Shown: one piece after another, positions 1 through 64,000 of the stretch | Position numbering within the stretch: the stretch's first letter is position 1 | How the letters are laid out: every line of letters begins with the position of its first letter | Assembly: GCA_043797085.1 (NCBI GenBank) | Contig: JAZDQA010000007.1 | Span: 1 to 64,000 of the forward strand | Source of the DNA: Pseudomonadota bacterium | GTDB lineage: Bacteria > Campylobacterota > Campylobacteria > Campylobacterales > Sulfurimonadaceae | Direction of reading: 5' to 3' | DNA: 64,000 nucleotides | Position numbers and translations under genes: made by a program | Notes under the pieces: model-generated | What the model was told of the DNA's origin: nothing | Seen by the model: only the letters and a program-made list of their open reading frames with translations | Database searches by the model: none

Positions 1-153
1 ATAGATGATATTCCACCACGAGTAAAAAAATAAAGATGCAAATACGAGCCATGCTTTGGAAGCTTGTGTTAGCCGTTTCTTATTCAGCCAAAAATAGACA
101 AAAAAAGTTATTGGTAAAAAGAAAAAAATGAACTCGTAACTATTAAAGAGCAT
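1..153 (-). CDS. MBOAT family O-acyltransferase (AlgI/DltB-like), N-terminal part only; gene runs off the window
   Basis: Manual translation from ATG at 153 gives MLFNSYEFIFFFLPITFFVYFWLNKKRLTQASKAWLVFASLFFYSWWNIIY, the typical AlgI-like N-terminus (MLFNS..F..FLP; ASLFFY.WW). Not in the ORF track. Confidence 0.85.
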   Translation of the reverse strand, partial: MLFNSYEFIFFFLPITFFVYFWLNKKRLTQASKAWLVFASLFFYSWWNIIY

Positions 154-182
154 TTACAATCCAAATATCAACTACTATTTCT

Positions 183-1016
183 TTAGTCATGCTTAATTAT
201 TCCATTTTTACAAAAATAAGTATTTTGCGCACGATGCTTTTCCATTATCGCTTTGTTCACATCACCTTCGATGGCACTAAAACGTTTAGGATGGTACAAG
301 TGAATGATGTTGGCATTATTTCGGCATGATTTAAGCTCAATTCCAATTCCCCGAAAACGCCAGCTAGGATCGACATCTTCTCCTTCAGCAGGTAGGCGAT
401 ATGTTTCGTCAAAGCCGTTGATTTTTAAAAAATCGTCTTTATAGCATGACCAATTACATCCAATGATGTGACGAACATAGCGTTTATGGATTTGACGGCT
501 GATTATGGAATGGGATTTAAAGCTAAAACCATCTTCCGGATGACGTGCATTATCGGCAATCATAGACGGTAGATACCAAAGAAACTTTTTTTCGATATCA
601 CGGATGGTGAGTTCATGTCGTTTCACTCGTTCTGTATATTTGGGTCCCAACTCGAATCGTTTACCGCATAGGATGATCTCTTTTTGGGCATTTTCGACAT
701 GTGCCTGAATAAAAGTGCTGTAGGGAACGCAGTCTCCATCGATGAAAATAAGGTATTCATTAGTTGAAGTTTGGATTGCGTTGTTCATCGCTTTATTTTT
801 CCACCATCCATCATCTTCTTGGGTAAGATGAATGAGATTAGGAAGACGCTCTTTTTGGGTAGCGATAAATTCTCGCATCTCAGATGAATCGCCGTCTTCG
901 GAGACGATGATCTCATCAGCTGGGAGTGTTTGATACTTAAGACTCTCCAAGATAAATCCAAGTGCTTCGGTATCTTTGTAGACGGAGATAATGATAGAGG
1001 TTTTAGGATAAGGCAT
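183..1016 (-). CDS. Glycosyltransferase family 2
   Basis: SIIISVY start, EDGDS, FIDGDC (DxD) and NGFDE..GEDVD motifs; LPS cluster context. Confidence 0.9.
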   Translation of the reverse strand: MPYPKTSIIISVYKDTEALGFILESLKYQTLPADEIIVSEDGDSSEMREFIATQKERLPNLIHLTQEDDGWWKNKAMNNAIQTSTNEYLIFIDGDCVPYSTFIQAHVENAQKEIILCGKRFELGPKYTERVKRHELTIRDIEKKFLWYLPSMIADNARHPEDGFSFKSHSIISRQIHKRYVRHIIGCNWSCYKDDFLKINGFDETYRLPAEGEDVDPSWRFRGIGIELKSCRNNANIIHLYHPKRFSAIEGDVNKAIMEKHRAQNTYFCKNGIIKHD

Positions 1017-1048
1017 TAGATATATCTCCGGAATATGATGAATGTATT

Positions 1049-2068
1049 TTATACTATACTAGCTGATTTTAGCGATGTTAAAACCATTTCAGGGGTAATT
1101 TGTGTCATGCAAATATTATCCTTACATTTCTTCATTACTTTCGTTTTATAGCACGGAGAGCAGGGAAGATTTACTGTTAGGATATGAACCTGATTGGTCT
1201 GAGATTGGTACGGACCTGTTACATTTGCTGGAGTCGGTCCAATAAGACAAAAAACAGGGGTATTTAGTGCAGAAGCAATATGTGCAGTTCCTGTATCGGT
1301 TACTATGAGGGCTTTTGCCTGATCGATGATAGCAATCATTTCGGAGATGGATGTTTTACCGACAAGATCAATAACATTTTCTGGATATGGCTTGATCGCT
1401 TCAAAAAACGCTTCTTCCCCTTTTCCTCCAACCATGATAATTGGTAATTGTGGTGGCAGTAAGGCAATTAAGTTTTTCCAGTGATTCTGAGGCCATGCAC
1501 GATAATTGACCCTGCTTTTTTTATTATGAGAATTGCTGGGGCTAAGGACTAAGAACTTTTCAGGCAGATTGAGTTTGTTTTGTACTTCACTAAAAGGTTT
1601 ACCCATAATTCGCGGAGATGCATTTCGAAGTATTTCTGATGCAATGATCGGCGCATAAAAAGATTTACAAATATCAACCATATGGGTGACATTAGAAAAA
1701 TCTGGATCACTGAAAAACCATCCGGTTTTGTGTTTTGCTTTGATAGCTTGGGAGAGAGATAAAAATTGTTTGCCCATTTCGAAATTGATAAATAAGTCAT
1801 AAGGCTTTTGTTCGGATGAACGAATAATGGCACGCTTTTGCGGACTAAGCCAAATGGGGAGTTTTTTGTGTTTAAGATGAAATATCTGATTCACGTGAGG
1901 GTCAAATTCAAAGAGTTTAGCCGTTCCGGGAGTCGTGATAAAATCGATGATAATATCTTTTCCATATTGGGCTCTGAGTGCATCAATTGCACTGGTTGCA
2001 TAGACAAGATCGCCTAATGCTCCGCAGCGTAATATCAGGGCTCGTTTAACGTCTTTTAATGTTGGCAT
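1049..2068 (-). CDS. Glycosyltransferase family 9 (LPS heptosyltransferase-like)
   Basis: ALGDLV, RAWP, DLVGKTS, DTGTAHIA and CSPC...C...C motifs. Confidence 0.9.
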   Translation of the reverse strand: MPTLKDVKRALILRCGALGDLVYATSAIDALRAQYGKDIIIDFITTPGTAKLFEFDPHVNQIFHLKHKKLPIWLSPQKRAIIRSSEQKPYDLFINFEMGKQFLSLSQAIKAKHKTGWFFSDPDFSNVTHMVDICKSFYAPIIASEILRNASPRIMGKPFSEVQNKLNLPEKFLVLSPSNSHNKKSRVNYRAWPQNHWKNLIALLPPQLPIIMVGGKGEEAFFEAIKPYPENVIDLVGKTSISEMIAIIDQAKALIVTDTGTAHIASALNTPVFCLIGPTPANVTGPYQSQTNQVHILTVNLPCSPCYKTKVMKKCKDNICMTQITPEMVLTSLKSASIV

Positions 2069-2070
2069 AT

Positions 2071-3111
2071 TTAAATATTTTGGCTATATTTTTTCAAATA
2101 CCACTCGATAGTCTTCACAATCCCAGTATCAAAGTTCTCATCGGCTTTCCAGCCCAGTTCATTTTCCAGTTTGGTAGCATCGATAGCATAACGACGATCG
2201 TGTCCTGCACGGTCTTCGACATAGGTGATGAGTTCTTTATAAGACGAAGTAAATCCTGAATCAAGTTCAGGATGACGAGGCGCCATTTCATCTAAAAGAG
2301 TACAGATACGTTCAACAATTTGATTGTTATTACGCTCATTGCGTCCGCCGATGTTGTAGACTTCACCTGATCTTCCATTGTTATAAACGAGATCGATCCC
2401 TTTACAGTGGTCTAATACATAGAGCCAGTCACGGATGTTTTTACCATCACCGTAGACAGGGATGTTCTCTCCGGCAAGTGCTTTTCGTATAACGGTTGGG
2501 ATTAGTTTTTCGTTATGCTGTTTTGGTCCGTAGTTGTTAGAGCAGTTGGTGATAACAGTGTTCATCCCGTAAGTATGGTGGTATGAGCGCACGATCATAT
2601 CGCTTCCTGCTTTGGATGCACTGTAAGGGCTGTTAGGGGCGTAGGATGTTTCTTCTGTAAAGAGTCCTGTTTCTCCTAGCGTTCCGTACACTTCATCGGT
2701 GCTGATATGGTGAAATCTACATTCCTCATAGCCTGCTTTGTAAACGAATGGTTTTTCCATCCATGCCTTGTAAGCAACATCGATGAGGATAAAGCTTCCG
2801 TTGACGTTAGTTTGGACAAACACTCCTGGATTTTTAATGCTGTTATCGACGTGAGATTCAGCCGCGAAGTGAATTACCCCTTGAATATCGTACTGTGTAA
2901 ATAATGACTCAACAAGAGGACGGTCACAAATGTCTCCTTGGACAAAGATATGATGATCGTTTTGCGGTGCATCGGAGAGATTTGCCATGTCACCTGCATA
3001 GGTAAGGAGATCAAGATTGATCAGACGAACATCTGGATATTTGTCTAAAAAGTAAGGGACGAAGTTGCTTCCGATAAATCCGGCGCATCCGGTGACTAAA
3101 ATGGTTTTCAT
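2071..3111 (-). CDS. rfbB: dTDP-glucose 4,6-dehydratase
   Basis: TGCAGFIG, HFAAESHVD, STDEVYG, YSASK, DRAGHDRRY; start moved to MKTIL (3111). Confidence 0.97.
   Translation of the reverse strand: MKTILVTGCAGFIGSNFVPYFLDKYPDVRLINLDLLTYAGDMANLSDAPQNDHHIFVQGDICDRPLVESLFTQYDIQGVIHFAAESHVDNSIKNPGVFVQTNVNGSFILIDVAYKAWMEKPFVYKAGYEECRFHHISTDEVYGTLGETGLFTEETSYAPNSPYSASKAGSDMIVRSYHHTYGMNTVITNCSNNYGPKQHNEKLIPTVIRKALAGENIPVYGDGKNIRDWLYVLDHCKGIDLVYNNGRSGEVYNIGGRNERNNNQIVERICTLLDEMAPRHPELDSGFTSSYKELITYVEDRAGHDRRYAIDATKLENELGWKADENFDTGIVKTIEWYLKKYSQNI
2253..2277 (-). repeat. CGTC-type REP-like palindrome inside rfbB
   Basis: Minus strand reads CGTC-ATCCTGAA-CTTGA-TTCAGGAT and encodes RHPELDSG. Confidence 0.7.
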
Positions 3112-3977
3112 ATTGTTTCTCCTAATTCTTTTAAACACTCTTTGAGCGCATCTCTCCAATAAGGGATAGTGATTTCAAAGTCGTTTTTTATTTTTGCTTT
3201 GTTAAGCAGGCTGTAATGAGGTCGTTTTGCTGGGGTTGGGTATTGATCGGTGGTGATGGGATTTAGATGGCATTTGACATTGGAGAGTTCGAATATGGCA
3301 TGAGCAAAATCATACCAGCTGATGGCACCTTCGTTGCTGTAGTGATAAATCTCAGGCGTTGTATTGTTGATTTTCGGGAGAATATCTAATATCGCTTTGG
3401 CTAAAGTGCGTGCGTAGGTCGGAGTTCCGACCTGATCGAAAATTACCCCTAATGAATCTCGTTCTTTACCTAATCGAAGCATGGTTTTTACAAAGTTAGT
3501 TCCAAATGTAGAATAGACCCAAGACGTACGAATGATGAGTGTGTTTTTGGGTGCAACGTCTAAAATGGCATTCTCTCCATCCCGTTTGGTTCGTCCGTAC
3601 ACCCCTTGCGGATCGGTGGGATCGGTTTCGATGTAAGGACGGTGGTTTTTGCCGTCAAAGACATAATCGGTTGACACGTGAATGAGTGCAATATCTTTCT
3701 TTTTGGCAATTTTTGCGAGCAAGGATACGGTACGATGGTTTATTGTGTTGGCAATCTCTTCATCGGATTCGGCACGATCCACAGCGGTGTAAGCGGCACA
3801 GTTGATGATAGCATCAAATGTTTTATCCTCAAAATAATCTTCCAGTTTGCAAAGATTAGCTAGATCCAGTGTGTTACGATCGGCAAAGGTAAAATCGTGC
3901 TGGGGATAAAAGCTGCTTAGTGCATAAAGTTCACTTCCAAGCTGTCCGTTGGCTCCTGTCACTAGTACGTTAGGCAT
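3108..3977 (-). CDS. rfbD: dTDP-4-dehydrorhamnose reductase
   Basis: TGANGQLG, AAYTAVD, STDYVFDG, YGRTK; start moved to MPNVLV (3977). Confidence 0.96.
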   Translation of the reverse strand: MPNVLVTGANGQLGSELYALSSFYPQHDFTFADRNTLDLANLCKLEDYFEDKTFDAIINCAAYTAVDRAESDEEIANTINHRTVSLLAKIAKKKDIALIHVSTDYVFDGKNHRPYIETDPTDPQGVYGRTKRDGENAILDVAPKNTLIIRTSWVYSTFGTNFVKTMLRLGKERDSLGVIFDQVGTPTYARTLAKAILDILPKINNTTPEIYHYSNEGAISWYDFAHAIFELSNVKCHLNPITTDQYPTPAKRPHYSLLNKAKIKNDFEITIPYWRDALKECLKELGETI

Positions 3978-4542
3978 ACAAGTTGTCCCCATACATGAAG
4001 TGATCAGCATCGGCGAACAATGGCTGCTTGATATCTTTATCTGAAAGTTGAAGCTTCTCACTTGGAATAACCCAGTCAATATTTAAAGCAGGATCATCAA
4101 ACGCCATACCGCGATCACATTCGATACTGTAATAGTTATCGACTTTGTACGCGAAGGTACACGTTTCACTCAACACTAAAAATCCATGAGCAAAGCCGCG
4201 AGGAATAAGTATCTGGCGTTTGTTCTCACCCGAAAGACGAACCGCAACGTGCTGACCGAATGAGGGTGAACCCTCACGTATATCGACAGCAACATCAAGC
4301 ACTTCACCCTCTATAACACGTACGAGTTTGGTTTGTGCATGGGGAGGAAGCTGATAGTGTAATCCGCGTAACACCCCATACGAGCTTTTAGACTCATTAT
4401 CTTGGCAAAAAGGGATGTGAACCCCCAAAAAAGCTTCAAGTTTATCCGCACGAAATGTTTCGACAAAGTAGCCGCGTGCATCGCCATGCACTTTGGGATC
4501 AATGATGATAACATCAGGGATAACCGTGCGGGTAAATGTCAT
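3970..4542 (-). CDS. rfbC: dTDP-4-dehydrorhamnose 3,5-epimerase
   Basis: DARGYF, LRGLHYQ, GFAHGF. Confidence 0.96.
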
Positions 4543-5429
4543 TCTCCTATTTTCCCTTCATTGGCTCTACGGATCAAATATTGACCATATTGGTTTTTAG
4601 AGAGAGGTTTCGCTAATTCTAAAAGTTTTTCTTTGCTAATATAGCCCATTTCAAAAGCGATCTCTTCGAGACAGGCGACTTTTAGCCCTTGGCGGTTTTC
4701 GATGGTTTGGATGAACATGCTGGCTTCTAGCAAACTTTCATGGGTTCCCGTATCTAACCATGCAAACCCGCGCCCCATGAGCTCTACTTTGAGAGCATTT
4801 TGAGCTAAATATGCTTGATTGACCGTAGTGATTTCAAGTTCGCCACGATCTGAGGGTTTAATATTCTTGGCAATTTCGACAACACTGTTGGGATAAAAAT
4901 ACAACCCGATAACGGCATATGAGCTTTTAGGTTTTGCGGGTTTTTCTTCGATGGAGAGAACATTTCCACTTTTATCAAACTCAGCAACCCCGTAGCGTTC
5001 CGGATCTTTGACCCAATAGCCAAATACGGTTGCTTTTTTCTCTTCGGTGACATTGCGTACCGATTGTGCCAGTAATTTGGTTAGACCATGACCGTGGAAG
5101 ATATTGTCGCCTAGTACCAAACACACATCATCATTTCCGATAAAATCAGCACCCAAGATAAACGCCTGTGCCAAACCATCGGGGGAAGGCTGAATACAAT
5201 ATTCAAAACGCATCCCGATGTCACTGCCATCCCCTAGGAGTTCTTCAAAGCGTGGTAAATCAGTAGGGGTAGAGATAATAAGAACTTCCGTAATTCCTGC
5301 GAGCATCAATACGGATAGAGGATAGTACACCATCGGTTTATCATAGATGGGAACAAGCTGTTTACTCACCCCTTTGGTGATAGGGTAGAGGCGTGTTCCG
5401 CTTCCGCCGGCTAAAATTATCCCCTTCAT
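4539..5429 (-). CDS. rfbA: Glucose-1-phosphate thymidylyltransferase
   Basis: [34 protein letters not shown]. Confidence 0.97.
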
Positions 5430-5563
5430 GGTGCTCCTAAAATTGTTTTTGATAGTGATATTGTAATGGTTTTTTACTTAGAATAGCGGATGAATGTATA
5501 AAAATTATATTTAGGATGACTGAATGTATGATTATTGAAATATTGAGAAGGATTTTTTAAAAG

Positions 5564-5638
5564 TGGCTCCGGATACTGGATTCGAACCAGTGACCAAGTG
5601 ATTAACAGTCACCTACTCTACCGCTGAGCTAATCCGGA
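5564..5638 (-). tRNA. tRNA-Asn(GTT)
   Basis: TCCGGATTAGCTCAGCGGTAGAGTAGGTGACT-GTT-AATCACTTGGTCACTGGTTCGAATCCAGTATCCGGAGCCA folds as a cloverleaf with encoded CCA. Confidence 0.96.
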
Positions 5639-5673
5639 ATGTTTAAGAGGTCGTAATTATAGTGAGCTTTGTC

Positions 5674-6633
5674 TTAATTGTCAAGATTTTTGAGAGATTT
5701 TCGTCGTTTTCTTTCACTATTTTCTAATGGGAGGTAAAAAATGATATTTGAGCGTTCAATTTGGGTTATTTTTCCTTCATTTAGAAGGATATGGAACTGT
5801 TTTTTGGATTCTTCGTCGAAAAGTGCGTTGATGTCATCGTCGGTAAGAGGACGTTTATCGAGAGTTGTGAGTATTTCATTTGGGGAATAATGTGAAGGTG
5901 TCGCGGTTGCATGGGTACGTGAAACGATATGAATAGGCAAGGAAGGGTCGAAATAGTGTGATAGTTCATACAGTTCTTTAAATTCTAACCCTTGTACCGG
6001 ATAAGCAGGCGGTCTGTCGATAGTCCCGATGTCGATACGTTCGCATTGGACGTTTTGCAATGCGGTGTTAAGTGCCATTACTTCTTTGGGTGTGTCGTTA
6101 AGTCCGCGAACGAAGAGAATTTCGATAAAAAGTTTCCCTTTAAAAGTTTGTGAAAAGCGTTGGATGGCTTCAATAATATCAGTAATCTCAATTCCCTCGG
6201 CTGGGCGGTCGATTTTACGAAATATTTCTGGTGTGGCGGTATCGAGGGAGAGTTTGACTTGATTTAGACGTAACAGAGCATTAAAAACGTTTTCATTACT
6301 TAAAGAGGCACTGTTAGAGAGAATGAGGGTTTGGATATTTCCCTTGATAGCATCAATGCGGGTAATGAGCTCATCGAGAAATGGATACATGGTCGGTTCA
6401 CCGTTAGCGGTGAGGGTGATGACATCGATATTGGGGTGGTTTTGAAGTGCTTCTTTTAAATCATAGAGGATTGTTTCTGTACTGGTTACGGTATGTTGTA
6501 CTTTGATGGCTTGCATAGGGGTAAGTTCACAGTAAAGACAATCAAAATTGCATTGCTTAGTAGAAGAAGAGAGATCAATCCCAAGCGACACGCCAAAGCG
6601 ACGTGAATGCACAGGTCCGAAGATGGTACTCAT
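5674..6633 (-). CDS. Radical SAM protein
   Basis: FGPVHSRRFGVSLG, CNFDCLYC (CxxxCxxC), GEPT; start moved to MSTIF (6633). Confidence 0.88.
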   Translation of the reverse strand: MSTIFGPVHSRRFGVSLGIDLSSSTKQCNFDCLYCELTPMQAIKVQHTVTSTETILYDLKEALQNHPNIDVITLTANGEPTMYPFLDELITRIDAIKGNIQTLILSNSASLSNENVFNALLRLNQVKLSLDTATPEIFRKIDRPAEGIEITDIIEAIQRFSQTFKGKLFIEILFVRGLNDTPKEVMALNTALQNVQCERIDIGTIDRPPAYPVQGLEFKELYELSHYFDPSLPIHIVSRTHATATPSHYSPNEILTTLDKRPLTDDDINALFDEESKKQFHILLNEGKITQIERSNIIFYLPLENSERKRRKSLKNLDN

Positions 6634-6634
6634 G

Positions 6635-7675
6635 TTATTTTTTACTGACTCGTTGGCACTCACGGACAAAGTGTTTTGCATTTTCAACAGGGACATCAGG
6701 GAGGATTCCGTGACCTAGGTTAAAGATATGGCGTTTTCCACCCATGATTTCTTGGAGTGCTTCGACGGATGCGGTTGTTTCTTCTTTGGAATACAAACGA
6801 CACGGCTCCATGTTCCCTTGGAGAACATAACGATCACCCAATTTTTCTTTAGCTAATGCCATAGGAGTACTCCAATCGACGCCGAAAACATCGAAATTTC
6901 CATAGACGTGATCTAAAAAGGCAGGGACTCCTTTAGGGAACATAATGACAGGGATATGTGGATATTTGGTTTTAAGATACTCTGCAATCTCAACCATATA
7001 GCTCCATGAAAATTCATCATACTTGCTAGGCTCAATCGCAGCAGCCCAACTGTCGAAGATTTGAACAACATCAATGCCCGATTGGATTTGTTTTTCCATG
7101 TAAAGCTTGACCACTTCGGTCACTTTTTTGAGTATCTTATGAAGAAGTTCTGGGTTGGAATACATCATTTTTTTACAAATATTGTAGGTTTTTGTCCCAT
7201 GCCCTTCGATCATGTAGGTGGCAAGCGTCCATGGTGCACCGGTAAATCCGATTAATGCTTTATCATCACCACGTGCATCCAGCTGTGTACGTAAAAGTTT
7301 AATCGTATCATACACGTAAGTGAGTTTTGAAGCGGCTTCATCTCCACCGATTAGGGTATCTAAATCTTCTTCACAGGTGATCGGTTTTTCAAAAACCGGT
7401 CCTTCTCCATTGATAAAATCGAGTTTCATTCCCATTTCATTAGGTACGACTAAAATATCGCTGAATAAAATGGCGGCATCAACGCCTACGATATCCAGTG
7501 GCTGAATACTAACTTCAGCAGCCATATCGGGAGCATGGCAAAGATTTAAAAAATTTCCGGCACGTTTTCGTACTTCCATGTATTCAGGGAGATAACGTCC
7601 AGCTTGGCGCATCATCCATACGGGGGTATGTGGTGTTTCTTTTCCAAAACATGCATCTACAAAAATTTTACTCAT
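6635..7675 (-). CDS. hemE: Uroporphyrinogen decarboxylase
   Basis: [25 protein letters not shown]. Confidence 0.97.
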
Positions 7676-8192
7676 GATGTCCTACTTTACTTAAGAAATA
7701 CAAAGCAATTGCAACTGCCGTGATTGAGAGAGCGAGATAAAGCATATCCAACGCACCAACAAATACCGTATGACCAACTTTTTGAAAAAATCCAACAACC
7801 AAAACCATAACGATAACTTTGGAAATTTTATCTTTGAGCTGATCGAGAGAATGGACTGCTAGAAGTTGATTCTCGTGACCATTCTCATCTTTTGCTGCAT
7901 CAATATCGGAAATAAACAGCTCATATAAACCAAATGAAAAAATAATCATGATGACACCGATAAGATATAGATCGACAGCACCGATGATTCCACCAACAAC
8001 TACTTCATGAAAGCCTTCTGGGTGTGCGTGTGTAGCGTAGGTATTAATGACGTATGCGGCAGTGTTGTAAATATCAAAACTTGCAACAGCAAAAAGTAAC
8101 ACAGCCCCTACAAGACCAAAAATAACTGCCAAAATAATAATGAAGCGTGAACTCCAAAGTCCATGTTCAAATAGTTTTTCGATGAAACCCAT
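7668..8192 (-). CDS. YqhA/UPF0114 family membrane protein
   Basis: Several TM helices; [20 protein letters not shown] motifs; follows asd as in Campylobacter. Confidence 0.8.
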
Positions 8193-8193
8193 C

Positions 8194-9222
8194 TTATTCT
8201 CCTTGCATTTCTACCCATTTTTGGGCAATACGTACAGCATTGGTAGCAGCACCTACGCGTAAATTGTCTGCAACAACCCACAAGTGAAGAACATTTTCAC
8301 GATACAAATCGTTACGGATACGCCCTACAAACGTTTCATTTTGATCCATGCACAAAGATGGCATTGGATAGATGCTCTCTTCTGGAGTGTCTAAAATGAT
8401 AATGTTCGGCGCTTTACGTAAAAGTTCACGTGCTTCGTCGGCATTGACTGCACCGTCAAAGGTGAGAGTAAGGGTTTCTGCATGGCCACGTAATGTTGGG
8501 ATACGTACACACGTTGCACTCACTTCGATATCTTTGTGCATAATCTTTTGCGTCTCATTCACCATTTTTAGTTCTTCTTTGGTGTAGCCTGTATCGGTAA
8601 AAGAATCGATTTGAGGAATAGCATTGAGAGCGATGCGATGAGGGAATTTTTTTGGCTGGGTGTCATCAAGTTTGAAAGCGAAAAAGGCTTGCATCTGTTC
8701 AACAAGCTCTTCCATCGCAGATTTGCCTGCACCTGAGGTTGCTTGATAGGTGCTTACATCAATGCGCTGCAAGTCATAGGCATCATCGAGTGGCTTAAGG
8801 GCTTGAACCATTTGGATAGTGGAACAGTTCGGATTGGCAATGATACCGCGATTACGCCATTGAGCGATGTCTTCAGGATTGACTTCAGGGACGACGAGAG
8901 GAACATCTTCAAACATACGAAAGTGACTTGTATTGTCAATGACAACTGCGCCTGCCGCTGCAGCATACGGTGCAAACTCTGCTGAAATGTTTCCACCCGC
9001 ACTAAATAGAGCGATTTCAATGTTTTCTTCATCAAAAATAGTCTTTGTTAGTTCTTGAATGGGTAGTTCTTCATTATTAAAAGTGACAGTTTTCCCAACG
9101 CTTCGTGCACTGGCAAGAGGGACGATTTTTGCGAATGGAAAATCAATCTCCTCAAAAACACGTAAAATTTCTTCACCGACAGCACCGCTGGCACCTACAA
9201 TTGCAACGTTATAAAGTTTCAT
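8194..9222 (-). CDS. asd: Aspartate-semialdehyde dehydrogenase
   Basis: GASGAVG, ANPNCST, YQATSGAG, DNLRVGAATNA. Confidence 0.97.
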   Translation of the reverse strand: MKLYNVAIVGASGAVGEEILRVFEEIDFPFAKIVPLASARSVGKTVTFNNEELPIQELTKTIFDEENIEIALFSAGGNISAEFAPYAAAAGAVVIDNTSHFRMFEDVPLVVPEVNPEDIAQWRNRGIIANPNCSTIQMVQALKPLDDAYDLQRIDVSTYQATSGAGKSAMEELVEQMQAFFAFKLDDTQPKKFPHRIALNAIPQIDSFTDTGYTKEELKMVNETQKIMHKDIEVSATCVRIPTLRGHAETLTLTFDGAVNADEARELLRKAPNIIILDTPEESIYPMPSLCMDQNETFVGRIRNDLYRENVLHLWVVADNLRVGAATNAVRIAQKWVEMQGE

Positions 9223-9297
9223 GGACAATTTCCTAAAAGTGGATAATAATTTTGCGATTATAGCGGATGATGGCTTTTAAGTGATTGAATGTTTTTA

Positions 9298-9350
9298 TCC
9301 CGTTCGCCCTGAGCCTGTCGAAGGGCATGTTCATAGTTCGACCGAACGGA
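9298..9350. repeat. REP-like palindromic element (partial dimer)
   Basis: CCGTTCG...CGAACGG outer stem enclosing CCCTGAGCCTGTCGAAGGG; GC-rich in an AT-rich intergenic region. Confidence 0.6.
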
Positions 9351-9353
9351 GGG

Positions 9354-10508
9354 TTAAATTCTCCCAAACCCACGGGCTTCTAAAAAAAGATCATTCACAC
9401 CGATGCAATCTCCATCGCTGAGTATGGCAGCACGTTCAACTACTGAGATAAGTTCACGGATATTTCCGGGCCAGGTATAGAGCTGTAAGGCAGCTTTCGC
9501 TTCATCGTTAAAGCTTTTCGAGCAAAAATTATATTGGATACAGTTTTGTTCCAATACAGAAGTTGCAATCGAAAGTATTTCTTCACGGCGTTCACGTAAG
9601 GGAGGGATAATCAGAGGGATAGTGTTGAGTCGGTAATAAAGATCTTCTCTAAACTTTCCATCTTGAATATTTTGTTGCAGGTTTGCATTGGTGGCGCAAA
9701 TGATTCGAACATCAATTTTGATACTTTTAGAGGAACCAAGGCGTCTGATTTCACGCTCTTGCAATACTCGTAACAGTTTTGCTTGGAGAGAATAGGGCAT
9801 TTCTGCTATTTCATCCAAAAAGAGGGTCCCTCCGCTGGCAAGCTCGAATTGTCCTATTTTGGTTTCTATGGCATCGGTAAAAGAACCTTTTTCAAATCCA
9901 AAGAGTTCACTTTCAATCAAATTTTCAGGAATAGCAGCCATGTTTATAGCAATAAATGGTTTGTCAAATCGAGATGATTTTTCGTGAATATGACACGCAA
10001 AAACTTCTTTTCCTACACCGCTTTCACCCAGTAACAGTATGCTGGCATCCGTTCGTGCTGCTTTATGGATATAGGAGAGAAGTTTTTCAAGGGCAGGGGA
10101 AGTTCCTAAAAATGAGCCGGATTTCAGTGTACATTTTGGGGCAGTTTTTTTTGCCTTTTTTTGCACCGTAGCGCTTCGTTCGATGGCAGCTACGAGGGTT
10201 TCAATTTCGAAAGGTTTAAGAAGAAAATCTTTGACCCCAAGTTGAATGGATTCTATGGCTTTGGAAAGAGTAGCATTACCCGTAATAAAGATAATTTCAT
10301 ATTTACCAGCTAATGTTTTGGCAAACTCAATGCCATCCATTCCAGGCATGTTGATGTCACTGATGATAAGTTCAAATGATTCATCCAGTTTTTTGAGGGC
10401 GTCTTTGGGATTTTTGAAGGTATGCACTTCGAAATTTGGATAGTCTGACATGGCAATTTCGAGCGATTTACGCATATTAATATCGTCTTCAACGATGGCA
10501 ATTTTCAT
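9354..10508 (-). CDS. flgR: Sigma54-dependent response regulator (FlgR-type, no C-terminal HTH)
   Basis: REC domain (EDD, DINMP, KPF) plus AAA+ domain (GESGVGKE, GSFTDA, FREDLYYRL, WPGNIREL); synteny gyrA-flgP-flgQ-flgR-asd. Confidence 0.85.
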   Translation of the reverse strand: MKIAIVEDDINMRKSLEIAMSDYPNFEVHTFKNPKDALKKLDESFELIISDINMPGMDGIEFAKTLAGKYEIIFITGNATLSKAIESIQLGVKDFLLKPFEIETLVAAIERSATVQKKAKKTAPKCTLKSGSFLGTSPALEKLLSYIHKAARTDASILLLGESGVGKEVFACHIHEKSSRFDKPFIAINMAAIPENLIESELFGFEKGSFTDAIETKIGQFELASGGTLFLDEIAEMPYSLQAKLLRVLQEREIRRLGSSKSIKIDVRIICATNANLQQNIQDGKFREDLYYRLNTIPLIIPPLRERREEILSIATSVLEQNCIQYNFCSKSFNDEAKAALQLYTWPGNIRELISVVERAAILSDGDCIGVNDLFLEARGFGRI

Positions 10509-10522
10509 AGTAGATAAATCCC

Positions 10523-10927
10523 TTATTGTAATAAGGTTATTGTAGCAGTGTCATCATTAAACTCGACTGCATAGCAGTGGGTTGGAAGGGTGAGGGTTTC
10601 GGTGGAGTTTTGAGATTGTATGCCGATATTCTGGTGGCTTTGCAGATGAAGGGTTTGCTGTGTTACGAATGTAAAAAAGTCTTCTTCATTATTTTTAAGA
10701 GTTGTTACTAAAAGATCGTTTAATTGGCGAGGGAGAATGATACTGTTTTTTTTTATCCCAATACAAGGAGTCATAGATTTGGATACAGAAAGTTTTTCAG
10801 TTTGAACCGTAGAGTTTTTGGTCGTGACACGATAGCCGATAAGAAAATCATCTCCTATCAGCGTACACGCACTGATTATTTGGAAAGCTGCGAATAGGAG
10901 AGGACGATTTCGAGTTCGATTTCGCAT
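10523..10927 (-). CDS. Exported hypothetical protein, positional equivalent of FlgQ
   Basis: Signal-like N-terminus and two Cys; lies between the LPP20-type gene and flgR. Confidence 0.55.
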   Translation of the reverse strand: MRNRTRNRPLLFAAFQIISACTLIGDDFLIGYRVTTKNSTVQTEKLSVSKSMTPCIGIKKNSIILPRQLNDLLVTTLKNNEEDFFTFVTQQTLHLQSHQNIGIQSQNSTETLTLPTHCYAVEFNDDTATITLLQ

Positions 10928-11328
10928 AAACCGTCTTTAAAAGTAGTATCCATTACATTGGCACCGCGAACCATGGCTTCAACTGAAGTACGAACGGTTG
11001 AACGTTGAAGCATCATATTTTTAACAAAGTCTTGACCTTCGACATGAACACCTTGAATGCGCTCAGCGATCTGACGGTAGCCGTCCGCCATTGCGGCACG
11101 TTTTGCTAGTGCGTATGCTTGTGCAGGTGACGCAGTTACGCTAGGTGCAACACCTTGTCCAAAGACAGTAATGACTAGTTCACGCGTTGCTGAGAGAGAG
11201 GGCTCTACGCAATTACCATCCGTTCCGCTATAAACACAGCGAACTTTTACGTCATCTTTAGAGGACAAGAGTTCTGCTTGTAAGAATGATGCGCTGAGGA
11301 TAAATGCCAAAGCTAGTGAATATTTCAT
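10876..11328 (-). CDS. flgP: LPP20-domain protein (FlgP-like)
   Basis: GQGVAP..SPAQAYALAKRAA..D.YRQIAE...GV.VEG motif; directly downstream of gyrA. Confidence 0.75.
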   Translation of the reverse strand: MKYSLALAFILSASFLQAELLSSKDDVKVRCVYSGTDGNCVEPSLSATRELVITVFGQGVAPSVTASPAQAYALAKRAAMADGYRQIAERIQGVHVEGQDFVKNMMLQRSTVRTSVEAMVRGANVMDTTFKDGLCEIELEIVLSYSQLSK

Positions 11329-11375
11329 GGTTAGGTTCCTTTAATAGGCTAAATAGTATCTGACTTAAGCAAATA

Positions 11376-13859
11376 CTATTCCAAAATCAAAGTTCCTTCG
11401 TCCCCTTCTTCACCATCCTCTTCGTCTTCTTCTTTTTTCGGACAACGGGAGATACTTTTAACGTCATCACCTTTGATGATATAAACACCGCTGGTATTAC
11501 GTCCGGATTTGGCAATGGTTTGCATATCAACACGGATCATTTTACCGCTCTTGGTGAGTGCCATCATGTCCATGGTTTCATCGACCATGAGACATCCGAC
11601 AACGGTTGTGCCTGTTTTTGCATTGAGTTTCATAGCGATAACACCGGTTCCTGCACGGTTGGTGAGGCGGTATTCTTCGGCAGTTGTACGTTTTCCGATC
11701 CCTTTTTCACTGACCATTAAGATCTCTTGCTCGTCATTTTTGATGATGTTAGCGTCTACTACGACGTCACCCTCGATTTTAAACTTGATACCGCGAACAC
11801 CGCGCGTGCTACGTCCTTGGTCACGGGTTTTTTCAATTTCGAATTTGATACATTGGGCAAACTTCGTCACGATAAAGAGGTATTTTGTCTCTTCGGTTGC
11901 GATATAGGCCGTGATAAGAGCATCGTCATCATCAAGGACAATAGCGCGAACTCCATTACTGCGAACGTTTGAGAATTCATTGAGAGCAGTACGTTTGACT
12001 ACTCCGTTTTGGGTGAAGAATACGAGGGATTTGTTTTCATCAAAATCACTGGTTGGGATGATAGAACGGATTTTCTCATCGGCTTCGAGGTTGATGAGAT
12101 TGACAACCGCTTTACCTTTTGCAGTACGAGATCCTTCTGGGATTTTATACACTTTGAGCCAGTGAAGCTGTCCGCGATCGGTGACAAACATCAAGGTGTC
12201 GTGAGTATTGCAGGTAAAGAATTTTTCGATAAAGTCATCATCGTAGGTGGTGACGGCAATTTTGCCTTTTCCGCCGCGACGCTGTTTTTCGTAGGCTACG
12301 AGAGGGACGCGCTTGATGTATCCACGGTGAGAGATGGTAACAACCATTGGCTCGTTCGGGATCAAGTCTTCGATGTTAATATCATCATAGTTGTCTTCGA
12401 TTTCGGTGACGCGATCAATATTAAACTGCTCTAAGAGTTCAACAAATTCACCTTTGATAATATCTTTTAGAACCTCTTCGCTTCGAAGAATACTTTCTAA
12501 ATATTCAACGTGTGCCAAAATTTCTTTGAGCTCATTTTCGATTTTTTCACGTTCAAGTCCTGTAAGACGTTGAAGACGCATATCCAAAATCGCTTGGGCT
12601 TGGATAGGGGAGAAACCAAACTCTTCAATCAGTCCATTCTTAGCATTTTCGCCATCTTTGCTTGCACGAATAAGTTTGATAATGGCTTCGATGTGATCAA
12701 GCGCTTTTTTCAAACCTTCTAAGATATGAGCACGGGCTTTGGCTTTTTCAAGATCAAAAATCGTACGGCGGATAATGACGGTTTTACGATGATTGACAAA
12801 ATGACCCAGCATTTCAAGGAGCGAGAATATGCGAGGCTCTTGGTTGAAAACCGAAAGCATAATAATCCCGAATGTTGTTTCCATATTGGTTGATTTGTAA
12901 AGATTGTTGAGAACGATTTCGCTCATCGCATCACGTTTAAGCTCGATTACGACACGAATTCCTTCGCGATCTGATTCATCACGAATTTCGCTGATTCCCT
13001 CGATGTATTTATCTTTAACTAAATCAGCGATGGTTTCGATAAGACGCGCTTTATTGACTTGATACGGAAGCTCATCGATGACGATAACGTCTTTATTGGA
13101 TTTTTTCTCGATATGAGTTTTGGCACGTACACGGATACGTCCGCGACCGGTTTCGTAGGCGTCTAAAATACCTTTTTTACCGTAAATCGTTCCGCCGGTA
13201 GGAAAATCAGGAGCTTTAATAAACTGCATGATTTCGATGAGTGAAGCATTAGGATTGTCCATAAGGTGAACCAGTGCACTTAAAACTTCTTTAGGGTTAT
13301 GGGGAGGGATATTGGTGGCCATACCGACAGCAATACCGCTGGAACCATTAATAAGAAGATTGGGGACGCGTGCAGGAAGAACGACAGGCTCAACGGTTGT
13401 ACCATCGTAGTTTTCTACCATGTTGACCGTATCTTTTTCAAGATCTTTGAGAAGTTCTCCGGCGTAACGGGTCATACGTGCTTCGGTATAACGCATCGCT
13501 GCCGCGTTGTCTCCATCGACGGAACCAAAGTTCCCCTGACCATCCACAAGCGGCATGCGCATAGCAAAGGGCTGAGCCATACGAACAAGTGCATCATAAA
13601 CCGAAGTATCACCGTGCGGATGGTATTGACCGATTACGTCACCGACGATACGGGCGGATTTTTTGTATTTAGCACCCGCTGAGAGGCTAAGTTTGTCCAT
13701 CGCATACAAAATACGTCTATGAACCGGTTTAAGTCCATCACGTACATCCGGCAAAGCCCGTCCGATGATAACACTCATAGAGTAGTCAAGATAACTGCTC
13801 TTTAGTGTATCTTCTATGTTAATATCGTGAATTTCGCTGTTGTCTAGCAAATCGTTCAT
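11376..13859 (-). CDS. gyrA: DNA gyrase subunit A
   Basis: [28 protein letters not shown], GyrA box QRRGGKG; start moved to MNDLL (13859). Confidence 0.98.
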
Positions 13860-14045
13860 GCAGTCCCCGAAAAAGTGAAGATTAAGTTTTCGATTATAGC
13901 TCAATGAGGCTTAAATTCTAAAAGTCTACTTTTTTGCTCGCTGCATACTAAAGTTTTTGAATACTATATATATCTCATTTTTGGATGCTATTATCATTGG
14001 CGATTCGTTTTGATCTTTGATGTAAAAATCTAAAAAGAGGTATAA

Positions 14046-14939
14046 ATGGTTGAAAATAAAATCGTATTTATTCGGATAATGATGCTTGTGCTAGTGGTAG
14101 TTGGAGAGATGTACGCATCATCTATTGGGATATTGTCTCCTCCTAGTCTAAATAGTGAGAAGGGTATAGTTCAATCAAATGAGAAGAATGTAATTTTTTA
14201 TCGATTAAACGGAGATGAAGATTATACGGTCAATATTAAAATAGATAACAAGATCGTAGGTTCGTTATTGCCAAATCGTTACACTCAAACAAAAGTACGC
14301 ACAGATAAAATTATCGTAAGCGTAGTTGAACGAGATGCTGCCATCTATGAAACTTCTTATGATTTACCCATAATTAGTAGCGCAGAAAGTATATATTTTA
14401 GAGTTTATGAAACATCAAAAGGTAGATTTGTTCTGATTTTATTTAATCCGGAAACGGCTAGAAGTGAAATTTCATCTCTGAATTTAAAATCCACTGATAA
14501 CAACTTGTCTGCTTCAAAATTTACTTCGTCTGAGGTTAAACCTCCAATCATTCTTCCTGCTGAACATAAAAGTATTACTGTGAGCGCTGATGCTTTATTC
14601 CCCTTGAACAGTTCTTATTTTAAACGAGAAAGTATTGTAAAAATAAATACATTGATTGATGATATAGATAAGAATGATGTTAAAGTCATTGCTTTACGTA
14701 TCACTGGGTATTCGGATATTGTGGGGGATGATAATTACAATTTATGGTTATCCCAAAGAAGAGCATATAAAGTAGCGGATTATTTGCAGGCTCACGGTCT
14801 GAAGATACCTATGAAAATCATTGGTCTTGGAGAAACACATCCTATCAGCGAGGGGTGTGAAAGATTGACATTGTCAAAATTGTATGAATGTTTACAAAGT
14901 GATAGAAGGGTTGTGATTGAGTTAATCGGTCAAAAATAA
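14046..14939 (+). CDS. OmpA family protein
   Basis: C-terminal OmpA-like domain (GYSD..G...YN..LSQRRA..V; DRRVVI) and signal-like N-terminus. Confidence 0.85.
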   Translation: MVENKIVFIRIMMLVLVVVGEMYASSIGILSPPSLNSEKGIVQSNEKNVIFYRLNGDEDYTVNIKIDNKIVGSLLPNRYTQTKVRTDKIIVSVVERDAAIYETSYDLPIISSAESIYFRVYETSKGRFVLILFNPETARSEISSLNLKSTDNNLSASKFTSSEVKPPIILPAEHKSITVSADALFPLNSSYFKRESIVKINTLIDDIDKNDVKVIALRITGYSDIVGDDNYNLWLSQRRAYKVADYLQAHGLKIPMKIIGLGETHPISEGCERLTLSKLYECLQSDRRVVIELIGQK

Positions 14940-15000
14940 TTTCAAAAATAAAAATTGACTGAGCAGGTAATAAGGCTTAATTTTTGTTAACAGAGAATAG

Positions 15001-15017
15001 TGATTAAATTTTAAGCA
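15001..15017. promoter_or_regulatory. Palindromic box upstream of amt1 (candidate nitrogen-regulator site)
   Basis: TGATTAAATTTTAAGCA; 16/17 identical to the box upstream of amt2. Confidence 0.55.
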
Positions 15018-15096
15018 ATAAATCACAGATAACTGCTTTGTTTTGTATGTAGAATGGTGGTTGAGTTTTTGATAACACATTTAAAAAGGAGAAAAG

Positions 15097-16449
15097 ATGA
15101 AGAAATTCATTTTACCATCACTACTTTTGCCGGTATTGGCATTAGCAGAAGAGGTTGCGGTAGCTGTAGAAGCTGTAGTTGAGCCCGTTGTAGAACCTGT
15201 ACTTAATTCAGGTGATACTGCGTGGATGATGATGTCAACAGCATTAGTAATGCTTATGACACCGGTAGGTTTGGCGCTGTTCTACGGCGGTATGACGAGA
15301 GCAAAAAATGTTCTTAATACCTATGCTATGGTTTTTGGTGCATTTGTAGTTGGTTTTATCGTGTGGATTATCGCAGGATATTCACTCGCGTTTGGTACAA
15401 TGGAAGGACCAATGAATCAAGTTATCGGCGGATTTGGGCATGTGATGCTGAACGGTATTGTGTGGACTGATTTTACGAACGTTGATTTGGGTCAGCTTTA
15501 TCCTAAATATGTGTTTGTTGTGTTCCAAGGAACGTTTGCGGCCATTACTGTTGCGATTGCATCGGGTTCAGTGATTGAGCGTATGAAGTTCTCTACATGG
15601 ATGGTGTTTGTTGCGATTTGGGTTTTAGCAGTTTATGCTCCGATTACACACATGGTATGGGGTGGCGGTTACCTTTTCAACGAAGGTGCTCTTGACTTCG
15701 CAGGTGGTACGGTTGTTCACATGAACGGTGGTTTGGCTGGTTTGGTATTGGCTCTTTTAATTGGCAAACGTGCCGGTTATCCAAAAACAGCGATGAAACC
15801 TGCGAGTGTTATTTTGACAGCGCTGGGTGCAGGTCTTCTTTGGTTCGGTTGGTACGGTTTTAACGGCGGATCAGCGTTTGGTGCTAATGCAATCGCGGGT
15901 GTTGCGTATTTGACTACGACTATCGCGGCTTCTATTGCAACGATTACATGGATTGCATTGGAATACATGGTATTCAAGAAAGCAACTTTATTGGGTGCGG
16001 CAACGGGTGCTATCGCAGGACTTGTAGCGATTACTCCGGCTGCTGGTTTTGTTTTGGTACAGGGTGCTTTCATTATTGGTATCCTTGGTGCGATCATCGC
16101 ATTCTTCGGTGTTATGCTTATGAAGAAAAAATTGGGCTATGATGATTCTTTGGATGCGTTTGGTGTTCACTTTCTTGCGGGTCTTTGGGGTGCGATTGCA
16201 ACCGGTATCTTCGCTGTCAACGACAAAGCGTTGTTATGGGATGGTCCATTAAAAGAGTCAGGCGATCGTATGGGACAAATCATGGTTCAGCTTGAATCTG
16301 TAGCACTTGTCGGTGCCTTTACCTTGATTGGAACCGTTGTAGTGTATTATATCGCTATGGCAATTACAGGCGGATCACGTGTGAATGAAGAAGAAGAGAG
16401 CATGGGTCTTGATGAATCAGTACACGGTGAACGTGGGTTTAATTTATAA
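15097..16449 (+). CDS. amtB: Ammonium transporter
   Basis: GDTAW, DFAGGTVVH, WYGFNGGS, DDSLDAFGVH. Confidence 0.96.
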   Translation: MKKFILPSLLLPVLALAEEVAVAVEAVVEPVVEPVLNSGDTAWMMMSTALVMLMTPVGLALFYGGMTRAKNVLNTYAMVFGAFVVGFIVWIIAGYSLAFGTMEGPMNQVIGGFGHVMLNGIVWTDFTNVDLGQLYPKYVFVVFQGTFAAITVAIASGSVIERMKFSTWMVFVAIWVLAVYAPITHMVWGGGYLFNEGALDFAGGTVVHMNGGLAGLVLALLIGKRAGYPKTAMKPASVILTALGAGLLWFGWYGFNGGSAFGANAIAGVAYLTTTIAASIATITWIALEYMVFKKATLLGAATGAIAGLVAITPAAGFVLVQGAFIIGILGAIIAFFGVMLMKKKLGYDDSLDAFGVHFLAGLWGAIATGIFAVNDKALLWDGPLKESGDRMGQIMVQLESVALVGAFTLIGTVVVYYIAMAITGGSRVNEEEESMGLDESVHGERGFNL

Positions 16450-16459
16450 ACCATAATTG

Positions 16460-16537
16460 AACGCCAAAGGAATTCATTCCTTTGGTTACGCTAGCCGCTA
16501 TGGCACTAAAGCTTGCCTCTTACGAGGCAGATTTTTT
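16460..16537 (+). repeat. Repeat family A copy 1 (multi-hairpin; GTAG tag mutated to GTAA on the minus strand)
   Basis: AACGCCAAAGGAAT..ATTCCTTTGG..CTAGCCGC..CTAAAGCTTGCCTC..GAGGCAGATTTT; homologous to 38230-38310 (reverse) and 52681-52755. Confidence 0.85.
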
Positions 16538-16560
16538 GCCCACAGCCTTGAGTTTTCTAA

Positions 16561-16920
<360 letters not shown>

Positions 16921-16928
16921 TATCTTGC

Positions 16929-16958
16929 CGTCATTCCCGCGTAGGCGGGAATCCAGCT
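16929..16958 (+). repeat. CGTC-type REP (ATTCCC-N8-GGGAAT core, dRS3-like)
   Basis: CGTCATTCCCGCGTAGGCGGGAATCCAGCT; second, interrupted copy at 57145-57192. Confidence 0.8.
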
Positions 16959-16984
16959 CTTAATTTTAAGATGACGAAAGAAAC

Positions 16985-17001
16985 TGATTAAATTTTAATC
17001 A
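16985..17001. promoter_or_regulatory. Palindromic box upstream of amt2
   Basis: TGATTAAATTTTAATCA (extends to AAACTG...CAGTTT), upstream of a TATAAT -10 near 17033. Confidence 0.55.
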
Positions 17002-17069
17002 GTTTGACTACTCTAATCTTTGTGATTGAATATATAATGCACACCTTTACTTCAAATTAAAGGTGTTGC

Positions 17070-18248
17070 ATGGATACTGCGTACGTTATTGATACCCTTT
17101 TTGCCCTTTTCTCTATTACACTTATTATCTTAATGGTCCCCGGTTTCGCGATGCTTGAAGCAGGTTTGGTTCGCACTAAAAACGTTTCCAGTGTTTTGAC
17201 TGTTAATGTGATGATTTATGCGGTTGCATCAATGGCATTTATTTTGGTCGGTTATACGTTAGCATTTGGTGAATTACAAAGTGCAACGATGAGTAAGTGG
17301 GCATTTTTTATGTTCCAAATGGCGTTTGTCGGTAAAGCGATTAACATTATGAGCGGTGGTGTCGGTGAGCGGGCAAAGCTATTTCCTCTTACAATATTTA
17401 CAATTGTCATGGGTGGATTTATCTATCCTACCGCTGTTAATATCAGTTGGGGAAGTGATTGGCTCAAAGAGACGATTTTTGATTTGAATATGGTCGATTT
17501 AGCGGGTTCTACGGTGATTCACTCGACGGGCGGATGGGCATTACTTGCGGCGATTTTGGTTATCGGATCACGTAAAGGTCGATACGTTCATGGTCAAATG
17601 CGGGTGATTCCTGCATCGAATATTCCTCTCGTTGTTTTGGGCGCAATGTTATTATGGATCGGATGGTTCGGATTTAACGGCGGTTCTGTGGGCGGTATTT
17701 CGACTAAAGAGTTGGCAGACAGTGTCGCATTGACGATTTTTAACACCAATATCGCAGGTCTTGCGGGAGCAATATCTGCCGGAATTTTGATTTATGTCCG
17801 CTATAAACTTTTTGATATCACGATGATTCTTAATGGTGCACTGGGCGGATTGGTTGCGGTAACGGCGGGGGCACATTTATTTACTCTATATGATGCGTTA
17901 GCCGTAGGTTTTATCGGCGGTATTTTGGTTGTTGTTGCGATTCCGTTGTTTGATAAAGTGCGCATTGATGATCCGGTCGGAGCGCTGTCGGTTCACCTCG
18001 TTAATGGTATTTGGGGAACACTTGCCGTGGGAATTTTCGCGAGCGATGCGGCGAAAAATATCACCTTTATGAATCAGCTCAAAGGGGTGGCAGAGATTGC
18101 CGTGTTTGTATTCACTGTTTCGTTTGTTGTTATCTATCTTATCAATAAAGTATTTCCATTCCGTGCAACTGATGAGGAACAGCAGCAAGGGCTTGATGTC
18201 AGCGAATGTGGTCTTGAAGCCTATCCTGAATTTAAACGGGCAATTTAG
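17070..18248 (+). CDS. amt: Second ammonium transporter
   Basis: PGFAMLEAG, DLAGSTVIH, WFGFNGGS, DDPVGALSVH. Confidence 0.93.
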   Translation: MDTAYVIDTLFALFSITLIILMVPGFAMLEAGLVRTKNVSSVLTVNVMIYAVASMAFILVGYTLAFGELQSATMSKWAFFMFQMAFVGKAINIMSGGVGERAKLFPLTIFTIVMGGFIYPTAVNISWGSDWLKETIFDLNMVDLAGSTVIHSTGGWALLAAILVIGSRKGRYVHGQMRVIPASNIPLVVLGAMLLWIGWFGFNGGSVGGISTKELADSVALTIFNTNIAGLAGAISAGILIYVRYKLFDITMILNGALGGLVAVTAGAHLFTLYDALAVGFIGGILVVVAIPLFDKVRIDDPVGALSVHLVNGIWGTLAVGIFASDAAKNITFMNQLKGVAEIAVFVFTVSFVVIYLINKVFPFRATDEEQQQGLDVSECGLEAYPEFKRAI

Positions 18249-18369
18249 TCCTCTCTTAACACTGTTGTAACACTTCTTTACTATTCTTCCATGGGGCTTT
18301 TTGCTCCACAAAAGACTCTTTTAACCACCGCGTTGTATAATTTGTTAATATTGATTTAAAAGGGCAACT

Positions 18370-19740
18370 ATGAGCATTTATCGTGAATATGACATTCGGG
18401 GAATTTTTGAAGAAGAGCTTAATGAAGAGACGATTACCAGACTGGGTTATGCTCTTGCTGATGAAATGCGTCCGTATGGCGAATACGTTGCGGTAGGTTA
18501 TGATGCACGTTCTCACTCACCGATTTTATTTGAATATTTAACAGCTGGGCTTAATGCCGGCGGTATGAAAGTTTTGGGGATGGGGATGGTTCCTACTCCG
18601 GTGAATTATTTTTGCAATTATCAAGAGTTTGATGGAAAAACGGCGTGCGCTTCGGTGATGATTACCGGCTCTCACAATCCGAGCGAATATAACGGGTTTA
18701 AAATTACCATTAACAAACTTCCTTTTTTCGGTGAATCGATTTATGCTCTTGGACGGACGATTGACATCCTTCCATTCCCTCTTAAAACACCGCGTGACGT
18801 TGTCGAAATCGATGCATTAAGTCGTTATAAAACCTATATGATTAAAGAATTTTCGCATTTGCGCGGCATGAAAGAAAAGATTGTTTACGACTGCGGTAAC
18901 GGTGTGGCAGGACTTGGTTTAGTGGATATTTTCAGTGCACTTGAGCTGGATACGTTTGGTATTTATGTCGATCCGGACGGAACATTCCCAAATCATCACC
19001 CCGATCCTAGTGAAGAGCATAATCTCCATGATATTAAGAAAGTTCTAGCCGAGCGTGGCGATATTGCTTTTGCGTACGATGGCGACAGTGACCGCATTGC
19101 AGTATTGACCCATAAAAACAATATTAAAGGCGACATGATGGCACTGTTATTTGCGCTAAAGATGAAAAATCCAATCGTCATCGGTGAAGTGAAATGTTCA
19201 CAAGTGATGTATGACACGTTACGTGAACGCGGTGCAACGGCAGTGATGTACAAAACGGGGCACTCCAATCTCAAAGTCAAAATGAAAGAACTGCATGCTG
19301 ATTTGGCGTGTGAAGTAAGCGGACACGTTTTCTTTGCGGATCGTTATTTTGGATATGACGATGCAATTTATGCAACGTTGCGGATGCTTGAACTGATTCA
19401 TGACGGGATTGATCTTGATGCTGAACTTGCAAAACTTCCAAAAGTGTTTTCTACCGAAGAGATCAAAGTCAAAACGACAGAGCACGAAAAATTTGCTCTC
19501 ATCGATAAACTCAAAGAACTGTTAAAGAATCCTCCTGCGAATTTCCCTAACATACGAGAAATTATCGAAGTCGATGGTGTTCGAGTGATATTTGATAAAG
19601 GATGGGGCTTGGTACGTGCGAGTAATACGACTCCTGTACTAGTAACGCGTTTTGAATCCACCGAAGAGTCCGAAGCGGTACACTATGAAAATGCGCTCAA
19701 TGCGCTTATCCAAGAAGCACAAAACCAACTTAAGGTCTAA
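18370..19740 (+). CDS. algC: Phosphomannomutase/phosphoglucomutase (AlgC-type)
   Basis: REYDIRG, TGSHNP, DGDSDR, RASNT. Confidence 0.92.
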   Translation: MSIYREYDIRGIFEEELNEETITRLGYALADEMRPYGEYVAVGYDARSHSPILFEYLTAGLNAGGMKVLGMGMVPTPVNYFCNYQEFDGKTACASVMITGSHNPSEYNGFKITINKLPFFGESIYALGRTIDILPFPLKTPRDVVEIDALSRYKTYMIKEFSHLRGMKEKIVYDCGNGVAGLGLVDIFSALELDTFGIYVDPDGTFPNHHPDPSEEHNLHDIKKVLAERGDIAFAYDGDSDRIAVLTHKNNIKGDMMALLFALKMKNPIVIGEVKCSQVMYDTLRERGATAVMYKTGHSNLKVKMKELHADLACEVSGHVFFADRYFGYDDAIYATLRMLELIHDGIDLDAELAKLPKVFSTEEIKVKTTEHEKFALIDKLKELLKNPPANFPNIREIIEVDGVRVIFDKGWGLVRASNTTPVLVTRFESTEESEAVHYENALNALIQEAQNQLKV

Positions 19741-19741
19741 A

Positions 19742-20749
19742 ATGCAAACTGTAACCCTCACAATGCCACTGGACATGCACGTTCACCTGCGGGATGGCGA
19801 TATGCTAAATATTGTCGCACCTCTTACGTCGTACACGTTTAGCGGTGCGTTGGTGATGCCCAACCTTGTTCCTCCAGTGACAACGCTTGAAGCGGTAAAA
19901 GCGTATCGTCATCGCATTAAAGTAGCGATGGAGTCAGATGATTTTGAACCCTATATGACCCTCTTTTACCAAAACTACAGCCGAGAATTTTTGGAGAGCG
20001 TTCAAGACCATATTACGGCAATCAAAATATATCCCAGCGGCGCAACGACAAATTCTGAAGGCGGAGTTGTTAGCTTCGATATCGAGCCGATGCGCGAGAC
20101 ATTGGAAGCGATGGCGGAGTTAGGGATTGTCCTCTCGGTACACGGAGAGACAAACGGATTTGTAATGGATCGCGAAGCAGAATTTATGAGTGTGTATGAG
20201 AAGCTTGCCATTAACTTCCCGAAACTCAAAATCGTCATGGAGCATATCACGACACGTGCAGCGGTAGAGATGCTCGATAAATATGATCATCTATATGCGA
20301 CGATCACCGTACATCACTTGATGATTACGCTCGATGATGTTGCAGGCGGGATGTTACGTCCTCATCTCTTTTGCAAACCGATTGCCAAACGTCCGGAGGA
20401 TCGTGCTGCATTACTCAAAATAGCTCTTGAAGCACATCCGAAAGTGATGTTCGGCTCTGATTCCGCTCCGCACCCAAAACATGCAAAAGAATCATGCGGA
20501 TGCGGAGCAGGAGTCTTTACCGCTCCGATTGCATTGCAACTGCTGTGTGAGATTTTTGAAGCACACAATAAGTTGGATAATTTACAAGCCTTTATCAGTG
20601 ATAACGCGCAAAGAATTTATGGAATCTGTGCTGAATATAAAGAAGTCGTCCTCGCTAAAAGAGATTTTGTTGTACCTGAGATGTACGGTGAAGTTGTTCC
20701 TATGAGAGCGGGAGAAATATTAACATGGTCGATTGAGCGTGTCGATTAA
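19742..20749 (+). CDS. pyrC: Dihydroorotase (homodimeric type)
   Basis: DMHVHLRDG, MPNL, GATTNS, EHITT, GSDSAPH; start moved to MQTVT (19742). Confidence 0.95.
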   Translation: MQTVTLTMPLDMHVHLRDGDMLNIVAPLTSYTFSGALVMPNLVPPVTTLEAVKAYRHRIKVAMESDDFEPYMTLFYQNYSREFLESVQDHITAIKIYPSGATTNSEGGVVSFDIEPMRETLEAMAELGIVLSVHGETNGFVMDREAEFMSVYEKLAINFPKLKIVMEHITTRAAVEMLDKYDHLYATITVHHLMITLDDVAGGMLRPHLFCKPIAKRPEDRAALLKIALEAHPKVMFGSDSAPHPKHAKESCGCGAGVFTAPIALQLLCEIFEAHNKLDNLQAFISDNAQRIYGICAEYKEVVLAKRDFVVPEMYGEVVPMRAGEILTWSIERVD

Positions 20750-21398
20750 ACTTCTCCTTCTTGAAGATGATCTTCTCTTTGGTGAATCCATCCAAGATTT
20801 TCTTGAAGAAGAGGGGTTCGTCGTGCAATTGTGCCGAAATGGTCAAGAAGCACTTAATGCAACATTCGAATCACGATATGACCTTTATCTTCTTGATATT
20901 AATGTCCCTTTAATCGATGGTCTTTCATTGCTAAAAGAACTTCGAGGATCGTTGGATGAAACACCGGCTATTTATTTAACCTCCCATAAAGATGCAACTA
21001 TTTTACGCGAAGCGTATGAGAACGGTGCGGATGATTATCTGAAAAAACCGTTTGAAACGGATGAGTTGCTTTTACGTATTCATGCACTGTTACGTCGCAG
21101 AGGAGTAGTCAATAATCGCTACTGCGCAGGTGAATTGTGTTTGGATACGTATCATAAAGCTATTCTTTTGGATGGAAATGAGATCGTTTTTTCTCCTAAA
21201 GAATATCTGTTGATGGCATTGCTGATTCAAAATGCAGGCGAAGTGGTGACCAAAGAGATGATGATGGATGCGCTATGGAGTGCCTCTGAGTCGATCAGCG
21301 AAGGGGCAATCCGCGTCTACATCAACCGACTGAAACAAGAAATCGGAAATGAACGGATTCTGAATGTTCGCGGTATGGGGTATCGGCTTGTTTCGTAG
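20733..21398 (+). CDS. OmpR-family response regulator
   Basis: LEDD, DINVP, KKPF; winged-helix RVYINRLK..VRGMGY. Confidence 0.92.
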   Translation: MSVSIKLLLLEDDLLFGESIQDFLEEEGFVVQLCRNGQEALNATFESRYDLYLLDINVPLIDGLSLLKELRGSLDETPAIYLTSHKDATILREAYENGADDYLKKPFETDELLLRIHALLRRRGVVNNRYCAGELCLDTYHKAILLDGNEIVFSPKEYLLMALLIQNAGEVVTKEMMMDALWSASESISEGAIRVYINRLKQEIGNERILNVRGMGYRLVS

Positions 21399-22230
21399 CG
21401 TTGAGATTGCTCTTATATCCCTGTTTGTGATGGGGGTTGCTGTTATTGTTGCGGTTATCTACGCTTTGCATGAAATTGCCCATTTAAATCAATGGGGCGT
21501 GATTGCTTTTGGCAGTTTAGTGGGTTCGATCGGTTTGGGTAAAATTCTCTCCAAAATAGCAATTGAACCGCTTAAGGAACATTTTTATCATCTCGATCGT
21601 TTTTCCAAAGAGACATTACATGAACTCAATCTCCCCATCAACACGATCACTGCAAATGTAGCGATGTTGCGAAAAACGCATGAGGATGAAAAAAGCCAAA
21701 AACGGCTTGAGCGGATTGAGTTGGCTGCTAAGATGTTAAAAGAACGGTATAATGAGCTCGATTATTTGATAAAAAAACAGATGGAGAAAGAAGTTATCGA
21801 GCGCTTTGATCTTTGTGAATTGATTGAAGAGAGAGTCTCTTTTTTAAGCGGACTTTATCCCTCTGCCCAGTGGCAACGTGAGTGTGAACCGCTTGAGGTT
21901 GAGCTTGATAGAATAGGGTTAGCAAAAGTCATTGATAATTTGGTGGATAATGGGGTTAAATACTCCTCCCAAATCCCCAAAATCACCATCACGTTGACAA
22001 AGAATACATTGCGTATTTGTGATAGCGGTGATGGGATGGATGAGGTGACGCTTATGCGTATATTTGATCGATATTATCAAAGTGATAATACGATGGCGGG
22101 ATACGGTATCGGGCTTGGGCTTGTTAAAAAATACTGTGATCGGTATCGTATTGCATTAAGTGTCCAATCACGATTAGGTGAGGGGACGTGTATTACATTA
22201 GAATTTAACAGGGGAAAAAATGGAAAATAG
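21388..22230 (+). CDS. Sensor histidine kinase
   Basis: Two TM helices, H-box LHELNLP, N-box NLVDNGVKY, DSGDG, GIGLGL; start uncertain. Confidence 0.9.
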   Translation: MFRSVEIALISLFVMGVAVIVAVIYALHEIAHLNQWGVIAFGSLVGSIGLGKILSKIAIEPLKEHFYHLDRFSKETLHELNLPINTITANVAMLRKTHEDEKSQKRLERIELAAKMLKERYNELDYLIKKQMEKEVIERFDLCELIEERVSFLSGLYPSAQWQRECEPLEVELDRIGLAKVIDNLVDNGVKYSSQIPKITITLTKNTLRICDSGDGMDEVTLMRIFDRYYQSDNTMAGYGIGLGLVKKYCDRYRIALSVQSRLGEGTCITLEFNRGKNGK

Positions 22231-22663
22231 CAACATGTTGGAATTTGCGCACATGGCAGTGGATTATGGGATTATTGGTATTTTGGTGTTGATGAGTATC
22301 GCATCATTGACGTTATTTATCGAGCGGTTGATGAGTTATGGTTCAGTACGAATTGAAGATTATACAAGCAAAGAAGAGCTTGAGCTTGATTTGGGAGATA
22401 ATGTTTCTACGATAGCGACTATCGGTTCAAATGCTCCGTATGTCGGATTGCTCGGTACGGTTTTAGGGATTATGATTACGTTTTACTCTCTTGGTGATGT
22501 GGGTGCAGTTGATCCTAAAAAAATTATGACAGGTTTAGCATTAGCACTCAAAGCGACTGCGATGGGTCTCGTTGTTGCCATTCCTGCTATTGTTTTTTAC
22601 AATATTTTACTTCGTAAGATGGAGAGACTCCTCACGATGTGGGATGTAAAGAATAAAGGGTAA
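22220..22663 (+). CDS. exbB: ExbB/TolQ proton channel
   Basis: APYVGLLGTVLGIM, ALKATAMGLVVAIPA. Confidence 0.92.
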   Translation: MENSNMLEFAHMAVDYGIIGILVLMSIASLTLFIERLMSYGSVRIEDYTSKEELELDLGDNVSTIATIGSNAPYVGLLGTVLGIMITFYSLGDVGAVDPKKIMTGLALALKATAMGLVVAIPAIVFYNILLRKMERLLTMWDVKNKG

Positions 22664-22666
22664 ATC

Positions 22667-23056
22667 ATGAAAATGAAACGTATGGATACTATCAATGTTA
22701 TTCCTTTTATCGATATTATGCTTGTATTATTGGTTATGGTACTTACTACTGCAACCTTTATCAAAACCGGAGTCATCCCTGTTGATCTTCCTAATGCAAA
22801 AGGCTCAGCGGCAGAACATAAACCAAGTGAACTCAAGCTTACCATTCAAAAAGACGGAACACTTTTAATGGGTGAGGAAAAAGCACCGATAACATTAGAA
22901 GTGTTTGAGCAAAACGTTGTTAAAGGCGGTAAAGAGATGACGGTCGTTCTCTACAGTGATAAAGACGCAGCATTTCAAAACTTCGTCGGCGTGATGGATG
23001 TGCTCAAGCGTTTAGGGCATGAACAGCTTTATATTGTGACTGATAAGCAAAAATAA
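22667..23056 (+). CDS. exbD: ExbD/TolR
   Basis: INVIPFIDIMLVLL, PVDLP. Confidence 0.92.
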   Translation: MKMKRMDTINVIPFIDIMLVLLVMVLTTATFIKTGVIPVDLPNAKGSAAEHKPSELKLTIQKDGTLLMGEEKAPITLEVFEQNVVKGGKEMTVVLYSDKDAAFQNFVGVMDVLKRLGHEQLYIVTDKQK

Positions 23057-23058
23057 CA

Positions 23059-23751
23059 ATGCATCAAATCAGTAATTATGTTTACGCTCGTGATGAATTA
23101 TTGACCATGGATATTCCTACTAAACGCCTTCCTAACTCCTATCATGATTTTCCTTATATGGTTATTGAGGGGATATTGAGCCCTTCTGAGTGTCGTGCCA
23201 TCACGCACGCTGCTTTGGAGGACGATGAATCAGTCAGTGCAGAACTTCGAGGACGTTCTCTCGATACGGCTATTCGTAAAACCGATATCCATACTCTTAG
23301 CTCTGAACACCGTCTCATTTATGATCGTCGTTTTGATGCGGTTCGCAGTGAAATAGAGGAGTTTTTTGCCCTTTCACTAAGCAAGGCAACGGATGTGCAG
23401 GTATTGGGTTATGAGAATGGAAGCTTCTATCTCAGACACAGCGATGATTCGAGTGAGTTGCGTGACGGTGAAGGGAAAACAATCGGCTTTCGCACGGTTG
23501 CTCCTGAGCGTAAACTTACAACGGTTTTATTTACCACTTCTTATACTCCTAATCCTACCGACATTGACCATTTTAACGGCGGAGAGCTGTTATTTAATTA
23601 CTTATGCGATGAACATGGCAATACGATAACTCTTCGTCCTGAAGCCGGTGATATGGTCGTATTTTTAAGCAACCCCTATTTTTCCCACGAAGTTCTACCC
23701 GTACATAAAGGCTTTCGTCTTTCTCTCGTTCAATGGCATAACGCACTCTAA
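23059..23751 (+). CDS. 2OG-Fe(II) oxygenase (prolyl-4-hydroxylase-like)
   Basis: HSD (HxD), RKLT, GGEL, HEV.PV..G.R..LVQW. Confidence 0.88.
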   Translation: MHQISNYVYARDELLTMDIPTKRLPNSYHDFPYMVIEGILSPSECRAITHAALEDDESVSAELRGRSLDTAIRKTDIHTLSSEHRLIYDRRFDAVRSEIEEFFALSLSKATDVQVLGYENGSFYLRHSDDSSELRDGEGKTIGFRTVAPERKLTTVLFTTSYTPNPTDIDHFNGGELLFNYLCDEHGNTITLRPEAGDMVVFLSNPYFSHEVLPVHKGFRLSLVQWHNAL

Positions 23752-23831
23752 AGAGTTAAAAACATAACCTAATCTCTTTTTTGGTAGAATAGAGAATTAT
23801 TTTTATTCTGAAGAGGGGGATATAAGCTGTT

Positions 23832-25775
23832 ATGCTTATGAGTCAATCACGCTTACGATCCCTTTTTTTGATTTCTTTAGTTCTCGCTACATTTTTGAGT
23901 GCAGATGATACCCCTGAAGATGTGACAACAATTCCCTTAGAAGAACTCCTCCAAACCGAATATATCCCAGCCAGTCGTATCGCTAATCAAATCAGTAATG
24001 CAGCTTCAGCCGTATCAATTGTTACCGCGCAGGATATAAAAGATTACGGTTATCAAACATTAGGGGATATTTTAGGGAGTATGCGCGGATTACATACCTT
24101 CCAAGATTATTCGTATACTTTTTTAGCAGGGCGCGGTTACAGTACCCCAAAAGAGTATGCAGGTCGGATTGCGGTACTGATTGATGGATACCGTGCAGAT
24201 GACAGCATGTTTGGACAAGCATATTTCGGAAATGACGGGATACTGGATGTCTCGATGATCGAGCGTGTCGAATATATCCCCGGCGGAAGTTCGGCAGGAT
24301 ACAGTAACGGTGCATTGCTGGGTGTAATCAATATCATCACCAAAAAAGGCTCCGATATCGATGGAACTCAAGTAGCTCTTGGGTTTGGCAGCTATGAAAC
24401 TCTAAGTCGACGGGCTACATTTGGAAAGCGATTTGAGAACGGTGTTGATATTGTAGCGTCGTTTTCAGATTACGATAGTAGCGGTCAAAGCTATACGTAT
24501 AATGTAGCTGGTGTTGATATGCTCCGAAGAAATCAACACGGTGAAGATTCAAAAAAGCTTTTCTTGAAAGGTTCTTATGAACGTTTTTCACTTGTAGCGG
24601 CATACTCAAAACGTAATATCGATATACCCTCTTATCCTTATACCGGTGAATGGAATGACCAAGCGATACACAATCATGATGAAAATCGATTCATTCGATT
24701 GGCTAATGATGTGGATATAACCCGTTATGTAAAACTCTCTTCATCCATTTGGTACGGTTCCTATCAATACGCTTTAGAAGATTCTGTATCGATGAGCTCA
24801 ATGGATTCTCTGATGGAGTTTAAAGATGATGCGAGATGGTATGGAGGTGATTTAAAGTTAGTTGGGACATGGTTTGATAATCATATAGTTTCGATAGGAA
24901 CAGAATATCGCCATGACTACCGATGGGATAATTCCCATGTTTTTACCGATGTTGTGGCAAATGATGTTTGGTGGTCGTATTATGGAAGTTATCCAGCCAG
25001 AAAAACATACAGTATCTATGGATATGATGAATGGAGATTGTCTCCCGTATGGGGACTGAATTATGGGGCTCGGTATGAAAAAAGCGATAACGGTTATCAT
25101 GCGCTGACTCCGCAAGCAGCATTGATTTGGAAACCCCGTTTAAGCACGGAGGTTAAACTCTCTACTGGTATTACCCATCGGCAAGCAACTCCTTCAGAGG
25201 ATACAACGCTAACACCTGAGAGTGTACATACGAATGAACTTGTTGTTGAAGAGAGATTTGATCATCAAAATAAAATCCTTGTCTCTTTGTACCAATATCA
25301 CCTTCGCAATCAAATCTCCAAAAAAGATAATAACGGGATTGATACTCGTGGTGCTGAGATTGAATTTGAGAAACATTGGGATAATAGTGCCCGTTTAAAA
25401 ACAAGTTATGCGTATCAAAATGTTTGTGAAACCGATACGGGACTCGCTTTGGTGAATGCACCGCATCACATTGCCAAATTAAATCTTTCCGTTCCGTTGA
25501 TGGACGAAAGATTACGGATGGGGCTAGACGTACAGTATTTGGGAACTCGTCCACTTTATACGGATGCGCGCCAAGAGTATGCTCCCTCACGTACTGTGAC
25601 CAATTTAACACTGCTATCACACGAATGGATTGCTAATAGTGATCTTTCACTTAAAGTGAGCAATCTGTTTGATAAAACGTATGGCGATGTTGCCAGTCCT
25701 GAAGATAACGGTGATTTGGTCTATCCTCAAAACGGACGAACATTTTGGATTCAATGGGAGTATAACTTCCGATGA
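23832..25775 (+). CDS. TonB-dependent receptor
   Basis: Signal peptide, plug domain (IERVEYIPG...GVINIITK), beta-barrel end NLFDK...GRTFW..WEYNF. Confidence 0.92.
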   Translation: MLMSQSRLRSLFLISLVLATFLSADDTPEDVTTIPLEELLQTEYIPASRIANQISNAASAVSIVTAQDIKDYGYQTLGDILGSMRGLHTFQDYSYTFLAGRGYSTPKEYAGRIAVLIDGYRADDSMFGQAYFGNDGILDVSMIERVEYIPGGSSAGYSNGALLGVINIITKKGSDIDGTQVALGFGSYETLSRRATFGKRFENGVDIVASFSDYDSSGQSYTYNVAGVDMLRRNQHGEDSKKLFLKGSYERFSLVAAYSKRNIDIPSYPYTGEWNDQAIHNHDENRFIRLANDVDITRYVKLSSSIWYGSYQYALEDSVSMSSMDSLMEFKDDARWYGGDLKLVGTWFDNHIVSIGTEYRHDYRWDNSHVFTDVVANDVWWSYYGSYPARKTYSIYGYDEWRLSPVWGLNYGARYEKSDNGYHALTPQAALIWKPRLSTEVKLSTGITHRQATPSEDTTLTPESVHTNELVVEERFDHQNKILVSLYQYHLRNQISKKDNNGIDTRGAEIEFEKHWDNSARLKTSYAYQNVCETDTGLALVNAPHHIAKLNLSVPLMDERLRMGLDVQYLGTRPLYTDARQEYAPSRTVTNLTLLSHEWIANSDLSLKVSNLFDKTYGDVASPEDNGDLVYPQNGRTFWIQWEYNFR

Positions 25776-26278
25776 AGCAAATAATCATACTCTTTTATGT
25801 AACTATTATGATTTCAGCGGGACTTCGTGCGGATGCTCTTCCCGAATATACGTTGAAAGCAGCTTATTTATATAACTTTGCTCTTTTAACAGATTGGCCA
25901 AAAGGGGAAGAATCCGAAGATCTTAATATATGTTTTTATCGAGAAGGATTAGGAAATGCTTCGGTTGCTCTTCAAAATAAAATGGTTGGTAATCGAAAAA
26001 TAAAAGTAGTAGATGTTGCAACTGCTGAAGAGACTAAGGTGTGCCACATGGTTTTTATCCCTGAGAATGAGGGGCGAAGCAGTGAAAATGTAATTCGGCA
26101 AATTGTTGGAACACCTGTGCTGATTGTCTCTGAAAACAAATACATTAATGATGGGCATATTACTATTATTCGTGAAGGACGAAAACTTGCTTTTGATGTT
26201 AGTCTGAAATCGTTAAAGCGTAGTAATCTATTGCTGAGCTCACGGTTATTAAAATTGGCACGCAAGGTTGAACAGTGA
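25772..26278 (+). CDS. YfiR/DUF4154 family periplasmic protein
   Basis: EYTLKAAYLYNF...WP, CH.VFI, SSRLLKLA. Confidence 0.9.
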   Translation: MKQIIILFYVTIMISAGLRADALPEYTLKAAYLYNFALLTDWPKGEESEDLNICFYREGLGNASVALQNKMVGNRKIKVVDVATAEETKVCHMVFIPENEGRSSENVIRQIVGTPVLIVSENKYINDGHITIIREGRKLAFDVSLKSLKRSNLLLSSRLLKLARKVEQ

Positions 26279-27507
26279 TTTTTCTCAATCGTCTGAATGA
26301 ATGGCCCATCCAAAAAAAATTAATTTATTCGCACATGTTAGGCATTTTTCTTGCCTTTTTACCTGTATTTTTAGTTATGGTTGTGTATGAATATTATGCA
26401 TTACGTAATTCTGTGCTGCATGAAATTAGAGTTCAAGCAGAGATCATTGGAGAAAGTTCGGCAGCAGCAATGGCATTTAGGGATAAAGAATCCGCATCTG
26501 ACACCCTTGCATCATTAAATGGGTCAGAAGATATGATTGCAGCTTATTTGATCCTACCTAATGGAACATTATTTAAGAGTTTTTATTACTCTAATAAAAC
26601 TAAAACTCCCCAGTTAAAAACTTTAAATGCTCCTGTGGTGTACAGTGAACATTTCTCGCTCTTAGAGGTTACGGTTGTGAAGCCAGTTTATTTGCGTTCA
26701 GAGTACGTTGGCTCCTTAACCCTTGTTAGCGGTTTAAATTCATTTTATAAGCGTTTATCATTTTTTTGGATACTTATTTTATCGGTAGCAATTTTTGGAT
26801 TTGGACTTGCACGTTATGTAGCTTCTCAGATTAGTCATACAATTACAAAACCATTATTGCATTTGATTGACGTAGCACAAAAAGTTACTTCGGTACAAGA
26901 TTACAGCGCTTCAATATCAATTGATTCCAAAGACGAGGTAGGAAAACTTTCAAAAGCCTTTGGGGAGATGATGTCTCAGATTCATAAGCGTGATCTTTCA
27001 ATGCAGCAGCTTGCATATTATGATCGCGTGAGCGGAATTGCAAACCGACACTATTTTGAAGAACGCATTGTTCAAGCAGTAGGAAATGCAGAACGCTACG
27101 GAACAGTTTGCTATCTTTTGATGATCGATTTGGACGATTTTAAAATTGTAAACGATAGTATGGGACATGATGTCGGGGATAAGTTATTACGTCATGTTAG
27201 TGAAAGCATTATCCGCACACTTCGACAAAATGATTTTATTTTTCGTATTGGTGGAGATGAATTTGCTGTGATTATTGAAAGTACGTCTGATCTTGAATCG
27301 ATTGAACAAATCGCTCAAAAAGTTATTTTTGCCGTATCAACTCCTGTAACTTTGGAAGGACATTACGTAAAAGTAGGAGCAAGTATAGGTATTAGTTGTT
27401 TTCCAAAATATGCGCTTGATGTCCGTTCTTTAATAAGAACAGCAGATGAAGCAATGTATGAGGCAAAAAGAAGTGGAAAAAATAATTTTCAGATATATCG
27501 AGGATAA
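26275..27507 (+). CDS. Membrane diguanylate cyclase (periplasmic sensor-HAMP-GGDEF, YfiN-like)
   Basis: Two TM helices, HAMP (DEVGKL), RQND I-site, GGDEF. Confidence 0.92.
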   Translation: MIFLNRLNEWPIQKKLIYSHMLGIFLAFLPVFLVMVVYEYYALRNSVLHEIRVQAEIIGESSAAAMAFRDKESASDTLASLNGSEDMIAAYLILPNGTLFKSFYYSNKTKTPQLKTLNAPVVYSEHFSLLEVTVVKPVYLRSEYVGSLTLVSGLNSFYKRLSFFWILILSVAIFGFGLARYVASQISHTITKPLLHLIDVAQKVTSVQDYSASISIDSKDEVGKLSKAFGEMMSQIHKRDLSMQQLAYYDRVSGIANRHYFEERIVQAVGNAERYGTVCYLLMIDLDDFKIVNDSMGHDVGDKLLRHVSESIIRTLRQNDFIFRIGGDEFAVIIESTSDLESIEQIAQKVIFAVSTPVTLEGHYVKVGASIGISCFPKYALDVRSLIRTADEAMYEAKRSGKNNFQIYRG

Positions 27508-27968
27508 AATCGAGTAAGCAACTTCAATAAACGAATGGATCAAACTCTTATTGCACTATAAATTTCATCTCAAGCGTAACTGCTGAACTCTCTCCTAAAT
27601 CCTACCAGTATTAATTTAAACTATTGAAAATTCTCTTCTACTCTAGTATTTTTAAATTTATATATAATACGTAAAACCGTATAAAATATAATTAATAAAG
27701 TTTTAAATATCTAGTTAAATAGATATAAAAGCATTTAAAAAGGTACTGAATATATATATAATAGATTTAATAATAATTATAAAGTATATTTAGACATTAT
27801 AATTACGTATTTAATACAGAAAAACGTATACTATGCAAATGGAAATAAACTCTTTTTACGCATTAAAAAAGAAAAATTAGGAAAGAATCTTTGTCTTTCT
27901 CATCATAGATGAGCTCTTTATAGGCTAAATACTCTATAATAACGGATCTTTTTTACATAGGGTGTGCA

Positions 27969-28946
27969 ATGCGCTATTTTTATTCTTCTTTCGCGATTAT
28001 GGCGCTTGGTCTGATCGCGGCATTCTATCTTGGCGGATTGGCTGCTATCTACATTACTTTTTTACTGATTGTTTTGGAAGTTTCATTATCGTTTGATAAT
28101 GCGGTTGTTAATGCTAAAGTTCTTGAAACCATGGACCCGATTTGGCAAAAGCGTTTTATCGTTTTTGGTATTCCTATTGCCGTTTTTGGTATGCGTCTTC
28201 TTTTCCCTCTCGCTATCGTTTCTATTGTTACAGGTATGGGATTGTTTGAGACATTACATGTCGCTATGAATCAGCCTGATGTCTATGAAAATGCGCTAAA
28301 AACTGCTGAGTCAACCATTTTTGCTTTTGGTGGAGCCTTTTTGCTCATGGTCTTTTTGGACTTTTTCTTTGGTGATCATGATGTTAAATGGGTAACTTTC
28401 GTAGAAGGTTCCAAAACCATGAAGCAGTTTTCAGGGGTTGCCAACATTGAGCTTATTACTGCCATCATGGTAGGGATCGGTTTGGGGCATATTACGCAGG
28501 ATTTTGGTGTGGTATTAGCGTTCATGTATGGTGTTTTGTTGCACTCATTACTGGGAATGCTGGATCATTTTTTATCTTCTGATACGGTTAAAAGCGGAAT
28601 CGCCGGATTTATTTATCTGGAAATTTTGGATGCTAGTTTTAGTTTCGACGGTGTTATCGGAGCATTTGCGCTGACAAGCAATATCTTTATCATTATGATT
28701 GGACTTGGGGTAGGGGCTATGTTTGTACGGAGTATTACACTTTATTTTGTTGAACATAAAACGTTGTCACAATTTCGCTATCTTGAACACGGTGCCCATT
28801 ACGCGATCGGTATTTTAGCGATTATCATGTTGCTTAAAATTACGACACACGTCAGTGAAATGGTGACGGGAACGATTGGTATTGGACTTATTGCTATTGC
28901 TTTTGCCCACTCTCTTTGGGAGAATAGAAAGCTTAATGAGATTTAA
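27969..28946 (+). CDS. DUF475/TerC-family membrane protein
   Basis: LEVSLSFDNAVVNA, LDASFSFDGVIGAFA, LEHGAHYAI. Confidence 0.9.
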   Translation: MRYFYSSFAIMALGLIAAFYLGGLAAIYITFLLIVLEVSLSFDNAVVNAKVLETMDPIWQKRFIVFGIPIAVFGMRLLFPLAIVSIVTGMGLFETLHVAMNQPDVYENALKTAESTIFAFGGAFLLMVFLDFFFGDHDVKWVTFVEGSKTMKQFSGVANIELITAIMVGIGLGHITQDFGVVLAFMYGVLLHSLLGMLDHFLSSDTVKSGIAGFIYLEILDASFSFDGVIGAFALTSNIFIIMIGLGVGAMFVRSITLYFVEHKTLSQFRYLEHGAHYAIGILAIIMLLKITTHVSEMVTGTIGIGLIAIAFAHSLWENRKLNEI

Positions 28947-28952
28947 TCTTCT

Positions 28953-29210
28953 TTAGCTTTCTATCTTTTTATACCCTCGGATCGTGCCGTAAAAGCTGAG
29001 GGTTAACCAAATTACTTCCATGACAAAGGATGCAAGATTCCAGTCATAGAGGAGTGACACAAGGATAAAAATCGCACCTATGGTATTCAAAAGGGAAAAC
29101 AAAAACCCTTTAGGATCCATCCGGTCGATTTGCATCAAGATATACGCCACAACAATGATGAAGACACCGGTTATACCGATGACATCTCCGATAATAGGGT
29201 TTTCTAACAT
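28953..29210 (-). CDS. Small membrane protein (CBU_0592-like)
   Basis: Three hydrophobic helices; IG..G....AY...Q and N..GA....SL...N motifs. Confidence 0.7.
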   Translation of the reverse strand: MLENPIIGDVIGITGVFIIVVAYILMQIDRMDPKGFLFSLLNTIGAIFILVSLLYDWNLASFVMEVIWLTLSFYGTIRGYKKIES

Positions 29211-29226
29211 CATTGCAGCTTTAAAC

Positions 29227-30855
29227 TTACATCATCCCCGGCATTCCGCCCATTCCACCCATATCTGGCATTGCAGGCTTATCTTCTTTGATTTCATGAA
29301 TGGTTGCTTCAGTTGTAAGAAGCATACTTGAAACCGATGTTGCATTGGTCAATGCGACACGTTCTACTTTGAGAGGATCGATGATACCTGCTTCGTACAT
29401 GTCAACGTATTCACCGGTTGCTGCATTGAATCCGATGTTTTCATTGGTTGAAGATACGATCGTATTGACCACAACACCTGCGTCATATCCTGCATTTTCA
29501 GCGATTTGTTTCACTGGAGCTGTGATGGCGCGAAGGATGATTTCCCATCCGATTTTTTGATCGCCAACAAGGTCGTGTTTCACTTTTGCTGCTGCACGGA
29601 TAAGTGCCGCACCGCCACCGATAACGATACCCTCTTCAACCGCAGCTTTGGTTGCAGAGAGTGCATCGTCTACGCGGTCTTTTTTCTCTTTCATCTCGGT
29701 TTCAGTTGCAGCGCCTACTTTGATAACGGCAACACCGCCACTAAGTTTTGCAAGACGCTCTTGTAGTTTTTCTTTATCGTATTCGCTTGTTGTGCTTTCG
29801 ATTTGAGTACGGATTTCTTTGATGCGTGAGTTTACTGCATCTTTTTCTCCAGCGCCATCTACAATGGTCGTGTTGTCTTTCGTAATAACGACACGTGAAG
29901 CTTGCCCCAAATCTGCAACGGTTGCGCTATCAAGTGTACGACCGATTTCTTCAGAGATAAGCTGTGCACGAGTAAGAACTGCGATGTCTTGAAGCATTGC
30001 TTTACGGCGATCACCAAATCCTGGAGCTTTTACTGCTGTGATGTTCAATACACCGCGAAGTTTGTTGACAACCAATGTTGCTAATGCTTCACCGTCTACG
30101 TCTTCTGCGATGATGAGAAGAGGGCGTGAGCTTTTTTGAACTTGCTCTAGTACTGGGAGCAAATCTTTGAGATTAGAGATTTTTTGATCAAACAAAAGAA
30201 TAAATGGATGATCAAGCTCAACCGTCATTTTTTCGCTGTTGTTGATGAAATACGGACTGAGGTAACCACGGTCAAACTGCATTCCCTCAACGACGTCAAG
30301 TTCATCATTGATCCCTTTTGCTTCTTCGACAGTGATAACACCATCACGGCCTACTTTGTCCATAGCTTCTGCGATCATTGCACCGATACGCTCATCGGAG
30401 TTTGCTGAAATGGTTGCTACTTGAGCAATTTCTTTTTTATCGTTGATAATGCGTGAAGCAGCTTTAAGCTCTGCTAAAATTGCTTCAGTTGCTTTGTCCA
30501 TACCGCGTTTTACTTCGATTGGATTTGCACCAGCTGTGATATTGCGAAGACCTTCTTTGAAAATCGCATTGGCAAGGATAGTCGCGGTTGTTGTACCGTC
30601 ACCCGCCTCATCCGCTGTGTTGGATGCAACCTCTTTTACGAGCTGTGCTCCCATATTTTCCAATGGATCTTTAAGCTCTACTTCTTTAGCAACCGATACA
30701 CCGTCTTTTGTAATCATCGGTGCGCCGTAGCTGCGTTGAATAAGAACATTGCGACCGCGTGGTCCCATAGTTACTTTGACTGCGTCAGTGAGCTTTTGTA
30801 CTCCTGCGGCTAACTTGTTGCGTGCATCGTCTGAATAGTGAATTTCTTTTGCCAT
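29227..30855 (-). CDS. groL: Chaperonin GroEL
   Basis: [26 protein letters not shown] tail; start moved to 30855. Confidence 0.98.
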
Positions 30856-30882
30856 AATTGTTCCTTTGTGTTTTATAAATCT

Positions 30883-30975
30883 CGAAAACTTTGTTTTCGT
30901 AGCTTTAGGGGGATGCAAGGGACTTTTGTCCCTGCCACTAAATGGGCTTTGCTCATTTAGTGCGTAACATCAGTT
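30883..30975 (-). repeat. Repeat family B copy 1 (groES-groEL spacer)
   Basis: Multi-hairpin element homologous to 54764-54860. Confidence 0.82.
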
Positions 30976-31234
30976 ATTTTACGATTCCGAGTAAGTCGCT
31001 TGTTGCGATGACTAGGTAGGTTTTTCCATCAAGAACTAATTCTGTACCTGAGTATTTACCGAAAACAACAACATTACCAACTTCTACCGTAGTTACCTTG
31101 TCACTTACTGCGACAACAGTACCTGATGAAGGTTTTTCTTTTGCATTATCAGGAATAATGATCCCTGATGCGGTTGTAGTTGCCTCTTCAAGACGTTGAA
31201 CCAATACACGTTTTCCAAGTGGTTGAAAATTCAT
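30974..31234 (-). CDS. groS: Co-chaperonin GroES
   Basis: [23 protein letters not shown]; start moved to MNFQP (31234). Confidence 0.97.
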
Positions 31235-31364
31235 TATGCTTCCTTTTGTTTTATTGAGCGAATTGTACACGAGTTTGGCTGATTTTATTTTATCGATAAA
31301 AGGTTACTACTTTTAGCTAACAATAAGCAATGAGTCATTATAATTCCACTCTTCCAATAAAGAT

Positions 31365-31441
31365 GTCAGGGTAGCTCAGCTGGTTAGAGCACTGGTCTCA
31401 TAAGCCGGGGGTCGGGGGTTCGAGTCCCCCCTCTGACACCA
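31365..31441 (+). tRNA. tRNA-Met(CAT), probably the elongator
   Basis: GTCAGGGTAGCTCAGCTGGTTAGAGCACTGGTCT-CAT-AAGCCGGGGGTCGGGGGTTCGAGTCCCCCCTCTGACACCA; 1-72 pair is formed, so not the initiator; Ile2 not fully excluded. Confidence 0.93.
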
Positions 31442-31495
31442 TCTTTCAATTTCCTTTACCATTAAAATATGCTCATATCTGTTTATTCGAAACGT

Positions 31496-33283
31496 TTATT
31501 GCGAATAAATTACTACACTGTACGCGCCGATAGAAACTGCAGCATGAAAAGCAAGCCCATCATATTTACCATTTTTTGCGATAATATCAACACTCGGATA
31601 GTTTCCAAAATCATCACTATACCTTTCCCAATCGCTATTAAAACGAAGTTTCCAAGCTCCTTCGGCCGGAAATCCGATGATGTAATCTTCTTGTGTCTCA
31701 TGGTAGAAGTTAGCAACAATCACGACGTCATCTGCTGGTCCTCCCTTGTCCCAACGATGAAAAGCAATGAGCTTGCGGTCATCATTCAAGTGGTAGACTT
31801 GAGTAAACTGCCCGTATAAACCGCGTGTGAAGCCCTCACGGTTGGAGCGCAACCGTATGAGGTCCCGATACAGAAGAACGATACCGTGAAATTCAGCACA
31901 TTGATCCCAATCAACGGGAACCGTGTCACGAAACCATCCCCCCTCAAGGAATTCTTGACCTTGAAAAAGCATAGGGATACCGGGGGAGGTAAAGACCATC
32001 GCTGCAGCCAGTGTCGATCGTTTCCGCGCGTACCATCCTTTGGGGTCATTCGGATTAATCTCTTGAGGTACACGAGCATGTCCGTTTGCTACCTCGTCAT
32101 GCGATTCGCTGTAGATAACCCGGTCAAAGGCATCATCGTTATAACGGTATAAGATGGCATCACGGATGGCTTCGAGTGATCGCTGCTCATCTTGGGGTGT
32201 TATTACCGCCTGACGTATGGGATGGACAAACATGGCATCCCACTGAGAGGCGAAACCAGCACCGCCCGCTCCAACCTCTTTGGTGAGCCATTTATTGTTT
32301 TGAAGATCCTCAGCGATCGAGATCCGACCGGGAAATTTCTGTGTTATTTCGCTATTGATCCACTGAAGCAGGCGCCACCCATCAGGAATATCCTGTACTT
32401 CGGAACCGTTGACCGTACGAATAAACTGGGTGCAGTCGAAGCGGATACCATCTACATGATACTCCTCTAGCCACATCATAACGTTATCCATGAGGTAGTG
32501 ACGAACCTCTTCTCGTCCGTAATCGGGTCTAGTTTCCCCCCATGGAGTAATCGCCCGAATATCGTTGTAGAAATAGATTCCGCCGCGACCGTTTTCACTC
32601 CAACCGTCAAACTGCCACAGATCAAGATCACTAGGACCTAGGTGGTTGTACACAACGTCCAGTATCACTGCAATATCGGCTTGATGGGCGCGCTTGATAA
32701 ACTGTTTAAACGCCAACGGTCCTCCGTACTCACCATCTACCGAAAAAATATGGGAAGGGTTATAACCCCATGAGCGTTCTCCCGCGAACTCTCCTATGGG
32801 CATAATCTGTATCGCATTGACACCGAGTTTTTTCAAATGTCCCAGACGCGCGGATACCGATGAAAACTCACCCTGATGGACAACGTCTTCTTGATCATTG
32901 AACGTCCCGACATGCAGTTCGTAGATGACAAGTTCATTCCACGCTGCGATGGTAAACTCATCCCCCTGCCAGTCAAAACGTGTATCGTGAACGATGGCAT
33001 TGCCGATCGAGTTCGTCACTTCACGGGCATACGGATCGATCCGCTTGAACTCACCGTTTTGCGTAGAGAGGAGAAACAGATATTGATCATCCGCATGAGC
33101 CTCAGCGACATTGGCATACCAATAGCCATTTTTCTCAGAGTGCATCGGGTGCGTGGCAGCGTCCCATTCGTTGAACGATCCGATAACGGATACGCGTTGT
33201 GCATGGGGTGCCCACACACGAAAAGCAACTCCCCCAGCGTGCAGAATCGCTCCCATCCCTTTTATTTTAGTTTCATTACTCAT
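31496..33283 (-). CDS. GH13 alpha-amylase family protein with CBM48 (branching enzyme/trehalohydrolase-like)
   Basis: FRVWAPHA, YELHVGTF, WGYNP, DVVYNH; catalytic RFD, AED, SHD. Confidence 0.9.
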   Translation of the reverse strand: MSNETKIKGMGAILHAGGVAFRVWAPHAQRVSVIGSFNEWDAATHPMHSEKNGYWYANVAEAHADDQYLFLLSTQNGEFKRIDPYAREVTNSIGNAIVHDTRFDWQGDEFTIAAWNELVIYELHVGTFNDQEDVVHQGEFSSVSARLGHLKKLGVNAIQIMPIGEFAGERSWGYNPSHIFSVDGEYGGPLAFKQFIKRAHQADIAVILDVVYNHLGPSDLDLWQFDGWSENGRGGIYFYNDIRAITPWGETRPDYGREEVRHYLMDNVMMWLEEYHVDGIRFDCTQFIRTVNGSEVQDIPDGWRLLQWINSEITQKFPGRISIAEDLQNNKWLTKEVGAGGAGFASQWDAMFVHPIRQAVITPQDEQRSLEAIRDAILYRYNDDAFDRVIYSESHDEVANGHARVPQEINPNDPKGWYARKRSTLAAAMVFTSPGIPMLFQGQEFLEGGWFRDTVPVDWDQCAEFHGIVLLYRDLIRLRSNREGFTRGLYGQFTQVYHLNDDRKLIAFHRWDKGGPADDVVIVANFYHETQEDYIIGFPAEGAWKLRFNSDWERYSDDFGNYPSVDIIAKNGKYDGLAFHAAVSIGAYSVVIYSQ

Positions 33284-33286
33284 GGT

Positions 33287-34597
33287 TTAATTCTTTTTTT
33301 GTAACGACTCATCGCATTCCATACAAACTTTATTCCGTCCGCTTTTTTTGGCGTTATAGAGTTCTATGTCTGCTTGTGAATAAAATGTGTCTGCTGTACT
33401 TAATTGATCGAATACTGCAACACCGATGGATGCTGTTATGTACTTAGAAGCACTGTTATGCTGATGTTCAATGTGCAACTCTTCAATAGCAATACGTAAT
33501 TGCTCAGCCTGCTGATAAATTTCGTTCTGTGTATTTGCGGTACAAATAATACCAAACTCTTCACCGCCTAAACGAAAGCAAAAATCACTTGCACGATGAA
33601 AATGTTTTTGAATGGTGCTTGCTATGGCAATTAAAACATCATCCCCTCGCAAATGTCCATACGTGTCATTGTAAAGTTTGAAAAAATCAACGTCAAGCAT
33701 AATGAATGCAAGAAGTGTATGGTTACGTTTTATACGGTTTATTTCTCTTGGTAAAATTTTATTAAAATATCGTCGATTGAAGAGGGCTGTCATGCCATCG
33801 GTAAGCGCTAAATGTTTTAATTTCTTTTTGTAGTTTTCTGCATGGGTTATATCGGTAAACGTAACAACAAATCTATTTTTGTCAAATGGTGATGCTCTAA
33901 CTAAAAAAATATGATCTTCATTGGTAGCGGGATTTTTAATTTTTGCTTTTGCATCTCCATTGCGATATTTTAGAGTTTTATTGATCCATGTAGGATGATT
34001 AGAAAGAAATCCGTTTTCCTCAATAAAAAGCTCACTAATACTTTTATGTTGGCTCATAAAAGTCATGAAATCTGAAAAACCAAAGAAATTCAGCATTTTT
34101 TTATTTGCCATTATAAGTTTGGTATTGTCTGTCAAAATAACAAAACCATCTTGCGTGTCTAAGAGTTTTTGGATGTAGTTTTCGTTTTCAATAACTCCGG
34201 TAGTATAAATTTGATTTTCATATTTAATGTAGTTTGTATGTACGAGAACAGGGTAAAGGTTTCCATCTTTTGCTTTGTGAATAGTATGGTGTTGGAAGTT
34301 TTTTTTAACCGTAAAATTTTCCAAAAAAACATCATTCAAAAAAGAATCTTGAAAATGGATATCTATATCGCCTATGGTCATATTCAAAAGCTCTTCTCTT
34401 GAATAATGGTATTTGTGTACAAAGGAATCATTAACATAGACGAAACGATGATTTTGATCCGCTACAAAAATTAGGTTATTGATGTGATTGATTATATAGT
34501 CAATAAATTGAACTTTCTCTGTTTGTAACCCTGTATTAATAGGGTCGGAAGAGAATTTTGAACTTAATAATAAATCCAGAATATTTTTAAAATCCAT
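33287..34597 (-). CDS. PAS-PAS-GGDEF diguanylate cyclase
   Basis: PAS domains, RASD I-site, GGEEF. Confidence 0.9.
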   Translation of the reverse strand: MDFKNILDLLLSSKFSSDPINTGLQTEKVQFIDYIINHINNLIFVADQNHRFVYVNDSFVHKYHYSREELLNMTIGDIDIHFQDSFLNDVFLENFTVKKNFQHHTIHKAKDGNLYPVLVHTNYIKYENQIYTTGVIENENYIQKLLDTQDGFVILTDNTKLIMANKKMLNFFGFSDFMTFMSQHKSISELFIEENGFLSNHPTWINKTLKYRNGDAKAKIKNPATNEDHIFLVRASPFDKNRFVVTFTDITHAENYKKKLKHLALTDGMTALFNRRYFNKILPREINRIKRNHTLLAFIMLDVDFFKLYNDTYGHLRGDDVLIAIASTIQKHFHRASDFCFRLGGEEFGIICTANTQNEIYQQAEQLRIAIEELHIEHQHNSASKYITASIGVAVFDQLSTADTFYSQADIELYNAKKSGRNKVCMECDESLQKKN

Positions 34598-34795
34598 TTG
34601 CGTCTTCTCTCTTATTTATTATCATAATCCGTATGCAAGTACTATCACTTCATCCAAACGAGGATTATTAGAATCAAATCTAGTAGTATTTTGAAAATAG
34701 TCTAACTTAGAATAATGACTTTTTTATGGATGTTTGAAGCACTTCACTTTATAAGAGAGGAGTTTATGAGGAGGAGGGGGCTTACTGCTGTTTCT

Positions 34796-35992
34796 TTACA
34801 AATATGTTTTTAAAAGCTCTGGTGTCACACCGTATGATTTGAGCAGTAATGCAGCGGTGGATACGTCATTGTTTTCGAGTTTTAATGCTGCAATGTAGAT
34901 TCTTCCCAGTAAACCTGAGTGAACGAGGAGGGCATCTTTGATTTCATCGGTGGGATTAAGGGAGTGGACGATTTGGTCTACTGGAAGATTCATGACACCT
35001 TCCAATAATGAATATAAAGCAATCAATCGTGCGCTTTCGATCAATTCTTCACAAGGGTTTGGGGAAGCATAGTCGAGTAATTTTAATATTACATCAACCC
35101 GATTTTGGGTAAAAAAAGTGTAATTATTGATGCTTGCGGTTGAGCTTGTCCCTGATTTGGAATAAATGATGAGTAGAAGCCATTGGGTCAGAGCATTTTT
35201 CCCCATTCTGTCTATCATTTCTTTGATGGAGGATGCTTGGTAGGTATATTCAGGATGAGTTGAGGTTAAAAACTGAATGAGCTGAAGAGAAAGGGCGCTT
35301 TGGCGCTTGAATGCGGTGTAAATTTCCTCCAGTGAGGCATCCGTTTGCAAAAGCGAAAACAGCGAGAGAACATCCCCGTTTTTAGGATCAATGCGAGGAT
35401 GGGTGATGAGATGCGATTTGGCGAAATAAAACCCTTGGAAGTAGTCAAATCCAAGTAATTGATACGCTTCGAAAAGTTCATAAAATTCGATTCGCTGTGC
35501 AATGAGCTTTATCTGTCCAAAAGGGTTTGGAAAAAAGTGTAACTGCTCTATATCGGTTTGGTTGACGTCAAATTTTGCAAAAGAGATACAAGAAAAAAGA
35601 GGACCGAAATCTTCGAGATATTGGGGATGGAAGGAGGCGTTATCAAGCGCGAATTGATACCCGTTAGAGTGATAATAGCGGATGGCATCATGAATCTGAG
35701 CGGTATGTTTCATGGTCTCTGAGAGTTCAAAAACAAATTTTTCTTTAGGAAGGGTACGAATAATGTCTGTCAGCATGAGCGGACCATCGGTGTTAATAAA
35801 CGCCAGAGAGTCTCCAAAACTTGCAGCTGTTCCGATTTGATTCAGAATATTGACCAAGACGGAACTTGTTGCATGTCTCGGATCATCGATGCTGCATTTT
35901 CCTTCTTCATCGCGATAAAAAAATTCATATCCGATTATTTGCTCGTTACAATTCATAATGGGTTGACGAGCAAGGCTAAGGGTATTATTCAT
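34796..35992 (-). CDS. EAL-HDOD protein (YuxH-like), degenerate EAL
   Basis: ARQPI..GYEFFYR, ALDN, FQGFYF, then HDOD-like helical domain. Confidence 0.85.
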   Translation of the reverse strand: MNNTLSLARQPIMNCNEQIIGYEFFYRDEEGKCSIDDPRHATSSVLVNILNQIGTAASFGDSLAFINTDGPLMLTDIIRTLPKEKFVFELSETMKHTAQIHDAIRYYHSNGYQFALDNASFHPQYLEDFGPLFSCISFAKFDVNQTDIEQLHFFPNPFGQIKLIAQRIEFYELFEAYQLLGFDYFQGFYFAKSHLITHPRIDPKNGDVLSLFSLLQTDASLEEIYTAFKRQSALSLQLIQFLTSTHPEYTYQASSIKEMIDRMGKNALTQWLLLIIYSKSGTSSTASINNYTFFTQNRVDVILKLLDYASPNPCEELIESARLIALYSLLEGVMNLPVDQIVHSLNPTDEIKDALLVHSGLLGRIYIAALKLENNDVSTAALLLKSYGVTPELLKTYL

Positions 35993-36153
35993 CTGAACAC
36001 TTTATAACTAATAGATACAGGAAGTGTAGCGTATTTTGCTTTTGAATACTAGAAAAATTTTTCAAATAAATCATGTTGCATCTTTATACCTTACTAAAAC
36101 ACTGTGTTTACTAGACAATAAAATATACTTCTGTTAGAATGCCATCAAATATT

Positions 36154-36171
36154 ACTGAATGAACATTCAGT
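36154..36171. promoter_or_regulatory. Palindromic operator downstream of the cysK -10
   Basis: ACTGAATG-AA-CATTCAGT; TAGAAT -10 at 36135-36140. Confidence 0.65.
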
Positions 36172-36244
36172 TTTGTTGTTTTAATCAAGCGATTTTAGGT
36201 GTGAGTTACATCACGAGGAGTCTTTACTAAAGAAGGAGGGAACA

Positions 36245-37177
36245 ATGAAAATAGCTGCCAACATTACTGAATTGATTGGTAATACACCATTGGTGAAATT
36301 GAAGTTTGAAGAAAATGAAACCATACTGTTAGGTAAATGTGAATTTATGAACCCGTCCGGATCGGTAAAAGATCGAATCGGAAGTAACATGATTCTTCAA
36401 GCAATAAAGCGGGGAGAGATTACACCTGAGAGTGTCATCGTAGAACCTACGAGTGGAAATACCGGGATTGCGCTTGCCTCTGTTGCTGCAAATCTTGGAT
36501 TGAAATTGATTCTTACAATGCCCAGTTCAATGAGCCTTGAACGCAGACGTATTTTAGTGGCGTTGGGGGCTCAAATCGTTTTGACTGAACCTGCAAAGGG
36601 AATGGGCGGAGCAGTTTCAAAAGCATTGGAACTTTCTCAAACCTTGCCCAATGCTGTTTTGCTGCAGCAGTTTAATAATCCGGATAACTCCGAGATTCAT
36701 AGAGTGACAACGGCAGAAGAGATATGGAGTGATACGGACGGTAAAGTAGATATTTTTGTCGCTGCTGTCGGTACCGGGGGAACGATTACAGGTGTTGGGG
36801 AAGTGTTAAAACGCTATAACCCAAATATTCAGGTGATTGCTGTGGAACCGGATACATCTCCGGTCTTATCAGGAGAACCCGCCGGAGCGCATAAAATTCA
36901 AGGTATTGGTGCCGGGTTTATTCCACAAGTGCTCAATACGAAAGTCTATGATGAAATTGTTCGGATCACGAACGAGGAAGCCTTTGAGACTTCGAGAGAA
37001 ATCGCAAAAAAAGAGGGGTTGCTGGTAGGAATTTCTGCCGGAGCCAATGTTGCCGCAGCACGTAAAATTGCGGCCCGCCCTGAGAATAAAGGGAAAATAA
37101 TCGTAACGATTTTGTGCGATACCGGTGAACGGTACTTGAGTACGGAGCTTTACGAGTTTCCAGTGGAGAACAGTTGA
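36245..37177 (+). CDS. cysK: Cysteine synthase A
   Basis: NPSGSVKDR, EPTSGNTG, GTGGT, HKIQGIG, DTGERYLS. Confidence 0.96.
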   Translation: MKIAANITELIGNTPLVKLKFEENETILLGKCEFMNPSGSVKDRIGSNMILQAIKRGEITPESVIVEPTSGNTGIALASVAANLGLKLILTMPSSMSLERRRILVALGAQIVLTEPAKGMGGAVSKALELSQTLPNAVLLQQFNNPDNSEIHRVTTAEEIWSDTDGKVDIFVAAVGTGGTITGVGEVLKRYNPNIQVIAVEPDTSPVLSGEPAGAHKIQGIGAGFIPQVLNTKVYDEIVRITNEEAFETSREIAKKEGLLVGISAGANVAAARKIAARPENKGKIIVTILCDTGERYLSTELYEFPVENS

Positions 37178-37178
37178 A

Positions 37179-37409
37179 ATGAGAGACAAACATTATCGAA
37201 GCGTCATCAAAGCAGTCTCCTGGCGAACAGTTGGAACGATTGATACGATGGTTATTTCCTATTTTGTAACCGGAAATTTAATCTGGGCTATCTCAATCGG
37301 ATCGATTGAAGTTCTTACGAAAATGGTCTTATATTATTTTCATGAACGAGCTTGGGACGCAACAAATTTTGGACGAATAAAGGTGGTCAAAAACGACTAT
37401 CAAATTTAG
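37179..37409 (+). CDS. DUF2061-family small membrane protein
   Basis: RS..KA.SWR..GT.DT and YYFHER.W signature. Confidence 0.85.
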   Translation: MRDKHYRSVIKAVSWRTVGTIDTMVISYFVTGNLIWAISIGSIEVLTKMVLYYFHERAWDATNFGRIKVVKNDYQI

Positions 37410-37417
37410 GAGTAACG

Positions 37418-38125
37418 ATGAAAAATACGATTGATTTATTGAACAAAAAGTTTGAAAATGAACCGATTGAGAAAATATTGGAATATTTTGCCCAAACCTA
37501 TAAAGAGAAGATAGCCTTAGCTACGAGCTTTGGAGCGGAAGATCAGGTCCTGACAGATTTGCTGCTAAAACAAAATCCTAAGGGTAAAATATTTACCCTT
37601 GATACGGGGCGATTGGCAGAAGAGACGTATACCGTTATGGATCAGACAAATAAAAAATACGGCATCAAGATTGATGTCTATTTTCCCAATACTGCGGATA
37701 TTGAAATTCTTTATCAGCGTCAAGGGATCAACGGATTTCGTGAGAGTATCGAAAATCGAAAAATGTGCTGCCATGTTCGTAAAATCGCTCCGCTGCAAAG
37801 GGCATTAAAAGGATTGGATGTCTGGATAACCGGACTTCGACGTGCTCAATCTGCCACGCGAGATACGATGCGATTGGTCGAATGGGATAAAGCAAACGGA
37901 TTGATCAAACTTAATTTATTGATCGAGTGGAGTGAAGAAGACGTTTGGAACTGTATCAAAGAAAATAAGCTCCCTTATAACGCATTGCATGATCTTGGCT
38001 ATCCGAGTATCGGATGTGCTCCGTGTACGCGCGCAGTAAAAGAGGGAGAAGATATACGTGCCGGGCGATGGTGGTGGGAAAACCCTGAACATAAAGAGTG
38101 CGGATTGCACCTAAACGGAGGCTGA
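37418..38125 (+). CDS. cysH: APS/PAPS reductase ([4Fe-4S] APS-reductase type)
   Basis: LDTG, CC (MCCHVRK), SIGCAPCT, ECGLH; start moved to MKNTI (37418). Confidence 0.93.
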   Translation: MKNTIDLLNKKFENEPIEKILEYFAQTYKEKIALATSFGAEDQVLTDLLLKQNPKGKIFTLDTGRLAEETYTVMDQTNKKYGIKIDVYFPNTADIEILYQRQGINGFRESIENRKMCCHVRKIAPLQRALKGLDVWITGLRRAQSATRDTMRLVEWDKANGLIKLNLLIEWSEEDVWNCIKENKLPYNALHDLGYPSIGCAPCTRAVKEGEDIRAGRWWWENPEHKECGLHLNGG

Positions 38126-38127
38126 TT

Positions 38128-38220
38128 ATGACTGTTTTATTGGCGATTTTGCGTCAAATATGCGGAGACGACTGTGCGTCGCAACGCGAGGACTTGGCCG
38201 ACTGGGCCTTATTTGTATGA
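38128..38220 (+). CDS. Putative 30-aa peptide
   Basis: GGAGG at 38117-38121, ATG at 38128, MTVLLAILRQICGDDCASQREDLADWALFV, TGA at 38218-38220. Confidence 0.45.
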   Translation: MTVLLAILRQICGDDCASQREDLADWALFV

Positions 38221-38229
38221 ATATTAATG

Positions 38230-38310
38230 AAAAAATCTGCCTCATAATGAGGCAAGCTTTAGTAGCCCAAGCGGCTAGCGTAGCTAAAGGGATTTTATTC
38301 CTTTGGCGTT
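38230..38310 (-). repeat. Repeat family A copy 2
   Basis: Reverse complement matches 16460-16537; plus strand carries GTAG followed by a hairpin. Confidence 0.85.
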
Positions 38311-38326
38311 TAAATAAGGAAATACT

Positions 38327-39235
38327 ATGACTGAAGAACAACTGACCCATCTTAAAGTATTGGAAGCGGAATCGATCCATATTATGCGTGAAGTCATTGC
38401 TGAATTTGAAAATCCGGCGATGCTTTATTCTATTGGGAAAGATTCCTCTGTGATGCTTCATTTGGCATTGAAGGCATTTTATCCTTCAAAGTTACCGTTT
38501 CCACTTTTGCATGTGGATACGACATGGAAATTTAAAGAGATGATCGAGTTTCGTGATCGACGTATCGAAGAACTTGGATTAACGCTGTTGACGCATGTGA
38601 ATCCTGAGGGAGTTGCAAAAGGGGTTACACCGTTTACTCATGGGAGTTCTGTTTACACGGATATCATGAAAACAGAGGGGCTTAAACAGGCGTTGAATGA
38701 GCATAAATTTGATGCTGTTTTCGGTGGAGCACGACGGGATGAAGAAAAAAGTCGTGCCAAAGAGCGGATTTATTCGTTCCGTGACAAAAATCATCGTTGG
38801 GATTCTAAGAAACAGCGTCCTGAATTGTGGAATATTTACAATGGGCGCATTCATAAAGGGGAGAGTATACGGGTGTTTCCGTTATCCAACTGGACAGAGC
38901 TTGATATTTGGCAATACATTTATCTCGAAGGGATCCCTCTTGTTCCTCTTTATTTTGCTGCGCCGAGACCTGTGGTCGAACGTGACGGGGTTAAAATAAT
39001 GGTCGATGACGAACGGTTTCCTCTGGAAGAGGGAGAAATCCCTGTTATCGAGAATGTTCGTTTTCGAACGCTGGGCTGTTATCCGTTGACGGGTGCGGTT
39101 GCTAGTGATGCAGTAACGCTTCCTGACATTATTCAGGAAATGTTGCTGACTAAAACGTCTGAGAGACAAGGTCGTTTGATCGATGCCGATCAGGCAGGCT
39201 CCATGGAGAAGAAAAAAATTGAAGGATATTTTTAA
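38327..39235 (+). CDS. cysD: Sulfate adenylyltransferase subunit 2
   Basis: [31 protein letters not shown]. Confidence 0.97.
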
Positions 39236-40641
39236 TGGCACATCAATCGGATTTGATAGCTTCAAATATTCAAAGCTATCTGCATGAACAAGAACATAAA
39301 GAGCTGTTGCGTTTTATAACGTGCGGCAGTGTCGATGACGGCAAAAGTACTTTAATCGGAAGACTTTTACACGATTCCAAAATGATTTTTGAGGATCAGC
39401 TCGAAAGCATTAAAAATGACAGTAAAAAATCGGGGACGACAGGGGATAGAATCGATCTGGCACTCCTTGTGGATGGTCTTCAAAGTGAACGGGAACAGGG
39501 GATTACGATCGACGTAGCGTATCGCTATTTTTCGACCGATAAACGCAAATTTATTATTGCGGATACCCCTGGGCATGAGCAATATACGCGCAACATGGCT
39601 ACGGGTGCATCGACGGCAGATTTGGCGATTATCTTGATTGATGCTCGATACGGGATTGTGACGCAGACGCGCCGCCACTCGTTTATTGTTCGTCTTTTAG
39701 GGATTCGCAATGTCGTTGTTGCGATTAACAAAATGGATCTCTTGAAATATGACCAGGATGTGTTTGAAAAAATTGATACTGAGTATCGTGCATTTGCAAA
39801 AGAACTTGGGATAGAGAAAATTTATTCAGTACCGATGTCTGCGCTGGAGGGGGATAACGTTGTTACCCGCAGTGTTCATACTCCATGGTATGAGGGTAAG
39901 ACATTAATAGAACATCTCGAAGAGGTTCCTTTGTCTGCGCCATCGCCGGATGCACCGTTTCGAATGGCGATCCAGTATGTCAACCGTCCCAATCTCGATT
40001 TCAGAGGATTTGCCGGGACGATTGCTTCGGGAAGTATCGGTGTTGGTGAGAGTATAACGGTATTGCCGTCGGGGAAAAATGCTACGGTCAAAGCAATTGT
40101 GACGTATGACGGCGATTTAGAATCAGCATCTACCGCGCAAGCGATAACGTTGACACTGAATGAAGAGATCGATATCAGCCGTGGAAATATAATCATTAAA
40201 ACAGGTGCACCCATCAGTGTTTCGGATGCGATTACGGCAAATCTCGTTTGGATGGATGAAGAGCCCTTTCGTTTAGGGAAAAGCTATTTATTTAAAAGAG
40301 CGTCAACGGTTACCTCTACTGTAGTAGAGGGGATTGATTATCGTGTTGATGTCAATACTCAGGTCCGACAGGCTGCTCATGAATTGGGACTCAATGATAT
40401 TGGTTCGGTTCGTCTGGTATTGGGATCACCTTTGGTCTTTGATACGTATGAAGAAAATCGTCAAACGGGAGGATTTATCCTGATTGACAAAATTACCAAC
40501 AACACAGTTGCTGCGGGAATGATTACCGGCAGTACTCAAAAAGAGGCTAAAAAAGTAGGTGGAGCGTCCGAGTTCGAGGTAGAATTCAACGCCCTTGTTC
40601 GACGTCATTTCCCTCATTGGAATGCACAAATTGTTACATAA
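39235..40641 (+). CDS. cysN: Sulfate adenylyltransferase subunit 1 (no fused CysC)
   Basis: GSVDDGKST, EREQGITID, DTPGH, NKMD. Confidence 0.96.
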   Translation: MAHQSDLIASNIQSYLHEQEHKELLRFITCGSVDDGKSTLIGRLLHDSKMIFEDQLESIKNDSKKSGTTGDRIDLALLVDGLQSEREQGITIDVAYRYFSTDKRKFIIADTPGHEQYTRNMATGASTADLAIILIDARYGIVTQTRRHSFIVRLLGIRNVVVAINKMDLLKYDQDVFEKIDTEYRAFAKELGIEKIYSVPMSALEGDNVVTRSVHTPWYEGKTLIEHLEEVPLSAPSPDAPFRMAIQYVNRPNLDFRGFAGTIASGSIGVGESITVLPSGKNATVKAIVTYDGDLESASTAQAITLTLNEEIDISRGNIIIKTGAPISVSDAITANLVWMDEEPFRLGKSYLFKRASTVTSTVVEGIDYRVDVNTQVRQAAHELGLNDIGSVRLVLGSPLVFDTYEENRQTGGFILIDKITNNTVAAGMITGSTQKEAKKVGGASEFEVEFNALVRRHFPHWNAQIVT

Positions 40642-40651
40642 GGAGTAACGA

Positions 40652-42238
40652 ATGGCTTCAGAAACAAAAGCGCAGCGTGTTGAGCGAATCAAAAGCGAAA
40701 AAGACGGATTGGATGTTTTAGACGATATTGCCCGTTATGCGATAAGCGGGGAGGAAATCGACTCCGAAGATATCGACCGTTTTAAATGGTACGGTTTGTA
40801 TACGCAGAATAAAAATCTTCAAGGTCCTGAAGATGAGACTCTCTATTTTATGCTTCGTATTAAAGTAGAAGGTGGCTATCTCAATCGCGAGCAGTTAGCA
40901 GAGATCGGGAAAATATCCAAAGAGTTGGCACGGGATACGGCGGATTTGACAACACGCCAGGACATCCAATTTCACTGGATCAAAGTGACGGATCTTCCGC
41001 AAATTTTCACCCGATTGGCTGCCGTTGGACTTAGTACCATCGAAGCCGCAGGAGATTGTCCACGTAATATCGTCTGCTGTCCGGTAAACGGTATCGATAA
41101 AGACCAAGTCGATGATGTCCGTGATCTGGTCGATGCATTGAATGATTTGTACCGAGAGAATAGGGCGTTTTCCAATCTTCCTCGAAAGTTCAAGGTTGGG
41201 GTGAGCGGGTGCAGCAAGCATTGTCTCTCGCATGAAGTTCAGGATTTGACCTTTACGGCGGTTAAACGTCAAAATGGCGGGATAGAGTTCAGTGTCAGCG
41301 TTGGAGGCGGGCAGGCGAGCAATCGTCGTATCGCAGATCATATCGGATATATCCAGCGTAAAGATGTGGTTGCAATCGCTGAGTCAGTTGCTAAAATTTA
41401 CCGTGATTATGGACGACGTGATAACCGATTAAAAGCACGATTAGGACACCTGATAGAGGATTGGGGTGTTGAGCGTTTTGTGAACGAGCTTGAAAAAGAT
41501 TCGGGCGTGACGTTTGATCCGTATGATCATGCAGCGTTTACTCCGTATCCTCGTCGGAGTCATTTTGGAATATTTGAGAGTACAAAAGAGGGATACAACA
41601 CCATCGGATATGCGATTACCAGTGGACGCATCGGCGGTGAGCGATTGCTCTCATTGGGAAATATTCTCGAATTTTACGGTGCAGAGGGAATTTCACTGAC
41701 GACGACGCAAAACATTGTTGTTCAAGGAGTTCCCTCCGAGGCGACCAAAGCATTTACGGAAACACTGGAAGCGTCATTAGGACTGGAAGCAAATCCATCG
41801 GTCTTTGAAGCACGGACTCTGGCCTGTACGGGACTGAATTTTTGTAAGTTTGCGGTGAGTGAAACCAAAAATCTTGCAATTGAGGTTGTGGCGCATTTGA
41901 AAAGTCGATTTAAAGGTTTTAGCGAGCCTATCAGCATCAGTATCAACGGATGTCCCAATGCCTGTGCGCATCCTCACATCGTCGATCTTGGATTTGTCGG
42001 GTCGATTGTAAAACGTGATGAAGAAAAATTCAAAGGGTTTGATTTGATCGTCGGAGGCCATCTCGAAGGAGAAGAAAGCCGTTTTGCAGTGAAAACCGGT
42101 GTCAAGGTCACTTCGGATGAAGTCGCACCTCTGATTGAATCCTTGATTCAGGAGTATGAGTCGAGTCAAAGCCGTGATTTTGGAAATTTTTTATTGGAGA
42201 AGTATCGTCATGAGCCAACTATTCCGACCGCTTCTTGA
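40652..42238 (+). CDS. Ferredoxin-type sulfite/nitrite reductase (siroheme)
   Basis: TTRQ, LPRKFK, CTGLNFC, GCPNAC; lies in the cys operon, so likely a sulfite reductase. Confidence 0.9.
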   Translation: MASETKAQRVERIKSEKDGLDVLDDIARYAISGEEIDSEDIDRFKWYGLYTQNKNLQGPEDETLYFMLRIKVEGGYLNREQLAEIGKISKELARDTADLTTRQDIQFHWIKVTDLPQIFTRLAAVGLSTIEAAGDCPRNIVCCPVNGIDKDQVDDVRDLVDALNDLYRENRAFSNLPRKFKVGVSGCSKHCLSHEVQDLTFTAVKRQNGGIEFSVSVGGGQASNRRIADHIGYIQRKDVVAIAESVAKIYRDYGRRDNRLKARLGHLIEDWGVERFVNELEKDSGVTFDPYDHAAFTPYPRRSHFGIFESTKEGYNTIGYAITSGRIGGERLLSLGNILEFYGAEGISLTTTQNIVVQGVPSEATKAFTETLEASLGLEANPSVFEARTLACTGLNFCKFAVSETKNLAIEVVAHLKSRFKGFSEPISISINGCPNACAHPHIVDLGFVGSIVKRDEEKFKGFDLIVGGHLEGEESRFAVKTGVKVTSDEVAPLIESLIQEYESSQSRDFGNFLLEKYRHEPTIPTAS

Positions 42239-43514
42239 GGCCGGCGACAAATATTCCCAGATAATCGGCAAGACGATTGGGACACATAAAAAACATTATT
42301 TTGATTATACGGCATCGGGTCTAGCATACGAGCCTATCGAAGAGCGCATTCGCGAAGTCCTTGAAACGTATGCAAACACCCATTCCAAAGAGGCGTCAAT
42401 GGCGGCCAAGACGGACAGTTATTACCGTCAGGCACGCGAACATTTGAAAACGCTGTTAGAATTGGATGACGGATTCGCTATTATTCCTAGTGGATGTGGG
42501 GCGACGGCTGCGGTAAAGCGGTTGCAAGAAATTTTGGGATTGTATATTCCTCCTGCAACACGGGCACGTTATCTTGGGTTAGATACGGCAAAGTTACCGC
42601 TAGTCATCGTAGGACCGTATGAACATCATTCCAATGAAATCAGTTATCGCGAAGCCTTGTGTGAAACGATACGAATTGGTCTGAACGAGAATGGATTGGT
42701 GGATTTAGAAGAATTAGAATGGATATTACGAGCCAATAAAGATCGTGAAATCATCGGTACGTTTTGCATCGCCTCCAATGTGACGGGGACGATTACACCG
42801 TATGCTGAGATTTCGGTATTGCTACGCCGTTACGGTGCAACGGTTTGTTTTGACGCCGCCGCATCGTCACCGTATCGAAATATTCCGTGCGAACTGTATG
42901 ATGCGATGGTCTTTTCCCCGCATAAACTTCTCGGCGGTCCTGGATCGTGCGGATTACTTGCCATACGGAAAAATCTGTTTGATGGTGACCATTCTCCTAC
43001 GTTTGCAGGAGGAGGAACGGTGAGCTATGTGAGCCGTAAGAGCCACACGTTTGTCGATGAAATCGAAGATCGTGAGGATGCCGGAACCCCAGGGATTTTA
43101 CAATTGATTCGTGCGGCATTGTCGTATCAGCTGCGTAATGAATTGGGATTTGAGTGGATCGCATCATCAAAGAAAAAATTGCATTCACATCTCGTCAAAG
43201 AGCTTCGAACGATTCCGGGGGCAGAGTGTTATGGATGTCGAAATGCGGAAAATATCGGTATCGTGTCGTTTAATATTCATAATGTTGACCCTTACGCACT
43301 GTGTGCGTTTTTATCGGATGAAGAGGGATTTCAAACACGTGCGGGATGTTCGTGTGCGGGTCCTTATGGACACGATCTATTAGGGTTGGGGGATGATGAA
43401 CTGCTGGCTTTTAAACCGGGTTGGCTTCGTATCACTATCCATTATTCGCAGACGATTGAGGATGTAGATGCTCTGATCGATGCGATCAAAAAATCAATAA
43501 GGAGGCTCGAATGA
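42210..43514 (+). CDS. Class V PLP aminotransferase / cysteine desulfurase-like protein
   Basis: DYTASG, EHHSN, SPHK (PLP Lys), RAGCSCAGP; start moved to MSQLF (42210). Confidence 0.88.
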   Translation: MSQLFRPLLEAGDKYSQIIGKTIGTHKKHYFDYTASGLAYEPIEERIREVLETYANTHSKEASMAAKTDSYYRQAREHLKTLLELDDGFAIIPSGCGATAAVKRLQEILGLYIPPATRARYLGLDTAKLPLVIVGPYEHHSNEISYREALCETIRIGLNENGLVDLEELEWILRANKDREIIGTFCIASNVTGTITPYAEISVLLRRYGATVCFDAAASSPYRNIPCELYDAMVFSPHKLLGGPGSCGLLAIRKNLFDGDHSPTFAGGGTVSYVSRKSHTFVDEIEDREDAGTPGILQLIRAALSYQLRNELGFEWIASSKKKLHSHLVKELRTIPGAECYGCRNAENIGIVSFNIHNVDPYALCAFLSDEEGFQTRAGCSCAGPYGHDLLGLGDDELLAFKPGWLRITIHYSQTIEDVDALIDAIKKSIRRLE

Positions 43515-44308
43515 AAACAAATGACAAAACGTTAGTAGACGAGTCTGCTGATGAAGTTACCCATAAGAAGGGAAAAGTATATCTTGTAGGCTGCGGACTA
43601 GGTGACGTCGAACTGCTGACACTCAAAGCTGCGCGGATTATCAAAGAAGCACCGGTGATTTTGTATGATCATCTCATCAGTGCTGAGATTTTAGTATTGA
43701 TTCCAAAAAAGAGTCAAAAAATTTACGTAGGGAAAGAAAAAAGCCGTCACAGTATTTCTCAAGAAGAGATCAATGCGTTGATTGTTACCTATGCGAACGA
43801 AGGATTGGATGTTGCCCGACTCAAAAGCGGCGATCCCTATATCTTCGGACGGGGCACGGAAGAGGCCCTTTATCTGATCGAACGAGGGTATGAAGTCGAT
43901 GTGATTCCCGGAATATCTTCTTCGGTAGCAGGGAGTGCCTGTGCAGGTATCCCACCAACCGCGCGAGGATATGCAGCAAGTTTTTCGGTGGTATCGGCAC
44001 ATCTGAAAAATTCGAAGTTTAACAATGACTGGCTTCCGCTCTTGTTACTGCCCAATCATACGACCGTTATCCTCATGGGGCTGAGTGTTGCAAGAGAGAT
44101 CAAAGAAGCTGCTTTGGCACTGGGAGTCAATGGCGATTTACCCGCCGCTATTGTTTCGAATGCATCGCGTCCGAATCAAAGGACGATCGTGACGACTCTG
44201 CAAAATCTCGAAGAAGCTGCAAGTGGGGCACAAAGCCCTGCGGTAATCGTCTTTGGAGATGTTGTTCATCTTCAGGGACGTTTGCCATCTTATTCAAACG
44301 GCCTATGA
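43511..44308 (+). CDS. cobA: Uroporphyrinogen-III C-methyltransferase
   Basis: VYLVG.G.GD.ELLT, RLKSGDP.IFGRG. Confidence 0.92.
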   Translation: MKTNDKTLVDESADEVTHKKGKVYLVGCGLGDVELLTLKAARIIKEAPVILYDHLISAEILVLIPKKSQKIYVGKEKSRHSISQEEINALIVTYANEGLDVARLKSGDPYIFGRGTEEALYLIERGYEVDVIPGISSSVAGSACAGIPPTARGYAASFSVVSAHLKNSKFNNDWLPLLLLPNHTTVILMGLSVAREIKEAALALGVNGDLPAAIVSNASRPNQRTIVTTLQNLEEAASGAQSPAVIVFGDVVHLQGRLPSYSNGL

Positions 44309-45058
44309 TTCGATGTAGTAACCAAGCCCCATGGCATTCTTAACCATGGCAACCGGCAGTTTCTTATTCAGTCTCCACATCAGTGTCCGTACATCATTGT
44401 GCGACTGATGCGCACTTCCCCACACAAAACGGATAATCTGATCAAAGTTCACAATACTTCCTACCTGAGCGATTAAAAGAGACATAAGTGCCCGCTCTTT
44501 TCTCGTCATTTTAATTTCAGCATTTTTATACAAAAGAGTAAAGTCTTTGACTTTGAATTGATAACAATTGCACAGATCGACCGTAGAAGTGTTGGAGTGT
44601 AAATTAAAAACTTTCATCTTTAATTCGTCATATTCCAGATGAAGCTGCTGCATGATACTGTTAGAAACTTTATGCTTTTTAAAACAGTGCAACGCACATT
44701 GAAGAGATGTATGCAAATTGATAGGCTCAAAAGGTTGGACTAGATAACAATACGGATGAGTCTTTTGTGCTTTAAAAAGAGTTGCATCATCTCCACTATT
44801 GCTAAGATAGATAAAAGGTACCTTTCCCTGCTTATCCAAAAAACGCCCTAAAGATAGACTCTCATTGGGCGAGAGAGGATCAATTTGGATAAGTACAACA
44901 TCTGGATTGTAGTCTCTAAGTGAGTTTTCCAGATTTTTCGTTGTAGCTGAACTAAAAAAAAGCTGATAACCATAGGAATCAAGAGAATGCTGTAACGATA
45001 AAACCTCTGTTTCGTTGTCCCCTACTACAAGAACGTTCGTGTTGCTCAAAATATCCAT
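44303..45058 (-). CDS. Pseudo-receiver plus OmpR-type winged-helix regulator
   Basis: REC-like fold lacking the phospho-Asp (VVLIQID) and Lys (YLVQP); C-terminal TRKE..L..L, VRTLMWRL, GLGY. Confidence 0.8.
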   Translation of the reverse strand: MDILSNTNVLVVGDNETEVLSLQHSLDSYGYQLFFSSATTKNLENSLRDYNPDVVLIQIDPLSPNESLSLGRFLDKQGKVPFIYLSNSGDDATLFKAQKTHPYCYLVQPFEPINLHTSLQCALHCFKKHKVSNSIMQQLHLEYDELKMKVFNLHSNTSTVDLCNCYQFKVKDFTLLYKNAEIKMTRKERALMSLLIAQVGSIVNFDQIIRFVWGSAHQSHNDVRTLMWRLNKKLPVAMVKNAMGLGYYIES

Positions 45059-45102
45059 ACTGCTATAACCTTGAAAAATTGTCTTAATGAGTTTGATATG
45101 AA

Positions 45103-45131
45103 ATTATAGTGAATGATCGTTCATTTGTCAA
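45103..45131 (-). promoter_or_regulatory. Sigma70-type promoter with an operator in its spacer
   Basis: Minus strand TTGACA (45131-45126), 17 bp, TATAAT (45108-45103); spacer contains TGAATGATCGTTCA (45110-45123). Confidence 0.75.
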
Positions 45132-45229
45132 TGAATCAGCTATGTTTTAGTAGTATCGAAAGCATTTAATTTCATTTTTGCTATTGTTTTTTTAAGAGTA
45201 GCGGTATAGAATGCTGTAATGATTTGAAG

Positions 45230-45243
45230 TGAATATAGGTTCA
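45230..45243. promoter_or_regulatory. Candidate TetR operator upstream of tetR
   Basis: TGAATATAGGTTCA downstream of TAGAAT (45207-45212). Confidence 0.6.
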
Positions 45244-45284
45244 TTCCATAAGTGATAAAAACGTGATAGAAAGCAGACACTAAA

Positions 45285-45899
45285 ATGAAAAATATTCCAG
45301 AAAAACCCGCCACGACAAAAAAAGAAGATCGTAAAACATCCATAATGCAAACAGCGTTAAAGCTTTTCTCCACAGAAGGGTTTTATACGACAACGATGCC
45401 AGCCATTGCTAAAACATTGGGGATGAGTGTTGGAAATTTTTATAATTATTTTGCTTCAAAAGATCAGCTGGCAAAAGAGTTAATGCTGTACATTTCTACC
45501 GTTTTAGGCGATAAACTACGAGAAATCAACATGACGGATGCATCGGTAAAAGAAAAAATCACGATGATTGTTCACATGTATTTTAGCATCGCACGGGAGC
45601 GTCCTGAGCTTATCGAATATTTTTTACGTGTTTTTCTTTCCAATCGGGAAATATTTACAAAAGAGTGTACCGGAATGGTATGTGTCTCCGGTTTTGTAAC
45701 AGAGTTGATGCTGTTTTTTGACGATGGAGTACAAAGCGGAGAGTTAAAAGATCAGGATTTCTTTAGTGCTTTGGGACTCTTTATGGGATATTTGGGGGGA
45801 ATGGTCTTTTTAAACGGGGAAGAGGTTCTCACACATCCATTGGGTGAATACGAAACCGCCATAGCAGAGAACATCTACAATGCTCTGCGAAAACAATGA
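45285..45899 (+). CDS. TetR/AcrR family transcriptional regulator
   Basis: ALKLF..GF..TT...IAK.LG.SVG.FYNYF.SK HTH. Confidence 0.93.
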   Translation: MKNIPEKPATTKKEDRKTSIMQTALKLFSTEGFYTTTMPAIAKTLGMSVGNFYNYFASKDQLAKELMLYISTVLGDKLREINMTDASVKEKITMIVHMYFSIARERPELIEYFLRVFLSNREIFTKECTGMVCVSGFVTELMLFFDDGVQSGELKDQDFFSALGLFMGYLGGMVFLNGEEVLTHPLGEYETAIAENIYNALRKQ

Positions 45900-46780
45900 A
45901 GCCACGGATCAAAGTTTTATGGCTCCAAGGGGTGACCTGCAACGGTAACACCCACTCTTTTTTGAATTATCCTCATCTCTCTTACCTCCTCGAAACGTTT
46001 GAATTTCTCTATCATTCTCTTTTGCCCTGTACCTATACGCTCAAAGAGATTTCGACCTGCGCGCATACCTGTGATATTCTCATTTTTGAGGGAGCGTATG
46101 ACCCTCGTATGGAGCGTGTAGGGACGAGTTTGGAAACATTGGTTCACCATTATGGAAACCATGCGCAGTATGTGATAGCAGCCGGAAGCTGTGCGAGTTT
46201 CGGGGGGATGTTTAAACACAGTGATCCTGAACATATTACGGGACTTGGCTTTGATGAAAAAGAGCCAAAAGGTCCTCTCGCAAACAGTCCAAAGCTGATT
46301 AATCTCTCAGGCTGTCCGATCCATCCGGAGTGGATGGGATATACCCTTCGTATGATTGCGGATAAGAAACCCATAGCAGTGGATGAGTTGCATCGCCCCA
46401 AAGAGCTTTATTCCTATTTGGCGCATCATGGATGTACTCGAAATGAATATTTTGAATGGAAGGTCGATTCAAAATATTTTGGTACCAAAGAGGGGTGTTT
46501 GTTTTACAAGCAAGGATGCCGTGGTCCGATGACGCATGCTTCGTGTAATAAAATATTGTGGAATGACGTGAGTTCTAAAACGCGAGCAGGAACTCCTTGT
46601 TTTGGGTGTACGGAACCTGATTTTCCGCGAGTTAATATGTTTGATACCAAAACCAATATGTCGATTCCACAGGATGTTCCGGTGGGGATTTCCAAGCGAA
46701 GTTATTTAACCATGGCGGGTATCGCAAAATCATTTCACATACCGCGCTTAGAGAAGAGGCTGATCGATGATGACGCGTAA
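45896..46780 (+). CDS. Cytoplasmic [NiFe]-hydrogenase small subunit (HupS/HupU-like, group 2d-like)
   Basis: No Tat leader; WLQGVTCNGN, GSCA, GCPIHP, HHGC, CLF..GC.GP, CFGC. Confidence 0.88.
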   Translation: MKPRIKVLWLQGVTCNGNTHSFLNYPHLSYLLETFEFLYHSLLPCTYTLKEISTCAHTCDILIFEGAYDPRMERVGTSLETLVHHYGNHAQYVIAAGSCASFGGMFKHSDPEHITGLGFDEKEPKGPLANSPKLINLSGCPIHPEWMGYTLRMIADKKPIAVDELHRPKELYSYLAHHGCTRNEYFEWKVDSKYFGTKEGCLFYKQGCRGPMTHASCNKILWNDVSSKTRAGTPCFGCTEPDFPRVNMFDTKTNMSIPQDVPVGISKRSYLTMAGIAKSFHIPRLEKRLIDDDA

Positions 46781-48074
46781 ATGGATCGAACGGATTGAAG
46801 GAGAAGCTTCGATTGGATTTGAATTTGAAGAGAATAAAGTCTCTTTTGCCAGCATTGCTTTTCCCCATTTTCGAGGGATGGAGGCGATTTTACAGTCAAA
46901 ACCTGCTATGGATGCGCTGGTGATTACTCCTCGCGTCTGCGGGATATGCGGACATTCGCATTTGTTTGCGGCAGTTCGAGCCATCGAATCGGTGTATGCC
47001 AACAGCGGTTTTCCTCTCGAAATATCTCCTAAAGCCCAAATCTTGCGAGAACTTACCCTCTCGCTGGAGCTGATACAAAATCACTTTAAATGGCTTTATA
47101 TGGTGATTTATCCGGAATTGTCTCATTTGCTTCAACGTCCTATTGCTGATTCGTGTCGGCTTAAGGGTGCGTATGCGGCATCTCTTGCGACCAAAATACT
47201 CGCTATTTTCGCCGGACAATGGCCTCACTCCTCGTACATGATACCCGGAGGCGTGACGTGCGATCCTACGTATGTTGATACGATGCGTGCGATGGCGTTG
47301 CTGGATGAACTGGTTCGATGGTTTGAAAAAGAGCTGATCGGTATTTCACTGGCGGAGTATCTCAATATATCCTCTGCAAAAGATCTTTCTTATGTAAATG
47401 GCGATATGCGCGACATCGATAAAATGCTTCGTACTGCCAAGATGCATAAACAGGGTTTTTCGTATGATCGCTATATGGTGTTAGGAAATCATGGATTTTC
47501 TAATCCTTCAAAATATATGAACCGACGGATGGCAAAAGTCAATCCACAATTGGTAACGCTGGAAGATCCTTATACCGTGGATGAAAAAACCTACGCTAAA
47601 AATGCTCTTTATCAAAATAACGCGTTTGAAACCGGTCCATTAGCACGTGCCATTACCAATGGAGTCCCATTTATCAAACATCTGCACCGCAGTTTTCGCG
47701 ACAGTACTTATACTCGTATCATGGCAAGAAGTTACGAAACAGCGCTGCTTTTGAATCATTGTAAAACGCTTTTGCACTCGATAAAGATAGATGAACCGTC
47801 GTTTATTGAACCCCACAAAAAAATCACTTCCCTCAGCGGAGAGGGTATGGGCATTGTCGAAGCACCAAGAGGTCCATTGATCCATAAAGTGACGCTAAAC
47901 AAGGGGATAATCGATCACTATACCCTGATAACACCCACCCAATGGAATCTTTCATGCGGTTCCCCTCAAACCCCAGGACCTGCTCAAAAAGCCATGATAG
48001 GGGCGGATTCTATCGAGACTGCGACGTTTACTTTTCGGTCATTTGATGTTTGTTCGGTTTGTACGACGCACTAA
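46767..48074 (+). CDS. Cytoplasmic [NiFe]-hydrogenase large subunit (HupL/HupV-like)
   Basis: RIEG, L1 RVCGIC, L2 DVCSVCTTH followed by stop (no cleavable tail). Confidence 0.9.
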   Translation: MMTRKWIERIEGEASIGFEFEENKVSFASIAFPHFRGMEAILQSKPAMDALVITPRVCGICGHSHLFAAVRAIESVYANSGFPLEISPKAQILRELTLSLELIQNHFKWLYMVIYPELSHLLQRPIADSCRLKGAYAASLATKILAIFAGQWPHSSYMIPGGVTCDPTYVDTMRAMALLDELVRWFEKELIGISLAEYLNISSAKDLSYVNGDMRDIDKMLRTAKMHKQGFSYDRYMVLGNHGFSNPSKYMNRRMAKVNPQLVTLEDPYTVDEKTYAKNALYQNNAFETGPLARAITNGVPFIKHLHRSFRDSTYTRIMARSYETALLLNHCKTLLHSIKIDEPSFIEPHKKITSLSGEGMGIVEAPRGPLIHKVTLNKGIIDHYTLITPTQWNLSCGSPQTPGPAQKAMIGADSIETATFTFRSFDVCSVCTTH

Positions 48075-48110
48075 ATTAAATTGCAAATTGTAGCCACTAA
48101 AAGATTTATC

Positions 48111-48186
48111 CTCGTTCCCACTCTCCTGAGTGGGAATGCATACAAGCGTAAAAACAAACGCTCCAACTCAGGAGAGTAGGAGCGAG
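48111..48186. repeat. REPIN-like inverted repeat
   Basis: 28-nt arms CTCGTTCCCACTCTCCTGAGTGGGAATG and CGCTCCAACTCAGGAGAGTAGGAGCGAG. Confidence 0.7.
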
Positions 48187-48209
48187 AAGTATTTCAAAAA
48201 GGTATTAAG

Positions 48210-48803
48210 ATGATTACCAACAACATGGACGTATTCGCCGAGAAATTCGAGGGCGTTGATCTGCACGGCAAAAAGATTACCAAAGCCGAATTCGATGACT
48301 GCACCTTCGTCTCGTGCGATTTTAGCGAAACCTTTTTTTCTTCTTGTAAATTTACCGAATGCCGTTTCGAAAACTGCAATCTGAGTGTGATGAAACTGAC
48401 GAACACCAAAATGAGCGATGTTGAGTTTGTCTCGTGCAAGATGATCGGGATCGATTGGACGATGGCGGATTGGAAGAGTTTACTCAATGCCGATCCCTTG
48501 CGTTTTCGGGAATGTATCCTCAATGATAGCAATTTTTTCGGTCTGAACTTGGAAGGGTTGGTTATGCGGGAGTGCCGAGCCAAAGAGGTTGATTTTCGCA
48601 ATGGGTCGTTTCAAAAAGCCGATTTTACCCTGAGCGATTTCAAAGGGGCGCTGTTCGGGAATACCCATCTCGAAGGGGCGAACTTTACCGACTCCTCGAA
48701 CACCTCTATCGATGTGCGCTCCAACCATCTTAAGGGGGCTATTTTCAACCGTTATGAGGCACTGTTTCTCCTCGAATCGATGGGGATAATATTAGTAGAT
48801 TAA
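48210..48803 (+). CDS. Pentapeptide repeat protein
   Basis: Regular [ACT]-x-F-x-x pentapeptides throughout. Confidence 0.92.
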   Translation: MITNNMDVFAEKFEGVDLHGKKITKAEFDDCTFVSCDFSETFFSSCKFTECRFENCNLSVMKLTNTKMSDVEFVSCKMIGIDWTMADWKSLLNADPLRFRECILNDSNFFGLNLEGLVMRECRAKEVDFRNGSFQKADFTLSDFKGALFGNTHLEGANFTDSSNTSIDVRSNHLKGAIFNRYEALFLLESMGIILVD

Positions 48804-48918
48804 ATATCTCTTCTCCGTCTTATTTCTCCTTTTTTGTCCTATAATTAAACAAGAAATAAAGAATTTCAATTAAATCTTATCTTTTAAATATTCGTTTAAG
48901 TTATTTCGCCGTACTATA

Positions 48919-48932
48919 TGAATGATTATTCA
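48919..48932. promoter_or_regulatory. Candidate TetR operator upstream of hydA
   Basis: TGAATGATTATTCA immediately after a TACTAT -10 (48912-48917). Confidence 0.65.
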
Positions 48933-48952
48933 TTAATAAGGGGGAAAGGATT

Positions 48953-50191
48953 ATGTCCGATAGAGTTGAAGCGGTTAAAAAACTGTTTACGTCGAAAAGC
49001 TCGCGTGTCGAAACGAACAAAGGCGATACTTATTATCAAGAGTTGTTTGTTCGATGTGAAGCACGACTGAACGAACTGCGTGCGAATACACCTGCAAATA
49101 GATTAGATTTTGCGGATCTTTTAGAAGAAAACGGAATAGACAGACGAGAGTTTATGAAATGGGCGAGTGCTACGACAGCTATGTTGATGCTTCCTCCTAT
49201 GTTTACGCCATTGATTGCGGATGCGGCAGTGATGATGAATCGCGCACCGGTTATTTGGCTCGAACTTCAAGACTGTGCGGGTAATTCTGAAGCGCTTTTA
49301 CGTGCAGATGGACCGAAAATCGATGAAATCGTACTGGATATCATCTCACTGGAATACCATGAGACGTTGCAAGCAGCATCCGGTCATCAAGCTGAAAAAC
49401 AGCTAGAAGAAGCGATGGAGCATTTCAAAGGTAAATATATTTTATTCGTAGAGGGCTCAATCCCTATGGGGATGGACGGTCAATACGGAACCATCGGCGC
49501 AAGCGGTGAAACATTCCATGACCATTTAGTCCGTTGTGCTGCGAATGCTGCTGCGGTTGTTGCAGTTGGTAGCTGTGCGACGTTTGGCGGTGTTCCTGCT
49601 GCTTCTCCAAATCCTACGGGTGCAGTGGGAGTAATGGACGTTGTTAAAAACAAGCCGATTATCAATATCCCTGCCTGTCCTGCCAATCCTGCCAATATGG
49701 TTGGAGTAATCTTGCATTATCTTTTGACGGGTCAAGTTCCTGAACTGGATTCATTGTTACGTCCTAAGTTTGCGTTTGGGTATCGTATCCATGACAACTG
49801 TGAACGCCGTGCTCACTTCGATGCGGGTGAATACGTGGAAGAGTGGGGCGATACAGCTGCACAAAATAATTTTTGTCTCTATAAAATGGGGTGCAAAGGT
49901 CCTATGACGTTTAACAACTGTTCTATCGTGCGCTATAACGAAGCGGTCAACTGGCCAATCGGAGTAGGACGCGGTTGTATCGGTTGTTCAGAACCTGATT
50001 TTTGGGATAAATACGCGCATGAGCGCCCTATGGCGGATGCGAAAATCAAAGCACCTACGGGTGGTGTTGAAAAAACGGTTGACGAATTTGGTTTGGGCAT
50101 GTTGACTGCAGCGGGAATCGGGATTACGATCCATGCAGCAGCCAGTGCGGTAGCCGGTAAACGAGAAAAATCAGGAGAGAGCCATGAGTAA
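48953..50191 (+). CDS. hydA: Membrane-bound [NiFe]-hydrogenase small subunit (group 1)
   Basis: Tat motif DRREFMK, CAGN, GSCA, ACP, HDNCERR, CLYKMGCKGP, CIGC, C-terminal TM anchor. Confidence 0.94.
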   Translation: MSDRVEAVKKLFTSKSSRVETNKGDTYYQELFVRCEARLNELRANTPANRLDFADLLEENGIDRREFMKWASATTAMLMLPPMFTPLIADAAVMMNRAPVIWLELQDCAGNSEALLRADGPKIDEIVLDIISLEYHETLQAASGHQAEKQLEEAMEHFKGKYILFVEGSIPMGMDGQYGTIGASGETFHDHLVRCAANAAAVVAVGSCATFGGVPAASPNPTGAVGVMDVVKNKPIINIPACPANPANMVGVILHYLLTGQVPELDSLLRPKFAFGYRIHDNCERRAHFDAGEYVEEWGDTAAQNNFCLYKMGCKGPMTFNNCSIVRYNEAVNWPIGVGRGCIGCSEPDFWDKYAHERPMADAKIKAPTGGVEKTVDEFGLGMLTAAGIGITIHAAASAVAGKREKSGESHE

Positions 50192-51959
50192 GCATATTGT
50201 AGTTGACCCCATTACCCGTATCGAAGGGCATTTGCGCATCGAAGCGGTTATCGATGATAATAACACGATTGTGGATGCTTACAGCGCATCGACAATGTTC
50301 CGTGGGATTGAAACGATTTTGCAAGGGCGTGACCCACGTGACTGTGGACTTTTGGCAATGCGTATTTGCGGTGTTTGTACGGGGACGCACTATCAGCGCT
50401 CGATCGAAGCCGTTGAGGATGCGTTTAACATCACCATCCCTAAAAATGCTCGTTTGGTACGTAATTTGATTCAAGGTGCTTTGTATGTGCATGACCATGT
50501 CGTTCACTTTTATCATCTTCATGCACTTGATTTCGTGGATGTTGTTTCCGCTCTTTCGGCAGATCCTGCAAAAACTGCTGCAGAAGCACGAAAATGGGCA
50601 ACGGTTGCCGGCGAAACACCTTTTACCGATGGTGAAAGCGAATTTAAAGCGATCCAAGATCGTGTGGCAAAATTTGTAAAACAAGGTCGTTTGGGAATTT
50701 TCGGAAACGGATATTGGGGCAATCCTCACTATAAATTGACTCCGGAACAAAACCTTATCGGGGTTGCTCACTATTTGCAAGCGTTGGATATTCAGCGTGA
50801 TATGGCGAAAATGCAGGCGATTTTGGGCGGTAAAAATCCTCATCCTCAAAGCATTGTAGTTGGCGGGGTAACGTGTGTTCAGGATATTCAAAATCCTGCT
50901 CGTTTGGCACTGTTCAAATCGCTTCTTTTGGAAGGGCGTAAATTTGTCAAGCAGGCGTATTTACCTGACGTTTATATGGCGGGGACAATGTACGCAGGCG
51001 AGGCAACGGACTCTAAAGCAACATTTACCGAACTTATGGGCGGCAAAGGGGTTGGCGGAACCGGCGGCGGATTGCTCAACTACATGAGTTACGGTGATTT
51101 CCGTCTCGATGATACCGGTTTTTACAAATCGGCACTTCTCTTCCCAAGCGGAGTTGTGATGAATGGAGATGTTTCTAAAGTTCTTCCGTTGGATGAAGAA
51201 AAAATCGTTGAAGATGTGACGCACGCATGGTACAAAGGGGACAAACCTCTCCATCCGTATGACGGGCAGACGATTCCTGAATATACCGGTTTGGATAAAC
51301 GTGCCGATGGTATCGCGTATCTTAAAACCAAAGAAAAATACAGCTGGATCAAATCACCGATTTACAATGATTCTCGCGTTGAAGTAGGACCGTTGGCACG
51401 TATGGTTATCGGTGTTGCAGCAAAAGATGAGCGTATTACAAAATACGTCACCAACTTCTTGACGCGAGGGAATCTCCCGATTGCGGTGTTGTTTAGTACG
51501 GTTGGACGTACAGCGGCACGTGCTATCGAGACGGAATTAATGGCAGATGTCATGGTGGAATGGATCGATGAACTGGCTAAAAATGTTGCATCTGGAGATA
51601 AAAGCACATGGACAGAGTTTGACTTTGATGCAGTGAGCGTCAGTGCAAAAGGTCGCGGGATGGCAGAAGCTCCTCGTGGAGCACTGGGTCACTGGGTTCG
51701 TATTGAAAACGGAAAAGTAGCCAACTATCAAGCCGTCGTCCCCTCAACATGGAATGCCGCTCCGCGTGACCACAAAGGGCGTTTAGGTGCGTATGAAGCA
51801 AGTTTGATCGGAACCAAAGTTGCCAATCCTGAGCAACCGCTTGAGATTATACGTACCATTCACAGTTTTGACCCTTGTATCGCATGTGCGGTTCACGTTG
51901 TCGATACCAAAGGTAAAGAGCTTGCTGTTTACAAAGTAGATACTGTTTGCAGTATTTAA
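50184..51959 (+). CDS. hydB: [NiFe]-hydrogenase large subunit (group 1)
   Basis: DPITRIEGH, RICGVC, DPCIACAVH plus 20-aa C-terminal extension. Confidence 0.96.
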   Translation: MSKHIVVDPITRIEGHLRIEAVIDDNNTIVDAYSASTMFRGIETILQGRDPRDCGLLAMRICGVCTGTHYQRSIEAVEDAFNITIPKNARLVRNLIQGALYVHDHVVHFYHLHALDFVDVVSALSADPAKTAAEARKWATVAGETPFTDGESEFKAIQDRVAKFVKQGRLGIFGNGYWGNPHYKLTPEQNLIGVAHYLQALDIQRDMAKMQAILGGKNPHPQSIVVGGVTCVQDIQNPARLALFKSLLLEGRKFVKQAYLPDVYMAGTMYAGEATDSKATFTELMGGKGVGGTGGGLLNYMSYGDFRLDDTGFYKSALLFPSGVVMNGDVSKVLPLDEEKIVEDVTHAWYKGDKPLHPYDGQTIPEYTGLDKRADGIAYLKTKEKYSWIKSPIYNDSRVEVGPLARMVIGVAAKDERITKYVTNFLTRGNLPIAVLFSTVGRTAARAIETELMADVMVEWIDELAKNVASGDKSTWTEFDFDAVSVSAKGRGMAEAPRGALGHWVRIENGKVANYQAVVPSTWNAAPRDHKGRLGAYEASLIGTKVANPEQPLEIIRTIHSFDPCIACAVHVVDTKGKELAVYKVDTVCSI

Positions 51960-51969
51960 GGAGCCAATC

Positions 51970-52680
51970 ATGAAACAGGGGTATACACAAGTCAAACGTA
52001 TGACACCCGCCATGCGCATTATTCATTGGGTAAATGCGATCTGTATGGTTGGAGCCGTCATCACAGGTCTTTATATCGGACATCCGTACTATCAGACGTT
52101 CATAGCGGATGGTGCGGTCGATAAGTATGTTATGGCGTGGAACCGTTATGGACATTTTATTATCGCGATTATTTTTGACGTTACATCGGTCATCATCGCG
52201 TATTTGTATTTTTTCAGCCGATTTGAAAAGCCGTATAAAAAGCTTATTCCGAATGGGAAAAATATTACCGAATTTAAAGCGGTATTGGTCAATCTCTTAA
52301 CGTTAAATCGTAAAAAAGAGTTTGATTCCTCCCATGCGGACAGTTTCAATACCGTTTATTTTACGATTTTTCATATACTTTTGATATGGATGCTTTTTAC
52401 AGGGCTTCAATTGTATGTGCATGGATTGGCGTCTGGAATCAGTTCTATTGGAGCATGGTGGCCGTGGATGCTTCATCTTGTGACAGACTGGACAATTCCT
52501 ATTACAGGCGGAAGTTTGATGGATGTTCGTATGGCTCACCATCTTACCATGTGGTTGATCGTATGCTGGGTCGTGTTTCATATATATTACCAAGTGTGGA
52601 GAACCATTTTCTGGAAAGAGGCGGATATCGCCATTGTTATCGGCGGATCTAAGTTTGTTAAAGACGATACACTAGATTAG
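51970..52680 (+). CDS. hydC: Hydrogenase b-type cytochrome subunit
   Basis: RIIHW and TM helices with heme-ligand His residues; follows hydB. Confidence 0.92.
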   Translation: MKQGYTQVKRMTPAMRIIHWVNAICMVGAVITGLYIGHPYYQTFIADGAVDKYVMAWNRYGHFIIAIIFDVTSVIIAYLYFFSRFEKPYKKLIPNGKNITEFKAVLVNLLTLNRKKEFDSSHADSFNTVYFTIFHILLIWMLFTGLQLYVHGLASGISSIGAWWPWMLHLVTDWTIPITGGSLMDVRMAHHLTMWLIVCWVVFHIYYQVWRTIFWKEADIAIVIGGSKFVKDDTLD

Positions 52681-52755
52681 AACGCCAAAGGAATAATACC
52701 CAAGGGGGCACGCCGAATCCCTTTGGCTACGCTTGCCTGCCTCTTCGAGGCAGAA
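52681..52755 (+). repeat. Repeat family A copy 3, with a 19-nt insertion and an internal deletion
   Basis: AACGCCAAAGGAATAA[TACCCAAGGGGGCACGCCG]AATCCCTTTGGCTACGC..TGCCTC..GAGGCAGA. Confidence 0.8.
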
Positions 52756-52842
52756 TATTCTATGACGAAGATTAGCTTTTTTATAATCCTCCGGTGGGAG
52801 AGCTATAAAAGAACTATGTATTTTAGTTAACAAAGGGCAATT

Positions 52843-54765
52843 ATGGCATTTACGTTAGAGGTTCTTACCTCTTTTTCTCAACCTACGATTAAAAATTATT
52901 TGATTGCGATTATCCGTACATTCGGGATTAAAGCCGTTGTTCATCAACAAAAAACAAAAATTATTTGTGCTTTTGATAGTAATGATGAAAAACTCCAAGC
53001 GTGTCTGGAAGCGATCGGTACCAATCTTCCTGCATCGTGTTTCATGAGTAAAAGTGAGTTTTACGACATCGAGGGAGAACCCCAAACGGTTCCCGATTTC
53101 GAGGTAGAATATCCGGTTGCTTTGGGATTGTGTCCTGCTTGTCAAAAAGAGATGTTTGACCCTTCCTCAAAGCGGTACTATTACCCCTTTACTCACTGTA
53201 CCCATTGCGGGGGGCAATACGCTTTTTTCGATCATTATCCTTACGAGCGACGTAATACCTCCTTTTCCTATCTGAAACCGTGTGCTACGTGTGAGCGCGA
53301 ATCCGTCAGTTTTGGACGACGAGAAAAACAGGTATTAAACTCCTGTCACGAGTGCGGTATTCCAGTAAAACTGACCCATAAAGGCAATGAACGCTACGCC
53401 AACGATGCAGGAAGTTTTCGCACGATGTTTGAAGTTGCGGCGAAAGCATTACGCGACGGTAAAACACTTTTGATGAAAACGACGATGGGGTATCGGCTCT
53501 TTTATCGTGCGGATAAACTGGAACAAGGTTCGGTTTTAATGCTGACCAATGCGATGAAAATCACAGAGTATTGTTCTCTCATCCATGATGAATTTAATGC
53601 ACTGCTGAGTATCGAGCGTCCGATTTTACACGTGGCACTCAAAGATGAAACCCTGCGAAGTACGTTTGGCTCAACCATCGATGTCAAATATCCTGATGAG
53701 GGATTTTCGATTTTACTGGGGAAAGAGTTGACACTTTTAGGACTTGATTTCATCGTCTATAAGGCATTGGAAGCACCGTGTAATGCGGATTTTTTGATGG
53801 ACTTTGATTTAAACATCCAGTCGCAAAGCGATATGCGTCTTTTTATCAACAAAGAGGTGAAGTTTATCGCTTCGGGTGAGCGTGTTTCCTTTCCTGCACG
53901 TCTCCCATTTGGTACCGATACCCTTAGTATTGCCAATGGATTGGTAGGCATTAAAGATGAAAAAGGGATGCTGTTTGATCAGATGGAACGTTTTTCTTCG
54001 GCTTCCACGCTCAAAGTCAATCAGCTCGAAACCGAAATCCCTACCGTCCAATCCGCTAATTTTCACACGATGGCGGAAGATGAAGCGTCGTTTATGTCAG
54101 TCATTGCCGAGCATAACAAATTTGGAACCAAAATCGTCGGAGCTTATTTTGAAGGGGAACCGTCGTTTTTGTATTATGATGGGAAAAAAGTGATTCGAGT
54201 CGTCCCTCCTAAACCTTTTAGCGGTGTTGATCTGAGAGAAAAAATAGGGTCACTACGTGAGGGATCAAATCGGCTTATGGAAAATATCGAAAAGAAATTT
54301 CCTGAAATCTTTGAGGTTTTGTTAGTATTAGAAAAGAGCAATGCGACCCTTTTTGAAGCGACGGCGATGATTTTGGGACTGAAAGAAAAAAGCTATGAAG
54401 GGGTAATGAAAGAAGCGCTGAAGTTTATCGGTAAAGGGGGACTGCAAATCGATACCAAAGTGCATGACAACCGATTTAACCATGTTGCCTTTTTATCCAG
54501 TATCATCAGCTATAAAATAGCGGGTGTCGATTCAGTCTATTTGAGTTATTCTATCTTCGAATCATTTGGGGATTATTTCAGCGAACTTCTCACAGAGATT
54601 AGAGGGAAAACCAAGGCAACCGATATTGTTCTTTGCGGATCGTATTTCGCGGGACAATCGCTCTTTAGCCGTCTACAGAGAAATTTGAAGGCAACCCCTG
54701 TGCTGATGAATATGAATTACCCCATTGGGAAGGAAAACTGCGTTGTTGGTGGAGTCTACTTATAA
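52843..54765 (+). CDS. HypF-like protein with zinc fingers but degenerate catalytic domains (HydE-like)
   Basis: CPAC..RYYYPFTHCTHCG, CATC, CHECG; lacks VQGVGFRP, QHH.AH and DGTG; ends like HypF (NYPIG.ENC..G). Confidence 0.7.
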   Translation: MAFTLEVLTSFSQPTIKNYLIAIIRTFGIKAVVHQQKTKIICAFDSNDEKLQACLEAIGTNLPASCFMSKSEFYDIEGEPQTVPDFEVEYPVALGLCPACQKEMFDPSSKRYYYPFTHCTHCGGQYAFFDHYPYERRNTSFSYLKPCATCERESVSFGRREKQVLNSCHECGIPVKLTHKGNERYANDAGSFRTMFEVAAKALRDGKTLLMKTTMGYRLFYRADKLEQGSVLMLTNAMKITEYCSLIHDEFNALLSIERPILHVALKDETLRSTFGSTIDVKYPDEGFSILLGKELTLLGLDFIVYKALEAPCNADFLMDFDLNIQSQSDMRLFINKEVKFIASGERVSFPARLPFGTDTLSIANGLVGIKDEKGMLFDQMERFSSASTLKVNQLETEIPTVQSANFHTMAEDEASFMSVIAEHNKFGTKIVGAYFEGEPSFLYYDGKKVIRVVPPKPFSGVDLREKIGSLREGSNRLMENIEKKFPEIFEVLLVLEKSNATLFEATAMILGLKEKSYEGVMKEALKFIGKGGLQIDTKVHDNRFNHVAFLSSIISYKIAGVDSVYLSYSIFESFGDYFSELLTEIRGKTKATDIVLCGSYFAGQSLFSRLQRNLKATPVLMNMNYPIGKENCVVGGVYL

Positions 54766-54860
54766 ACTAACGTTACACACTTTCCGAGCAAAGCCCGCAA
54801 AGTGGCAGGGACAAATGTCCCTACAACCCCCTAAAGCTACCCGTATCTTTCGAATACGGG
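54764..54860 (+). repeat. Repeat family B copy 2
   Basis: GTTAC.CACT..GAGCAAAGCCC..AGTGGCAGGGACAAA.GTCCCT..CCCCCTAAAGCTAC plus terminal hairpin; matches 30883-30975 (reverse). Confidence 0.82.
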
Positions 54861-54873
54861 AGAAGAACTATTT

Positions 54874-57135
54874 ATGATCAGTTATAAAATTACGATCAAA
54901 GGGTTAGTACAGGGGGTCGGATTCCGTCCATTTGTCTACCGCGAAGCCAAGACTCACGGAATGATGGGTTTTATCATCAACACTGCCGATGGAGTCGTTA
55001 TCGAAGCTGAAGGAGTAAACTCTGATGCTTTTATTAACGCTTTACGAGAAAATCTTCCTAAACATGCCCGTATTGATTCGATGGAAATAGTTGAGCATGA
55101 ACCGTGCGGTTATACCGATTTTGAAATACGTGAGAGTACTCTTGGCGTGGGTAGTGTTGCTATTCCTCTCGACACTGCTTTGTGTTCCGCCTGTCAAGCG
55201 GAAATGGATGACCCCTCTAATCGCCGTTACCGCTATCCGTTTATCAACTGCACCGATTGCGGTCCTCGTTACACTATCCTTCAAATCCCCCCGTATGACC
55301 GCGTTCGTACGTCGATGAAACAGTTTACGATGTGTGATGCCTGTCATGCTGAATATACCGATCCGACCTCGCGCCGTTATCATGCCGAACCTATCAGCTG
55401 TCCTGATTGCGGACCGACGTTGACGTTTTTGGACAATAAAGGGTCAGAGATAGAGGGTGATCCCATCGCGTTAGCGGTTGAGATGCTCAAAGAGGGGAAA
55501 ATTATCGCACTCAAAGGACTTGGGGGATTTCATCTGATGTGTGATGCGACTTCCGATACCGCCGTGAGTGAATTACGACTGCGCAAACATCGTAAAGCCA
55601 AGCCACTGGCCGTGATGTTTGGCTCACTTGAACAACTCCAAGAGTATGCTGTGATGGATGAAGTGGAGAAAGCGCATATCATGGGAGCTATCAAACCAAT
55701 CGTAATCGTCCATGCTAAAAACGATACAAATCTCTCGGAACACATAGCCCCTTTGATTGACCGAATCGGAGTATTTCTCCCCTATACCCCGCTTCATCGA
55801 TTGCTGTTTGAGGCTATCGATTTTCCGTTGATTGCCACCAGTGCCAACATCAGTGATGAGCCCATCATCGTCAGAACCGATGAGATTGTCCACAGACTGG
55901 GAAATGTTGTGGACGGGATTTTAAGTCATAATCGCACCATCGTCAATGCGCTCGATGACTCCGTAATCCAAATCGCGCAGGGACGTGTTGTGATGTTACG
56001 GATGGGGCGTGGATTTGCACCGCATACGCTTCTTTTGACAAACTCCATTGCGAAAAATATTTTAGCCCTCGGAGCACACCAAAAAAGTGCAATAGCTCTC
56101 GGAGTCAAAAAAAATATGGTGTTGAGCGGGCATATCGGTGATTTGGGAAGCATTGAAGCCGATGGCTATTTTGAAAAGACGATTCAAACGTTTAAACGGT
56201 TTTACGAGTGTGAACCAACACTTATGATTACCGATTTGCATCCGCATTACTCCTCAACACGCTATGCCCAAGTGCAAAAAAAAGAGCATTACGGAATCCA
56301 ACACCACTATGCGCATATACTTGCTTGTATGGGAGAATATGGTTTGGATGAAAAAGTGCTGAGCTTTGCGTTTGACGGTACGGGATACGGTGACGATGGG
56401 AAACTTTGGGGGGGAGAGGTGATGATCGCCGATACGCACGGGTTTGAACGGATCGGATTTTTAAAACCGTTTGCCCTTTTAGGCGGTGATAAAGCGATCA
56501 AAGAACCTCGCAGAATTGCGTTGTCGCTGTTGTTTGAGAGTTATAGCCTCGATGAAGTATTGGTATTGAAGTCACCCGTAACCGAAGCTTTTTTAGAGTA
56601 TGAAATCCGTCAGCTTCACCACATGTGGACTAAAAAACTTAATTCTCCGTTGAGCAGTTCGATGGGGCGGCTTTTTGATGCGGTTGCCTCATTGGGGGGA
56701 TTTATCCAAACTCTCGATTACGAAGGGCAGGGGGGGATGATTATGGAGCGTTTTGCGGATGACGCGATTACTCTACCGTTTGATTTTACTGTGACGGATA
56801 GGGAAATCGATATATCTCTTATGGTGAAACAAATTGTTGCATTAAGTACACAAAGCGATTCAAAACGGCTCATAGCCAGCCGATTTATCGCGACGGTTGA
56901 GGCGATGATGCAGTATTTTGTTAACATCTATCCTGAACTGCCAATTGTTATCGGTGGCGGGGTTTTTCAAAATCGTGCACTTATGTCTCGACTTTACCGA
57001 GATTTTGGTGAGGGAGCGTTTTATGCCCAACAGCAAACGCCGATCAATGATGGATCGATTGCATTGGGACAGCTCTATTATGCTGTGCATAATGAGTATT
57101 CTAAAGATGGATCCCCGGGTCAAGCCCGAGGATGA
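54874..57135 (+). CDS. hypF: Carbamoyltransferase HypF
   Basis: VQGVGFRP, zinc fingers, KGLGGFH, QHHYAH, DGTGYG, SSMGRLFDA, PINDG. Confidence 0.96.
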   Translation: MISYKITIKGLVQGVGFRPFVYREAKTHGMMGFIINTADGVVIEAEGVNSDAFINALRENLPKHARIDSMEIVEHEPCGYTDFEIRESTLGVGSVAIPLDTALCSACQAEMDDPSNRRYRYPFINCTDCGPRYTILQIPPYDRVRTSMKQFTMCDACHAEYTDPTSRRYHAEPISCPDCGPTLTFLDNKGSEIEGDPIALAVEMLKEGKIIALKGLGGFHLMCDATSDTAVSELRLRKHRKAKPLAVMFGSLEQLQEYAVMDEVEKAHIMGAIKPIVIVHAKNDTNLSEHIAPLIDRIGVFLPYTPLHRLLFEAIDFPLIATSANISDEPIIVRTDEIVHRLGNVVDGILSHNRTIVNALDDSVIQIAQGRVVMLRMGRGFAPHTLLLTNSIAKNILALGAHQKSAIALGVKKNMVLSGHIGDLGSIEADGYFEKTIQTFKRFYECEPTLMITDLHPHYSSTRYAQVQKKEHYGIQHHYAHILACMGEYGLDEKVLSFAFDGTGYGDDGKLWGGEVMIADTHGFERIGFLKPFALLGGDKAIKEPRRIALSLLFESYSLDEVLVLKSPVTEAFLEYEIRQLHHMWTKKLNSPLSSSMGRLFDAVASLGGFIQTLDYEGQGGMIMERFADDAITLPFDFTVTDREIDISLMVKQIVALSTQSDSKRLIASRFIATVEAMMQYFVNIYPELPIVIGGGVFQNRALMSRLYRDFGEGAFYAQQQTPINDGSIALGQLYYAVHNEYSKDGSPGQARG

Positions 57136-57192
57136 CGAGCTATTGTCATTCCCGCGTAGGCGGGCGAAGTGCCCGTTAGGGTGAATCCAGCT
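57108..57192. repeat. Pair of CGTC-type REP palindromes, the second interrupted by a 19-nt insertion
   Basis: GGATCCCCGGGTCAAGCCCGAGGATGACG, then GTCATTCCCGCGTAGGCGGG[CGAAGTGCCCGTTAGGGTG]AATCCAGCT. Confidence 0.78.
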
Positions 57193-57215
57193 AAATTTTA
57201 CACTAAAGGAAAAAA

Positions 57216-57773
57216 ATGAACGCTAAAGTAGCATTGATAGGATCAGGAAACGCATTTTTTATGGATGAGGGGATTGGGCTTTATGCTGGTAAGTATCTCA
57301 AAGAAAATTTTACGTTTGCACCTGAATTGGACATTATCGATGGTGGGACGCTTGGGTTTGGGTTGATGCCTTTGTTGCAAGAGTATGAAGTTGTGATTAT
57401 TGCCAATACCAGTTCTGATGATGACAAAATAATCGGAAGTATTGATGTCTTAAGCGGTGATGAACTCATCGCCAATCAAGGGATCAAAAAAACGGCAAAT
57501 GAAGTCGAGATTACCGAAATGCTCCAAATTTGCTCGATGGCAAACCATTGTGCGCAAACCACGATGGTGAGTATCGTCCCTGAAGATATTATCAGCGTTC
57601 ATGTTGGGGTAACACCTGCTTTGCGCGAAAAATGGCTAGAATATATTGATGTTATTGTGGATGAACTGGCAAAATGCGGGATCAGCAGTACACAAAAAGA
57701 GTCTGTGATGGGATTGGATGAGATACTTGAACAGTTTGCAAACCCCAGTATCGAACACGGCAAAGGGTTTTAA
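57216..57773 (+). CDS. Hydrogenase maturation protease paralogue 1 (HydD/HyaD family)
   Basis: IGSGN....DEGIG, IDGGT, TANEV. Confidence 0.85.
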   Translation: MNAKVALIGSGNAFFMDEGIGLYAGKYLKENFTFAPELDIIDGGTLGFGLMPLLQEYEVVIIANTSSDDDKIIGSIDVLSGDELIANQGIKKTANEVEITEMLQICSMANHCAQTTMVSIVPEDIISVHVGVTPALREKWLEYIDVIVDELAKCGISSTQKESVMGLDEILEQFANPSIEHGKGF

Positions 57774-58336
57774 TGTCGATCGTTGTATTGGGTGTCGGGA
57801 ATGTGCTTGAAGAGGATGACGGTGTCGGGATATATGCGTGTGCTTATCTAAATGCCAACTATACGTTCACCTCTGACATAGAGATCATCAACGGAGGAGT
57901 GGAGGGGATCAATCTCCTCAATCTCTTTTTGGAGAACGACCATATCATTATCCTCGACACGATCAATCTCGATGACAGTGCAGGGAGTATCTACAATATC
58001 CCATCCTACGAACTCAGCGGTTATGGGCTCAATAGCGGCGGTGCGCATGAAGTGGGGGTGATGCAGTGTTTGGATATGATCGAGCTGATGGGAAAACCGC
58101 TTCCAAAATCGAATGTATTGGGGATTGTCCCTGCAACCATTTCGTTTCGTATGGGACTAAGTCCAGAACTCAGCAGCCAGTTTGATAGCTATATTGGAGC
58201 GATTGTAAACTATCTCAAAAGCTGTGAGATCGAGATCATCTCCAAAGAGACGAGAACTACGCTCCAAGAAATTATAGACACGTTTAAATATCCTGCTCGT
58301 TTTGATCCTGCACTAAAAACGTCTCAAATTCTGTAA
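57773..58336 (+). CDS. hydD: Hydrogenase maturation protease paralogue 2
   Basis: LGVGN....DDGVG, IILD, GAHEV. Confidence 0.88.
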   Translation: MSIVVLGVGNVLEEDDGVGIYACAYLNANYTFTSDIEIINGGVEGINLLNLFLENDHIIILDTINLDDSAGSIYNIPSYELSGYGLNSGGAHEVGVMQCLDMIELMGKPLPKSNVLGIVPATISFRMGLSPELSSQFDSYIGAIVNYLKSCEIEIISKETRTTLQEIIDTFKYPARFDPALKTSQIL

Positions 58337-60557
58337 TCGGCAATGGTCGGTTAAACAAATATCCTTGATAGGCAGTACATCCATTATTTTCGAGAAATTC
58401 TCGTTGAGCTTGTGTCTCTACTCCTTCGGCAATGACATTCATTTCCAGACCTCGACCCATGGTAATGATGGTTTTGGTGATCATCTCGTCATTTTTTTCT
58501 CCGGGGATATTGTCTACAAACGATTTATCGATTTTGAGCTGAGCGAGAGGAAGTTGTGCCAGATAGGAGAGGGAAGAAAATCCTGTCCCGAAATCGTCCA
58601 TAGAAAAGGTAATCCCTAACTGTTTAAGCGCATTCATCTTTTGGATGGTATCCTCGATGTTTTCGATAACGATACTTTCTGTGAGCTCGAGTTTTAACCG
58701 CATCGGATTGATCCCGCTGGCTTTGATAATACGTTCTACTTGGGTGACATAATCTGATTGCCGAAATTCTTTCCCACTGACATTGACGGCAATTTGAAGC
58801 GTACTCATGCGGGGATCTTTTTCCCATTTTTTGAGCTGAGAGCACGCAGCTTCCATTACCCAGTTGCCGATGGATAAGATTAATCCGGACTCTTCTGCAA
58901 GAGGGATAAAATCATCGGGCGCTACGAGTCCGCGCCGTGGATGCTGCCATCGTATCAGTGCTTCTGCTCCTACGACATGATTTTTTTCATCAACTTGAGA
59001 TTGGTAAAAGAGACGAAATTGCTCGTGTTTGATGGCGTGCTGAAGTTCTATCTCTAATGCACTGCGAAGGTTGAGTGCCTCTTGCATGGCAGGGTCAAAA
59101 AAGCGCAGGGTGTTGCGTCCTGCATCTTTGGCTTTGTAGAGTGCGAGGTCTGCATGTTTGAGGAGATCCTCGACCGTATCATCTTTACTAAGTAAGCTTA
59201 TGCCGATGCTAACCTTGCAATTGTATTCTACGTCATGAAGATTGAACGGTTTTTCCATTGTTTCACGCAGTTTTTCTCCTAGCTGCTGAGCCATTGTTGC
59301 AGCTTCTGTGGATTCTGTGCTTAGAGCATCCAGCAAGACAACGAACTCATCTCCTCCCTGACGACCTACGGTATCGGATTGACGGACACTGGCGCGCAGG
59401 CGTTGAGCTATATCCACGAGTAACAAATCACCCACCGTATGACCGCGCGTGTCGTTCAGTGTCTTAAAATGATCGATATCGACAAACAAAACAGCTCCAT
59501 ACGTTTCGTTTCGACCCGAAGCAGCGATGGTTTGAGCCAGTCTGTCTTGTATCAAGCGACGGTTTGGCAATCCGGTGAGAGGATCATAGTAGGCGAGACG
59601 GTGGATGGCGGCTTCGGCTTCTTTGTCATCGGTGAGGTCTGAAAAATTAGCGACATAATGAGTCGCACCTAATCCGTCAATATTTACTGCGGTAATGGTT
59701 AAGAGTTGGGCATAAAACTCCCCATTTTTACGCTTATTCCACATCTCGCCCTGCCAGTGTCCTTGTTCGTTCAATACTGACAATAAATTCGTATAAAATT
59801 CTTTTGTATGCCGTTCTGACTTTAGCATCGTGACAGCGTGTCCAATTGCTTCTTGCGCAGGATAGCCTGTTATGCGGGTGAAGGCTTGGTTGACTCGCAA
59901 TATAATCCCATGGGCATCGGTAATGATGATTCCGTTTTGAGATTCGAAGGCAATGGCGGCAATGTTGAGATCACTTTGAGTTTTTTTACGCTGAGTGATA
60001 TCGCTCAGTACGAGACGTAATATCAATCCGCCCTCACTGTTTTTTGAAAGTGACGTGTCCAGTTGCGCCCAAAATTGTGTACCGTCCCCCTTTATCATTC
60101 GTACCTCATACGACTGAGCTTGATGGGTTGAAAGAAATTTCTTATGGTGCAGATAATAGTTGTCTTGATCTTCACTGAAAATGAATTTGTTGAGCGGTTG
60201 GTGGATAAGAGCACTTTTTGGGATACCAAGCAAGATGGTGGCGGTGAGATTGGATTGGAGAATTTCTCCTTTTTCATTCAGCGTAAAATATCCTATCGGT
60301 GCCATTTCATAGAGGTCAAAATAGCGTTCTTTCGCCGCGTTAAGTTCAGTTTTACCTTGGCGTAATTCCTCGTTTTGCATCTCAAGCTCGATTTGATGAA
60401 CGTGTAACTCTTGGATCAGATAGCGTACTTTTTCAGGTGAAAAATCTTCGTCAAAAAGTGGAGTATCTTCATGAGAAAGGAGTTCGGCTTTTTCGCGTAA
60501 AATTTGGGCAAGGACCTTTGCATTTTTGGACCCACTTTTGATCTTTTTAGGGCTCAT
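58284..60557 (-). CDS. PAS-PAS-GGDEF-EAL protein
   Basis: N-terminal coiled coil, two PAS domains, GGDEF with RQSD I-site, EALIRW, DDFGTG. Confidence 0.93.
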   Translation of the reverse strand: MSPKKIKSGSKNAKVLAQILREKAELLSHEDTPLFDEDFSPEKVRYLIQELHVHQIELEMQNEELRQGKTELNAAKERYFDLYEMAPIGYFTLNEKGEILQSNLTATILLGIPKSALIHQPLNKFIFSEDQDNYYLHHKKFLSTHQAQSYEVRMIKGDGTQFWAQLDTSLSKNSEGGLILRLVLSDITQRKKTQSDLNIAAIAFESQNGIIITDAHGIILRVNQAFTRITGYPAQEAIGHAVTMLKSERHTKEFYTNLLSVLNEQGHWQGEMWNKRKNGEFYAQLLTITAVNIDGLGATHYVANFSDLTDDKEAEAAIHRLAYYDPLTGLPNRRLIQDRLAQTIAASGRNETYGAVLFVDIDHFKTLNDTRGHTVGDLLLVDIAQRLRASVRQSDTVGRQGGDEFVVLLDALSTESTEAATMAQQLGEKLRETMEKPFNLHDVEYNCKVSIGISLLSKDDTVEDLLKHADLALYKAKDAGRNTLRFFDPAMQEALNLRSALEIELQHAIKHEQFRLFYQSQVDEKNHVVGAEALIRWQHPRRGLVAPDDFIPLAEESGLILSIGNWVMEAACSQLKKWEKDPRMSTLQIAVNVSGKEFRQSDYVTQVERIIKASGINPMRLKLELTESIVIENIEDTIQKMNALKQLGITFSMDDFGTGFSSLSYLAQLPLAQLKIDKSFVDNIPGEKNDEMITKTIITMGRGLEMNVIAEGVETQAQREFLENNGCTAYQGYLFNRPLPITEFETFLVQDQNEQDI

Positions 60558-63148
60558 TGAAAATTTCCTCCTAAGGGCTCATTTAACCGTTCTGTTGTCG
60601 TGATCGCATACATCTCTCCCTTGTCATTCACCAACGCCGTTGCCGTAACCCACACTTCTTTGATTGTGCCGTTCTTGCAAAGCCGTTGTGCGAGATACGG
60701 TTTCAAAATCTCGTTACGGCTGAGCTGATAGATTTTTTCTAACTCTTTTTCCCGTACCTCTTCAGGTATTCGAGTGCGTACATTCATCATCAACGCTTCG
60801 GCTTCACTCCATCCATATATTCGTGCGGCACTGCGGTTCCATTGGAGGATATTTCCCTGTAAATCTTGTACGGAGATAGCATCGTATGCATCACGGACAA
60901 TGGTTGCCATATGGCGCAAAGACTCTTGTGCCCTCATGATTTCGGTAATATCGACAAAGGTGATAACTGCACCCTTGACGATGTTTTCAAGGGTTCGGTA
61001 AGGGATGATATGCATCATGTACCACTGACCTGTCGTGCTGTTTACTTTGATCTCTTTGGGGACCAGCGTCTCTAATACGGTTCGTATGTCTGCTTGCAGT
61101 GTGTGATATCCCACGAGAGATGAGGTGATGTGCCCGACGGGCCGCCCTATGTCGCTTGGAATGAGGTTGATGAGAAGAGTTGCCGAGGGGGTATAGCGTA
61201 AAATACAAAGGTCTTGATCCACAAACAGCGTTGCAATACCGGTACCTGAGAGAAGATTATTCATATCATTATTGGCTTGTGACAAAGCAATGACCTTCGT
61301 TTGCAGTTCAGCGTTGACGGTGGAGAGTTCTTCGTTGAGCGATTGCATCTCTTCTTTTGAGGTTTCGAGTTCTTCGTTCGTGGACTGTAACTCTTCATTG
61401 GAGGATTGCAGTTCTTCGTTCACGAGTTGCATCCCCTCCGTGTTATTGGCATGTATTTCACCAACGTTTAACGGGAAGTTCGCATCGCCGTACAAATACA
61501 GCATATCCCCGTTGGCGCTGACAAGTACACCCGTAGGAGTGTGTTGCGGCAGGGTATTTTCGAGATGGTGTGATTTTGATGACACATAAATTCCTTTGTG
61601 TACAGGTGGAATGATGGGAATGACATTATTGATAAATCCTCGTCGTTCATGCTTGAGGTTTTCATTGCATTCATACAGTTTTGATTTTTCATCCAAACTG
61701 GTAAAAAGATTATTAAACTCACCAATCCCCTCAGAAGTTCCTAAAAACAGTACGCCTCTATCATTAAGAGCATAATGGAATAAGGGGATCACTTTTTTTT
61801 GCAGTACAGAGCCCATATAGATGAGCAGGTTTCGGCAGCTGATCAGATCAAGATTGGAAAAGGGGGGGGCTTTGATCACGTCTTGCTCCGAAAAGATGAT
61901 CATATCCCGAATTTTTTTAGCAATACGGTAGTGTCTTCCATCCGGTTCCAGTGTAAAAAACTTCTCAAGCCGTTGCGGGGTGATATCTTCGGCAATGCTG
62001 ATGGGATAGAGACCGGCACGGGCAACTGCAATGGCTCTGGTATCAATATCGGTGGCAAAGATTTGTACACTATACGGGATTTTAAGTTCCTCGATTCGCT
62101 CTTCTAAGAGGATTGCCAAAGAATACGGTTCTTCACCGCTGGAACATCCGCATGACCAAACACGGATGACGCTATCGGCAGATTTCCCCTCGAAGAGTTT
62201 TGGGATGACTTTCTTTTCCAATACTTCAAAAGCTTTGGGATCGCGAAAGAAATTGGTCACCCCAATCAACAAATCACGAAACAAAGCGTCTACTTCAGTG
62301 GGAGTGTTTTGTAGATATTTGACGTAGTCTTCTATTGAATCCAGTTGATAAATGCTCATGCGACGATTAATCCGGCGACCAATGCTGCTGGGTTTGTAGT
62401 GTGAAAAATCATGACCTGTCTGATCACGAAGGAGGAGAAAAATCTTTTTTAGGCTATTTTCGTGTTTGGGGATGAGAGCAGGGATCGGAATATGAGAAAG
62501 AGACCCCCATGTATGAGCGATATAGTCCATAAGTACGCTTGCCATCTCTTCAGGCGGCAACTCATAATCGACCAATCCCGTAGCGATGGCACTGCCGGGC
62601 ATTCCGTCAAACTGGGCAGAATCACAGTCCTGCGCGATCACCATCCCCCCTTCTTTTTTGATGGCTATAACCCCTTGCTTGCCATCACTGCCTGTGCCTG
62701 AGAGGATAATACCGATGGAGTGTTCACGCAAATCCGCAGCTAAAGAACGAAAAAAGAAATCGATGGGAAGACGCTGACCTCGCGGCTCAGACGGGTCTAG
62801 CAGCTGTAACGTCCCGTCCATCAGGGCTATATTATAGTTTGGAGGGATGACATAAATGCAATTTGGTTCGATTATGACACCGTCTTTGGCCTCTAAAACG
62901 TGCATTACGGTATAACGCCCGATGATTTCCGAGAGGATACTTTTATGATCAGGTGAAAGATGTTGTATCAGAACAAAGGCACAATCAGGATGGTTCCCTC
63001 TGGGCATATTAGAAAAAAATGATTCAAACGCGGCTAATCCTCCCGCAGAAGCACCGATTCCGATGACTGGAAAAGAGGGTTTTCTGAGGATTTGTACTGA
63101 GTCTTGCTGCTTACTGCTGTTTGATTTTTTTGTGTTTGTCAAAAACAT
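60554..63148 (-). CDS. CheB-CheR fusion with coiled coil and PAS domains
   Basis: CheB (GASAGG, QHL, GSDG); CheR (VTNFFRD, GCSSGEE, ATDID, CRNLLIY); NEELQS repeats; PAS. Confidence 0.92.
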   Translation of the reverse strand: MFLTNTKKSNSSKQQDSVQILRKPSFPVIGIGASAGGLAAFESFFSNMPRGNHPDCAFVLIQHLSPDHKSILSEIIGRYTVMHVLEAKDGVIIEPNCIYVIPPNYNIALMDGTLQLLDPSEPRGQRLPIDFFFRSLAADLREHSIGIILSGTGSDGKQGVIAIKKEGGMVIAQDCDSAQFDGMPGSAIATGLVDYELPPEEMASVLMDYIAHTWGSLSHIPIPALIPKHENSLKKIFLLLRDQTGHDFSHYKPSSIGRRINRRMSIYQLDSIEDYVKYLQNTPTEVDALFRDLLIGVTNFFRDPKAFEVLEKKVIPKLFEGKSADSVIRVWSCGCSSGEEPYSLAILLEERIEELKIPYSVQIFATDIDTRAIAVARAGLYPISIAEDITPQRLEKFFTLEPDGRHYRIAKKIRDMIIFSEQDVIKAPPFSNLDLISCRNLLIYMGSVLQKKVIPLFHYALNDRGVLFLGTSEGIGEFNNLFTSLDEKSKLYECNENLKHERRGFINNVIPIIPPVHKGIYVSSKSHHLENTLPQHTPTGVLVSANGDMLYLYGDANFPLNVGEIHANNTEGMQLVNEELQSSNEELQSTNEELETSKEEMQSLNEELSTVNAELQTKVIALSQANNDMNNLLSGTGIATLFVDQDLCILRYTPSATLLINLIPSDIGRPVGHITSSLVGYHTLQADIRTVLETLVPKEIKVNSTTGQWYMMHIIPYRTLENIVKGAVITFVDITEIMRAQESLRHMATIVRDAYDAISVQDLQGNILQWNRSAARIYGWSEAEALMMNVRTRIPEEVREKELEKIYQLSRNEILKPYLAQRLCKNGTIKEVWVTATALVNDKGEMYAITTTERLNEPLGGNFQ

Positions 63149-63226
63149 CCCTTATTAAAAAGTTATCTTTTATCTTTACAATAATAGCTTATGTTTTTAA
63201 TTATAGCATTTATCTATCAAAAATTT

Positions 63227-63910
63227 TCATAGTTCAGCACGAAAATAAAGCCGTTCAAGTATTTTTGAACGCACTTGTATCGGGGTATTAAATTTGAATT
63301 CCGCTTCTTTGAGATAATAGGGGAAATGTTCATCACTGACCCCTTTAAAAGTCATAATAAAGTTTTCAAAATAGTACCAAAAACGTGTAATCGCATTATC
63401 GTGTTCGGATATTTTGATGATTTTACTGCTTCGCATGAATTTCGAAAATTCTTTGGCGTAGACGTCTTCGAGGTTGTCTTCTAAAAATTGTTGTTTGTAG
63501 ACTCCCAAAGAGGGCATTAAAATGGTGTAAACATGTTCACCATAGGAAAAGGTCAGAAAATTATGGGAGTCAAAAATAGCTTTTTTATTAGGACGTTTTG
63601 ACTTTTCGAGATAGAGATATTCTTCGTATTGAGACTCTTCACTGCGATGAAGATGGTATTGCTCTTCGCAATGTTTTGCCGCAAGATGACGAAAGGCTTG
63701 GTAATACTTCAAAACGGTAGCATAACTAAGAGCAAGATTTTTTGAGGCAGCAAGGGCATTTTCCTCATTGCAAAAGCAGTCCATCACTCTCAAAATCTGA
63801 TGTACACGCGCAGGACTGTACTTTTTTTTGCATTGACTGCATTTGACCATTCCATCATTCAGCAAATAGAGCGCATGGTGACAGTAAATACAATTATGAG
63901 TATGTTGCAT
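63227..63910 (-). CDS. IS1595/ISXO2-like transposase derivative, apparently lacking the catalytic DDE residues
   Basis: Zinc ribbon CIYC..CSQC, HTH-like segment, C-terminal FW..F....KGV....F..YLKEAEFKFN. Confidence 0.65.
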   Translation of the reverse strand: MQHTHNCIYCHHALYLLNDGMVKCSQCKKKYSPARVHQILRVMDCFCNEENALAASKNLALSYATVLKYYQAFRHLAAKHCEEQYHLHRSEESQYEEYLYLEKSKRPNKKAIFDSHNFLTFSYGEHVYTILMPSLGVYKQQFLEDNLEDVYAKEFSKFMRSSKIIKISEHDNAITRFWYYFENFIMTFKGVSDEHFPYYLKEAEFKFNTPIQVRSKILERLYFRAEL

Positions 63911-64000
63911 TAAAGTATTGTATCACGAAGAAAATCAAACTGTAGTCCTAAAAATAAATAAGAAGATTATTTTTTTAGTTTCTTTTTATTCTATTGTCTT

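Follow-up and report, generated by a model that had tools for sequence, protein, structure and literature searches.

Comparative analysis of a hydrogenase cluster from a Sulfurimonadaceae genome suggests that HupSL, a cytoplasmic group 2d-type hydrogenase, serves as an H2 sensor and that the TetR-family repressor encoded beside it is the output of this sensor, with no kinase involved, a reading to which we assign a probability of roughly 0.55. The window, that is, the whole stretch of DNA analyzed, comprises the first 64,000 nucleotides of one contig (C7). On comparative evidence, it is highly probable that the TetR dimer binds the palindrome TGAAY-N4-RTTCA at uptake hydrogenase, nickel-uptake, and hyp maturation promoters and represses them. 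The genes of the locus are as follows; names after hydC and in the cys operon are taken from sequence features, the cysteine desulfurase alone among the cys genes having been profile-scanned.

36245..44308, plus strand: cysK-cysH-cysD-cysN-sulfite reductase-cysteine desulfurase-like-cysG-like operon
44303..45058, minus strand: OmpR-like regulator, a local addition, with Gln at the expected phospho-accepting Asp (DVVLIQID)
45285..45899, plus strand: TetR-family repressor; its clade is narrow and strongly conserved
45666..45683, plus strand: codons of the C128-x4-C133 pair (CTGMVC), in a loop of the ligand domain modeled with low confidence
45896..46780, plus strand: HupS, group 2d-type small subunit, without a Tat leader, Fe-S ligands conserved
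46767..48074, plus strand: HupL, group 2d-type large subunit, 435 aa, with intact NiFe ligands and without a C-terminal extension
48210..48803, plus strand: pentapeptide-repeat gene, a local insertion outside the conserved module
48953..52680, plus strand: hydABC, membrane-bound uptake hydrogenase, the main predicted target
52843..58336, plus strand: HypF-like gene, hypF, and two maturation-protease-like genes

The N-terminal helix-turn-helix of TetR matches PF00440 at 55.4 bits (cut-off 24), and its structural model (pLDDT 85.9), which has an all-helical ligand domain, aligns to TetR proteins with Foldseek TM scores up to 0.80, at identities of about 21% or less among the TetR matches listed. 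No NCBIfam equivalog scored above its cut-off against it, and an ESM Atlas search returned only generic TetR C-terminal clusters. As originally predicted, tetR and the small-subunit gene overlap by ATGA and the ligand domain carries a CTGMVC pair, C128 and C133. This C-x4-C pair is invariant among aligned TetR rows (78/78, 37/37, and 12/12). Paralogous TetRs in which the pair is shifted or lost adjoin selD-, rhodanese-, and psrA-like genes, with no group 2d hydrogenase alongside.

The putative operator boxes and their promoters are located as follows.

36156..36169: operator box before cysK, 20.0 bits, a genus-level regulon member
45103..45131, minus strand: perfect TTGACA-17-TATAAT promoter of the OmpR-like gene, its spacer filled by the 45110 box
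45110..45123: operator box between the OmpR-like gene and tetR, 22.8 bits, the strongest of the genome
45230..45243: operator box upstream of tetR, weak at 10.3 bits and inside the shuffle chance range
48912..48932, plus strand: hydA -10 hexamer TACTAT with an operator box that covers the predicted transcription start
63911..64000, plus strand: promoter region that continues past the end of the window, with a fifth box beyond it at C7:64014-64027

All four boxes claimed for the window are present, and they are more numerous than chance allows: TGAATnnnnRTTCA gives six strand matches (four sites) against 0.87 expected, and 0 of 100 shuffles reach six. Genome-wide, the pattern occurs at nine sites in 2.40 Mb, five of which fall within C7:36156-64027. 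The claimed proximity to -10 elements also stands, the 45110 box lying inside a TATAAT promoter, the 48919 box beginning 1 nt past TACTAT, and the boxes at 36156 and 45230 beginning about 15–17 nt past TAGAAT. At hydA, the box occupies a position suited to a repressor, over the predicted transcription start; among 47 distinct hydA promoters, 44 -10-like hexamers end 1–3 nt before the box. The original prediction of a four-site regulon holds for the window, where the 45230 box is weak, and undercounts the genome: the fifth box, 14 bases past the window and ahead of a nickel-transporter-like gene and hypB-hypC-hypD, and a box at C3:23184 (TonB receptor/nikR) both score 17–20 bits. The lower-scoring sites C6:81319 and C11:223204 are within shuffle range. 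Boxes resembling that at 45230 precede tetR in loci L001, L004, and L006. An 18-bp palindrome centered 2 nt further right, TGAATGA-N4-TCATTCA, was considered and set aside, as the orthologs favor the 14-bp core.

Comparison across genomes ties the box to this TetR. A box of at least 12 bits precedes hydA in 30/37 TetR-positive but 0/38 sampled TetR-negative Campylobacterota genomes, counts that include kin genomes and are thus not independent. The difference recurs within families (TetR-positive versus TetR-negative: f1, 7/7 versus 0/1; f7, 4/4 versus 0/5; f11, 6/6 versus 0/1; f12, 2/2 versus 0/1), and once the genomes that supplied training sites are removed the hydA box is still found in 26/33 TetR-positive genomes. 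All six f5 genomes, and f13, score below 12 bits at hydA. The orthologous box of the nickel-transporter-like gene behaves similarly (12/13 TetR-positive versus 0/3 TetR-negative genomes). The source genome encodes only two TetRs, and the second differs in its recognition helix and lacks a box. Collectively, these comparisons support the earlier claims that this TetR acts through the box and that the uptake hydrogenase is controlled from it, and they mark TGAAY-N4-RTTCA as, very likely, the operator used by TetRs of this clade. Alternatively, the palindrome could be part of the promoter, or be bound by a different regulator, its co-occurrence with TetR being incidental. This would fit its abutment to the -10 hexamer, the TGAACA-N2-TGTTCA palindromes that precede an unrelated TetR gene in some genomes, and the lack of an autoregulatory box at most tetR orthologs. 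This is, however, very improbable given the 38 TetR-negative hydA promoters without a box, the half-eroded box at the same hydA position in TetR-negative G160, the occurrence of the box in two phyla ahead of different hydA types, and its presence at the own promoters of TetR paralogs that share the recognition helix.

In short, among vent and groundwater bacteria the palindrome lies over the start of the hydrogen-uptake gene only where the TetR is carried.

The conserved regulon predicted from these sites comprises the uptake hydrogenase, nickel uptake, and hyp maturation in Campylobacterota and Aquificota. The original prediction had also included sulfate assimilation and a second regulator. 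The former appears confined to the genus and was rejected as a core member: the cysK box is kept in L002-L004, G174, G286, and G290 and was seen only in Sulfuricurvum, and 0/9 TetR-positive genomes from outside the genus have a box of at least 10 bits within 1.5 kb of cysH, a distance beyond which promoters could escape the test. In G071, a box stands at the far end of the cys operon, where it is shared with hypB. The second regulator, the OmpR-like pseudo-receiver gene, adjoins tetR in only 4/80 loci, all closest relatives, and neighborhood comparison of tetR loci led us to reject both it and the pentapeptide gene as core members. The many genes for nickel uptake and insertion in the regulon (HupE/UreJ, CbiM, hypA, and hypB), with a further box at nikR/TonB receptor, might suggest that TetR is a nickel sensor that binds the metal through its Cys pair and matches hydrogenase synthesis to metal supply. 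We consider this very improbable, as a metal sensor would be expected to regulate nickel importers and a nickel-consuming hydrogenase in opposite directions, yet the box stands a short distance upstream of both; moreover, a NikR-like gene is already present, and the dependence on HupSL would go unexplained.

As originally predicted, the hydrogenase lacks a Tat leader and a cleavable C terminus: HupL ends in CSVCTTH, and a C-terminal extension is absent from 60/61 rows (the exception is cut by a contig end) and from 36/36 rows of the alignments. Its ligands are conserved (C58, C61, R368, and E11 in 64/64; C429 and C432 in 63/64), as are the Cys/His ligands of HupS (68–69 of 69 rows). An Ile/Phe gas-channel pair is typical of H2 sensors; in HupL, Ile60 is invariant and the second position, aligned by eye, is mostly Val/Thr. 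Strong group 2d HupL profile matches occur in Campylobacterota and Aquificota, the label 2d being based on context (this clade, beside hydABC) and published accounts rather than on a classifier.

The sensor reading draws on the distribution of HupL. HupL was found in 37/201 Campylobacterota and 42/81 Aquificota genomes, and all 79 also carry TetR; the search overlooked one true copy (G031), so that a HupL in some TetR-negative genome may have escaped too. In Aquificota, seven TetR-HupL pairs are more than 100 kb apart and 14 are on different contigs. These data support a tie of group 2d HupSL to TetR that reaches far beyond gene linkage. Mirror-tree correlations over 43 loci (TetR-HupL 0.88, TetR-HupS 0.82, and TetR-HydB 0.58) were not counted as evidence, since linked genes in kin genomes correlate anyway. 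The tetR-hupSL promoter carries a box in only 11/73 and 2/37 loci, as expected of a standing sensor.

A possible, though rather doubtful, alternative keeps the same regulon and has TetR sense alone through its Cys pair, by thiol redox, sulfane sulfur, or an Fe-S site, with HupSL as a catalytic co-traveler or target that provides low-potential electrons or recycles H2. Indeed, at least four genomes (G187, G205, G235, and G276) retain TetR, a hydA-like gene, and the box with no HupSL found, indicating that HupSL is not required for a usable hydA; decay of the box after hupSL loss is seen only in G204 (8.9 bits). In addition, hupSL is under the box in several Aquificota and in Sulfuricurvum; in several Aquificota it lies inside the box-controlled hypB operon and is thus also a target there. 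Boxes ahead of cys, SQR/FccB-like, and psrA-like genes, the sulfur/selenium genes beside Cys-loop paralogs, the approximately twofold lower uptake activity of S. denitrificans on thiosulfate (PMC4149538), and the anabolic role usually guessed for group 2d in print also accord with TetR acting alone. However, a mere target should outlive the repressor that controls it, just as hydA persists across most of the phylum (hydA-like genes occur in 195/201 Campylobacterota genomes), yet 0/79 HupL genomes lack TetR, even where the two are unlinked. The very low reported expression and soluble activity of HupSL also argue against a catalytic role: hupL is barely detectable in S. multivorans (PMC5357620), soluble uptake activity is absent in S. 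denitrificans (PMC4149538), and A. aeolicus Hase III is hard to detect (PMC10052474). In one groundwater metatranscriptome, hydABC is covered by near-identical contigs, and tetR and hupSL by short fragments; this metatranscriptome is known as assembled contigs only and thus gives no expression ranking or transcript starts.

With HupSL as the sensor, the TetR dimer would sit on the boxes and repress the hydrogenase, nickel-uptake, and hyp maturation genes, and weakly expressed HupSL would be the H2 input to TetR, not mainly an energy enzyme. H2 would reduce the HupSL Fe-S chain, the state of C128/C133 (a thiol switch or a metal/Fe-S site) would then change, via contact or a cytoplasmic carrier, and the altered TetR would leave the DNA. 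The likelier polarity is that oxidized HupSL holds TetR in its binding state, so that loss of hupSL would leave hydA on and be tolerated. In R. capsulatus, loss of hupUV leads to constitutive expression. The label "one-component" given to the system earlier is a misnomer, as the proposed pair consists of a sensor enzyme and a repressor. In Sulfuricurvum, the sulfate-assimilation operon appears to have joined the regulon, which would suit growth on H2 without reduced sulfur. As a tentative generalization, group 2d enzymes could be dedicated H2 sensors that pass their redox state directly to the TetR C-x4-C loop, a phosphorylation-free switch common to Campylobacterota and Aquificota for the whole H2-uptake and nickel-maturation program, plus sulfate assimilation in Sulfuricurvum. 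Published expression data are mixed. A Sulfurovum-like symbiont showed >100-fold more hydrogenase activity at an H2-rich site (PMC7174374), a comparison of which its TetR content was not part; S. multivorans hydB rose approximately twofold with H2, not significantly (PMC5357620), the box being known from Sulfurospirillum MAGs, not that strain. Counting against the sensor reading is the lack of H2 induction reported in two expression studies.

The proposed switch resembles HoxBC-HoxJ-HoxA of Cupriavidus necator and HupUV-HupT-HupR of Rhodobacter capsulatus, in which a cytoplasmic two-subunit group 2 NiFe enzyme likewise lies beside the uptake hydrogenase genes that it presumably controls (PMC8229454, PMC10073562); HoxBC similarly lacks a C-terminal extension (PMC8229454). 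In contrast to their output through a histidine kinase and a sigma54 activator, the cluster here has a TetR repressor, sigma70-type promoters, and no kinase. The 28 HisKA matches in the genome include none in the hydrogenase cluster (C7:36-70 kb). Consistent with the original prediction, HoxA/HupR was not found in the 96% complete genome: of its two strong sigma54 activators, one is FlgR-like (best NCBIfam match, under cut-off) and the other is GAF-type, NifA-like by inspection. Huc of Mycobacterium smegmatis is a group 2a respiratory uptake enzyme. It is the closest solved relative of both subunits (PDB 7UTD and 7UUR; E 5e-55 and 2e-40, TM 0.90) and shares with HupS a small-subunit C-terminal IPxxVP segment, whereas its large subunit is 513 aa long, compared with 435 aa for HupL, and 23% identical. 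NemR and ComR are cysteine-based redox- or metal-sensing TetR regulators, and their fold and cysteine sensing resemble the proposal made here; to our knowledge, no cysteine-sensing TetR controls a hydrogenase.

As here, the group 2d enzymes of A. aeolicus (Hase III), H. thermophilus (Hup2), S. multivorans (HupSL), and S. denitrificans (large subunit Suden_1437) are cytoplasmic and encoded upstream of hydABC, and in S. multivorans tetR lies directly upstream of hupSL. Papers on these enzymes leave group 2d function unsettled and have suggested a regulatory role, but give no operator, regulon, or TetR-hydA link. Kruse 2017 suggested only that TetR may repress hupSL; in our comparison, the box is instead found at hydA promoters and is missing from most promoters of tetR-hupSL orthologs. 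Thus, the adjacency and the sensor role had been suggested earlier, and, in agreement with the original prediction, we found no operator or regulon in print.

Campylobacterota and Aquificota rank among the main primary producers of vents, hot springs, and sulfidic groundwater. The published accounts consulted name no H2-uptake regulator in free-living members of either phylum. With a repressor named, a regulon predicted around a 14-bp operator, and two cysteines invariant, direct tests of the question are possible, and should the sensor step prove wrong, the operator would still define a hydrogenase regulon across two phyla. If true, the model would provide a kinase-free route of H2 sensing and a three-gene H2 switch useful as a biosensor, and the group 2d hydrogenase, which was not found without TetR, may be how these microbes sense H2.

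The window (contig C7:1–64000) comes from a 2.40-Mb genome that is 96% complete, and its TetR shares 92–97% identity with proteins of Sulfuricurvum-type MAGs. The locus runs from a cys operon (+) through an OmpR-like gene (−) and overlapping tetR-hupS-hupL (+) to a pentapeptide gene, hydABC and maturation genes, and it carries copies of the palindrome TGAAY-N4-RTTCA, a putative operator called the box here.

36156: box, upstream of cysK
44303–45058 (−): OmpR-like gene
45110: box, between the OmpR-like gene and tetR, forming the entire spacer of a perfect minus-strand promoter
45230: box, upstream of tetR
45285..45899 (+): tetR
45896..46780 (+): hupS, small subunit of a group 2d-type cytoplasmic hydrogenase
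46767..48074 (+): hupL, its large subunit
48919: box, upstream of hydA
48953..52680: hydABC, uptake hydrogenase
63227–63910 (−): gene without a Pfam match, encoding two CxxC motifs
C7:64014, 14 bases beyond the window: box, upstream of a nickel-transporter-like gene and hypBCD

The four boxes of the original prediction are present in the window (6 strand matches vs. 0.87 expected; 0/100 shuffles), as are the ATGA overlap of tetR and hupS, the CTGMVC cysteine pair in TetR, and a hydrogenase with no Tat leader and no cleavable C terminus on its large subunit, which ends in CSVCTTH. When the genome was ranked with a matrix from orthologous hydA sites, the top five were 45110, 48919 (which matches by construction), C7:64014, 36156 and C3:23184, whereas 45230 reached only 10.3 bits. 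Five shuffled genomes gave 12–24 sites at 12 bits and 0–6 at 15 bits. The C3:23184 box, on another contig, lies between genes that, like those at C7:64014, were named from sequence features, here a TonB receptor and nikR; it recurs in a close relative (L279), and a link between TetR and NikR is possible. Three short intergenic stretches of the window (38230–38320, 48075–48210 and 54770–54870) match many unrelated contigs of sequencing runs and are probably small mobile repeats.

Whether the box belongs to this TetR was addressed across 201 Campylobacterota genomes, in which searches found TetR in 38, HupL in 36 and HydA in 195. The hydA promoters of all 37 other TetR-positive genomes were compared with those of 38 of about 157 TetR-negative genomes (26 picked from the two large families f2 and f3 and, from the remaining families, the 12 for which coordinates were listed), scoring them at a threshold of 12 bits with a matrix derived from 32 sites in loci L001–L080. 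The box was found in 30/39 hydA promoters (30/37 genomes) with TetR and in 0/38 without it (best 5.7 bits), counts that overstate the association because related genomes are not independent. Dropping the four training-site genomes left 26/33, and the pattern recurred within families (TetR-positive vs. TetR-negative: f1, 7/7 vs. 0/1; f7, 4/4 vs. 0/5; f11, 6/6 vs. 0/1; f12, 2/2 vs. 0/1). The TetR-positive misses are f13 (11.2 bits) and all six f5 genomes, which score 5.6–10.4 bits, mostly with a variant that differs by one base and lies at one place. In the TetR-negative G160, half of a box survives where its relatives have theirs. A nickel-transporter-like gene, present in 16 of 53 genomes searched, has the box in 12/13 TetR-positive and 0/3 TetR-negative cases. 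This comparison supports the conservation of the box and its tie to this TetR. The genome encodes only two TetR domains, and the second differs in its recognition helix and has no box. In a set of 47 distinct hydA promoters, 44 −10-like hexamers end 1–3 nt 5′ of the box, so that it covers the predicted start, as a repressor-type site would. We put the probability that TetR represses through the box at roughly 0.85, judging from sequence.

Boxes recur upstream of hydA, nickel-transporter genes (HupE/UreJ, CbiM and others), hypA, hypB, hypD and hypE (hyp names from sequence features) in Campylobacterota, and they recur in Aquificota as well, where the hydA genes that they precede are of different types. 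The tetR-hupSL promoter mostly lacks one (present in 11/73, with 0/365 shuffles, and in 2/37), and strong autoregulatory boxes are found chiefly in Sulfuricurvum. Sulfate assimilation, also proposed as a target, stands within the genus, where the cys box is retained in L002–L004, L008, G286, G290 and G174, in the last with cys and hydrogenase genes on separate contigs; none was found at L016, and outside the genus 0/9 TetR-positive genomes have one within 1.5 kb of cysH. The proposed second regulator, the OmpR-like gene, adjoins tetR here but in only 4/80 loci; its product has Gln at the expected phospho-Asp position and two paralogs of 34–37% identity (C7:98864–99610 and C4:114106–114852).

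Several further placements were seen. Boxes precede short Aer/CetB-like PAS genes at L181, L197, L283, L288 and L289, which suggests that, in some Sulfuricurvum and in one other family, the hydrogen regulon takes in energy taxis. Genes like that at 63227–63910 stand divergent from a box-controlled nickel-transporter-like or hypB gene at L161, L163–L166, L168, L189 and L192. Second hydA copies carry three boxes in G159 and two in G065; the studied genome has a second, divergent hydAB pair (C4:135913–138598, 47–48% identity) with no box upstream. Nitrogenase makes H2, and in G297 (L281) a 17-bit box lies between a nifA-like gene and a thiol-peroxidase-like one; the same place in the studied genome (C8:113751) scores a weak 9 bits. 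SQR/FccB-like flavoprotein genes occur with a box in G177 (L171) and, sharing two boxes, in place of hupSL between tetR and hydA in G187 (L225).

The key evidence on HupSL is distribution. In Campylobacterota, HupL occurs in 37/201 genomes (36 by search and G031 by tblastn), always adjoining TetR. In Aquificota it occurs in 42/81, each of them one of the 47 genomes that gave a TetR match (three of these being fragmentary). The two genes are adjacent in 15 pairs, 10–20 kb apart in 6, more than 100 kb apart in 7 and on separate contigs in 14. No HupL-positive genome lacked TetR (0/79), though the search missed G031 and may likewise have overlooked a copy in a TetR-negative genome. hydA, a target, is present without TetR in most of Campylobacterota. 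The dependence is one-way: TetR, a hydA-like gene and the box occur with no HupSL detected in G187, G205, G235 and G276, G204 retains a remnant of hupS together with a box that has decayed, and no NiFe large subunit was found in G215 and G226; several of these genomes may be incomplete.

C128 and C133 of TetR are invariant (78/78, 37/37 and 12/12 rows, the first two sets overlapping slightly), in a loop poorly placed in the model (pLDDT 58–74) that might be ordered by a ligand or partner. The ligand-domain core is more conserved (0.83–0.84) than the helix-turn-helix (0.77). The clade is narrow (12 representatives, counting fragments, reach E 1e-30 or better in a 50% library), and family, fold and ESM Atlas comparisons found no characterised member. 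In paralogs of 41–49% identity the recognition helix and box are mostly the same, with the Cys pair shifted or lost; those in G075, G136, G163 and G165 (L173–L178) adjoin selD-, rhodanese-, ModE/ModA- and psrA-like genes and could represent a version of the switch devoted to sulfur, selenium or molybdenum.

HupS and HupL retain their metal ligands, and both have Huc, the group 2a hydrogenase of Mycobacterium smegmatis, as nearest solved structure; HupL is predicted to fold as a compact NiFe enzyme (pLDDT 91.7). It stops three residues past the last CxxC (60/61 and 36/36 rows), as the HoxC sensor does (PMC8229454). Whole lineages (L056, L059 and most of L061–L070) carry Gln or Lys in place of its terminal His, and HupL diverges fastest (mean p-distance 0.50 vs. 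0.34 for TetR and 0.30 for HydB), together hinting at relaxed catalytic constraint.

We lean slightly toward HupSL reporting H2 to the TetR repressor on the box; that it would do so by direct contact is a more tentative proposal. The favoured polarity is that oxidised HupSL sustains repression, because this would explain loss of hupSL while TetR and box stay. The main rival, which we consider less likely, is that TetR alone senses thiol, sulfur or cluster state and HupSL is a catalytic passenger. The proposed system would work like HoxBC-type sensing, the HoxBCJ/HoxA cascade being defined in PMC10073562, but differs in that no HoxA was found in the genome.

Neither an operator nor a regulon of this TetR was found in the full-text literature searched; an earlier motif prediction is possible in subscription papers or curated regulon databases. 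TetR upstream of hupSL was noted and suggested as a possible hupSL repressor, with hupL nearly undetectable and hydB without significant induction by H2 (PMC5357620); sensor and anabolic proposals are credited to Nakagawa 2007 and Sievert 2008 (PMC4584964), the anabolic guess being repeated (PMC11406935); and the group 2d role is called unresolved, possibly regulatory (PMC10052474). Other studies report no soluble uptake activity (PMC4149538), low expression (bioRxiv 10.1101/717884), activity >100-fold higher at an H2-rich site (PMC7174374) and no change at 25 uM H2 (PMC7490688), and passages from PMC6682613 and PMC4584990 make no mention of TetR. That group 2d hydrogenases are the H2 sensor of this regulon is a reasonable, if unproven, proposal; the regulon itself, with a defined putative operator in two phyla, appears from comparative sequence analysis to be real, conserved and apparently undescribed.
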